Assembly (NCBI GenBank): GCA_947494155.1
Contig: CANLTW010000014.1
Coordinates: 1-35,170, forward strand
Length of the DNA: 35,170 nucleotides
Direction of reading: 5' to 3'
DNA from: Chlamydiota bacterium
Lineage (GTDB): Bacteria > Chlamydiota > Chlamydiia > Chlamydiales > RGXB01
In this document: positions 1 through 35,170 of the stretch, piece after piece
Layout of the letters: each line of letters begins with the position of its first letter
Position numbering within the stretch: the stretch's first letter is position 1
Position numbers and translations under genes: made by a program
The notes under the pieces: model-generated
The model's input: only the letters and a program-made list of their open reading frames with translations
Databases searched by the model: none
Told to the model about the DNA's origin: nothing

Positions 1-89
1 CATTTATGGCTAAGCTAGAAGAGTTTTTGAACTTAAGAGAGCCTGCCCAGGACGAAGCTGACCAGGAAGGAGCTGCCCAGGAAGAGTAG
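1..89 (+). CDS. 3' end of an upstream gene (partial; ...FMAKLEEFLNLREPAQDEADQEGAAQEE*), product unknown
   Basis: Open frame from position 3 to TAG at 87-89, followed closely by a strong terminator hairpin. Confidence 0.6.
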   Translation, partial: FMAKLEEFLNLREPAQDEADQEGAAQEE

Positions 90-113
90 CAAATCGCCTA
101 TCGTTCTAAACAG

Positions 114-140
114 AAAAGGGCCCCCCAAGGGGCCCTTTTT
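114..140 (+). terminator. Intrinsic terminator (A-tract/T-tract flanked, possibly bidirectional)
   Basis: AAAAGGGCCCC-CCAA-GGGGCCCTTTTT perfect stem-loop downstream of the stop at 89. Confidence 0.85.
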
Positions 141-190
141 GAAGCAAGCTTAGATGCAAAAAGTTATAATGTAGGTTAGTAAATACCTCT
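138..190 (+). pseudogene. Orphan extreme C-terminal remnant of an ANK-HECT paralog (FEASLDAKSYNVG*)
   Basis: 141-190 matches 2912-2961 at 42/50 nt; the translation resembles the tail of 337..2688 (VALDSEDYNTG*). Confidence 0.65.
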
Positions 191-268
191 TTCAAGCTAG
201 ATGACTATTATCGTAGTCGTGCGGTGGTGAGGGTGGCTTTTCGTTTCCTTTCAGAGAAAATATCGTTC

Positions 269-302
269 AAATTTTATAAAGATTTAATTTTTTATAAAAT
301 TT
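269..302. promoter_or_regulatory. 12-bp perfect inverted repeat (AAATTTTATAAA-N10-TTTATAAAATTT) upstream of the ANK-HECT gene; possible operator
   Basis: Seen directly, but pure A/T so it could be chance. Confidence 0.3.
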
Positions 303-336
303 TTGTATAGTAGTTCTAAAATTTAGGTATAGTTTT

Positions 337-2688
337 ATGTCTAGCGGGGTAAGACCTAACGACAGTAGAGTTGAAGGATTTGGATGTATAGAACCCGATT
401 CCACATCTAAGGAAATTGGGATCTGGCAAAATTTTCGACAAGCTGTTTCTCAGTCATTAGTAGCAATAACAGCTTTTTTAAGACCTAGCACTTTATTAAA
501 TGGAAGCAAGACACCAACTCAAGCTTACGATCCTCAAACTACTAAACAAGAGAGAATTTCACAGATCCAAACCCTCTTAGAGGGGATCATTGAAGGAGCA
601 GGAGCTCTAGCAGAACATAAAGCCCGTGGGAAGAATCTCCTTCGTGCTGCTTCCTTGGGGCATCTTGATGAGTTAGAGAGTCTTTTGACTGGATATTCTC
701 AAATCAGCGGGGAATATCTTGGCCAGGCAGTGCGTGAAGCGGCTGAAAAAGGGCACCTGCAGGTTTTGAACAGACTTCTTTCAGGTCAAGTCAAAATTGA
801 CCAAGAGTTTGTAGGATGTGCATATACTTTAGCAGCTAGGAACGGTCATACAGGTGTGATCAGTAGGCTTCTTGAAAGCTATCCTCGAATTCCCGGATAT
901 TCACGGGATATGGCGGTACTTGAGGCAGCGGTAAAGGGTCATTCGAATGTAGTAAGGTTGCTCCTTAAGGATAATGTAAAAATTGATCGAGATACACATG
1001 ATACGGCGGTACGTAAAGCAGCCGGGAAGGGGCATGTCGGTGTAATTGAGGTTCTTTTTGAAATTGATTCAGAAATTAGCACGAAAATTCGAGGATTGGC
1101 GGTACGTGAAGCAGCTGAAATAGGACATTTAGGTGTTATCAATTTGCTTTTAGAGGGCAGTGCTCAAATTAGCGAAGAACATCGTGGTTACGCTGTAGTA
1201 GAAGCGGCTAGAAATGGGCATCTGGATGCGCTCAACAGGCTTCTTGACGGTGATGCACGGATTCCTAGGTATGTGCGTGATCAGGCCTTAAGTGCAGCAG
1301 CTGGAAATGGGAACTTGAACATAATCAACAGACTTCTTGAGGACAGCGCTCAAATAAGTCATCAGTATCGTGGAAATGCTTTAATTCAAGCAGCTTTGAA
1401 TGGTCATTTTTCTGTTATGAGGTGTCTCATGAGAGATAGCAACGATCATATAATAACATTTGAGGAAAATATTATTGAGAGCGCACTCAATATAAGGCAT
1501 TTATCCCGCGGTATCCAACTAGCTACACTTTTTAGTACAATTTACCAAAATGTTCGCTCGATAACACCGAGATTCCAGAACATTCTTTTTGATCGTATCA
1601 GTACCTTAGAGCAGCAACAACAACAAACCCTAAGAGATATGATCACCATGATCCCAGTCCAAGAAGAACCTACAGCTAGTTTGCAAGACTTCATAGCTCT
1701 TCCTGGAACGTTATATGTGCCAAGCTGGAAAGATTTGGAAAGCAATCCTCTTGGATATTTAAGAGCTATGGTTGAAATGGACTTCCAACGGGTTTGTTTT
1801 TCTGATGGAAAAGCTATTGATTTAGGTGGATTAACAAAAGAATTTGTAAACAGATTGATTTTAGGCCTCAATAAGAAAAAATTCATTGTAACACACGAAA
1901 TACTAAGTCAGGTCCTTCTCCCAATTGCAGAAACTGAGGAGCAAAAAGAAGCGTTAACCTTATTTGGTCGTTTACTTACTGATCTACACACAAGAAATAG
2001 CGTAAGAAAGGACAAAATCATGATACCTAGAATTTTGGATCCGAATTTTTTTGACGCTATATGCAAGAAAGAAAACGAAAAGCTAAATTTAATAGATTGT
2101 CATACTTGGCTCAGAAATGTATGGAAAAATCCCCAGAGCAGTAACTCGATTCAATCTGTTTCAAGCCTCTTAGAGGGTAAAAATAAAAGCGAGCAAGAGA
2201 TTTTGACTTTGATTTTAGATTGGAAAAGTTCGGTAATTTTGGCGTTTGAGTGTATAGATCGGGGTATCGGTCCAACTTTAAGAGAAGCTATGAGAGATCA
2301 GAAAGGTTGCTTAGCTCTAGGAAGAGAATTTTTTGGACAAGAGATAAATGCTAAACTGGTGCTTGAAAAGTTAGAAATTTTGCCTCCTGCAGAGCAACAT
2401 TTACGACAAAATTTTGATCTGATGATACACTGGTTTAAAGAATGGATTAATCAAGCACACCCGAACGATTTAGAAAGGTTTGTATTTTGCGTTACAGCAA
2501 ATAGATCTTTAGGGGAGGGTAATATAGTTCTAAAACCAAACTTTTCTAACGGAAATCGTGGTACCGCTTTGGAAATACATACCTGTTTTAATTCTTTGGA
2601 TTTCCCGTATTTACCTGGTATCACTAAGGAATTATTTTTGGATGCTCTAAACGTCGCTCTAGATTCTGAGGATTATAATACGGGCTAA
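337..2688 (+). CDS. Ankyrin-repeat protein with C-terminal eukaryote-type HECT E3 ubiquitin ligase domain (putative secreted effector)
   Basis: About 9 ankyrin-like repeats (AAxxGHxxVxxLL). HECT N-lobe motif FSDGKAIDLGGLTKEFV, LFGRLL. C-lobe LERFVFCVTA and catalytic motif EIHTCFNSLDFP (Cys750, codon 2584-2586). Aromatic residue at -4 (YNTG*). Confidence 0.85.
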   Translation: MSSGVRPNDSRVEGFGCIEPDSTSKEIGIWQNFRQAVSQSLVAITAFLRPSTLLNGSKTPTQAYDPQTTKQERISQIQTLLEGIIEGAGALAEHKARGKNLLRAASLGHLDELESLLTGYSQISGEYLGQAVREAAEKGHLQVLNRLLSGQVKIDQEFVGCAYTLAARNGHTGVISRLLESYPRIPGYSRDMAVLEAAVKGHSNVVRLLLKDNVKIDRDTHDTAVRKAAGKGHVGVIEVLFEIDSEISTKIRGLAVREAAEIGHLGVINLLLEGSAQISEEHRGYAVVEAARNGHLDALNRLLDGDARIPRYVRDQALSAAAGNGNLNIINRLLEDSAQISHQYRGNALIQAALNGHFSVMRCLMRDSNDHIITFEENIIESALNIRHLSRGIQLATLFSTIYQNVRSITPRFQNILFDRISTLEQQQQQTLRDMITMIPVQEEPTASLQDFIALPGTLYVPSWKDLESNPLGYLRAMVEMDFQRVCFSDGKAIDLGGLTKEFVNRLILGLNKKKFIVTHEILSQVLLPIAETEEQKEALTLFGRLLTDLHTRNSVRKDKIMIPRILDPNFFDAICKKENEKLNLIDCHTWLRNVWKNPQSSNSIQSVSSLLEGKNKSEQEILTLILDWKSSVILAFECIDRGIGPTLREAMRDQKGCLALGREFFGQEINAKLVLEKLEILPPAEQHLRQNFDLMIHWFKEWINQAHPNDLERFVFCVTANRSLGEGNIVLKPNFSNGNRGTALEIHTCFNSLDFPYLPGITKELFLDALNVALDSEDYNTG

Positions 2689-2699
2689 CAAATACCAAT

Positions 2700-2950
2700 A
2701 AAAAATAGATAAATAAAGCTAATCCAGAGCAACTAGAAGAATTTTTACATCGTAAAACCGGACTAAAAATTTGGGTATGGGGAAAATGAATATTCGGCAA
2801 AATACCCGTTCTTGGTAGGCGAGTGCGGCCATAGAAATACATACCTGCTCAAATTCGATAGATCTGCCGCGGGTAGATAATATGGACCAAGAAAGGTTTA
2901 ATCAAGCCTTGGAAGCAAGATTAGAACAAAAAAGTTATAATGTCGGCTAG
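2700..2950 (+). pseudogene. Degenerate HECT C-lobe remnant
   Basis: Translates K*INKANPEQLEEFLHRKTGLK / frameshift near 2770 / LGMGKMNIRQNTRSW*ASAAIEIHTCSNSIDLPRVDNMDQERFNQALEARLEQKSYNVG*, colinear with the last ~82 aa of 337..2688; two in-frame stops and one frameshift. Confidence 0.85.
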
Positions 2951-3079
2951 TAAACATCTCTTTTTTGGGTGGATATCTATTTAACTTATTGATTCTCAGT
3001 ATAGTAAAAACAGCACAAAAATCCCTTTACAAAGTTTATGAAATAATTTATTTATTATTTATTTTGTAGAGGGAATCAC

Positions 3080-4771
3080 ATGTCGATTGGGCCAGGGGGG
3101 CACGTTGGACCTTCAGCTTTTGGGGAAAGGGAAAAAACAACTCATTCTGGAATGAATCCAAGCGAAAAAAAAATTCAATGGGTCGTGTTGGCGGCCTTTG
3201 GGGATCTTAAAGCTATTAATATTCACCTTGAAAAAGGGACTCCAATTACCAATCAAGAAAGGTCTTTGGCCATTAAAGCCGCCGCTAGGAATGGTCTTGA
3301 ACAGGTAATTGACAGGTTTTTGGCGGGTTTTGAAATGCCTGAAAAGGAAAGGATAGAAGCCATAAAAATAGCAGCGGGGCAAGGGAAAGAGGGTGCTATC
3401 GACAGGCTACTAAGGGCGTTTGAAATGCCTGAAAAGGAAAGGATAGAAGCCATAAAAATAGCAGCGGAGCACGGGCAAGAGGGTGCTGTGAATAGGCTAC
3501 TAGAGGGATTTAAAATGCCTACGTGGGGCTGTGTCTCGGCGGTAAAATTGGCTGCAGAAAATGGGAACATTAGAGTGATAGAGAGATTGCTTCAGGAAAC
3601 AACAATAAACCCAGACGATCTCTCTAACCCTATAAATTATGCTTTTCTCCACGCAACACAAAAAGGGCACAATGCTGTTGTGGGGTGGCTTCTTGAGAAG
3701 TGCCCAAATATCAACCCTTCTATTCGGGGCAGGCTAGTAACTGTAGCAGCTGAAAAAGGGCTGAGCTTGCTAATTGAAAGGCTTTTGCAAAATGGGGGAT
3801 TGACCAGCCGGGCTGCACGTGGTGGGGGAGTGATCAGCCGGGGTGTACGTGGTGAAGCTTTGAGACAAGCAGCGATACACGGGCATCTTCAGGTAATTCA
3901 AAGGCTTCTACAGGATGAGGATCAGATTTTACCCGTTTATCGCGGTCAAGCAATAGTAGCAGCGGCAGCAAATGGTCATTGCGAAGTTGTACCATGTCTT
4001 ATGCGAAATTCTAATGGCGATATCATAGATATTGAAGAAGAGCATCTTTTCAAAGCTTTAGATGCTCACAAAAATGCAAAACCGGAACAGATCTCTTACA
4101 ACATAGGGAGGCTTGGAACGGTATTTTTAGAGAATTCCAGAGCTCTTTCGGAAGATTTTATTTTGTATCTATATCAACTCATGGACGAAGAAGACGGGGT
4201 ACTAAGAATACCTATCATAACACATCTTGTCAGATACCCTCTAGATTACTTGAGGAGCTACTGCAAAAGAGGTTTTCCTGAAGTAAGGGTTGTGGACCCA
4301 AATGCAAACTTACCGAATAACTCGCACCAGATGCTTTTTAATATACTTTTTTTAAGCCTAGAAGCTCATAAACTCCTAACTGCAGGTGAGGATCCACGGT
4401 TTAATGGCCAAAAATTACCTGTTGCAAAAACTGATGAACAAAAAGAGGCATTATCTCTTTTTGGTCAACTTTTAACCTATTTGCACAAGATCTACAAAGA
4501 GAGTGGCGTTGCTATTGAAATTCCTAGCGGAATTTTCCGTAGAGATCTTTTATCTATAATAGGTAAGAGTTCTGAAAATATGCTTGAATTAACAGATTGT
4601 AGCGAAGAGATTAAGCAAATATGGAAAAGCCCACAAACTGAAGAGGAACAATCTTGGAAACAATCGGTTATCGCGGCTATTCAATGTATAGATCGAGGCA
4701 TCGGTCCGGAACTAAGACAAGCTTTAGATGGGGATAGTGCATTTTTAGGTGAAAGGTTTTTTGAAGATTAG
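3080..4771 (+). CDS. Ankyrin-repeat protein, paralog of 337..2688, with a degenerate HECT N-lobe and no catalytic C-lobe
   Basis: Ankyrin repeats; shared blocks LPVAKTDEQKEALSLFGQLL and WKQSVIAAIQCIDRGIGPELRQA. It stops at LGERFFED, where the paralog continues LGREFFGQE... into the C-lobe. RBS GAGGGA. Confidence 0.85.
   Translation: MSIGPGGHVGPSAFGEREKTTHSGMNPSEKKIQWVVLAAFGDLKAINIHLEKGTPITNQERSLAIKAAARNGLEQVIDRFLAGFEMPEKERIEAIKIAAGQGKEGAIDRLLRAFEMPEKERIEAIKIAAEHGQEGAVNRLLEGFKMPTWGCVSAVKLAAENGNIRVIERLLQETTINPDDLSNPINYAFLHATQKGHNAVVGWLLEKCPNINPSIRGRLVTVAAEKGLSLLIERLLQNGGLTSRAARGGGVISRGVRGEALRQAAIHGHLQVIQRLLQDEDQILPVYRGQAIVAAAANGHCEVVPCLMRNSNGDIIDIEEEHLFKALDAHKNAKPEQISYNIGRLGTVFLENSRALSEDFILYLYQLMDEEDGVLRIPIITHLVRYPLDYLRSYCKRGFPEVRVVDPNANLPNNSHQMLFNILFLSLEAHKLLTAGEDPRFNGQKLPVAKTDEQKEALSLFGQLLTYLHKIYKESGVAIEIPSGIFRRDLLSIIGKSSENMLELTDCSEEIKQIWKSPQTEEEQSWKQSVIAAIQCIDRGIGPELRQALDGDSAFLGERFFED
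3329..3467 (+). repeat. 90-bp-period tandem duplication inside the ankyrin array
   Basis: 3329-3377 is identical to 3419-3467 (49 bp; FEMPEKERIEAIKIAA twice). Confidence 0.9.
3794..3853 (+). repeat. 30-bp tandem duplication (GGLTSRAARG / GGVISRGVRG)
   Basis: Two adjacent near-identical 30-mers. Confidence 0.75.
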
Positions 4772-4798
4772 CACGCAAAGAATAAAGGAACTATTTAT

Positions 4799-4911
4799 AT
4801 GCAAAATAACACTGGTTATAACATGCAAAAGAAACCAAAAAAAATGATGCAAAGAAAACTGTTGGCAACAAGAAAGTTTTGGGAGGTTTTTTTGGGACAT
4901 TGGATTATTGA
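4799..4911 (+). pseudogene. Lys-rich double-glycine-leader peptide, frameshifted at an A8 run (restored: MQNNTGYNMQKKPKKNDAKKTVGNKKVLGG-FFGTLDY*)
   Basis: RBS AAGGA before ATG 4799. Adding one A to the run at 4837-4844 gives a KKVLGG motif like neighbouring small ORFs. As read, the frame continues to 4954 (51 aa). Confidence 0.45.
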
Positions 4912-4956
4912 CATTTTTATAAATAAATATATATACAGAGGAGAAGGAGTATAAGT

Positions 4957-5067
4957 ATGAAAAAACTTCCAAAGGGAAAGAAATTGTCCAAAAAGAAAAA
5001 AGTTGTAAAAGGTGGGAAATCACCTGGTAAGATGGGGAAGCCGGGCCAATGTATCTTTACTTACTAA
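4957..5067 (+). CDS. 36-aa Lys-rich peptide with double-glycine (bacteriocin-type) leader: MKKLPKGKKLSKKKKVVKGG-KSPGKMGKPGQCIFTY
   Basis: Strong RBS (GAGGAGAAGGAG) and TTGACA at 4908-4913; KKLSK....VKGG resembles the GG-leader consensus; below the ORF-track cutoff. Confidence 0.65.
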   Translation: MKKLPKGKKLSKKKKVVKGGKSPGKMGKPGQCIFTY

Positions 5068-5541
5068 TTAGCCGGAAAAGTTCCAGTATTGATCAATTGG
5101 AATACCGGTTATGCGAGCACAGATGAATTGATACGAATGCTCTCTATAAAATCGCTATTCACATCGCGAGGAATTTCTTGATCATGAACCTCATTTTGAG
5201 TCGGGCGGTATCGAACCTTTGCTATTTATTATAGAGGATTTTTATGCAGACTTTTGGCCCCCAAATCCACAAGCTCTATTTTGAGCCATTTTGGGTTAGA
5301 CGGTTTGTCCGAGGATGTGAACGCTCTTGTGCTGTGTAAATGTAGTAGCGAACACCTACCAAAATTTATTCCGCTTTTTGGTTTCAACTAATCTGAATAT
5401 TTTGCATAAGGCCCATTATCAGACGTTGAAAGGGCGAGAAAAAGGGGGTAAATTAGAAAAAAAAGGTGTTGCCATACCCCCCAACTACAATCAATCGATT
5501 ATAGAGCAAAAGAAAGAGTTTTTCATTTAAAAAGCGCTTTT

Positions 5542-6708
5542 TTAGTCTTTTAGAAGCTCTTGAGCGACAAGATCTAGCTTATCTTTGTTCCTCTCAAGGA
5601 TTTTTTGTGCAAATAGATCTATTTTATTCATATTTTTGGTGGAAAAATCTAAAGGATCGATGTTAAGCCATTTATTGTCCTCTTTTACTCCAATAGTTAC
5701 CAGGGTATCGAAGGCATAGACATTATTTTTCGTGAGAATCTCGATATAATCTCCAATTAGCTCACTTCTCCCCTCAGTTATCATAGTGCCTAATTCATCA
5801 ATTCCAGCAATCTTTCCTACGTAATAGGGAAAATTGGGATTCTCTTTGGTCATTTTTGGGATTAAGGAGATGTGCGTAACGAGCAACTTTTTACCGGGAT
5901 ACTGAGCTGAAGTTGTCAAAATTATGGATAATAGTGGGTTATCTATGATAACAGCTGCATCTGCTACAAGTTGGGGTTCGCCTCCCGATTTTAAAACTAA
6001 TTTATTTGCAGGAGAAATTCCATACGGTGATGTTGTTCCCCCAATAAACTGATAACCTACCGGGTTAACGCTACGAAAGTTAGATCTCCTATTGTTTGCT
6101 AAAATGACTTCATTCGAGTTGAGATTGTACCCATAAATTATGATATGATTCAGACATTCGCTCAGAAGGAAGTCCCCTGTTAACTGTCTAAGCTGCTCGA
6201 TAAAATCCTGATTTTCTATCATTGGCAAAAACAGCCCAAAACCCGATAGAATTTTATGTGAATAACTGGATTGAAGTGTTTCTGAGGTTATCTTTTTAAA
6301 TATGGGAATGAGTTTTTCAGCACTATATTTAGGGCCCTTCTCACCAGGAATAGACAGAGCAAAAGCTAAAAGCGATCCAACAGAGGTTCCCCCAATTACG
6401 TCGTAAAGATCAGAGATCGACTTTTTAGTTTTCTGTTCTAGATACTCCATAACACGCAGAGCATAAAGACCTTTAGCCCCTCCCCCATCAATAACCAAAA
6501 GGTGGATACTGTCTTTTTCAGTTTTACGAACAGCAGGAAGCTCTTGATCCTTATTTTCAAAGATCTTTTGAGCAATCATCTTCTCTTTTTGAAAGAATGT
6601 CTCATAAGAGGATATGCGATTGTTTTTATAGATATAAAAAGTAACAGTACAACCCGTTAATAGAAGGAAAAAAACAAAAAAAAGGCGAACTAAAATTTTT
6701 ATTCTCAT
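5542..6708 (-). CDS. Patatin-like phospholipase with N-terminal membrane anchor (copy 1)
   Basis: DGGGAKG, GTSVG and ADAA motifs. Start moved from GTG 6825 to ATG 6708 (MRIKILVRL...), giving 388 aa like its paralogs. Confidence 0.9.
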   Translation of the reverse strand: MRIKILVRLFFVFFLLLTGCTVTFYIYKNNRISSYETFFQKEKMIAQKIFENKDQELPAVRKTEKDSIHLLVIDGGGAKGLYALRVMEYLEQKTKKSISDLYDVIGGTSVGSLLAFALSIPGEKGPKYSAEKLIPIFKKITSETLQSSYSHKILSGFGLFLPMIENQDFIEQLRQLTGDFLLSECLNHIIIYGYNLNSNEVILANNRRSNFRSVNPVGYQFIGGTTSPYGISPANKLVLKSGGEPQLVADAAVIIDNPLLSIILTTSAQYPGKKLLVTHISLIPKMTKENPNFPYYVGKIAGIDELGTMITEGRSELIGDYIEILTKNNVYAFDTLVTIGVKEDNKWLNIDPLDFSTKNMNKIDLFAQKILERNKDKLDLVAQELLKD

Positions 6709-6844
6709 AGAATCCGGATAAGCCAAAAGCAACAAAACTATCAAGTTAAATTGGATGAAACCAGTGATCGATCTTAGTTTGTAAAAACCTAATATTGAAA
6801 AAAAGTAAATATTTATCTTATTCACAGTTTAAAAGGTGAAGGAT

Positions 6845-7072
6845 ATGAAAAAGCAACCAAAACAAAAAAAAGATCAATTCTTAGAGGCTAGTACAAAATC
6901 TAAACGCAATAAAATTAGGGGGGGGTTCTCAGAACCCGATTCTCTAGATATAGTTGAAATTGGAATAGCTCATTTTGACGAGGGAAAATCTAGAGCTGCA
7001 GTAAAAGAAGAGTTTTCATGGGCAGATCCGGCTGACATAGATCAAATCTTAGATAGAGGACCACCGAAATAA
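6845..7072 (+). CDS. 75-aa peptide with Lys-rich double-glycine leader (MKKQPKQKKDQFLEASTKSKRNKIRGG-) and acidic core
   Basis: RBS AAGGTGAAGGA before ATG 6845; the RGG codons contain a G8 run (6918-6925); basic leader and acidic core. Confidence 0.65.
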   Translation: MKKQPKQKKDQFLEASTKSKRNKIRGGFSEPDSLDIVEIGIAHFDEGKSRAAVKEEFSWADPADIDQILDRGPPK

Positions 7073-7537
7073 TCCTCGTGGCTAGTACTAAATCCTAAGG
7101 CAAAAACACGAAAAACTTCCAGTGGTAAAAGGAAAGATAATAGGGAGGTATAGGAATTTCTTCTTCGCTTAGTTAGTGTTCCATTCTGTTCATCAGAGGC
7201 TTAACCCATCCACCTTAGATAGTTGATTGTTTATGTTGAAAATTATAAATAATTATTGTATTTGGAATTAAAGGTGAGGAATATGAAAAACCAGAAAAAA
7301 AATGAAATAAATCCTCAAAAGTTACTACTAAAACCCCTTTTAAAAACTCAAAGAGTTCTAGGGGAAAATTTGATCCATATGATTGCTGTTGGACTGCAGC
7401 TGACAAAGAAATGATCTTGACAAGGAAATGATAAAGAAATTTACTAGGCGTTGACGAAAGGTTTACCGGATTTGGCATTTCTTTTTGATTAGGTATGACA
7501 ATATTGGTTCGATACGGGCTAGTACTAAATCTAAACG
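6887..7537 (+). repeat. Three dispersed copies of a ~20-bp motif GCTAGTAC(A/T)AAATC(T/C)(A/T)AA(C/G)G at 6887, 7081 and 7518
   Basis: 6887-6906 vs 7518-7537 match 19/20; the 7081 copy shares its first 14 nt with 7518; encodes ASTKS of the leader. Confidence 0.75.
7283..7431 (+). pseudogene. Lys-rich double-glycine-leader peptide, frameshifted at a G4 run (restored: MKNQKKNEINPQKLLLKPLLKTQRVLGG-KFDPYDCCWTAADKEMILTRK*)
   Basis: Upstream AAAGGTGAGGAATATGAAAAA closely mirrors AAAGGTGAAGGATATGAAAAA of 6845. Adding one G at 7361-7364 restores GG and a tail resembling WADPADIDQILDR. As read: 43 aa ending at 7414. Confidence 0.5.
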
Positions 7538-7613
7538 GTAAAAAAAAGGGGGGATGCCTGGTAGTATCCCCTCACGGCAAAAAAACAGTATAATGTTCAT
7601 CGTTCAAAATTAG
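7518..7613 (+). pseudogene. Remnant of a GG-leader peptide gene (ASTKSKR*KKGG-MPGSIPSRQKNSIMFIVQN*)
   Basis: Nucleotide similarity to 6887-6925 with an in-frame TAA. Confidence 0.4.
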
Positions 7614-7678
7614 CCATTTGGTATTCATGCTCTGATTGCCCAGATTGTTATGAATAATAATTGTGTCAAAAACAGTGA

Positions 7679-8848
7679 TCAATCTTTGAGCAGTTCTTCA
7701 GCTATTGTATCTAAAGTTTCCTTGTTTTGATGTAAAAATAACTTCGCATATTCAAGAACGTTATCAAAATTTTGGTCTGAAAAATCAAAAGGATAGACGT
7801 TCATCCAATCCATATTTTGGTTTATACCAATCTCTGTTAATTGATCAAATCTATAAACATCCTTTAGAGATTGCATAAATTCGCGAATTAACTGATTTTC
7901 TGCAGTATGGATCAGAGGGGGGGTTATGCCTCCGGCTTCAATAGAACCAGAGTAAAACGGAAAATCTACTCTATCCGGTGTTTGTTTTGGATGCATTACA
8001 ATATAAGTAATTAAAAATTTTTTTCCTGGATACATTTTCTGAAGGTCAATAATACTTGATACCACAGGATTAATGACGACAATCCCTGCATCTCCAATAA
8101 ATTCAGGGTTTTTTAATGGATTTAAGAGAATTTTATTTGGAGGAATTATACCAAAAAAAGCAGTCGTTCCACCTAAAAGCTGATAAAGGAGCGGATTAGC
8201 CAATTTTAGATCAGCTCCTCTGTTGTGAAAAGCTGTAAGCGTAGTTGTACTGAAATTATATCCATAAAGCACAAGGTGATTAAGCGCTTTACTGAATGGG
8301 ATGTTTCCGCATGTCGATTTTAGCAACTGAATGAATTTTTGGTTATTAACTATAGCAGACAAAAGGCCGTATCCGGATAAAAACTTTTGTTTAAAACTGG
8401 GTTCCAATGATTTTACAGCTATAGGTAATAGAGTTACTAAATCCTCTGCCGTAAATTTTGGTTTAATCTCCCCAGGAATAGACAGAAGACTCGTAATCAC
8501 GGAACCAATTGAAGTCCCTCCCAGAACATCATAAAGTTCAGATATAGGTTTGCCAGTTTTTTTTTCCAAATATTCCAAAAGTACAACAGGGTATACCCCT
8601 TTTATCCCACCCCCCTCAATAATAAGAACCTTAATCCTTTCTTGTTTGAGATTTACCTCTGGGTTTGGTTCATTCATCAAAGGTTTTAAAACATCAAGCG
8701 CTATTTTCTCTTCATCTTTATAAAAGTTTTCGTATGAAGCTATCTCTTTAATCTTATAGATATGATTTGCGAGAAAATAAGATCCAATCATTAGTCCGAT
8801 AAATAAAAGAATAAACACCTTTATTTTTAAAAACTGGTAAATACCCAT
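7679..8848 (-). CDS. Patatin-like phospholipase with N-terminal membrane anchor (copy 2)
   Basis: EGGGIKG, GTSIG and GDAG motifs; hydrophobic N-terminal segment. Confidence 0.9.
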   Translation of the reverse strand: MGIYQFLKIKVFILLFIGLMIGSYFLANHIYKIKEIASYENFYKDEEKIALDVLKPLMNEPNPEVNLKQERIKVLIIEGGGIKGVYPVVLLEYLEKKTGKPISELYDVLGGTSIGSVITSLLSIPGEIKPKFTAEDLVTLLPIAVKSLEPSFKQKFLSGYGLLSAIVNNQKFIQLLKSTCGNIPFSKALNHLVLYGYNFSTTTLTAFHNRGADLKLANPLLYQLLGGTTAFFGIIPPNKILLNPLKNPEFIGDAGIVVINPVVSSIIDLQKMYPGKKFLITYIVMHPKQTPDRVDFPFYSGSIEAGGITPPLIHTAENQLIREFMQSLKDVYRFDQLTEIGINQNMDWMNVYPFDFSDQNFDNVLEYAKLFLHQNKETLDTIAEELLKD

Positions 8849-9027
8849 TTCGCCTTCATTTGGTTAGGTTACTTTTTTCAGAGCAATCCTTTTTATTGAA
8901 TCTAACCTACAAGTTTTAACACACCAGAAAGGTAATACCCGGGTAGAGACATAAAAATGAGCTCTGATATACATCCAATAAATTATGTAAAGAAAAATAG
9001 CAAAGAAAACTTTAAAAAGAAACGTGA

Positions 9028-10200
9028 TCAATCTTTGAGCAGTTCATCCACAATAGAATCCAAAGCGTCTTTATTTTCATGTAAGATGAGCTTGGAGAAA
9101 TCATCAATTTTTGTTATGTTTTTTTCTGAATAATCAAAACTGTGGATATTGCTCCACTCGATATTTTGTTCTAAACCGATTTCTAACAGCAAATCAAACT
9201 TATAGACACTAGCTAAGGACTTCATGTATTCCCTTACCAGCTGATTTTGAGCCGTTTTTATAAGCGGTATAAACAACCCTTCAGCTTTTATCCAACCAGA
9301 GTAGAAGGGGAAATTTATTGTATCCGGCATTTCTTTTGGTGCAATAACAATGTAATTTATCAAAAACTTTTTATTTGGATACATTTTCACTAGCTCAATC
9401 ATCAAAGGTCCAAGGGGATTATTGAGTACGAGCGCAGCGTCACCGATAAATTGAGGAGAATAGAGAGGGCTTAAAAGAATTTTATTTGGTGGAGATACTC
9501 CAAAAAAAGAGGTTGCCCCACCAACAAGTTGATAAAGTAGCGGATCGGCGGCTTCTAGTTTATTTCCCCTGCTATGAAATGCATCGATTGTTGTAGTGCT
9601 AAAGTTGTATCCAAATAGCACCAAATGATTGAGTGTTTTGCTTAACGGGGTATCCCCATAATACGATTGGAGTGACTTGATAAACTTTTGATTGTTTATT
9701 TTTGGAGAGAAAAGGCCGTAACCACTTAAAAAATTTTGCTTCCAATCGGGTTGTAGGGTTTTTTGAGCAAGATTTGGAAAAATAGTAACAAGATCTTCTG
9801 CGGAGTATTTTGGTTTACCTTTTTCTCCAAGAGATAAAAGACTTACTATCATAGAACCAATCGAAGTTCCCCCCATCACATCGTAGAGCTCGGAAATTGG
9901 TTTGCCTGTTTTCTTTTCTAGGTAATCAAGAACTCTGAGCGCGTAAAGACCTTTTGCCCCTCCCCCCTCGATAACTAAAACTTTTATCCTCTCCTGGTTC
10001 AGGTTTACCTCTGGATTAGGTTCACTCCAAAGGGGTTTCAAAATATCAAGCGCTATTTTTTCTTCGTTTTTGTAAAAGGTTTCAAAAGAGGATATTTCTT
10101 TGTTTTGATAGATTCGGTGCAATAAAACATAAGAACCAATAACAAGCCCTATAAAGAGAAGAACTAAAATTTTTACTTTAAAAAACTGATAAATGGTCAT
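9028..10200 (-). CDS. Patatin-like phospholipase with N-terminal membrane anchor (copy 3)
   Basis: EGGGAKG, GTSIG and GDAA motifs. Confidence 0.9.
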   Translation of the reverse strand: MTIYQFFKVKILVLLFIGLVIGSYVLLHRIYQNKEISSFETFYKNEEKIALDILKPLWSEPNPEVNLNQERIKVLVIEGGGAKGLYALRVLDYLEKKTGKPISELYDVMGGTSIGSMIVSLLSLGEKGKPKYSAEDLVTIFPNLAQKTLQPDWKQNFLSGYGLFSPKINNQKFIKSLQSYYGDTPLSKTLNHLVLFGYNFSTTTIDAFHSRGNKLEAADPLLYQLVGGATSFFGVSPPNKILLSPLYSPQFIGDAALVLNNPLGPLMIELVKMYPNKKFLINYIVIAPKEMPDTINFPFYSGWIKAEGLFIPLIKTAQNQLVREYMKSLASVYKFDLLLEIGLEQNIEWSNIHSFDYSEKNITKIDDFSKLILHENKDALDSIVDELLKD

Positions 10201-10316
10201 AATTTTTTCGCCCTAATAGGTATAAGTTCGCAGATCATAGGTTATTAAATAGCTCATATTTACTGGTAAAACAGATAAAATTTAAACTGTCAAATCAAAA
10301 TTTTCAAACTTCAAAA

Positions 10317-11489
10317 TCACTGTTTAAGCAGCTCAATAGCTAGTGAGTCCAAAGCTTCTTTATTTTCACGTAAAATAAGCTTAGAGAAATCGTCAATTTT
10401 CTCTATGTTTTTTTCTGAAAAATCAAAAGAATTGATCTCCCGCCACTCCATATTTTGTTTTAAACCGATTTCAAATAATAAATCAAACTTGTAGACACTG
10501 GATAAACTTTGCATGGACTTTCGAATCAGCTGATTTTGTGCTACTCCTGTAAGGGATCCATACATTCTCTCAGCTTTAAGTTTGCCTAAATTGAAGGGAA
10601 AATTGACAGTATCTGGATATTGTTTAGTTTCCATAACAATATAGGTAACCAAAAACTTTTTATCCGGATACATTTTTAAAAGATCAATCATTACTGTTTC
10701 AACAGGATTATTGAGAACCAAAGCAGCATCTCCAATAAACTGGGGCGAATAGAGAGGACTTAGCAAAACTTTATTCGGAGGAAAAAGGCCAAAAAAAGAG
10801 ATCGTCCCTCCAATAAGCTGATAGAGAAGCGGATCGGCTGTTTCTAAACTATTTCCTCGGCTGTGGAATGCCTGAATTTTTGATGTGCTAAAGTTTAAAC
10901 CATAAAGAACTAAATGATTGAGTGTTTTGCTCGTAGGGATATCCCCATAGATGGATCGGAGTAAGTCGATATATTCTTGGGTGTTAATCAATGGTGAAAA
11001 AAGGCCAAAACCAGATAAGAGTACTTGTTTCCAAGAAGGATATAAAGCTTTCTGAGCGAGTTTTGGAAAAATTTTAATAAAATATTCTGCTGAGTATTTT
11101 GGTTTGCCTTTTTCCTCAGTAGATAGAGCGCTTACTATAAAAGAACCAATCGAAGTTCCCCCCATGACATCATAAAGCTCAGATATTGGTTTACCTGTTT
11201 TTTTTTCTAAATAATCAAGAATTCTTACAGCGTATAAACCTTTTGCTGCTCCCCCTTCAATAACTAAAACATTTATCCTTTCCTTATTGAGATTTACCTC
11301 CGGATTGGGTTCATGCCAAATGGGTTTTAAAACATCGAGCGCTATTTTCTCTTCATTTTTGTAAAAGTTTTCGTAAGAGGCTATTTCTTTACTCTTAAAA
11401 ATCTGATGGGCTAGTGTAAAGCAACCGGCCAATGCACCTATTAAAACTAGTAAAAAAATATAGACTTTGAAAGTTTTGCGAATTTCCAT
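10317..11489 (-). CDS. Patatin-like phospholipase with N-terminal membrane anchor (copy 4)
   Basis: EGGAAKG (one oxyanion-loop Gly replaced), GTSIG and GDAA motifs; ATG 11489 preferred over TTG 11513 by paralog length. Confidence 0.9.
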   Translation of the reverse strand: MEIRKTFKVYIFLLVLIGALAGCFTLAHQIFKSKEIASYENFYKNEEKIALDVLKPIWHEPNPEVNLNKERINVLVIEGGAAKGLYAVRILDYLEKKTGKPISELYDVMGGTSIGSFIVSALSTEEKGKPKYSAEYFIKIFPKLAQKALYPSWKQVLLSGFGLFSPLINTQEYIDLLRSIYGDIPTSKTLNHLVLYGLNFSTSKIQAFHSRGNSLETADPLLYQLIGGTISFFGLFPPNKVLLSPLYSPQFIGDAALVLNNPVETVMIDLLKMYPDKKFLVTYIVMETKQYPDTVNFPFNLGKLKAERMYGSLTGVAQNQLIRKSMQSLSSVYKFDLLFEIGLKQNMEWREINSFDFSEKNIEKIDDFSKLILRENKEALDSLAIELLKQ

Positions 11490-11544
11490 CAAAAAATTTA
11501 CCTTTTTTTGCAAAACATGCTAACTAATCGCTTAAAGGTGATCA

Positions 11545-12711
11545 TTAGTCTTTCAAAAGCTCCGACGCTACAGCATCCAAAGCCTCTTTGTTCACATTAA
11601 GGATATGTCTTGCAAATTTGTCAATTTTTTTAAGATTTCTCTCTGAGAAATCAAGAGAGTCGATATTGCTCCATTCGTTATTTTGGTTGATTCCTACTTC
11701 AAGAAGGTTGTCAAACTTATAGATAGTTGTTTTTGATAAAATATCTATCCAATGACGAATCAACTGATTTCTTGCCTCACCTATGAACGTTCGAAGGTAT
11801 TTAAGAGCTATGGCACTCCCTTCAAAATAATTGAAATCGGTAGTGTATTCCAGCTCTTTAGGACTTAGGGTGATATGGGTAATTAAAAGCTTTTTATTTG
11901 GATAGATTTTTGAGACCTCCAAAATAATCGCAAAAAGGGGGCTATTAAGTACAAGCGCGGCATCGCCAACAAATTGTGGATTATGCTCATAATTAAAAAT
12001 CAATCTATTTGGCGGAGCGAAACCCCAAGGGGAGGTGGTCCCTCCAATAAGCTGATAAAGGAGCGGATCTGCGTAATTTAGAGGCGATCCCCTGTTATCA
12101 AAAGCGATTAATTGATTAGAATTGTAGTTAAAGCCGTAAAGGATTAAATGATTCAAAGTTTCGCTTAGACGGATATGACCGTAGACCTCTTCGAGCTTTT
12201 GGATATATTTCTGGTTATTCAATATGGGGGATAAAATACCAAAACCGGTCAAAATTTTTCGACCTAAGCTTGGATCTAATGTGGTGTGTGCTACTTTAGA
12301 AAAAACATCCAGGATTTCCCTTGCTGTGAACTTAGGTTTTCCATCTTGGGGAGTGGATAAAAGGCTAACCAGTAATGACCCGATCGAGGTTCCCCCCATG
12401 ACATCATAAAGTTCTGAAATGGGTTTACCTGTCTTTTTTTCTAAATAATTAAGAATTCTTAGAGCATAAAGTCCTTTAGCCCCTCCCCCCTCTACAACCA
12501 AAACCTTAATTCTTTCCTGTTTCAAATTTGGCTCAATAGTGTTTGAAACAAAAGTGGAGCCGATGATTTCTCGTGCGGTTTTTTCCTCTTTTTGATAGAA
12601 AACCTCATAAGATTCTATTTCGCGCTTCTTAAAAAAAAAGTGCGCTATAGCGTAGGTTCCCAAAATAAACACTAATGTAAGAGAAGTTATTATTGTCTTG
12701 ATCCATTTCAT
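11545..12711 (-). CDS. Patatin-like phospholipase with N-terminal membrane anchor (copy 5)
   Basis: EGGGAKG, GTSIG and GDAA motifs. Confidence 0.9.
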   Translation of the reverse strand: MKWIKTIITSLTLVFILGTYAIAHFFFKKREIESYEVFYQKEEKTAREIIGSTFVSNTIEPNLKQERIKVLVVEGGGAKGLYALRILNYLEKKTGKPISELYDVMGGTSIGSLLVSLLSTPQDGKPKFTAREILDVFSKVAHTTLDPSLGRKILTGFGILSPILNNQKYIQKLEEVYGHIRLSETLNHLILYGFNYNSNQLIAFDNRGSPLNYADPLLYQLIGGTTSPWGFAPPNRLIFNYEHNPQFVGDAALVLNSPLFAIILEVSKIYPNKKLLITHITLSPKELEYTTDFNYFEGSAIALKYLRTFIGEARNQLIRHWIDILSKTTIYKFDNLLEVGINQNNEWSNIDSLDFSERNLKKIDKFARHILNVNKEALDAVASELLKD

Positions 12712-12905
12712 AAACTTATAAAATTAAAAAAAATGCAATATGTCAATAAAAAATTGGGATATTTTTGTTTGAACCACCCCCTTTTTTCTCAATAAAAAGA
12801 ATCCTGTAATGTTCAAGACGACTTGAGGGAGCGTTTAAGCGCAATTCTAGTCAAAAATTTTGAAAAGGTTTATACTTTTTTGAAAATAGATTAATCGGTA
12901 TATTC

Positions 12906-13646
12906 ATGAAACTTTTTTTCAAACCTGTTTTTTGGGGATGTTTGTCCACTTTTGTTTTTCCAGTTTGGGGTGTTTTGAGCGGAAATTATGAGGAACAGGT
13001 AGAAAAAGGGGGAACAGTTTATATCGGTGTCCTGGGTGGGCCTGCCGCTTTTGACGGAAGATATACTGCTCAGCAAGGTGTGAATACAGTAGCATTTGAT
13101 GCCGGAAGCACCTCGGGAATCATAGGGGGAAGTTTGGGAGTCGATGCCCGATTTGGGGTGGGGTACGCTGCGATCGAAGGGAATATAGCCTATGACACCT
13201 TAGATCAAATGATAGGATTACTGACAAGTTCGATCGGTATTCCGAATCACGTAATCAAGGCTAAAAACTCTCTCATAGGAGGGGCTTTGGTGAAACTAGG
13301 TTTTTTTGCTGACGAAGCTGCAATTTACGGCTTGGCAGGCTTTTCGGCAGGCCGCTGGACTTTAGGTCTAGAAAACGATTCTGCTCTCTCCTATTCAAGG
13401 GGGATCCAACCGCAATCCAGCCTTTATTTTAATCAGATTCACGCAGGGCCAAAAGTGGGTGCTGGCGCCCGTTTCCCTATCCAATGGGATTGGTTGATTT
13501 TTGATATGCAGTACTCCTACAACTGGTATGGGGATCTTACGGTGAATTTGCGCGATTTAGGGACTGATACCGTATGGTCTCATACGCTGCGCAATAACCA
13601 GCACATGTTCCTGTTTTCTTTAAACTTTGCCTTTTGGGATTTTTGA
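12906..13646 (+). CDS. Outer membrane beta-barrel protein (probably small, 8-stranded OMP_b-brl type)
   Basis: N-terminal signal peptide, Gly/aromatic amphipathic strands (VYIGVLGG, AIYGLAGFS, PKVGAGARF), terminal Phe. Confidence 0.75.
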   Translation: MKLFFKPVFWGCLSTFVFPVWGVLSGNYEEQVEKGGTVYIGVLGGPAAFDGRYTAQQGVNTVAFDAGSTSGIIGGSLGVDARFGVGYAAIEGNIAYDTLDQMIGLLTSSIGIPNHVIKAKNSLIGGALVKLGFFADEAAIYGLAGFSAGRWTLGLENDSALSYSRGIQPQSSLYFNQIHAGPKVGAGARFPIQWDWLIFDMQYSYNWYGDLTVNLRDLGTDTVWSHTLRNNQHMFLFSLNFAFWDF

Positions 13647-13894
13647 GGATACCTACAAAAGTCGTCAGCATCTTTTTTAGGCCTCTGTATCCTATTTTTT
13701 TAGCAAACAGCTGTGGTTTACAAGAAAATGCTTTTGGCTACCATCCTGACTGGATCCTAGGGCATAGCATTTATCAGTTGCTTTCTGTCTTTGATTTTTT
13801 TAGATTACAAAAAAACAATTCGCCTTTGTAAAAAAAAATTTTACATTACTACAGGCGTTGAATTTCTTTATAACTTAATGAAAAGGAGAGTGTT

Positions 13895-15088
13895 ATGAAA
13901 GAGAATGAACCCCATGGATCCTTTCTCTTTAGCTCTAGAACTGACCATTTCGTTTTGCCCACACAATGGGCAAGCATGAGAATTGCGAAGGAAAAAGAAA
14001 AACGCACCGGAAAACGAATTATACATTTTGAGAAGGGAGACTATCAAGGGCCAGATTTTGATACTCCCGAACACCTACTAAAAGAAACAATAAAAGCAAT
14101 TAAAGACGGTTGTGTCAGATATAATCCAGGTTCCGGAATCGATGAACTAAGACAAGCTATTGCAGACAAATATACAAAAGAAAGAAACAGACCTACCACC
14201 CCCGAAGAAGTTATTATAACAGCAGGTGCTAAACACTCACTGACTATGAATCTTCTTGCCTTTCTTGATGATGGAGATGAGGTAATATTTCCGAATCCAG
14301 GGTATCCACCTGATGAGGTATGGGCAAAATTTTCTAAAGCAGTCATAAAACACGCCCCATTAACAAAGGGTGATTGGCAATTAGATATAAAAAAACTAGA
14401 GCAACTCATCACACCAAGAACAAAATTGATCATAATCAACACTCCTCAACGACCTAATGGACAATTGGTCAACAATCTTGAAGAAATTGCTGAAATGCTA
14501 AAGAAACATCCGCATGTTATGGTTATCTCAGATGAAATATTTTCTGAAATTACCTATGGTAAGCCACATAAGAGTATTTCAATGTTTCCAGGAATGCGGG
14601 AGAGAACAATAATTATTGATACCTTTTCTAAAACCTGGGCAATGACCGGCTGGCGAATTGGGTGGACTGTAGCACCAGCTCCCGTGATTGAGAAGCTAAA
14701 TATTTTTCTTCAAGACTCTATCACAAATGTTGCGGAATTTATACAAAAAGCAGCTTATGCGGCCTTGACAGGTCCCCAAGACTGGGTGCTTCATAAAAAA
14801 GAGCTTTTACTCAAGAAAAGAAATATGATGGTAAAAGGTTTAAACCAAATTAAAGGGGTAAAATGTGACTACCCCGATGGAACATTTTATGTACTAGCCG
14901 ATATCACAGGCACAGGCTTAAACTCACAAGAATTTACCGACAGACTCTTAGAGAGAGCAAACGTGGCTGTTGTTGCAGGTACTGCGTTTGGAACAGAAGG
15001 TGAAGGATATGTTCGAATTACCTTCGCCTGTCCTGATGAAGACATTAAAGAGGGTCTCGATAGGATGAAGGCGGTTGATTTATCTTGA
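13895..15088 (+). CDS. PLP-dependent class I/II aminotransferase (AspB/AAT-like fold) with atypical active-site residues
   Basis: FSKTWAMTGWRIG (PLP Lys), TAGAKHSL, SDEIF, GTFY, GYVRITFA; RBS AAGGAG. Confidence 0.9.
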   Translation: MKENEPHGSFLFSSRTDHFVLPTQWASMRIAKEKEKRTGKRIIHFEKGDYQGPDFDTPEHLLKETIKAIKDGCVRYNPGSGIDELRQAIADKYTKERNRPTTPEEVIITAGAKHSLTMNLLAFLDDGDEVIFPNPGYPPDEVWAKFSKAVIKHAPLTKGDWQLDIKKLEQLITPRTKLIIINTPQRPNGQLVNNLEEIAEMLKKHPHVMVISDEIFSEITYGKPHKSISMFPGMRERTIIIDTFSKTWAMTGWRIGWTVAPAPVIEKLNIFLQDSITNVAEFIQKAAYAALTGPQDWVLHKKELLLKKRNMMVKGLNQIKGVKCDYPDGTFYVLADITGTGLNSQEFTDRLLERANVAVVAGTAFGTEGEGYVRITFACPDEDIKEGLDRMKAVDLS

Positions 15089-15121
15089 GAACCATCGACT
15101 TGGCTCACCAAAATAGAGGAT

Positions 15122-15148
15122 GCATCTAAAAATGGAATGGATGCTTTT
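15122..15148 (+). terminator. Possible intrinsic terminator between the convergent aminotransferase and Rhs genes
   Basis: GCATCTA-N9-TGGATGC followed by TTTT. Confidence 0.4.
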
Positions 15149-15175
15149 GACGGTATCTCCCTTTATGTGAATGTT

Positions 15176-18100
15176 TTAGGCCGCCTTATCATACCCTTGA
15201 GCAAGTTGGAGTGCCCACTGGTACGATTCCCCTTTAAAGAAATGATCAATGGTGCTTTTTGAACGTAAAAAAACAATGTTATAACAGTGTCCGGAGCGAC
15301 TATTTTGGATTTCATGGACCGGAACTGTGATCCCTTTAATAGGCTGAGTAAAAGAGATCGTGGTTTTTTCCCGGCTGTGGTTCATCAGTATATGCATGTT
15401 GGCTCCCATACTAACCGCATCCTTGTCTGATACGAAGTTGATCACCTTTCCCCCAAAACATTTAGGGATGAGTTCTGCTGCACCAAAAGTGTGGACAATC
15501 AGTCGCTCTTTTTTTTCCTCCGGAAACTGTTCTAAGGCAAGGGCGGTATTCAGAGCCCCCTCGCTATGAGCCCAAATGCGCAGATTTCTAGCCGGATCTT
15601 CTAGTATGTTATGGGCTATTTTCTCTAGTAGATGCACCACATCCCCCTTAGCCCTTGAAATCTTGTTTTTTGCAGCTCGGTATACATCATGAAATAAAGA
15701 GATAGAGGTATTATAGACTAAAAAAACCTCTTTTTGGAGATGATTGGCCACCGTTTTAGCCGACTCTTTGGCTTCTAAAAGGGAATTTCCGACCCCATTC
15801 GTAAATAGATCGTAGGTTTGGCCATTGATTGGAGGGATGAAAAACCCATCGGGAAAGATTCTATGCACTAAAGGGTGCCACCCGTCTTGAAAAAGAGGCG
15901 CCGTGAGTTTTTTTTCATAGGGCGCTTTTTGGTTTTCTCGAAAAGCTTTTTGGGCTCTTTTATCAATGTTGGTCCGCCCTTTTTCTAAGAGTTGCCAAAA
16001 GGTTTTGGCGAGATAAGAGCCCGTGGCATATAGAGTTTTTGAAAATTCCTCAAGAGGGAATAAAACCTCCCCATTGGAATGACTTAAAAGACTATCCCAA
16101 GTAAGCTGTTTTCCCTCATAGAGATGATTTAAAAAGCTTTGGATTAACCCTGATAGATCTACATCGATTGAGTCGATAGGCGCCATGCCGGAGGGGTCTA
16201 TGAACTTTAAAGGGTTATTGTTGCAAAAGCGATGTCCATAGTGCCCAAATGTTTCCCCAAGGGGGTCTTTTGAAATAAATTGATGCATGTTTGGATCGTA
16301 ATAACGCATACCAAATACAAAAAGATCCGCTTCGGGGATATACCTTGCCTGTTTGTAAGACCAGGGGGATTGAATATTTTGAATTACTGCAGTTTTTTTT
16401 CCAAATGGGGAAAAACGGGAAAAGTGCTCCCATTTACCGCTTTTAGGATTAAAAAGTCCTACAAGGTTTTGAAAAATATCATGGCAAGACACGCAAAAGT
16501 TGTCGGTACTCTCTACCATGAGGGTATAGGCTCCTTTTTGTCCGTTTTGAGGGTAAAGTGTTCTAAACTCCAAAAGCTCTTTATTTTCTTTTCGGATAGC
16601 CCCCACCTCCTGTAGATTTTGGTAAAGGTAATCGATTGTCTCCTCTTTTCCCTTTGTAAGGATTTTTTTCTGGATCAGCCGATGCTTGAAATCATAGGAA
16701 AAAACGATTTTTTCCCCTTTAGAATCGATCTCAACTAAACGATCTAGGGCATCATAGTGAAACTCTTTAGAGCCCTGTTGGTCTTTTTGAAAAAAAAGAT
16801 TCCCTTGAGGATCGTAGTTAAAAAAGGAACCGTTACCATTTCTTATTTGGAATTTTGAGTCACTGTAGACTTTTGATTCCCCAAAAAACTCAGGCACTCC
16901 AGCCCCGTTATAAAGTATGTCGAGGGGTTCATCAGAAAATTTTTCAAGTTCATCGATACTATTGTAACTGTAGTACTGGGTATAGGTTTTAAACGGATCG
17001 ATACACCCCCTTTTTAAAGCAGACCCAAAACAGTTCTTTTTTTCGATCCTGTCGCTTCCACTGAAATCGACCTTTTTTTGGAGTCTACCATCAAGATCAT
17101 AAAAAAACTGCACAGCCCCAAGACCGAAAGGGAGTTCTATTTTTTTTAATGCATCCCCACCCTGTGTTTTATCAAAAAAAAACTCTATTTGCCCGTTTTT
17201 CGGTGTTTCTCGGGTAAGGGATTTAACCCCAAAAGAGCCTGAGGTAAAATAAAGGGAGCCAGCATCCAAAAAATGAAAAGCGCTAATTTCCAGGTTGGAG
17301 TCATACTCAATTCGTGTTAATTGCCCGGTTTCTAGCTCTTCAGCCACTACGAGGCCGATGGCATTATAAGTATAAAGAGTCGATTGCCCCGTGAGAAAAT
17401 TTCTTACTTCCGTAAGGTTTTCCATACCATCATAAAAGTACCTGTAGTCGACTGACCCATCAGAGGAAAAAACCCTCTCAATCTCGTCAAAATCGGTATA
17501 AGTAGTAAAAATAGTGGTGCCCGAGGGTTTTTTAAACGAGCTTACTCTCCCTCTTACATCGTAGGTATATTGGAAAATTTGGGGTTTGAGCGACTTGGCA
17601 TCGACCACCTTTTCTAAAAGTTTTGAGGTGCTGTCGTAGGTATATGTCAGCACCTGACTTTTTTCCCCCTCTAACGTTTGGTATATGAGCTCCTGTTCTA
17701 CAAGGTTCCCCTTAAGGTCTTTTTTGTAGTTCTCTTTTTTTATCAGTGTACCACTTGGATCATACAGACAAAAGGAGACAAGTTCATGGAAAGGGTCGAT
17801 GAAGTGGACCTCTTTGGTTTGGTTAGGAAGAATTTTGGTCCTTTTTTCTAATTTTATCCCATCAAGGGAGAGGCAATCCTCGTAAAGAAAAAGGGTCTTA
17901 TTCCCCAAAGGATCAATAAAAGCGGTCTGTCTCCCCCAAATATCAAACTCCTTTTTTGTACTTGACCACTTTCCATCTATCAAAAAGCTTACCTCGGCTA
18001 AGTCTCCTAAAGAATCATAAGAATGTTTTTTGTAGCTGAAAATGCGTTGCGCTTGATCCTCAATACGCTCCTCAAGCAAACGGTTTTTTTTATCAAAACT

Positions 18101-20515
18101 GCGGTGGATAATCTGCCCTTTTTCGACAAATTCGATCATTATCGGATTTTGGCTAGCGTCATAGGTGGTTTTTTTTGTTACCCTTGCCCCCCCCTTTTCG
18201 ACGATTTCCTCTACCGGCAAACCAGCATCATCATAAATATAACAAATTTTTGTGCCATCAAAACGGTTTTCTTCCACAATATCAAAGCCATTGTAGGTAA
18301 AAAAAGTCTCCTTCCCCTCAAGTACCGTTTTGACCACCCTGCCAAGTGGATCATGGAAATCCTCTTGGATTTTTTTATCCTGTATTTGCTTTTCAGTCAT
18401 CAAACCGAAATGATCGTAAGAAAATCTTGCTTCGTAACCCTCCATTTTTATCCATTTTTTATTCCCTTTAAAATCATTTCGATACCGTATCCGATTTCCC
18501 AAAGGATCTACCTCCTCTTGTAGGTTCCCTAAAGCATCATATTTATAGCGTATTGTTTGCACGGTATTGGGACTTTTGCTAAGGGATACTTCGGCGATTT
18601 TCCCTTGACTATTCCATCGCTGTTTTCTCACGCCGCCACGGATATCGTGGCATTCAATGGGTCTTTTGTGGCGATCATAGAGAATTTTTTCGGATCCTCT
18701 CGGGGTGGCAGTCTCAATAAGTAGCCCCCTGCAATCGTAGCTAAAGGTCGTTTTGCATCCGGTCAAAAGATCCAATTGAGCGGCTATTTGCCCATCACTG
18801 TTATAGGTATATTCGACACCTTCACCGAATGCATTTATTTGTTTTAGGCGCCTGGAGTGGGGATCGTAGGTACTATAGGTCTTATTTTGGATCTCATCCG
18901 ATCCGTTAAGGGACCACTCCTCTACAAGTTCGTAGGTGTGGTTGTAGAAATACAGGGTGGAGTTGAGCGTTCTAGTTGGGGTTTTTAGGACTTTTTGCTC
19001 CACTAGCCCTATTTCGTTGTAGCGATAATAGCTAGTTTTTTTGCAAACCGAACCCTCATACTCCTCAGAGCGTTCGATTACTCTGTGACAAAAGTCATAA
19101 ACAAGCTGCTCTTTTTTCAAAAATTGGTTGTTTATGTAGAGATGCATTTCGATCTCGCGACCGATAGAATCAAAAAAGTACTCCTCACGAATTCCGTTAG
19201 AGAGCTCCCTTTTTTGGATTTTTTTTACCCCGTCAACTTCACAAAATTTGTTATGGATCTTTTGGACTAAATTCCCTTGAAGTATTCTCCCACTTTTTTC
19301 GTCATAGTCTAAGGCGGTAGAACTATCTTTATTGGCATCTTGATAAAGGCACGATTCGATAAGATCAAAATCCTTATATGTGAAAGTCTGAGCCTCAATA
19401 AGAACTCCCTTACAAAAGAGAAGTTTCGTCTCTAGCAGCGGTTTTGTAGGGTGATGAAAAAAAATCTGGTATAGGTTGGCGTTTTTTTGGACCCTTTCTA
19501 AAAAAAGCTCCTTTGCTGAGGAGAATACTCCCCTTTTTTCCTCAACCTCTTGCTCGATAAGTAAAAAATTTTTTTTATCTAACTGACCCTCTTTTAAAAC
19601 TCTCGAACCGTCGTGCTCCAACACTTGAATAGGCCCTGTACTGTCAAACACGAGGTGGGTATTTTCAAACACATCTTTTTTGTAGATTTTTGAAATAAAA
19701 AGGTTTTTATGCTCGTCTCTTAAATAGGCTTCAGTGATGAAGCCGTTTTCTAAAGTAAACTCATGGTAATCCCCTTTTGCTGTCTCGTAAGTTCCCCTAA
19801 TCCCCTCGTAGGGTCGACTGAATTTTTCTAGAAAAAGACCATTTTGAAAAAGGGTGTACCCCGAGGCGGTCTGCTGGTATAGAAGAACCTCTTTGCCGTA
19901 GCAGTGTGCAATCAATGCATTATCCTTATGGTGAAATTGCACTGTATCGATAAGATGATCCCCTCCGGGGGCAAAAAGGGAGATTTTACTTAACTCCCCC
20001 CCTTCATATTCGTACTTTAAAACCATCTTTGATGAGAGGATTTCTTCTCTTAAATAAAGTTGGTAAAAGCGGTTTTTATTGAAAAATGCCTCCCCAAGCT
20101 GCTTTTCTAAAGTGTATGACCTCTTGATGCCGTTAGGGAGTTGAACCTGTACTTCGCTATGCTTATGAGCTTCAATAAAAATACACATTGGATGGGAAAA
20201 AGAGGTAAAATTTGTCCCTAGATTCGATAGGCTTTGCCCTATTTTGGGGTCCAATGAAAAAGTGTTTTTTTTGTGCTTGCGGCTAAATTTCCAACTGCCG
20301 CCATAGCTATCTCGAAAACGGACCTCCGTAAGATTTGCATTGATCTCGAGCTTTAGGTGGGGATTGGCGCCCTCTAAAGTGTAATAGAAAACTATAGGCT
20401 CTACCCCCTTAGTCAAAGGGATGCTCCCAGAAAGATGTAATGAGTGGTGAATAGGGTCGATCACAACACTAGCTCCAAAAATAGAGAAAAAAAAGAAAAG
20501 AAAGCAAAATCTCAT
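15176..20515 (-). CDS. Rhs/YD-repeat protein with N-terminal signal-like peptide and C-terminal alpha/beta-hydrolase (lipase-like, DUF687-like) domain
   Basis: Many YDxxG repeats; core GMRYYDPNMHQFISKDPLG...NNPLKFIDPSG (DPSG at 16187-16198); ~335-aa tip with FTNGVGNS, WAHSEGA and HTFGAA. Confidence 0.9.
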   Translation of the reverse strand: MRFCFLFFFFSIFGASVVIDPIHHSLHLSGSIPLTKGVEPIVFYYTLEGANPHLKLEINANLTEVRFRDSYGGSWKFSRKHKKNTFSLDPKIGQSLSNLGTNFTSFSHPMCIFIEAHKHSEVQVQLPNGIKRSYTLEKQLGEAFFNKNRFYQLYLREEILSSKMVLKYEYEGGELSKISLFAPGGDHLIDTVQFHHKDNALIAHCYGKEVLLYQQTASGYTLFQNGLFLEKFSRPYEGIRGTYETAKGDYHEFTLENGFITEAYLRDEHKNLFISKIYKKDVFENTHLVFDSTGPIQVLEHDGSRVLKEGQLDKKNFLLIEQEVEEKRGVFSSAKELFLERVQKNANLYQIFFHHPTKPLLETKLLFCKGVLIEAQTFTYKDFDLIESCLYQDANKDSSTALDYDEKSGRILQGNLVQKIHNKFCEVDGVKKIQKRELSNGIREEYFFDSIGREIEMHLYINNQFLKKEQLVYDFCHRVIERSEEYEGSVCKKTSYYRYNEIGLVEQKVLKTPTRTLNSTLYFYNHTYELVEEWSLNGSDEIQNKTYSTYDPHSRRLKQINAFGEGVEYTYNSDGQIAAQLDLLTGCKTTFSYDCRGLLIETATPRGSEKILYDRHKRPIECHDIRGGVRKQRWNSQGKIAEVSLSKSPNTVQTIRYKYDALGNLQEEVDPLGNRIRYRNDFKGNKKWIKMEGYEARFSYDHFGLMTEKQIQDKKIQEDFHDPLGRVVKTVLEGKETFFTYNGFDIVEENRFDGTKICYIYDDAGLPVEEIVEKGGARVTKKTTYDASQNPIMIEFVEKGQIIHRSFDKKNRLLEERIEDQAQRIFSYKKHSYDSLGDLAEVSFLIDGKWSSTKKEFDIWGRQTAFIDPLGNKTLFLYEDCLSLDGIKLEKRTKILPNQTKEVHFIDPFHELVSFCLYDPSGTLIKKENYKKDLKGNLVEQELIYQTLEGEKSQVLTYTYDSTSKLLEKVVDAKSLKPQIFQYTYDVRGRVSSFKKPSGTTIFTTYTDFDEIERVFSSDGSVDYRYFYDGMENLTEVRNFLTGQSTLYTYNAIGLVVAEELETGQLTRIEYDSNLEISAFHFLDAGSLYFTSGSFGVKSLTRETPKNGQIEFFFDKTQGGDALKKIELPFGLGAVQFFYDLDGRLQKKVDFSGSDRIEKKNCFGSALKRGCIDPFKTYTQYYSYNSIDELEKFSDEPLDILYNGAGVPEFFGESKVYSDSKFQIRNGNGSFFNYDPQGNLFFQKDQQGSKEFHYDALDRLVEIDSKGEKIVFSYDFKHRLIQKKILTKGKEETIDYLYQNLQEVGAIRKENKELLEFRTLYPQNGQKGAYTLMVESTDNFCVSCHDIFQNLVGLFNPKSGKWEHFSRFSPFGKKTAVIQNIQSPWSYKQARYIPEADLFVFGMRYYDPNMHQFISKDPLGETFGHYGHRFCNNNPLKFIDPSGMAPIDSIDVDLSGLIQSFLNHLYEGKQLTWDSLLSHSNGEVLFPLEEFSKTLYATGSYLAKTFWQLLEKGRTNIDKRAQKAFRENQKAPYEKKLTAPLFQDGWHPLVHRIFPDGFFIPPINGQTYDLFTNGVGNSLLEAKESAKTVANHLQKEVFLVYNTSISLFHDVYRAAKNKISRAKGDVVHLLEKIAHNILEDPARNLRIWAHSEGALNTALALEQFPEEKKERLIVHTFGAAELIPKCFGGKVINFVSDKDAVSMGANMHILMNHSREKTTISFTQPIKGITVPVHEIQNSRSGHCYNIVFLRSKSTIDHFFKGESYQWALQLAQGYDKAA

Positions 20516-20657
20516 AGAGGCAATTTAAGAATTAAATTTTGGGGTATTTTTAAAAAAAAAATTTTTTTTGCCAATCAATTTTAAAAATTTGCTCGCTTTT
20601 AACTTCCCTTAAATCCTGAATTAAAAAATATTATAATAGATAAACAAGAAGCTAAGG

Positions 20658-21515
20658 ATGTCAAAAAAGATGATAATTAAGGGGATATTTCCATTTGCTA
20701 CGTTATGTTTTCTAACGATTGGATTAAATGGAGCAAAAGAGGATCAAACCTCTATAAGTGGATCTTCCTCACAAAAGCAAACGGAAAATACAGGCGCCTT
20801 TTACGCAGGTGCTTTTGGCGGGGGCGGAGGTTTTAGCGTTAGTAACTTCACGCAGTCAACGACTAAGTATTTTCCTCCAAGCCAGGGTGGCACTATCCTT
20901 GTTTCTGCCTATGGAGGGGGAAAGACTGCAGGTGTGGGTATGGTAGGAGTAAAGCTCGGATACCTATGGCCCGAATGGGAAAGCCAAAGCTCAAAACGAA
21001 ATTCTTTATTGAATGTAAGGCTTGCGGCCGAATTTGAGGGGTACTACCTAGGAACCAAAATCAGCCGCTACTTAAATACAGGCTACGCGACATTTATCTC
21101 GACATACCCAATAAATGGGGGCACCCTTTTAGGTAGTTTTGTATGCAATTTTCCCAAAAATGAAGATCTCGGCCTCAGCCTTTTTTTGGGAGCTGCTGCT
21201 GGTACTAGTGTTCTCACCTCCTACAGCGCTACTTCTTATCAAATAGCGCCTGGGGAACCGGGAATTAACCATTTCAATACAAAACCGACAGCCTCAGCTT
21301 GGACATTTGCAGCTCAAGGTAAACTTGGACTTTCCTTTGATCTTCTTGACCAATTAAAACTTTTTGGTGAATACCGATTTTTATATTTAACACCCGCTAA
21401 ATTCACCTTTGGTTCCACAAACTATCCAAACCATCCACAGACAAGTTCCTGGACGGTCAAATTCGGAAATATGTTTGTAAATGTGGGAGATATAGGTCTT
21501 ACATACTCCTTTTAG
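20658..21515 (+). CDS. Outer membrane beta-barrel protein (opacity/OMP_b-brl-like)
   Basis: Signal peptide, FYAGAFGG, FAAQGKLGLSF, LFGEYRFLY, C-terminal GLTYSF. Confidence 0.8.
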   Translation: MSKKMIIKGIFPFATLCFLTIGLNGAKEDQTSISGSSSQKQTENTGAFYAGAFGGGGGFSVSNFTQSTTKYFPPSQGGTILVSAYGGGKTAGVGMVGVKLGYLWPEWESQSSKRNSLLNVRLAAEFEGYYLGTKISRYLNTGYATFISTYPINGGTLLGSFVCNFPKNEDLGLSLFLGAAAGTSVLTSYSATSYQIAPGEPGINHFNTKPTASAWTFAAQGKLGLSFDLLDQLKLFGEYRFLYLTPAKFTFGSTNYPNHPQTSSWTVKFGNMFVNVGDIGLTYSF

Positions 21516-21531
21516 GATAAAAAATATGTAC

Positions 21532-21560
21532 CACCTCTAATAAGATTTAGAGGTGTATTT
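21532..21560 (+). terminator. Putative intrinsic terminator
   Basis: CACCTCTAA-N6-TTAGAGGTG then TATTT, 16 nt after the stop. Confidence 0.55.
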
Positions 21561-21578
21561 AATACATTTATTTTCTCT
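21552..21578 (+). repeat. 27-bp direct repeat, left copy (GGTGTATTTAATACATTTATTTTCTCT)
   Basis: 25/27 identical to 23382-23408; contains the palindrome TGTATT-T-AATACA. Confidence 0.75.
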
Positions 21579-21693
21579 GATGTCACTATAAATAAAAGAT
21601 TTGTCGATTATGGATTGAAAAAGGGGGTTAATTTAAATAAAAGACCTGTTAAAATTCTAACTTATTTTACTTTTTTAATGGGAGTTTTTGAAA

Positions 21694-23361
21694 ATGAACG
21701 GGTCAAATCTTTTTTATCCTTCCGAATTTTCTCAATCTCAGGGTCCAAGGCTTGAGGGGCTTGCTTCTATAGAAAAAACGCAAGAGCTTATTGAGCAAAA
21801 CTACACAAAAAATTTTGAAAAAGAGGCGATAGAAAATCCTGAAAAGTTTTTAAAATCTCTTGAGAAGTTGGTTGAAAAAACCAAAACAAATATCTCTGTA
21901 GAGGAGGCAAAATATTTCATTGAAAAAGAGTTGCAATTTGCCAGTATTTTCCAACAAGCACTTTTGCCCCCCTCCTCGTCACTGAAAACAAAAACCAAAG
22001 ACCTATTAGCCGGCATCGTCCTGCAAATGGACAATATGGTGCAAGCTTTTGGGATAAAAGATTTATTTGATCCGCCAAAGCATGAATGGAGCGCGGGTCA
22101 AAAAGTCCACACAATATCGATGCTGAGGGCTACTTTTTCCGAGATACTGAGCGCTCCGTACAAAATTGGATTCACTATGTTTAGTGCATTTTTTATTTTG
22201 TTGAGTCTGATTTGGGATAAGCTGGAGCCGATTCCTGCATTTTTACCAAAATGTGAAAATCTATCGGCTGATGAGCTGAAAGGAAATAAGGAATACTTTG
22301 GACGATTAGAGGTGATTCAGACCATTGGAAATATTCTAAAAATTGGAAAGCATCCGATTCTGGTAGGCCCTTCAAGAGTGGGAAAGACACACACCGTAAG
22401 AGCTTTTGCAAAAGCGGTCGGCGAGGGGAAAATTCCCGAGCTCAAAGGTAAGAGGGTTTTTTATGTCAATAGCTCCATTTTGGTTGAGAAGCAGCCAAGC
22501 TGGGCCAGTGTCCATCCTTTGAAAGCGCTTAGCGAGAGGATGGGGCGCCACAGAGACAATATCATTCTCGTTTTGGACGAGATACACATGGTCGCCAAAG
22601 GGGAGGAAAAGCTTGCCGATGTGTTAAAGACCATGTTGGATGAGGGAGGAGAGCTTCCACATGTGATTGGGATCACCACCGATAGGGAATATGCGGAATA
22701 CGTGGAAAAAAATAGAGCCTTCAGCCTCCGATTTCAGCCGATACGGCTCAAGGGATCGACAGAAAGTGAAACAAAACTGATCTTGTCTCAATTCGCTTTA
22801 AAACACCCTTCCAGCCCCATCATGGAAGAGGGGACTATCGATCTTATTCTCAGTTTATCGACCGGACAAAATGAGGAGGATCTACCCCAACCTCAAGCCG
22901 GATTGAACCTTCTGAAGCGCTGTATCAACCATAGCCAAACATTTACCATCACCGATCGACAAAATAAAATCCTCTCTTTAGAGCGAGAAATCCTCAGCAT
23001 GCTTTCTGTAGATCTGGTTGCTAACCAGCGCACATCTTCCCCCTTAATCGAGAGAAAGCAAGAGGAACTAAAAGCCTTGAAAAAAGAGGAGTCCTTGACT
23101 CTTCAGCGCCTTGAGAATTTTGAAAAGCTGAAGTCTTTTTACCAGATGCTTCGCCAGGAAAGGTTTGAGTCGGTTTTAGAATCTTCAAAATTACAAACAA
23201 AAGGGGATAAAGGGTGTAAAAAAGCATTCTGGGCCTACGTGTTGCAGCATTGTATCGAGCCCGTTTTTTTAGAAAAAATCAGGGTTGAGGCAAAGGAATT
23301 AGGACTTGAACCGTTGATCACACGGGATTTGGTTCAAAGGCTTGCTGGCGAAAATTATTAA
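21694..23361 (+). CDS. AAA+ ATPase with a single ClpA/ClpB NBD1-like domain, a preceding hydrophobic segment and a C-terminal coiled coil
   Basis: YFGR, PILVGPSRVGKT (Walker A), IPELKGKRVF, LVLDEIH (Walker B), IGITT..EY...VEKNRAFSLRF; GGAG RBS favours ATG 21694. Confidence 0.85.
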   Translation: MNGSNLFYPSEFSQSQGPRLEGLASIEKTQELIEQNYTKNFEKEAIENPEKFLKSLEKLVEKTKTNISVEEAKYFIEKELQFASIFQQALLPPSSSLKTKTKDLLAGIVLQMDNMVQAFGIKDLFDPPKHEWSAGQKVHTISMLRATFSEILSAPYKIGFTMFSAFFILLSLIWDKLEPIPAFLPKCENLSADELKGNKEYFGRLEVIQTIGNILKIGKHPILVGPSRVGKTHTVRAFAKAVGEGKIPELKGKRVFYVNSSILVEKQPSWASVHPLKALSERMGRHRDNIILVLDEIHMVAKGEEKLADVLKTMLDEGGELPHVIGITTDREYAEYVEKNRAFSLRFQPIRLKGSTESETKLILSQFALKHPSSPIMEEGTIDLILSLSTGQNEEDLPQPQAGLNLLKRCINHSQTFTITDRQNKILSLEREILSMLSVDLVANQRTSSPLIERKQEELKALKKEESLTLQRLENFEKLKSFYQMLRQERFESVLESSKLQTKGDKGCKKAFWAYVLQHCIEPVFLEKIRVEAKELGLEPLITRDLVQRLAGENY

Positions 23362-23381
23362 AACAAACTGTTAAAATTAGC

Positions 23382-23408
23382 GGTGTATTTAATAAATTTA
23401 TTGTCTCT
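23382..23408 (+). repeat. 27-bp direct repeat, right copy (GGTGTATTTAATAAATTTATTGTCTCT)
   Basis: 25/27 identical to 21552-21578. Confidence 0.75.
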
Positions 23409-23430
23409 AATTGAAACTTAAATTAAAAAT

Positions 23431-24402
23431 ATGTCCATTATGCATTTTTTAATTAGCTGTTGTATTGCAGGCCTTTTAGCTGCATCAGTCACCGATTCGA
23501 CCTCCACAGAGGTCCAGACGATTTTTTCACAAATTCAGGATTTTAAAAAAAAATTCCCTAAAGGTCACCAGGAGAGTGTACAAGAGTTGTACCAATCGGA
23601 TGAAAAAATCCGCCTTGTTAGCTACAACATTTTACATTCCCATTTTGACCGACAACACCCGCTTGAGCATAGATGGGATTTAAGAAAAAAGGGTGTAAAA
23701 GAGCTTATTGAGCACATGGATGGGGATATTTACCTGTTTCAGGAGTGCTCAAGAAAACAAAAAAATTGGATTTGGGAACATTTTTCTAAAGACTACCTAA
23801 TTGTAGCCGGGACAAATGCCTATTTTGAAAACCTCCCTGTATTATTGCGTAAGAGTCGATTCGAGTTGTTAGATACCTTTAACCTCTGTGCGGATAATTC
23901 CGAGAGAGTCCGCTATGTGTCGATTAGGGATAAAAAGACCTTGAAAGAGCTTCACCTGATGAACGTCCATACGGAGTTTCAAGATATTGAAAAAAGGCAG
24001 AGTACTTTTGACCGCATAGTATTGACCTATAAAAGGCTCAATTCTCCCAAAAATTTTGTAGTAGGGGGAGACATGAATGCATTTGACCCCTACGTTACCC
24101 ATAAAAATCTCCCATTTTGGGATGGGAATCTTTGTCATCAAAAACTTGTACAAAGCGGACTTTTTGACCTAAAAGAGGGGGTCCTTTTCGGACTATTTGG
24201 CCCTTTCGGAACGTATACAAACTCCGCACCAAATGACACTACCCCCTTTTTAGGCGAGGGTGTATTTGGGATATACTTGGACCGTTTTTATGGCGCTGAA
24301 AATATTCAACCCCTCTTTTTTGGAGTCGAAAAGGGGAAAGTCGACGGTGAATTCCCCTCTGACCACATGCCCATATTTACCGAATTTCTTTTGAAGGGAT
24401 GA
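23431..24402 (+). CDS. Exported endonuclease/exonuclease/phosphatase (EEP) family protein
   Basis: Signal peptide; SYNI, FQE, NVH, GGDMN, YLDRF and PSDHMP motifs. Confidence 0.88.
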   Translation: MSIMHFLISCCIAGLLAASVTDSTSTEVQTIFSQIQDFKKKFPKGHQESVQELYQSDEKIRLVSYNILHSHFDRQHPLEHRWDLRKKGVKELIEHMDGDIYLFQECSRKQKNWIWEHFSKDYLIVAGTNAYFENLPVLLRKSRFELLDTFNLCADNSERVRYVSIRDKKTLKELHLMNVHTEFQDIEKRQSTFDRIVLTYKRLNSPKNFVVGGDMNAFDPYVTHKNLPFWDGNLCHQKLVQSGLFDLKEGVLFGLFGPFGTYTNSAPNDTTPFLGEGVFGIYLDRFYGAENIQPLFFGVEKGKVDGEFPSDHMPIFTEFLLKG

Positions 24403-24410
24403 AAAATAAT

Positions 24411-24438
24411 AGGGCCGATCTGCTCCGGATCGGCCCTT
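24411..24438. terminator. Hairpin terminator between convergent genes
   Basis: AGGGCCGATC-N7-GATCGGCCCT perfect 10-bp stem. Confidence 0.75.
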
Positions 24439-24466
24439 GCTCAGGACTTAGGCTTTAAGCTTTTTT

Positions 24467-25012
24467 TCAAAACAATTCTAAAGACTCAACGTAAGCGCTT
24501 ACCGGGAGATTTTTCACCTGAACCTCTTCGCACTCGACAGCCATTAAATAGACACGTGAATCGGCAATCACTAATCGACCGGAAAAATAGATGCTTCCAT
24601 TGCGAATCACAAAATCGACCCCTTGATGACCCTGGTGTCGAATCAGTGTAGCTTGATCCAAACGGTTTTCGGGGTTTTGGCTAGTGATCCAAGTCAAAAA
24701 TTGCTCTAAACTTGTTTGTTGGTTGCTTTGTGCGATTGGTTTGGGATATTCGGCTACTAACAGAATATATACCGCTTTATTATCAACGGGTGCCACAAGG
24801 ACATCGTAGTTGAATTGTTCGCCACGCACCTGGTTCGTATGCGAGCTGGCATAGGGAACTGCAGGCATCTTTAGACTGCATCGCTTTGAGCGAATCGTTT
24901 TCCATTGGCTTAGCTCGTTTGTTTTCAAAGCCTCTGCCGGGGCTTGAGCTACGGGAGCTAAAGTTGCACTCAAGCAGGTGACGAACAGTGCTATTTGGGT
25001 AAATAATGACAT
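24467..25012 (-). CDS. Hypothetical exported protein (181 aa)
   Basis: Start moved to MSLFTQ (25012) to avoid overlapping Yip1; signal-peptide-like N-terminus; AAGGA upstream. Confidence 0.7.
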   Translation of the reverse strand: MSLFTQIALFVTCLSATLAPVAQAPAEALKTNELSQWKTIRSKRCSLKMPAVPYASSHTNQVRGEQFNYDVLVAPVDNKAVYILLVAEYPKPIAQSNQQTSLEQFLTWITSQNPENRLDQATLIRHQGHQGVDFVIRNGSIYFSGRLVIADSRVYLMAVECEEVQVKNLPVSAYVESLELF

Positions 25013-25026
25013 AATCTTTCTTGTCC

Positions 25027-25653
25027 TTACGCTGAGAATATATTTGCGAACATCGAAAGAAGTATCCAAAAGCCCAAGAGGACAAATGTAGATAACACGA
25101 CAACGACAAGGGAAACCCACGCGGAATACCCGTTCACTTCACTTAATGTTTGTAATGAACTTACCCACGTCCAGACGACGATTAACGCCATAAGAAACGT
25201 TGTTACTTGGTAAGTGTAAAAAACAGGTCCCGCCATAGTCACGGGATCCTGAAGATAAAAGGCAGCAACTCCTAAAATACCTATGTTGATCGCCCAGAAA
25301 ATTATATTGAGAAATCTTGGAAAAAATGCCCAGCTGATGGAGGCTCTTGTCTCATAGTAGTTAGCCTTTCCCTTGAAAAGCTTACTGACCCAATAGATAA
25401 CAACACTAAAGATAGACAAAAATGCATATCCGTAAGGGAGAGCAAAAATGAGACTGAAGCCAACAATGGTCCAAATATCATATTTATCTCCCAAATCGCT
25501 CATAGCAGATAGATCTAACATACCTAAAAGACCTAAAATAAACGCGATGAGGATAAAGTGCTTTCGAGCATCCGTTTGCACAATTTTACGGATCACCTCT
25601 CTAGGTTTGACTACAATTTGTAGCAGCTCTTTGAATGATGGAAAATTGCTCAT
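25027..25653 (-). CDS. Yip1 family integral membrane protein
   Basis: About 5 TM segments; KPREVIRKI, SKLFKGKANY and WAFFP patterns typical of prokaryotic Yip1 domains. Confidence 0.8.
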   Translation of the reverse strand: MSNFPSFKELLQIVVKPREVIRKIVQTDARKHFILIAFILGLLGMLDLSAMSDLGDKYDIWTIVGFSLIFALPYGYAFLSIFSVVIYWVSKLFKGKANYYETRASISWAFFPRFLNIIFWAINIGILGVAAFYLQDPVTMAGPVFYTYQVTTFLMALIVVWTWVSSLQTLSEVNGYSAWVSLVVVVLSTFVLLGFWILLSMFANIFSA

Positions 25654-25771
25654 AACAGCCCTTAAAAGAAAAAATAATAACCTTTATAATTTCTCTATAC
25701 ATTATTGAAAAAGAAAATAACAAGTAGATTTTATATTTTTTTTTAAAGATTTAACTATTATTTAGATAGGT

Positions 25772-27151
25772 CTAAAATGACCGCGGGCGCACAAGACTTG
25801 TGATTTCTGGATAAAAGAGCCTGTAACCTGAATCGAGAAGTTTTTTATTTTCTACCTGTTGCGAGGCAAAAAACAGCTCCCTTGCCATCCCCTTCCCAAA
25901 AAGGGTTTCTACTACCCATTTCGGTAAAGGCAAAGAGAGGATATTCCATTTAGGACCATATATTGATTTCACCACTAAAAGCGCGAGCTCTTTTTGGCTA
26001 GGATGGTCATTTGCTACAAGATTGTAGGTTCCTGAAAGGGGGGTTGTCATTAAAAAATGGTAGATTGAGCCCAAGACATCCCGATGTGCAACCCAGGCAA
26101 GTTTTTGCTGTCCTGTTCCAATAGGACCCAAAAGACACAGGCGTGCTAGTTTGCGAAACTGATCCAACATTCCCCCCCCCTGCCCTAATACGATGCCAAA
26201 TCTCAAAAGAACTAGACGGCAGTTGCGATGGTTGACAAGCGTAGCTGCCCGCTCCCAATCGCTACAAAGGTCTGATAAAAATCCTTCTCCCTTCGAAGAG
26301 TCCTCTTTGCAGTTTACAGCTTCAGCCCCATAAAATCCAACTGCAGAGGTGGAGATTAGAGTTTTTGGGGGTTTGTCCAGATTTAGAATTAGCTTAGTCA
26401 GTTTTTGCGTAAATTGTACCCGGCTTTGGTAAAGAAGGGTTTTGCGTTGCTCGCTCCATCTTTTATCGGCGATATTTGCCCCTGCCAGATTGATATAAGC
26501 ATCAAAGCCCTCAAATTGATCCCTATTTGCCTCCCCGCTTTCGTCGTTGAAAAGGATAGTTTGACTTGCCCCTAAAAGGGACTTCGAGCGCACAGCTCTA
26601 AAAATTTGATGACCAAAAGAGGTCAGCATAAGGTCAAGTGCATGTCCGATAAAGCCATGAGACCCCAAAAGGAGAATTTTAAGGGGGTAATTGGCAGGAT
26701 AACGCTTCAAAAGCTCAAGCTCTTGGCGAATAATCGTATTTTTGTCCTCAAAAATAGACTTAAGAACCTCTTGTACCCGTTTGACTCTGCTTTTATAGAA
26801 AAACCATTTGTGGTGGAGTTCAAACTGAATCTCGTCAAAAATAAGGGTCCCCTCCCCCTCTTTCTGGCAATTGACGTAGTATTCAAAATGTTTAAAAACC
26901 CCTTTATCCTGTTTGATTCTAAACAAGTTTGCCGGATCAAAATGGACCTTCATATCTGCAACAAGGGAGCGGATAAGGTGTTTGAGTCGAAAACGGATGA
27001 GTCTTTGCCCGTTTTGGGCTGGAAGAAGTTCGGTCACTGTGAGACGATCATTAAGCATAACCCAGCGAAAGACAGCCTCGGGATCCAGGTGGCGCTTTTG
27101 CACCTCTTTAACCGGAAACGGCACCAGGGTTTTAAAACTTAATGTCTTCAT
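25772..27151 (-). CDS. TIGR01777/YfcH-family NAD-binding epimerase-like protein fused to an N-terminal SRPBCC (START-like) domain
   Basis: LLGSHGFIG, INLAGANIADKRWS, SAVGFYG, FLSDLCSDWE, RFGIVLG and GTGQQ..AWV; N-terminal QDKGVFKHF...GTLIFDEIQF. Confidence 0.88.
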   Translation of the reverse strand: MKTLSFKTLVPFPVKEVQKRHLDPEAVFRWVMLNDRLTVTELLPAQNGQRLIRFRLKHLIRSLVADMKVHFDPANLFRIKQDKGVFKHFEYYVNCQKEGEGTLIFDEIQFELHHKWFFYKSRVKRVQEVLKSIFEDKNTIIRQELELLKRYPANYPLKILLLGSHGFIGHALDLMLTSFGHQIFRAVRSKSLLGASQTILFNDESGEANRDQFEGFDAYINLAGANIADKRWSEQRKTLLYQSRVQFTQKLTKLILNLDKPPKTLISTSAVGFYGAEAVNCKEDSSKGEGFLSDLCSDWERAATLVNHRNCRLVLLRFGIVLGQGGGMLDQFRKLARLCLLGPIGTGQQKLAWVAHRDVLGSIYHFLMTTPLSGTYNLVANDHPSQKELALLVVKSIYGPKWNILSLPLPKWVVETLFGKGMARELFFASQQVENKKLLDSGYRLFYPEITSLVRPRSF

Positions 27152-27337
27152 AGAGAGCTAAATATCACTAAAAATAGAAATTTTTTGCAACAAAGAAAAA
27201 ATGTAAAAAATATTAATAAAAATACGATTCAATTAGCCTAAAAACGGTGTTTTAAACTTTTTCTTAGAGAAAAACTTTTTTTTCTAAGCACCTTTTTTTG
27301 GATTCAACCGGCTCAGGCAAAGGTTGTTGCTTCTGCG

Positions 27338-27367
27338 TTGACAGCCTAGGGCCCGTTTTGTTAAAAT
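27338..27367 (+). promoter_or_regulatory. Sigma70/sigma66-type promoter of gatCAB
   Basis: TTGACA (27338-27343), 18 nt, then TAAAAT (27362-27367) with extended TG. Confidence 0.6.
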
Positions 27368-27400
27368 GCAGGGGATAATTTAAATCCGGAGCTCTTCTGC

Positions 27401-27700
27401 ATGAGTCATGTCGATGCCGCGTTTGTTGAGAGGCTTTCCAAGCTTGCACGCATTAGTTTAAAAAAAGACGAGATTCACCGTCTTGAGGAAAACCTTGAAA
27501 AAATTTTGAAGCACATCGACCAGCTGCAGCAGGTGGATACCAAAGGGGTTGAACCCTGCTTTTCGGTGCAGCAAGACCTTATCTGCCCTTTTTTTGAAGA
27601 TGAAAGTCAGCCTCCTATGACGCGCACAGAGCTAATGCAAAATACCCCGGACAGTATCTCAGGGTTCATTCGAGTCCCCACAGTCATTAAAGGAGCCTAA
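27401..27700 (+). CDS. gatC: Asp-tRNA(Asn)/Glu-tRNA(Gln) amidotransferase subunit C
   Basis: LSKLARI, VDTKGVEP, FIRVPTVI; first gene of the operon. Confidence 0.95.
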   Translation: MSHVDAAFVERLSKLARISLKKDEIHRLEENLEKILKHIDQLQQVDTKGVEPCFSVQQDLICPFFEDESQPPMTRTELMQNTPDSISGFIRVPTVIKGA

Positions 27701-27705
27701 CTTGT

Positions 27706-29154
27706 ATGCAAAACCTGACAAAAAAAAGTGCCAAAGAGCTCCATGAAGGGTTTCTAAAAAAAGAGTGGACCGCAGTAGAAATTGCAAAAGCCCACCTGCA
27801 AGCAATCGATGAAAATGACAATCAAATCCAGTCATTTTTAGCAGTTTTTTCTGACAAAACCTTGGCTAAAGCGGTTCACCTAGACCAAAAGCTTGCCCGA
27901 AATGAGCCGATGGGAAAAATGGCCGGCGTCCCTATCGCTGTGAAGGACAATATCCACATCCGTGGGGAAAAAACGACAGCAGCTTCAAAAATATTGCAAG
28001 ATTATGTCGCCCCATTTTCCGCAACCGTAGTCGAGGCCCTCGAAGAGGCGGACGCATTGTTGATCGGAAAAACGAATTTGGATGAATTCGCAATGGGCTC
28101 TTCCACAGAGCATTCGGCGTATAAAGTGACTCAAAACCCCCTTAAAGAGGGGTATACTCCAGGGGGATCCTCAGGGGGTTCAGCAGCAGCAGTAGCAGCC
28201 CACTTTGCCCCGCTCTCTTTAGGTAGTGACACTGGTGGGTCGATCCGTCAACCAGCCTCTTTTACAGGTCTAATCGGGATGAAGCCCACCTATGGGAGGG
28301 TTTCTCGTTATGGGCTCATAGCCTTTGGTTCCTCTCTAGATCAAATCGGCCCTTTTTCTAGGACCGTCTATGACAATGCATGGCTTTTAGAAACGATCAG
28401 CGCACCTTGCAAAAAAGACCCGACCAATCTCAGGCTGGCGCAAATCAATTACAAAAATCAGTTAGATTCCTCTTCTCCTAAAAAAAAGATTGGGGTTCCG
28501 TTTCAGTTTCTTAAAAAGCTCGAGCCAAGAGTGCGTCAACACTTTGATCATGCACTAGCCCACTATAAAGAGCTTGGTTACGAGATCCAAGATATTGACC
28601 TCTCCATTTTGGAACACTCGGTATCGGTGTATTATGTTTTAGCGACAGCGGAAGCCTCAGCGAATTTGGCCCGTTACGACGGAATCACATTCTCAAAACG
28701 GAATCCTGAGGCAAAAACTTTGGAAGAGGTCTACGACTCCTCGCGCTCTATCTATCTCGGTCACGAGGTGAAACAGCGGATTCTTCTTGGTACCATGGTC
28801 CTTTCACAAGGTAAAATGGATGAGTATTATATGCAGGCAGCAAGAGTGCGCCAGATGATGAAACACACAGTGGATCAGATCCTCAAAAAGGTACATTTTA
28901 TCATGACCCCCACATCCCCTAATACCGCCTTCAGGATTGGGGGAATAAAAGATCCCTTGACGATGTACCTGCAAGACATTTACACCATTTTTGCAAATCT
29001 TACCGGTCATCCGGCAATTAGCATCCCTATGGGGATGGAGGACGGTTTACCGCTTGGACTGCAAATTGTAGCCCCCTACCATCAGGAAATGGACCTATAC
29101 CGTGTTAGTCGGCAGCTGGAAGTGGCAAATAAGCACCATTTAACCCATAAATAG
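27706..29154 (+). CDS. gatA: Asp-tRNA(Asn)/Glu-tRNA(Gln) amidotransferase subunit A
   Basis: Amidase signature GKTNLDEFAMGSSTE, PGGSSGGSAAAV, GSDTGGSIRQPA; EASANLARYDG. Confidence 0.98.
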   Translation: MQNLTKKSAKELHEGFLKKEWTAVEIAKAHLQAIDENDNQIQSFLAVFSDKTLAKAVHLDQKLARNEPMGKMAGVPIAVKDNIHIRGEKTTAASKILQDYVAPFSATVVEALEEADALLIGKTNLDEFAMGSSTEHSAYKVTQNPLKEGYTPGGSSGGSAAAVAAHFAPLSLGSDTGGSIRQPASFTGLIGMKPTYGRVSRYGLIAFGSSLDQIGPFSRTVYDNAWLLETISAPCKKDPTNLRLAQINYKNQLDSSSPKKKIGVPFQFLKKLEPRVRQHFDHALAHYKELGYEIQDIDLSILEHSVSVYYVLATAEASANLARYDGITFSKRNPEAKTLEEVYDSSRSIYLGHEVKQRILLGTMVLSQGKMDEYYMQAARVRQMMKHTVDQILKKVHFIMTPTSPNTAFRIGGIKDPLTMYLQDIYTIFANLTGHPAISIPMGMEDGLPLGLQIVAPYHQEMDLYRVSRQLEVANKHHLTHK

Positions 29155-29169
29155 AGGACGACCAAATCG

Positions 29170-30630
29170 ATGGAATACGAAACTTACGAGCCGGTAATTG
29201 GGTTGGAAATACACGTGCAGCTCAATACGCAAACCAAACTGTTCTCCAGATCTATGAATGCGTTCGGATCAGAGCCCAACACCAACATCCGTTACACCGA
29301 TACCGCACAGCCCGGTTCCCTCCCTTTACTGAACAAAAAAGCTGTCGAGCTTGCCGTCAGGCTGGGTCTAGCGATTGATGCAAAGATCCACTTACACTCC
29401 CGTTTTGACCGTAAATCCTACTTTTACCCCGATAGCCCCCGAAACTACCAAATCACCCAGTCCTTCAAAAAAATCCTCGAAGGCGGGAAAGTCGTTGCAG
29501 ATGTGGATGGAGTGACTAGGGAGTTTCTTGTTGAGAGTGCACACCTGGAAGATGATGCCGGGATGCTCAAGCATTTTGGACCTTTTGCCGGGGTTGACCT
29601 GAATCGTGCGGGCGTTCCCCTGATCGAGATTGTGTCGACACCTTGTATGCGCAGCCCCAAAGAGGCTGCAGCCTATGCCATGACAATCAAATCCATCATG
29701 GAGTACATTGAGGCTTCCGACTGTAACATGGAAGAGGGCTCGTTACGTATTGATGTCAATATTTCGGTGCGCAAAAAGGGGGAAGATCAACTGCGCCCGA
29801 AAGTTGAGATCAAAAATATGAACTCTTTTTCCAATATGATCACCGCTTTAGACTATGAAATTCGACGCCAGATTCGGGTCTATGAGGAGAATCCGGGGGT
29901 TCCCTTCGCTGAAGTGATGCCGAATAGCACCTACCGATTTGACCCTGTCGAGCAAAAAACGGTTTTGATGCGTAAAAAGGAGACGGCTGCCGATTATCGC
30001 TATTTTCCAGATCCTGACCTTCCGCCACTTGTAATCACTCAAAGTTTTATTGATGAGGTGAAAAAGGCACTTCCCGAACTCCCCCACAAGCGATTCATCC
30101 GCTATACTGAAACTTTGGGCCTTTCGCCCTACTCAGCCGGGGTATTGATCGCCGATAGAGCCTTATCAAATGCATTTGAGAGGGCGATCCATTTGGTAAA
30201 AAATCCGATTGCCCTTTGCAACTGGCTTACGGTGGAGTTTGTTGGGAGGCTTAATGAGGATAAAGTCCATTTTATGGATGCAAATATTCCTATTGAGAAT
30301 GTCGCTTATCTCGTATCCATGATTGAAAATGGTGTAATTACAGGAAAAATCGCCAAAGAAATCAAGGAGCAAATGTGTTTAACCAAAAAGCACCCGCAGG
30401 AGATCTTTGATCAAAACCCCGACTACAAACCGTTAAGCGACACTAAAGAGATTGAGGCTATTATTCATGAAGTGCTTAAAGAGAATCGCCACTCTGTCGC
30501 CGATTACAAAAATGGGATTCAAAAGGCTTTTAACGCACTTGTAGGTCAAGTCATGAAAAAGACCAAAGGGAAAGCGAACCCCGAAATAGTTAATAGCCTG
30601 CTTGTATCCTCTATAGCAAAAGAGGAGTAG
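29170..30630 (+). CDS. gatB: Asp-tRNA(Asn)/Glu-tRNA(Gln) amidotransferase subunit B
   Basis: VIGLEIHVQL, FDRKSYFYPD, DLNRAGVPLIEIV, DYRYFPDPDLP, VGQVMKKTKGKANP. Confidence 0.98.
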   Translation: MEYETYEPVIGLEIHVQLNTQTKLFSRSMNAFGSEPNTNIRYTDTAQPGSLPLLNKKAVELAVRLGLAIDAKIHLHSRFDRKSYFYPDSPRNYQITQSFKKILEGGKVVADVDGVTREFLVESAHLEDDAGMLKHFGPFAGVDLNRAGVPLIEIVSTPCMRSPKEAAAYAMTIKSIMEYIEASDCNMEEGSLRIDVNISVRKKGEDQLRPKVEIKNMNSFSNMITALDYEIRRQIRVYEENPGVPFAEVMPNSTYRFDPVEQKTVLMRKKETAADYRYFPDPDLPPLVITQSFIDEVKKALPELPHKRFIRYTETLGLSPYSAGVLIADRALSNAFERAIHLVKNPIALCNWLTVEFVGRLNEDKVHFMDANIPIENVAYLVSMIENGVITGKIAKEIKEQMCLTKKHPQEIFDQNPDYKPLSDTKEIEAIIHEVLKENRHSVADYKNGIQKAFNALVGQVMKKTKGKANPEIVNSLLVSSIAKEE

Positions 30631-30677
30631 CGGTTTTTTGAATCAAAAGGTTGTGCCTACCTCGTACTTTGCAACAA

Positions 30678-30717
30678 AAACCCCTTAAGTGTCCAAAAAA
30701 GGGTTCTCAAGGGGTTT
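30678..30717. terminator. Imperfect hairpin between convergent gatB and 30736..31467
   Basis: AAACCCCTT ... AAGGGGTTT inverted repeat. Confidence 0.45.
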
Positions 30718-30735
30718 ATAAAAAAAGGGGCGTCT

Positions 30736-31467
30736 TTAAAAAACTATTCTAAGGGGCACTCGTGGTGCAGGATTATGGTAATATTCGATCAGGGTATCGA
30801 AGAGACTTTGGACTAAAGTCGCAACAAAGTATTTCCCCCCCCCTTTATAAAAATCCAGATGGAGATTTCTTTGAAATTTTTTCAATCGGAGATTTTCGAT
30901 TGCCTCAGTCATGCCCTTTTTAAGATCTTTAGAACAAAATAGACCGGTATCAAGCACATAAGCTCGTGTGCGCAAAAGGCGTAACGGGTAGGCTATCGTG
31001 AATTTAAATACACAAATCAAAATTGCGTGCATGGGGTGGAACTTTTTTATCTCTTTGTCTTGAGAGGTAAATAGCATGTAGCGCAAAAGCTTTGTAGTTT
31101 TTACATCTAGAATTTCCCCCAATCGATCTAAACAATACAGATTAATATAGCTTTTGGCAATTTGCGTGTAGGAGAGGGGCTTCAGCAGGGTTGAGGAAAA
31201 TAGATAAGAATAGTTCAGAGTGTAACGGATAAAGTGTCTTAAAGGACCAGAGATAAACCACTCAAAAACTCTTTTGATCCGTTGATGGTTTGTTGTAGAA
31301 GAAGTTTTTTTAAAAAACGCCTCAGATTGGTCTATTGTGGGTAAAAGAAACTCCTTTTGCGTAATCTCATACGCTGAGCATGTCAGGAGATCTTTTATAT
31401 AATTAAGGGGTCGCGGGAAAGGGATATCGAGAATATCTAGTGTATTCAAAAGACTTAGAATAGTCAT
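30736..31467 (-). CDS. Hypothetical protein with degenerate mitochondrial carrier (SLC25/MTCH-like) signature motifs
   Basis: PLNYIKDLL, AYPLRLLRTRA, WFISG and DFYKG in the order expected for two carrier repeats; the CDS itself is well supported, the family call is tentative. Confidence 0.55.
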   Translation of the reverse strand: MTILSLLNTLDILDIPFPRPLNYIKDLLTCSAYEITQKEFLLPTIDQSEAFFKKTSSTTNHQRIKRVFEWFISGPLRHFIRYTLNYSYLFSSTLLKPLSYTQIAKSYINLYCLDRLGEILDVKTTKLLRYMLFTSQDKEIKKFHPMHAILICVFKFTIAYPLRLLRTRAYVLDTGLFCSKDLKKGMTEAIENLRLKKFQRNLHLDFYKGGGKYFVATLVQSLFDTLIEYYHNPAPRVPLRIVF

Positions 31468-31561
31468 GCCATTTCCTCAGGGGTATCCTGTTTTTTTAGC
31501 ATATTAAAGATTGCATTAATTTTTAAAAAGTCAAATTGCACATTTATCCCTCCCCACCAGA

Positions 31562-32392
31562 TTAAGGTTTTGGATGGAATAGATCAAAGGTGGACTTGAT
31601 ATGCTCTTTGGAAAGATGGGTATAACGGTTAGTGGTACGGATATCGCTATGCCCTAAAAGCTCCTGTATCGTGCGTAAATCGGCACCCCCTTGCAATAAA
31701 TGGGTAGCAAAACTATGCCGTAAAAGGTGTGTGTAGATATTTTTTTCAAGACCGCTTTTGAGCGCTATTTTTTTGATGATCTTTAAAATTTGCTCTCTAT
31801 TCAGATGCTTGCCTCGTGCGATAAAAAGATAGGGGTTGCTGTCCTCCCTTTGTTGAAGATACAGGTCAATCGCCTCTAGAGCCACAGGAGCAATCGGCAC
31901 AATTCGCTCCTTTCCCCCTTTCCCCTTGATCCTAATGCACCCCTCTTTCACATCATAAATAGTGAGACTGGAGGCTTCTGAGGCCCGTAATCCACTGGCA
32001 TATACTGTAAGAATAAGAGCTTTCTCTAGTGGGCTTTGACAAGTTTTAACAAGAATCTCCACCTCTTCAACAGTCAAAGGGCGTACCAGCTGTACACCTT
32101 TTTTAGGCGGATCTACATGAGATGCCGGGTTTTTCTGGATCGCACCCTCTTTTAAAAGAAAGTGGTAAAATCTCCGTAAAACAACGATTTGGCGCTGTTG
32201 TGTGGCTACACTAAAATTTTTTTCCAAGGTTTTGATAAATCGAAAAATATCCTGCTTTGTCCCCTTCTCGATCGGTTGCGGATCAAGGAAAAGGGAAAAT
32301 TTCTCTAGATCTCTTGTGTAGCTAAGGATGGTATTGGGAGAAAGGCCTCGCTCAGCTACCAAGTAATCCAAAAAACGACTTTTCCAATCCAT
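31562..32392 (-). CDS. xerD: Site-specific tyrosine recombinase XerD
   Basis: ERGLSPNTILSYTRDL, SGLRASE, GKGGKERIVP, HLLRHSFATHLLQGGADLRTIQELLGHSDIRTTNRYTH; XerC is not fully excluded. Confidence 0.85.
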   Translation of the reverse strand: MDWKSRFLDYLVAERGLSPNTILSYTRDLEKFSLFLDPQPIEKGTKQDIFRFIKTLEKNFSVATQQRQIVVLRRFYHFLLKEGAIQKNPASHVDPPKKGVQLVRPLTVEEVEILVKTCQSPLEKALILTVYASGLRASEASSLTIYDVKEGCIRIKGKGGKERIVPIAPVALEAIDLYLQQREDSNPYLFIARGKHLNREQILKIIKKIALKSGLEKNIYTHLLRHSFATHLLQGGADLRTIQELLGHSDIRTTNRYTHLSKEHIKSTFDLFHPKP

Positions 32393-32474
32393 TAGCTTGA
32401 AAATAACAAAAAAGAAAAGATAAAGGCAACCTTGTCTTTAGACATGTAAATCGAGATAGAGACCTTAAACGAAC

Positions 32475-33614
32475 CTAGGAAGCGGCCTTAACTAAAGAAA
32501 GATGATCCGTCTGATGATGATTGGCCTCAACTAAAGAAAGCTGAGCTGTTTGCTGGGAAGCGGCCCTTTTCTTTCTTTCCAACCACCCCAGAAAATGGGG
32601 AACTAGTGTAGCAACGACCGCAGCGGCGCCTATCGCTATGGGTACAGCACCAAAAGTGAAAACCGTTGAGGCAACAATTGAGGCAGTAGCCAAAATAATC
32701 TGCGCTATGTAAGCGACTTTGAGCGAAGTGGAAATCTGTTTTTTGTCACTAAGATCTTTAACAAGAAATTTGCCGTCCACCAAAGTCAACCACAAAGAGT
32801 TTGCGGCCAAAGAAAGTCCGATTCCTAATGGTTTGATTATAGGTATCACCAGGGCTACTATGTTGATTGTATCCGAAATAAGAAACACCCCCAAACAGAG
32901 AGCAAAATCCCTAAAGGTTCCTCGAATTTTTTCTTGAATTTCAGATGGTTCAATCGCTTCTTTTTTATAAATTTTTACCGCTAGATCGCGATCCCCTAGG
33001 GCGCGCCCTAATCGATCAATTTGCCCCTCAATGATCTCATTAGAAGAATCCTTTGAGGTATTGAAAAATTCCTTACGTATCTCTTCGATATTCCCATTGA
33101 GCCTCTTGAGTTTGTGCATATCGTACAGTCTAAAACTAAACGCTACTGTCCCAGACATTATGGAAACAGCTCCCAGTATAGCGGAGGATCTAGAAAGAAC
33201 TTCACCGCTTTTGGTAAGAATTGTCGAGGCGATGCTTGTAACTACTGAGGCGACTTTTGCGACAAACCGGACAAGCTGAGAGCTGTAGACTCTTAACCCT
33301 GTTGCATCTTTATTTTTTCTAGCTCTATGGCAATTCATTGAGTGAAAAGCTATCCCAAAAATACCGGTCAGTCCGCCGATCGAAGCGGCGGTGTAGTCTC
33401 CTACTTCCGCATGAAGTGGAGCCTCTTGTGTAACTAATTTTTGGGTCAAAGAGGCTATAGCGACGGTATCCCCTTGAGAGAAAAGGGGTTCTAAAAGAGA
33501 ACCTGCAACTTTCTGCACTTTATCTTGGGTGGAATCGGGCTTGGCAACAGGGTTCCTAGACAAAAGAGGCTGCTTTTGTGGGCTGTGATCGGAAGTGATG
33601 TGGTTTACCACCAT
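32475..33614 (-). CDS. Multi-hydrophobic-domain membrane protein, inclusion-membrane (Inc)-like candidate
   Basis: Polar S/P/Q-rich N-terminus without a Sec signal; two 40-46-aa bilobed hydrophobic stretches near the C-terminus. Confidence 0.6.
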   Translation of the reverse strand: MVVNHITSDHSPQKQPLLSRNPVAKPDSTQDKVQKVAGSLLEPLFSQGDTVAIASLTQKLVTQEAPLHAEVGDYTAASIGGLTGIFGIAFHSMNCHRARKNKDATGLRVYSSQLVRFVAKVASVVTSIASTILTKSGEVLSRSSAILGAVSIMSGTVAFSFRLYDMHKLKRLNGNIEEIRKEFFNTSKDSSNEIIEGQIDRLGRALGDRDLAVKIYKKEAIEPSEIQEKIRGTFRDFALCLGVFLISDTINIVALVIPIIKPLGIGLSLAANSLWLTLVDGKFLVKDLSDKKQISTSLKVAYIAQIILATASIVASTVFTFGAVPIAIGAAAVVATLVPHFLGWLERKKRAASQQTAQLSLVEANHHQTDHLSLVKAAS

Positions 33615-33651
33615 TTTTCACCTCGGGGGAGCACTCCCCTTTTCAATCTAT

Positions 33652-33680
33652 ATTATATCATATTTTTTTATTATTTGCAA
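33652..33680 (-). promoter_or_regulatory. Sigma70/sigma66-type promoter of 32475..33614
   Basis: Minus strand TTGCAA, 17 nt, then TATAAT with extended TG; RBS GAGGTG before the ATG. Confidence 0.7.
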
Positions 33681-33722
33681 AAAAACACATCTAATTGAGA
33701 TTGAATAGGGTAAAGGAAAAAG

Positions 33723-35170
33723 CTACCCTTCGGCTGATATCGATTCTGAAAGCTCTTGAGGTCGAGTAGCTTCTGTAGGTTTTTTTCTAAGGTCAGTGAT
33801 TAGATTGTATATGATTCCCGACAAACCTACCCCCATAAGAGCCGCTTGCCCTGCTAGGCTAGCTAAAGGGTGGATAAGGAAAGCCCCTGCGGCCAAAAGG
33901 AGGAATGAGGCTTGGGTCACCAAGAAGGCATAAAACTGGTCTTTGGTGTATCCCCCCTCGAGCATATCGGAGATAAAAAAGTAGGTGTCTACAATAGACC
34001 AACCTATCGCAATCGCAAGGTTTAGTATTGCAATAACCAGATCGGGCAAACCGGCCGTTATAAAATTTGTAGCCGCATAAACACTGATGGTAAGCAAAGA
34101 GAATACCTGAACAACTTTCCACAAAGTGGATTGTACTTGAAGGGTTTTTTCAATTTTACGCTTAAGCAAATCTTTGGACTCAAAATAGGAGGCATTTCTG
34201 CTGTTGAATTCATATCTAGGATTTTCCAGAAGCCGCTGAACGTTCTTTTGGCCTATAAAGCGCCCATAATGTTCGCGTCTGGCCAACATAAAAGTTTCCA
34301 TCACCTCTAGCAGTTCAACGTTTTCTTTAAAACGCTCCCTTACCTCGGCCGGAACAACTGCACGCTCCAAGATCTTGTTGAACCTTTGAGCTTTCTCCTC
34401 TCCCTCTAGAGAACTAGGGGACTTTGCAAATGCCTGAAGGTGTCTAATATCCTCTTCTTCGATGGTTTGAAGTTTGTTTCTCAACCCATCAACCCCAAGG
34501 ACTTTGAATTCCTCTGCTACTTTTTTTGTCCAGTCAGTGCGCTCTTTGGCGATCAAAAAAAAGCAGCCCATAGCGAGGGAGGAGCAGAAGCTTCCGACTA
34601 AAAGAACCGCTCTGCCCGATATTGCATTCAAGCCTGTAAAAGCTCCGATTCCCGCAGTAAGCCCAAAAGAGGCGCTTAAGAATTTTGAGCCAAAACGGAT
34701 TTTTCCATATTCAGCAATTTTGTCCGCACTCAAATCCCCTTTTACGTCTCCAAAAGTGGTCTTTTCCGCTGTTTTTTTAGAAAAAAGCTGCGAGAGGTAG
34801 CCAAAAATGGCAATACCAAAATTGATAATCGAGTAGGAGAGGTCTACCTCCTGGCTGAACATCCTGTTTGGAGTAAAAGGAGTTACCCCTTTAGCCGCAA
34901 CCAATATGTCTCCTGTTGCTTGAAGGTGGTTCATCTTTTTGTTGGAATCATCAGCAGAATTCTTCTCTTTTTGTGCTTGTTGAGCCAACGGATTTTCAAT
35001 ATTGAACCCTACGTAATGTCTTGAAGAGACCGCCGATACTTCTTTACCGGTGGACTGAAAAACAGTGGTCATTTTCTTTGCGGTAGCCTTTTTCTGCTTC
35101 TCCCAAACCTCTGGTACAATAGAGGGGGGGGTGGGCTTTGCAAGATCTACGATTTTTTGCAATATACTTA
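33723..35170 (-). CDS. Inc-like membrane protein, probable paralog of 32475..33614 (probably 5'-truncated by the window edge)
   Basis: Frame is open to the window end; same hydrophobicity layout; GRFIG vs GRALG and LAIAIGWSIVDTYFFISDM vs LAANSLWLTLVDGKFLVKDL. Confidence 0.65.
   Translation of the reverse strand, partial: SILQKIVDLAKPTPPSIVPEVWEKQKKATAKKMTTVFQSTGKEVSAVSSRHYVGFNIENPLAQQAQKEKNSADDSNKKMNHLQATGDILVAAKGVTPFTPNRMFSQEVDLSYSIINFGIAIFGYLSQLFSKKTAEKTTFGDVKGDLSADKIAEYGKIRFGSKFLSASFGLTAGIGAFTGLNAISGRAVLLVGSFCSSLAMGCFFLIAKERTDWTKKVAEEFKVLGVDGLRNKLQTIEEEDIRHLQAFAKSPSSLEGEEKAQRFNKILERAVVPAEVRERFKENVELLEVMETFMLARREHYGRFIGQKNVQRLLENPRYEFNSRNASYFESKDLLKRKIEKTLQVQSTLWKVVQVFSLLTISVYAATNFITAGLPDLVIAILNLAIAIGWSIVDTYFFISDMLEGGYTKDQFYAFLVTQASFLLLAAGAFLIHPLASLAGQAALMGVGLSGIIYNLITDLRKKPTEATRPQELSESISAEG

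Follow-up and report, generated by a model that had tools for sequence, protein, structure and literature searches.

A diverged HECT domain behind ankyrin repeats in a chlamydial protein family with a putative role in host ubiquitination

Introduction

Does an ankyrin-repeat protein of an environmental chlamydia end in a true relative of the eukaryotic HECT ubiquitin ligases, or in one of the enzymes with which other bacteria imitate them? The question is raised by a gene near the edge of a chlamydial contig, which we analysed as a single window of 35,170 nucleotides. In the accessible portions of reviews of bacterial ubiquitin effectors, the HECT mimics found in bacteria are SopA/NleL, NEL, and SidC, and an excerpt of a 2026 review says of bacterial counterparts to that eukaryotic class that they "have not yet been identified". 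The ubiquitin effectors described for chlamydiae in the available parts of the literature (F-box, BTB, and RING/U-box expansions; SneRING; ChlaDUB/ChlaOTU) include large lineage-specific expansions in environmental chlamydiae; like the protein studied here they fuse eukaryote-like ubiquitin-pathway domains to repeats, but they belong to other classes, namely deubiquitinases and ligases of the adaptor or RING type. The word HECT has no occurrence in the accessible text of a 2014 survey of chlamydial ubiquitination families, and in the literature searched we found no description of a bacterial HECT family of the present kind.

Results

Domain layout of the ankyrin–HECT gene

The gene and its parts are as follows.

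337..2688, forward strand: full-length ankyrin–HECT gene with an ATG start, 783 amino acids and a stop; the sole long frame at that position
337..531, forward strand: stretch of ~65 residues at the N-terminus, mostly disordered in the model (pLDDT <50 at residues 1-27 and 52-65; one helix at residues 25-48)
619..1437, forward strand: nine ankyrin repeats, residues ~95-367 (Pfam and PDB matches, model)
1438..1698, forward strand: helical linker or middle region, residues 368-454 (model helices 377-437, pLDDT ~81-90)
1699..2334, forward strand: HECT N-lobe, residues ~455-666 (structural alignments begin at model residues 55-58; family-invariant residues)
1819-1848, forward strand: N-lobe motif D495-L-G-G498-x-x-K501-E-F, aligned through the family profile with D-Y-G-G-V-S-R-E-F of Rsp5
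2335..2685, forward strand: HECT C-lobe, residues ~667-783 (superposition on solved C-lobes, profile alignment, conservation)
2584-2586, forward strand: catalytic-type Cys750 in H-T-C-F-N, aligned through the family profile with HTCFN of Rsp5
2674-2676, forward strand: Tyr780 at position -4, read from the translation

With 0.40-0.42, the gene resembles the remainder of the window in GC content, and a word-indexed protein search returned an orthologue of its product, P0002, with 84% identity and identical length. In a Pfam scan the ankyrin region was recognised by Ank_2 (E=2.6e-26) and by four more ankyrin models, and in PDB it matched DARPin and ankyrin chains with E down to 3e-29; regular helix pairs occupy residues 110-364 of the full-length AF2 model, and the count of nine 33-residue repeats was made by eye. 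This solenoid is presumed to be the substrate-binding part. The N-terminal ~65 residues matched no Pfam family; judging from the model they may be a candidate secretion-signal region, and their disorder, an unspecific property, would be compatible with a type III signal. The linker was reached by only a few structure-alignment rows.

Within the C-terminal domain, FSDGKAIDLGGLTKEF begins at residue 488, with DLGG at residues 495-498, and HTCFNSLDFP begins at residue 748, with the Cys as residue 750, 34 residues before the C-terminus. In HECT ligases this distance is usually roughly 32-36 residues. The aromatic residue at -4, which is mostly Phe in eukaryotic HECTs, is present as Tyr780. Ankyrin repeats followed by a C-terminal domain with these motifs had been described in the first-pass annotation, and that description holds. 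The full-length model has a pLDDT of 84.7; the placement of the domains relative to each other is uncertain in it, because its pTM is 0.53 and its TM to HACE1 is 0.16-0.29.

Homology to eukaryotic HECT ligases

With the Pfam HECT profile (PF00632), which the first-pass annotation had named as a check, the protein falls under the gathering cut-off of 23.9 bits, reaching 12.2 bits as a whole and 14.5 bits for residues 400-783; the match, at profile positions 213-298 of 306, is confined to the C-lobe, and all three PF00632 matches in the carrier genome are below the cut-off. NCBIfam gave noise matches only, far under its cut-offs, and single-sequence phmmer against PDB returned only ankyrin-repeat proteins among the best 60 of 288 matches. 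Word-indexed searches found just the protein itself and one orthologue when the single protein was used, and five proteins, with no eukaryotic HECTs, when the family alignment was used, while a related-locus search with the single protein produced 83 pattern matches, none of which was confirmed. Among its relatives, PF00632 matched at E<=1 in 22 of 27 (best 6.5e-7) and at E<=1e-3 in 31 of 70 family members (best 1.5e-10). A profile of 27 domain-only relatives was then searched against PDB, where all 44 sequences at E<=1e-3 were HECT ligases, among them Rsp5 (1.4e-8) and AREL1 (aligned over profile positions 90-376). The identity of the C-terminal domain to solved HECTs is 11-20%. A weak relation of the same profile to ExoU (PDB, E 0.04) was taken as chance.

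The AF2 model of the HECT part (pLDDT 86.3, pTM 0.82) is bilobed and forms the C-terminal end of the protein, and every match listed by Foldseek was a HECT E3. Comparison with VIA gave Z of 15-19 over 253-303 aligned residues for UBR5 (19.0), HUWE1 (19.0), HECTD3 (17.9), Rsp5 (17.4), HACE1 (15.2), E6AP (15.1), TRIP12, and UBE3C. In an unbiased fold comparison with 48,161 representative chains, all 19 chains with Z of at least 8 were HECT ligases, and the next Z was 5.9. The isolated C-lobes of E6AP, UBR5, HUWE1, and Smurf2 superposed at an rmsd of 2.5-3.1 A over 97-105 residues (Z 11.2-11.9), and the nearest ESM Atlas clusters to the HECT part were eukaryotic HECT. SopA/NleL chains were absent from the matches listed in the 27-relative profile search (best 60 of 67), Foldseek, VIA, and the 48,161-chain comparison. 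Profile and predicted-fold comparisons thus lend good support to the view that the C-terminal domain is a diverged but genuine homologue of eukaryotic HECT in both lobes. The structural check proposed at first pass came out in favour of homology, and the label of a canonical eukaryote-type HECT was right as to a true relationship in both lobes but wrong in the word canonical, given the low PF00632 scores and the low identity.

The order of ankyrins, helical linker, and HECT is the same as in animal HACE1 (ankyrins, middle domain, and HECT), with nine repeats by our count in the chlamydial protein, and with the full-length model the four best Foldseek matches are all to HACE1 entries, with 828-862 columns aligned; the TM values given above are such that the domain packing is either not comparable or poorly predicted. 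For the HECT part, HACE1 reached a Z of 15.2 or 9.2 in two comparisons versus 18.8-19.0 for UBR5 and HUWE1, Z being sensitive to lobe orientation. As these Z values place HACE1 no nearer to the HECT part than UBR5 or HUWE1, the model comparisons do not indicate a HACE1 origin for it; what survives of the proposed HACE1-like architecture is the colinear domain order.

A large family in Chlamydiota

The family to which the protein belongs comprises 142 representative clusters. In genome searches that covered one phylum (401 genomes), it was present in 85 genomes and in 59 of 212 genera, and some of its carriers are assembled into just one or two contigs; no match came from the 30 genomes of the taxonomic family whose genomes are as small as those of Chlamydia. 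Of the clusters, 30 were looked up, and the functional names they carried were all either "hypothetical" or "ankyrin repeat protein", which makes the family invisible to annotation-based surveys. Organism labels on its members include Simkaniaceae bacterium and Chlamydiales bacterium. One cluster member, on a 2.2-kb contig, is labelled Flavobacteriia.

D495, G498, and C750 are invariant in the family (Cys750 in each of the 27-, 43-, and 70-sequence alignments), and H748, N752, and Y780 are conserved at 84-95%. An H-[TASG]-C motif with its Cys 31-43 residues from the end occurs in 118 of 143 family proteins, and the -4 residue is Tyr or Phe in 131 of the 143 (92 Tyr, 39 Phe). The motifs quoted for the protein are not due to chance: the same positions are invariant or near-invariant columns of a 142-protein family. 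The protein retains 31 of the 34 positions that are conserved at 80% or more in the family; its three departures (G564P, Q666F, and G721A, the last in the T-G motif of the C-lobe) are common to the closest relative in the alignment shown. Ankyrin repeats are carried by 50 of 70 family members, which is why the fusion of ankyrins to HECT may have arisen within the bacterial family. Several copies can occur per genome: the carrier genome has six full-length HECT-like frames, five of them on contigs other than the one studied here. The gene is one member of a large family that is both expanding and decaying, not a lone gene.

Paralogues and remnants at the locus

Two further members or fragments of the family, and possibly a third, lie close to the gene.

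132..179, forward strand: possible last ~15 codons of a further HECT paralogue at the edge of the contig (a weak reading, made by eye)
2709..2947, forward strand: decayed C-lobe remnant of another paralogue (frameshift and stops)
3080..4771, forward strand: paralogue of 563 amino acids with ankyrin repeats and HECT N-lobe only, stopping short of the C-lobe (open reading frame, ANK match, profile)

These document gene turnover at the locus. The downstream remnant matches the family over 2738-2947 (E=5e-8) with one TAG and one TAA; the final 43 codons of this remnant (2819-2947) remain open, retain the H-T-C motif and a Y-N-V-G end, and match family profile positions 347-385 with E=1.7e-14. The 563-residue paralogue matches family profile positions 68-267 only, and its orthologues in two sister species cover the same extent (85% and 53% identity, dN/dS 0.65 and 0.30); the value of 0.30, obtained against the G001 orthologue, indicates purifying selection. 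At 132..179, the frame-3 translation ends in ALFEASLDAKSYNVG followed by two stops, which resembles the C-terminal consensus of the family, and an in-frame stop lies 29 codons upstream of this putative tail. In sister genomes, some family copies contain stops or are split across frames. Scans of positions 1-5600 for promoters (12 promoter-like sites versus 12.8 expected) and terminators (0 versus 4.5 expected) were uninformative.

The carrier bacterium and its environmental traces

The carrier genome (1.41 Mb, 97.6% complete) encodes three full-length TLC nucleotide transporters, and a search for the type III secretion apparatus, which covered the FHIPEP and secretin components, found one SctV/FHIPEP homologue (726 bits) and three secretins. 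According to the accessible text of PMC6925127, a type III secretion system is common to all chlamydiae. The genome had no match to Chlam_PMP, a result of no use for its taxonomy, and none to UQ_con or ubiquitin; control genomes were equally silent for UQ_con, so that absence is not implied. The same 35-kb contig holds GatA, GatB, a XerC/D-type recombinase, and other bacterial genes, with even GC. Near-identical DNA is present in 14 freshwater metagenome runs from 5 studies, filed from 2017 to 2025, two of them possibly the source. Judged by genome traits and by the organism labels on family members, the carrier is probably an obligate intracellular, environmental freshwater member of Chlamydiota. 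Ten short contigs from four metatranscriptome runs fall on positions 1-5200; gene 1 contains six of them and gene 2 three, while the remaining one lies at 1-52, and those inside the ankyrin–HECT gene, from four libraries in four studies, are 99-100% identical. They are a weak hint of expression, as contigs do not show strand or level and may reflect DNA carry-over; stretches that no contig covers carry no information.

Discussion

We favour the reading that the gene product is a true, if divergent, homologue of the eukaryotic HECT E3 ligases, one that would be exported, be targeted by its ankyrins, and ubiquitinate host proteins via Cys750; we put its probability at roughly 60%. The protein would be exported into the host cell, most likely by type III secretion guided by its disordered N-terminus, and would there depend on E1, E2, and ubiquitin of the host. 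The nine-repeat ankyrin solenoid would bind one or more host proteins and so act as substrate selector, and the N-lobe would dock a host E2 charged with ubiquitin. Ubiquitin would then move to Cys750 of the C-lobe as a thioester, and the flexible C-lobe, aided by the -4 aromatic residue, would hand it to a lysine of the bound substrate.

The resemblance to eukaryotic HECT E3s (Rsp5/NEDD4, E6AP, HUWE1, UBR5, and HECTD3) extends to the bilobed fold at the extreme C-terminus, the D-x-G-G...(K/R)-E-F motif of the N-lobe, H-T-C-F-N around the Cys, the distance of that Cys from the end, and the -4 aromatic residue. The differences are the bacterial host, the low identity, the score under the Pfam cut-off, and, in the bacterial family, a -4 residue that is more often Tyr than Phe; the domain, known here by sequence and model, is also compact, with ~330 residues aligned. 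Legionella pneumophila MavJ (Lpg2498) is set apart by its description as a single Legionella protein with type IV delivery, whereas members of the present family preserve the whole HTCFN and -4 signature and reach the PF00632 E-values given above.

It is unlikely that the protein is a HECT homologue that no longer ligates ubiquitin, and instead only binds, for example by sequestering host E2~Ub or a target held by its ankyrins, or transfers another ubiquitin-like modifier. The adjoining paralogue lends substance to this, since a protein of ankyrins and N-lobe that is under purifying selection implies that the family can be useful without its catalytic lobe; the three departures from family-conserved positions and the very low identity to solved HECTs point the same way. 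However, Cys750, His748, Asn752, and the -4 aromatic are kept both here and across the family, which is hard to explain without catalysis, and in the model the C-lobe superposes closely on solved catalytic C-lobes. That the gene is instead turning into a pseudogene, as part of a birth-and-death family in which it looks intact but has ceased to be expressed or of use, seems to us quite unlikely. Because the neighbourhood shows decay of paralogues, loss of function in the carrier lineage is conceivable, and both the frameshifted remnant with the possible second tail fragment and the broken copies in sister genomes fit such a course; against it stand the 783 open codons with all invariant family residues present, the orthologue of identical length, the recurrence of near-identical sequence in freshwater runs over several years of filing, and, weakly, the RNA-library contigs inside the gene.

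A bacterial protein with a catalytic Cys domain at its C-terminus, behind a repeat domain, might also be expected to be a convergent mimic of the SopA/NleL kind, bacterial E3s for which reviews, in their accessible parts, describe injection and this very arrangement; injection of the present protein would be a further likeness. The repeat domain of SopA/NleL is a beta-helix rather than ankyrins, though, and the 2026 review, in its available text, calls that family unrelated to HECT ligases, mimicking their mechanism "without being related", whereas the profile of the present family reaches eukaryotic HECT ligases by sequence and the motifs of both lobes align with Rsp5. No SopA-type family matched at E<=1 in the Pfam scan (13 families listed), in line with the first-pass annotation, which had set the protein apart from SopA and NleL; we regard kinship with them as highly improbable. 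Eukaryotic or giant-virus DNA misbinned into a bacterial genome would account for a domain otherwise found in eukaryotes and giant viruses, but is scarcely credible: the frame is uninterrupted, and we rejected contamination as the source of the gene on the bacterial gene content and even GC of its contig, the relatives across the phylum, including those in one- or two-contig assemblies, and the five further copies on other contigs of the carrier genome.

For the favoured reading of a genuine HECT homologue, acquisition of the domain from a eukaryote is plausible, and, if true, it was old, because the family is spread over so many genera of the phylum. A bolder scenario, which we hold to be distinctly improbable, is that the family represents the first bona fide bacterial HECT branch, predating the radiation of dozens of chlamydial genera, that HECT was exchanged with early eukaryotes in either direction, including a chlamydial contribution, and that the conserved paralogues lacking a C-lobe work against the ligases, or tune them, as E2 traps.

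That the homology of this family to HECT is detectable in both lobes contradicts the picture in which HECT has no bacterial counterparts, and the family occurs in roughly one in five of the genomes sampled from an obligate intracellular phylum, often in several copies. Mechanistic work could draw on its compact natural HECT domains and its ankyrin-based putative targeting system, and its conserved N-lobe-only variant may show how E2 binding alone can be exploited. The family also provides a case in which ancient exchange of genes between chlamydiae and eukaryotes can be tested.

Ankyrin repeats precede a diverged HECT-type domain

The focal gene is a single long frame of 783 codons with an ATG start (337..2688, +). 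Both motifs quoted in the first-pass annotation are present in its product: the first, FSDGKAIDLGGLTKEF, starts at residue 488 and the second, HTCFNSLDFP, at residue 748. The cysteine of the latter, Cys750, lies 34 residues before the C-terminus, and Tyr780 supplies the aromatic residue at position -4. The ankyrin repeats said to lie ahead of the HECT domain are strong in Pfam (Ank_2, E=2.6e-26, plus four further ankyrin models), with nine 33-residue repeats discernible by eye at about residues 95-367 and a solenoid also in the predicted full-length model.

The same annotation had called the HECT domain canonical. This is not the right word, because the Pfam HECT model (PF00632, cut-off 23.9 bits) scored 12.2 bits against the whole protein (E=0.14) and 14.5 bits against residues 400-783 (E=0.028), with the match restricted to the C-lobe; because the best 60 of 288 PDB matches to the single sequence were ankyrin proteins only, with no HECT; and because a word-indexed protein search returned only the protein itself and one orthologue of equal length (84% identity, named 'ankyrin repeat protein'). 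While the focal protein falls below the Pfam cut-off, 22 of the 27 short, domain-only relatives in alignment A2 have a PF00632 match at E<=1, the strongest at 6.5e-7. A broader sample of 70 members includes 31 that match it at E<=1e-3, the strongest at 1.5e-10, and 50 with Ank_2. The A2 profile matched 67 distinct PDB sequences at E<=1, and at E<=1e-3 all matches (44/44) were eukaryotic HECT ligases, led by Rsp5 (1.4e-8) and followed by AREL1, HUWE1, Pub2, NEDD4, ITCH, E6AP, WWP1/2, SMURF1/2, TOM1, and NEDD4L. AREL1 aligned across profile positions 90-376, and the family's N-lobe motif D-x-G-G..(K/R)-E-F and its H-T-C-F-N motif both align with their Rsp5 counterparts.

Predicted structure agrees with HECT ligases

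An AlphaFold2 model of residues 400-783 built with A2 (mean pLDDT 86.3, pTM 0.82) gave 101 Foldseek matches in the PDB at E<=1e-3; all those among the matches listed were eukaryotic HECT ligases, aligned over 345-466 columns. Their TM-scores were low (0.3-0.56), which fits the known mobility of the two HECT lobes. Re-alignment (VIA) gave Z of 19.0 for UBR5 and HUWE1, 17.9 for HECTD3, 17.4 for Rsp5, 17.1 for Smurf1, 16.4 for TRIP12, 15.3 for UBE3C, 15.2 for HACE1, and 15.1 for E6AP, and the isolated C-lobes of E6AP, UBR5, HUWE1, and Smurf2 superposed on the model at 2.5-3.1 A over 97-105 residues. A Foldseek-independent pass over 48,161 representative chains found 19 with Z>=8, every one a HECT ligase, the next-best chain reaching Z 5.9. 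The nearest ESM Atlas clusters were also eukaryotic HECT families (score 0.92). We therefore consider it highly probable (roughly 0.9) that the domain, though very diverged, is truly related to eukaryotic HECT in both lobes.

In the full-length model (pLDDT 84.7, pTM 0.53), a largely disordered N-terminus (pLDDT <50 at residues 1-27 and 52-65) is followed by an ankyrin solenoid, a helical linker (377-437), and the HECT domain. The four best Foldseek matches were all HACE1 entries (828-862 columns, E 2.8e-9 to 5.6e-7), and thus the order of parts is HACE1-like, as first proposed. TM to these entries was just 0.16-0.29, however, so either the three-dimensional packing differs or it cannot be predicted. 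By VIA Z, the HECT part shows no special affinity to HACE1 (15.2, compared with 19.0 for UBR5 and HUWE1). The evidence supports an ankyrin protein with a eukaryote-type HECT domain in HACE1-like order, diverged rather than canonical.

Conservation of catalytic positions and alternative explanations

D495, G498, and C750 are invariant in alignments of 43 and 70 sequences, and C750 and G498 also in that of 27. Across the family alignments, conservation ranges from 84 to 100% for H748, T749, N752, P757, F767, and Y780. Beside this conservation, a binding-only or non-ubiquitin variant of HECT appears unlikely. That the gene is in decay we judge somewhat less probable still. Of 34 positions with >=80% conservation in the 70-sequence alignment, the protein retains 31 and departs at G564P, Q666F, and G721A; the first two changes recur in P0005, its closest relative among the aligned sequences listed.

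A mimic of the SopA/NleL type, which according to a 2026 review resembles HECT 'without being related' (PMC13720258), is very improbable next to the profile and motif matches to eukaryotic ligases. Contamination is the least credible explanation of all; the gene's GC content (0.40-0.42) is the same as that of the window.

A large family across the phylum

An exhaustive phmmer search with the focal protein over 1.84 billion cluster representatives recovered 142 proteins at E<=1e-3, of which 49 reach E<=1e-10 and 5 reach E<=1e-30; almost all of the matches extend to the C-terminal end of the matched protein. Among 143 family proteins, the -4 residue is Tyr or Phe in 131 (92 and 39, respectively), and 118 have an H-[TASG]-C motif whose Cys precedes the C-terminus by 31-43 residues. 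Of 401 genomes drawn from across the phylum, 85 have an A2 profile match at E<=1e-5, and often more than one. Among good-quality genomes the figure is 68 of 335, and among genera it is 59 of 212. One taxonomic family gave no A2 match in 30 genomes; its largest genus holds 25 genomes, those listed being 1.0-1.2 Mb in 1-4 contigs, and from this size we take it to be Chlamydia.

The labels on named members read Simkaniaceae bacterium or Chlamydiales bacterium, and the source organism is probably an environmental member of the Chlamydiota. One member of the cluster of relative P0021, on a 2.2-kb MAG contig, is labelled Flavobacteriia bacterium, reflecting either mis-binning or a family extending past one phylum. 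In the 30 clusters examined, functional naming goes no further than 'hypothetical protein' or 'ankyrin repeat protein', many being nameless, and NCBIfam has no model for the ankyrin-HECT family. Since relatives P0126 and P0159 already carry a precomputed PF00632 hit, domain databases probably list a few members without comment.

Paralogues and gene turnover

A six-frame scan of the genome with the family profile found six full-length frames of 772-840 codons with the HECT-like domain at the end. At only 14-20% identity to the focal gene, the five others nevertheless all retain the T-C dipeptide; ankyrin repeats are recognisable in just one, and the rest may carry N-terminal targeting domains of another kind.

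HECT-like frames and fragments in the genome (C4, C10, and C15 are other contigs of the assembly)
337-2688 of the window, +: full-length frame, focal gene
C15:21601-24120 and C15:24198-26591: full-length frames in tandem
C15:15681-13360: full-length frame
C10:48417-50828: full-length frame
C4:71516-73831: full-length frame
2709-2947, +: frameshifted C-lobe remnant directly 3' of the focal gene, with one TAG and one TAA
132-179, +: possible 15-residue paralogue tail at the contig edge, resembling the family C-terminus by eye
3080-4771, +: neighbour paralogue of 563 residues, ankyrin repeats and HECT N-lobe only

The remnant's last 43 codons remain an open frame, with a family-profile match at E=1.7e-14; together, the two fragments suggest birth-and-death evolution at this locus. 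The neighbour matches profile positions 68-267, without the catalytic C-lobe. Frames of equal extent occur in two sister species, at 85% (563 codons) and 53% (548 codons) identity, with Nei-Gojobori dN/dS of 0.65 and 0.30, and the C-lobe-less form therefore seems, from these sequence comparisons, to be kept by selection. It may act as an E2-binding decoy or regulator.

Organism, genomic context, and expression

The window is one entire contig of a genome (1.41 Mb, 24 contigs, 97.6% complete) that holds three full-length TLC nucleotide transporters, one SctV-type FHIPEP gene (726 bits), and three secretins. No E2 or ubiquitin genes were found in it, control genomes being equally silent. Near-identical DNA of the focal gene occurs in 14 freshwater-metagenome runs from five studies, two of which may be the source. 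Ten short metatranscriptome contigs (120-417 nt), from four runs of four studies, map to the window, nine at 99-100% identity and one at 95-99%; the focal gene accounts for six and its neighbour for three, and the tenth lies at 1-52. They give only a weak hint of expression, because such contigs show neither strand nor level and DNA carry-over is possible.

Other genes on the contig
5542-12711, -: five tandem patatin-like phospholipase paralogues (388-427 aa, E 4e-11 to 8e-14), another effector-like family that has expanded, adjoining the HECT genes
15176-20515, -: RHS-repeat protein of 1779 aa (E=1.5e-27), unusual for such a small genome
21688-25653: genes with eukaryote-flavoured domains in a row:
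AAA ATPase, 557 aa
endonuclease/exonuclease/phosphatase-family protein, 323 aa
Yip1-domain membrane protein, 208 aa

Proposed mechanism and significance

As in the first-pass annotation, the focal protein is probably an effector, and its domain is plausibly of eukaryotic origin. Following the HECT mechanism as given in literature passages, the protein would be exported, most likely via the type III system; its ankyrin solenoid would grip a host protein while the N-lobe docks the host's E2~ubiquitin, and ubiquitin would pass to Cys750 and then onto a substrate lysine, aided by the C-terminal tail and the -4 aromatic residue.

For HECT, RBR, RCR, and RZ ligases, the 2026 review states that counterparts in bacteria 'have not yet been identified' (PMC13720258). 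The word 'HECT' is absent from a 2014 survey of chlamydial ubiquitination families (PMC4209131) and from a 2022 Rhabdochlamydiaceae paper (PMC9723776), and in a 2025 Simkania RING-ligase paper it appears as background only (PMC12591485). The main addition made here, undescribed in the literature searched, is a large ankyrin-HECT family whose genes turn over rapidly and which includes a conserved form with the N-lobe alone.

What the first reader, a model, noticed from the sequence alone, without database searches (positions are those of the whole stretch)
4799..7613. Hidden family of tiny Lys-rich double-glycine-leader peptides packed around a patatin gene
Seen: at least four small plus-strand genes, three missed by the ORF track, have good RBSs and one design, a very basic leader ending in a hydrophobic-X-GG motif followed by a variable core. 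They are 4957 MKKLPKGKKLSKKKKVVKGG|KSPGKMGKPGQCIFTY, 6845 MKKQPK...KRNKIRGG|FSEPDSLD...DRGPPK, 4799 ...MQKKPKKNDAKKTVGNKKVLGG|FFGTLDY (needs +1 A) and 7283 MKNQKK...TQRVLGG|KFDPYDCCWTAADKEMILTRK (needs +1 G), with a further remnant at 7518. Established: GG leaders are cleaved by C39-peptidase ABC transporters (PCATs) in bacteriocin, pheromone and RiPP systems. Inference: this may be an undescribed chlamydial peptide-export or RiPP precursor family with hypervariable cores. The neighbouring atypical membrane-anchored patatins could be partners (acyl transfer, processing, or peptide-regulated lipases). No PCAT or known maturase is in the window.
Basis: partly seen in the sequence, partly recalled or inferred. 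Interest (0 to 1): 0.8.

Follow-up and report, generated by a model that had tools for sequence, protein, structure and literature searches.

The report
Lysine-rich Gly-Gly-leader peptide gene family
An uncultured freshwater chlamydia carries about twenty tiny genes that share a lysine-rich front part ending in two glycines and a fast-changing tail, most likely peptides that are cut and pumped out of the cell; their position next to lipase (patatin) genes looks accidental.

Summary
Window 4957-5067 (36 aa) and 6845-7072 (75 aa) are intact small genes. 4799-4911 and 7283-7431 are broken copies. 7517-7575 is a repeat unit plus a terminator hairpin. The genome (1.41 Mb chlamydial MAG) holds 18 intact and at least 5 decayed members, each with an MKK start, a 20-31 aa leader (41% Lys), an invariant Gly-Gly and a 3-48 aa variable core. 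A syntenic metagenome contig (L070) has all four window copies intact. Between the two, leaders are 84-99% identical and flanking DNA 89-93%. The cores of three of the four copies are only 58-61% identical (copy 1: 87.5% over 24 nt).

The window has no PCAT, but the genome has two NHLP-type HlyD/C39-PCAT/ABC triads and no NHLP or Nif11 precursors. One family member heads the PCAT plus LanM-like operon.

Against this reading, the leaders lack the hydrophobic -7 and -12 residues that the homologous protease LahT needs. Co-occurrence with PCATs across congeners is mixed.

The patatin link is not supported: 14 of 18 members lie on contigs without a patatin match.

Verdict: a real, lineage-specific family and a new variant of double-glycine-leader export peptides. 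Export itself is inferred.

The parts
4799..4911 (+). Copy 1, broken. The ATGs at 4799/4823 open a Lys-rich leader. The frame shifts beside the A8 run 4837-4844. GG codons 4882-4887, 7-aa core, stop 4909-4911.
   Evidence: The intact 40-aa ortholog is L070 3316-3438. A 7-nt indel and an in-frame 3-nt indel are seen. The piece after the frameshift scores 14.1 bits against a leader HMM it was not used to build. A DNA contig of run X2 (record 16) spans 4700-5097, and no insertion or deletion is listed at the A8 run.
4957..5067 (+). Copy 2, intact 36-aa gene. Leader 4957-5016 (GG codons 5011-5016), 16-aa core with one Cys. GAAGGAG lies upstream.
   Evidence: Orthologs are in G006 (GG kept) and in L070 3484-3627 (47 aa, Ser-Gly in place of Gly-Gly). 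Leader 95.0% identical and core 60.8% identical to L070. Strains X2 and X3 carry 3-nt in-frame insertions in the core.
5068..5376 (+). Gene fragment, not part of the family: 85% identical to an internal piece of a 919-aa ORF on contig C2.
   Evidence: Depth is higher here in the DNA runs. The stretch is absent from L070.
5542..6825 (-). Patatin 1 (427 aa from a GTG start), a neighbour only.
   Evidence: Pfam PF01734, E 3.9e-11. Cut down to a 112-aa N-terminal stump in L070, where the peptide genes are intact.
6845..7072 (+). Copy 3, intact 75-aa gene. Leader 6845-6925 (GG codons 6920-6925 inside a G8 run), 48-aa acidic core.
   Evidence: Best leader-HMM score (32.1 bits, 30.6; it is a training member). 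Two database homologs of 76 aa at 85% and 60% identity have a near-identical leader. L070 4397-4624 is the ortholog. Against L070, the leader has dS 0.07 and the core dS 0.63 / dN 0.62.
7080..7116 (+). Degenerate copy (65%) of the leader stretch 6886-6922, just after the copy 3 stop codon.
   Evidence: family D1.
7283..7431 (+). Copy 4, broken. ATG 7283 with GGTGAGGA upstream. The own-frame ORF (7283-7414) lacks GG. The core frame 7360-7428 (two Cys) is out of frame with the ATG.
   Evidence: The intact 63-aa ortholog is L070 4823-5014. Lesions are seen. DNA contigs of X2 and X3 are identical over 7228-7393. An RNA-library contig of X17 covers 7286-7354.
7517..7575 (.). 81% copy of the leader stretch 6886-6922, running into a hairpin (7548-7573) that is followed on the minus strand by a U run. 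Probably the terminator of patatin 2 rather than a dead peptide gene.
   Evidence: The surrounding stretch 7517-7690 is 91.2% identical in L070.
7679..8848 (-). Patatin 2, the first of four further tandem patatin paralogs (through 12711).

Best explanation
The window holds four members (two intact, two recently broken) of a lineage-specific multigene family of small precursor peptides.

Each member has three parts:
- its own ribosome-binding site and an MKK start;
- a 20-31 aa leader that is 41% lysine and ends in an invariant Gly-Gly;
- a short, often Cys-bearing core that differs from copy to copy and from strain to strain.

Most likely mechanism (inferred): the leader delivers the peptide to one of the genome's two NHLP-type export triads (HlyD-like adaptor, C39-peptidase ABC transporter, second ABC protein). 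The C39 domain cuts after Gly-Gly and the core is pumped out. One member may first be modified by a LanM-dehydratase-like enzyme.

What is shown:
- The genes are real.
- The family design is conserved.
- Leader conservation contrasts with core hypervariability.
- Intact PCATs with the catalytic residues are present.
- Canonical NHLP and Nif11 cargo were not found in this genome.

What is inferred: recognition, cleavage, export and what the exported cores do.

The neighbouring patatin genes are bystanders in a decaying, rearranging stretch of the genome.
For: Family:
- 18 intact members with GG in 18 of 18. Leaders have 173 Lys and 0 Cys in 425 residues. Cores have 18 Cys in 339 residues, and 12 of 18 cores have Cys.
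- At least 5 decayed copies.
- 13 of 17 have an SD-like motif, against 15-18% in controls.

Conservation:
- L070 has all four window copies intact at the same places.
- GG is kept in 10 of 11 homologous copies compared outside this genome.
- Against L070, leaders are 84-99% identical, flanks 89-93%, and the cores of copies 2-4 58-61%.
- The copy 3 core has dS 0.63 and dN 0.62, against dS 0.05-0.065 for four neighbouring genes.

Export machinery:
- PF03412 hits two open 742-743-aa frames.
- Both belong to TIGR03794/03796/03797-like triads. Five of the six proteins score just under the equivalog cut-offs, and the C5 adaptor is above its cut-off.
- Q30, C36, H109 and D125 are invariant in 10 chlamydial PCATs. 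The C8 domain matches LahT150 (6MPZ) at E 1.5e-42.
- No NHLP or Nif11 leader reaches the family cut-off in this 97.6%-complete genome.
- In other chlamydial families the same triads sit beside five tandem ORFs of 201-223 aa, of which the three scanned are NHLP-leader precursors (G016), or beside a SagD/SagB TOMM cluster (G013).

Linkage:
- Member C8_54941 lies at the head of the string peptide, 156 aa, 187 aa, DUF4135 (LanM N-terminal part), HlyD, PCAT, ABC2.
- In congener G001 a 27-aa K/R-rich ORF ending in GG plus one residue sits about 170 nt upstream of another triad.

Charge:
- The C39 domain is net -8 in the C8 triad and -3 in the C5 triad, against +6 in the NHLP-linked G016 triad. The G013 (TOMM-linked) domain is -5, so the trend is weak.
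- The acidic changes in the C8 domain relative to LahT fall in the stretch aligned to LahT residues about 55-90.

Literature:
- Haft 2010 (PMC2887384, passages read) describes this triad as the exporter of GG-leader precursors with hypervariable cores, often encoded far from the transporter.
Against: - The leader is not a canonical double-glycine leader. Hydrophobic residues stand at -4 in 9 of 18 members, at -7 in 2 of 18 and at -12 in 2 of 18. Position -7 is basic in 11 of 18.
- For LahT150, the closest solved homolog, Lys at -4, -7 or -12 abolished or strongly impaired cleavage (PMC6363468, passages read).
- No known leader model matches.
- Only 1 of 18 members is next to a PCAT. A hairpin with a U run separates it from the next gene.
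- The phyletic pattern is mixed. G002 has two orthologs but no full-length PCAT was found (89% complete). G001 and G003 have PCATs but no leader-HMM match at E<=1. No match was found in 34 genomes of other families, four of which have full-length PCATs.
- One ortholog (L070 copy 2) has Ser-Gly instead of Gly-Gly.
- Expression evidence is only contigs from RNA libraries of related strains, which may contain DNA.
- Three cores are only 3-6 residues long.
Confidence: 0.55

Rival explanations
1. The small proteins are real but are not PCAT cargo. The lysine-rich part is itself the working part (binding nucleic acid or membranes, or acting as a nuclear-localisation-like tag in the eukaryotic host after secretion by another route such as type III). 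Gly-Gly is then only a hinge before a variable tail.
For: - The leaders are 41% Lys and lack the hydrophobic -7 and -12 positions read by C39 domains.
- 17 of 18 members are not next to a PCAT.
- Members lie beside a CesT-type chaperone gene, an F-box protein gene and flagellar/T3S-like genes.
- Fast-evolving tails would also fit host-interaction proteins.
Against: - A hinge does not explain why exactly Gly-Gly is invariant in 18 of 18 paralogs, nor why conservation stops sharply right after it.
- Cys is absent from the leaders and enriched in the cores, as in exported disulfide or thioether peptides.
- Otherwise the two export triads have no recognisable cargo in this genome.
Confidence: 0.2
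2. Mostly non-functional DNA: a decaying repeat family whose A-runs and G-runs (for example the antisense of terminators) happen to read as Lys...Gly-Gly. The ORFs would be by-products.
For: - At least 5 copies are broken.
- Three cores are 3-6 aa long.
- The 7517 unit is A8G6 plus a terminator-like hairpin and is 81% identical to part of the copy 3 leader.
- The region also holds a gene fragment, and in L070 a truncated patatin.
- The loose pattern arises 3-14 times per shuffled genome.
- The copy 3 core has dN/dS of 1.0.
Against: - Leaders are more conserved than the flanking non-coding DNA (copies 1-3: 95-99% against 89-93%).
- Indels inside the coding frames are multiples of 3.
- SD-like motifs are enriched.
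- The 75-aa member keeps an open frame and conserved motifs at 60% identity.
- All four window copies are open in L070.
Confidence: 0.1
3. One reading: the peptides are functional partners of the neighbouring membrane-anchored patatins, as substrates, regulators or acyl acceptors.
For: - Both patatin loci of the genome have a family member within a few kb: the window itself, and C8 58.4-60.3 kb, which is 3.5 kb from C8_54941.
Against: - 14 of 18 intact members are on contigs with no patatin match.
- On C8 an AcrB-type pump gene lies between the peptide and the patatins.
- In L070 the peptides are intact while patatin 1 is a 112-aa stump.
- The peptides and the patatins are on opposite strands.
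Confidence: 0.05

Closest known systems
NHLP / Nif11 (N11P) precursor families with their three-gene export system TIGR03794/03796/03797 (Haft et al. 2010, PMC2887384; passages read)
   Same: - The same type of export triad is present twice.
- The precursors form a paralogous family scattered away from the transporter.
- Family similarity ends at Gly-Gly.
- Cores are short, hypervariable and often contain Cys.
- One locus includes a LanM-like enzyme.
   Different: - Leaders are 20-31 aa and 41% Lys, instead of about 70-83 aa domains related to nitrile hydratase or Nif11.
- No match to TIGR03793 or TIGR03798 reaches the cut-off.
- The LanM-like protein has only the N-terminal dehydratase part.
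Class II bacteriocin and competence-pheromone double-glycine leaders processed by C39 PCATs (ComA, PCAT1, LahT; PMC6363468, passages read)
   Same: - Leader length is about 20-30 aa and ends in Gly-Gly, with a hydrophobic residue at -4 in half of the members.
- The C39 domain is a close homolog of LahT150, with the catalytic Cys, His and Asp.
- Conserved leader with allelic, hypervariable mature parts, as in pherotype systems (the pherotype comparison is recalled, not from a call).
   Different: - The canonical Leu(-12)...Glu(-8)-Leu(-7) pattern is replaced by lysines.
- Such substitutions block LahT150.
- No TIGR01847-type match.
Prochlorosin-type natural combinatorial families: many precursors, conserved leader, one promiscuous LanM (recalled; mentioned in PMC2887384 and in the abstract of PMC10783134 seen in the listing)
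   Same: Many precursor genes per small genome, dispersed, with a conserved leader and diverse cores.
   Different: No full LanM and no Nif11 leader. Most cores here have 0-2 Cys and no obvious Ser/Thr-Cys pairing.
RiPP-like and proteusin gene clusters reported in environmental Chlamydiota (PMC9666466 and PMC13229535; passages read)
   Same: They show that chlamydiae do carry RiPP-type clusters. I saw NHLP-precursor and TOMM clusters beside the triads in two other chlamydial families.
   Different: In the passages I read, neither paper mentions Lys-rich Gly-Gly peptides. Their supplements were not opened.

Membership tests
Double-glycine-leader peptides (PCAT cargo) | Leader ends in Gly-Gly (or Gly-Ala / Gly-Ser), followed by the mature part | tested here: met
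   GG in 18 of 18 intact paralogs. GG is kept in 10 of 11 homologous copies outside this genome, and the exception is Ser-Gly.
Double-glycine-leader peptides (PCAT cargo) | Hydrophobic residues at -4, -7 and -12 that dock into the C39 groove | tested here: not met
   Hydrophobic at -4 in 9 of 18, at -7 in 2 of 18, at -12 in 2 of 18. Position -7 is basic in 11 of 18. The requirement is taken from LahT150 mutagenesis (PMC6363468).
Double-glycine-leader peptides (PCAT cargo) | Match to a curated leader model (bacteriocin-type signal, NHLP, Nif11, Bacteroidetes GG family) | tested here: not met
   0 of 17 members match any such NCBIfam model at E<=10. Genome-wide, TIGR03793 gives one hit of 12.9 bits (cut-off 50.9) and TIGR03798 gives none.
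Double-glycine-leader peptides (PCAT cargo) | A C39-peptidase ABC transporter with an intact catalytic site in the same genome | tested here: met
   Two PF03412 hits in open frames. Q, C, H and D are invariant. E 1.5e-42 to LahT150.
Double-glycine-leader peptides (PCAT cargo) | Genomic or phyletic linkage of the precursors with the transporter | tested here: inconclusive
   1 of 18 members is adjacent to a PCAT, and one K/R-rich GG ORF precedes a triad in G001. Across 7 genomes of the genus, peptides and full-length PCATs do not track each other cleanly.
Double-glycine-leader peptides (PCAT cargo) | Cleavage after Gly-Gly and export shown | not testable with these tools
   Needs biochemistry or peptidomics.
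Class II lanthipeptide system (LanA + LanM) | Bifunctional LanM with dehydratase and LanC-like cyclase domains | tested here: not met
   The 535-aa protein matches only positions 10-271 of the 932-position TIGR03897 model, at 208.5 bits (cut-off 304). Pfam gives DUF4135 only.
NHLP-type bacteriocin export triad (TIGR03794/03796/03797) | Three adjacent genes matching the three equivalog models | tested here: met
   Both loci have the three genes in order. Scores against cut-offs: PCAT 833.0 and 808.4 vs 853.3; ABC2 690.9 and 700.2 vs 709.4; adaptor 145.3 and 164.4 vs 156.2. Five of the six are slightly below the equivalog cut-off, but each model is the best hit by far.
   7 patatin matches, on contigs C14 and C8 only. 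14 of 18 members are on other contigs. In L070 patatin 1 is truncated.

The most novel reading that the evidence does not exclude
A polylysine-type Gly-Gly leader defines a new class of PCAT cargo in Chlamydiota.

- The C39 domain of the linked transporter has swapped basic for acidic residues in the region that, by alignment to LahT, should include the leader-binding helices. It would then read charge instead of hydrophobic knobs.
- The cores behave like pherotype or bacteriocin alleles. Whole cores are exchanged by recombination at the conserved leader and downstream flank, giving ten-fold excess divergence at synonymous and non-synonymous sites alike.
- An obligate intracellular bacterium would then use a diversifying arsenal of exported peptides against co-infecting rivals or its host.
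- Leader-like repeat units at 7080 and 7517 might serve as recombination anchors.
Probability: 0.3. Interest if true: 0.8.

Novelty: new variant of a known kind. Interest (0 to 1): 0.62.

Why it matters
Chlamydiae are obligate intracellular bacteria. Their known secretion biology centres on type III effectors, and small exported peptides have hardly been considered.

If these are PCAT cargo, three things follow:
- A streamlined 1.4 Mb chlamydial genome spends about twenty genes and two transport systems on secreted, rapidly diversifying peptides. That points to competition or signalling inside host cells or in the environment.
- Double-glycine recognition can work with an almost purely cationic leader, which widens genome-mining rules for RiPPs and bacteriocins.
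- The NHLP-type export triad, which is more widespread than its known cargo, would gain a further cargo class.

The case is directly testable with a protease-domain assay.

Tried and rejected
- Complex prediction of the C8 C39 domain (alignment A3, residues 18-165) with the 36-aa peptide (alignment A1): no verdict, score 0.01, controls not run. Not used either way.
- The search for related loci with the 75-aa ORF in metagenome contigs and with alignment A4 in genome contigs: nothing. The second metagenome scan gave L070.
- Rfam on 4600-7800: no match at E<=1.
- Consensus promoter and terminator scan on 4700-7700: 7 promoter-like sites against 8.7 expected, and 0 terminators. The scan's loop limit would miss the 7548-7573 hairpin.
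- Protein atlas for the 75-aa ORF: best score 0.77, unnamed clusters, no lead.
- NCBIfam on all 17 seed members: one irrelevant hit at E 0.11.
- Pattern ATGAARAARMARNCNAAR in the genus: 6 hits in this genome (reverse-pattern control 0). The 4 hits in congeners are not family members because they have no GG.
- Leader-HMM hits C5_66582 and C20_2783 lie inside real genes read in another frame. The genes were identified by eye as malate-dehydrogenase-like and transporter-like. Both hits were dropped.
- The leader-HMM score comparison with shuffles is circular for the 17 training members. Only the 14.1-bit hit of broken copy 1 is independent, and one of six shuffled genomes reached 16.9 bits.
- Of the 21 loose-pattern hits, I dropped 4 by eye: two nested Arg-rich ORFs on C12, C17_8200, and C17_26036, which overlaps C17_26046 in another frame. 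Member C18_21750 was added later from a DNA match.
- Parts of 4700-7700 without RNA-contig cover are not evidence of silence.
- The search of earlier findings by words found nothing on this topic.
- Literature searches for chlamydiae with lanthipeptide, double-glycine/PCAT with chlamydia, Chlamydiota with RiPP, and lysine-rich leader with double-glycine listed no paper that describes such peptides. Only listings and the passages named in this report were read.


Full report
**Setting.** The window is contig C14 of a 1.41 Mb, 24-contig genome, 97.6% complete. Earlier notes of this scan call it an uncultured chlamydial bacterium. This fits the ankyrin, F-box, CesT-chaperone and patatin genes seen here. 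Public runs that hold the stretch are labelled freshwater and lake metagenomes. Around the finding lie, in order:
- two ankyrin-repeat genes (337-2688 and 3080-4771, plus strand);
- the small-ORF region;
- five tandem patatin paralogs on the minus strand (5542-12711).

**Observation.**
- Copy 2 (4957-5067, 36 aa) and copy 3 (6845-7072, 75 aa) are intact.
- Copy 1 (4799-4911) and copy 4 (7283-7431) are out of frame.
- A DNA repeat family links 6886-6922, inside the copy 3 leader, with 7080-7116 (65%) and 7517-7553 (81%). The starts of copies 3 and 4 are 75% alike over 44 nt, including the ribosome-binding site.
- The 7517 unit runs into a hairpin (7548-7573). On the minus strand the hairpin is followed by CCUUUUUUUU, so it looks like the terminator of patatin 2. 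On the plus strand it folds at -17.6 kcal/mol, z -2.65. I read the 'remnant' as a repeat unit plus a terminator, not necessarily a dead gene.

**A genome-wide family.**
- A loose rule was applied to all six frames: M, then two of K/Q/R/N, at least 35% K/R, and GG at residues 9-40. It finds 21 ORFs against 3-14 (mean 6.9) in ten composition-preserving shuffles.
- I kept 17 as seeds and dropped 4 by eye. One more was added through a DNA match.
- The 18 intact members have leaders of 20-31 aa, GG in 18 of 18, and 173 Lys and no Cys among 425 leader residues.
- Cores are 3-48 aa, with 18 Cys in 339 residues. 12 cores have Cys and 6 have two.
- Members occur singly or in small clusters on contigs C1, C7, C8, C10, C13, C14, C17 and C18.
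- 13 of 17 have an SD-like 4-mer at -18 to -4, against 15% of all plus-strand ATGs and 18% of ATGAARAAR sites. The nominal p is about 3e-8 to 3e-7, but paralogs share upstream DNA, so this overstates the case.
- Decayed copies: the two in the window; C17_26238, with its frame broken at an A6 run; C10_31501, with a TAG in place of Gln in a near-copy of C13_28323; and a C22 copy that reads ATA where the ATG should be.

**Relatives.** The key comparison is L070, a metagenome contig that is syntenic with the window. It runs ankyrin gene, four small ORFs, patatin array. All four small ORFs are intact there, at 40, 47, 75 (from the ATG) and 63 aa.

| Copy | Comparison with L070 |
|---|---|
| 1 | A 7-nt indel beside the A8 run, and an in-frame 3-nt indel in the core |
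| 4 (window) | A shorter A run after the ATG, a T>G change giving a TGA in the relative's frame, and a 3-nt deletion |
| 2 (L070) | Ser-Gly where the window and G006 have Gly-Gly |

Identity by segment:

| Segment | Identity |
|---|---|
| Leaders | 98.9, 95.0, 95.1 and 84.0% |
| Intergenic flanks | 88.6-93.2% |
| Cores of copies 2-4 | 60.8, 57.6 and 61.4% |
| Core of copy 1 | 87.5% over 24 nt |

- For copy 3 the leader has dS 0.07 and dN 0.05, like the four neighbouring genes (dS 0.05-0.065). The core has dS 0.63 and dN 0.62, with no indel.
- Synonymous sites are raised ten-fold as well. This looks like replacement by an old, divergent allele with break points at the leader and at the stop codon, rather than recent point-mutation selection alone.

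Further homologs:
- Two 76-aa database proteins, 85% and 60% identical to copy 3, with 24 of 25 leader residues before the Gly-Gly invariant and conserved core motifs.
- G002 orthologs of C7_18071, with both Cys kept, and of C1_17766.
- A G006 ortholog of copy 2.

Evidence from laid contigs of two other samples:
- 3-nt in-frame insertions in the copy 2 core.
- One strain (X3) whose sequence differs upstream of 4906.
- One DNA strain in which copy 3 continues after GG with a different but related core.
- One RNA-library contig (X17) that follows the copy 3 leader to 6918 and then encodes Ser-Ser-Gly-Gly and an unrelated core.
- Another RNA-library contig on the copy 4 leader.
- These are low-depth contigs of related strains. 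RNA libraries can contain DNA, so this is only a weak hint of transcription.

**Export machinery.** The window has no PCAT, but the genome has two. Each is the middle gene of a HlyD-like, C39-ABC, second-ABC triad. Their best matches by far are the NHLP bacteriocin export models TIGR03794, TIGR03796 and TIGR03797. Five of the six proteins fall slightly below the equivalog cut-offs.
- The C39 catalytic Gln, Cys, His and Asp are invariant in ten chlamydial PCATs.
- The C8 domain matches the solved LahT150 protease at E 1.5e-42.
- No NHLP or Nif11 leader protein was found in this genome.
- In other chlamydial families the same triads sit next to TolC plus five tandem ORFs of 201-223 aa, of which the three scanned are NHLP precursors (G016). 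In G013 they sit next to TolC plus SagD/YcaO and SagB.
- On contig C8, family member C8_54941 (38 aa, core with Thr-Thr and Ser) stands at the head of the string peptide, 156 aa, 187 aa, 535-aa DUF4135, HlyD, PCAT, ABC2. The DUF4135 protein is the N-terminal dehydratase part of LanM with no cyclase part. A hairpin with a U run follows the peptide gene.
- In congener G001 a 27-aa K/R-rich ORF ending in Gly-Gly plus one residue lies about 170 nt upstream of another triad. It carries a G8 run at the Gly-Gly and is followed by a stem-loop and T run seen by eye.
- Haft et al. 2010 described this triad as the exporter of Gly-Gly-leader precursors. They noted that cargo genes are often far from it, that cores after Gly-Gly are short and hypervariable, and that the triad is more widespread than its known cargo (passages).

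**What speaks against simple PCAT cargo.**
- The leaders keep a hydrophobic residue at -4 in only 9 of 18 members, and almost never at -7 or -12 (2 of 18 each). Position -7 is Lys or Arg in 11 of 18.
- In LahT150, Lys at -4 or -7 blocked processing, and most changes at -12 impaired it (passages).
- A possible answer is that the chlamydial domains read charge. Over the aligned C39 domain the net charge is -8 (C8 triad) and -3 (C5 triad), against +6 (G016) and +3 (G014), but -5 in G013. The C8 domain's changes relative to LahT are concentrated in the stretch aligned to LahT residues about 55-90. The paper says the leader binds between helices alpha1-alpha3 and the sheet. I did not map structure onto sequence, so this is an inference.
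- The phyletic pattern is mixed. The leader HMM finds 16 places in this genome, 2 in G002, 1 in G006, and none in 38 other genomes at E<=1.
- Full-length PCATs occur in G000, G001, G003, G006 and in 4 of 34 genomes of other families.
- G002 (89% complete) has peptides but no PCAT was found. G001 and G003 have PCATs but no HMM match.
- Short, low-complexity queries and fragmented MAGs limit this test.

**Patatins.** The genome has seven patatin matches: five in the window and two on C8. 14 of 18 members are on contigs without one. Neighbours elsewhere are a FabI-like reductase, an F-box protein, an ABC exporter, an MFS plus outer-membrane efflux pair, and a CesT chaperone. In L070 patatin 1 is reduced to 112 aa while the peptide genes are intact. 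Between copy 2 and patatin 1 lies an 85%-identical fragment of a 919-aa ORF from contig C2. The region is a rearranging, decaying spacer, and the patatin adjacency looks incidental.

**Comparison and novelty.**
- It works like a double-glycine-leader precursor family served by an NHLP-type triad. It also shows the conserved-leader, hypervariable-core pattern of combinatorial RiPP or pherotype systems.
- It is not a member of the NHLP, Nif11 or bacteriocin-signal leader families, because the model matches and the hydrophobic-position test both fail.
- It is not a class II lanthipeptide system, because there is no full LanM.
- The searches, and the passages read in two papers on chlamydial gene clusters, show that RiPP-like and proteusin clusters are known in Chlamydiota. 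They do not mention Lys-rich Gly-Gly peptides.
- I rate it a new variant of a known kind.

**Limits.** There is no direct evidence of translation, cleavage or export. The seed choice involved judgement. The relatives compared are few and closely related. Several inferences rest on low-depth metagenome contigs.

Noticed in passing
window 5068-5376: An 85%-identical fragment of an internal part of a 919-aa ORF on contig C2 (99947-102706, minus strand). Its N-terminal sequence looks like a phospholipid acyltransferase to me by eye; I made no family search. Depth is higher here in the DNA runs, and the stretch is absent from L070.
   Followed up: partly
window 5542-12711: Five tandem, membrane-anchored patatin paralogs on the minus strand. 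The first is reduced to a 112-aa stump in the syntenic contig L070. dN/dS against L070 ranges from 0.24 to 0.71 among three of them.
   Followed up: partly
L003 (G000 contig C8 51818-54465): Three genes lie between the leader peptide and the export triad: a stand-alone 535-aa LanM-dehydratase-like protein (DUF4135, no cyclase) and two unassigned proteins of 187 and 156 aa. This may be an unusual RiPP tailoring set.
   Followed up: partly
L008 (G000 contig C13 28060-31591) and L007 (C13 224-2988): Two peptide pairs sit next to exporter genes. One pair lies directly downstream, on the same strand, of an MFS plus outer-membrane-efflux pair. The other lies beside a 592-aa ABC exporter without a peptidase domain. 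This may be chance.
   Followed up: no
window 6918-6925; L052 (G001 contig C23): In some members the Gly-Gly is encoded by a G8 run. In G001 a one-base change in that run would open a longer core frame.
   Followed up: no
window 15176-20515: A 1779-aa RHS-repeat protein on the minus strand (PF05593, E 1.5e-27). It is of the polymorphic-toxin type and is another sign of inter-bacterial or host conflict genes on this contig.
   Followed up: no
L058 (G016) 11654-14973: Five tandem ORFs of 201-223 aa lie next to TolC and the export triad in another chlamydial family. The three that were scanned match the NHLP leader model, one or more with two leader-like stretches.
   Followed up: partly
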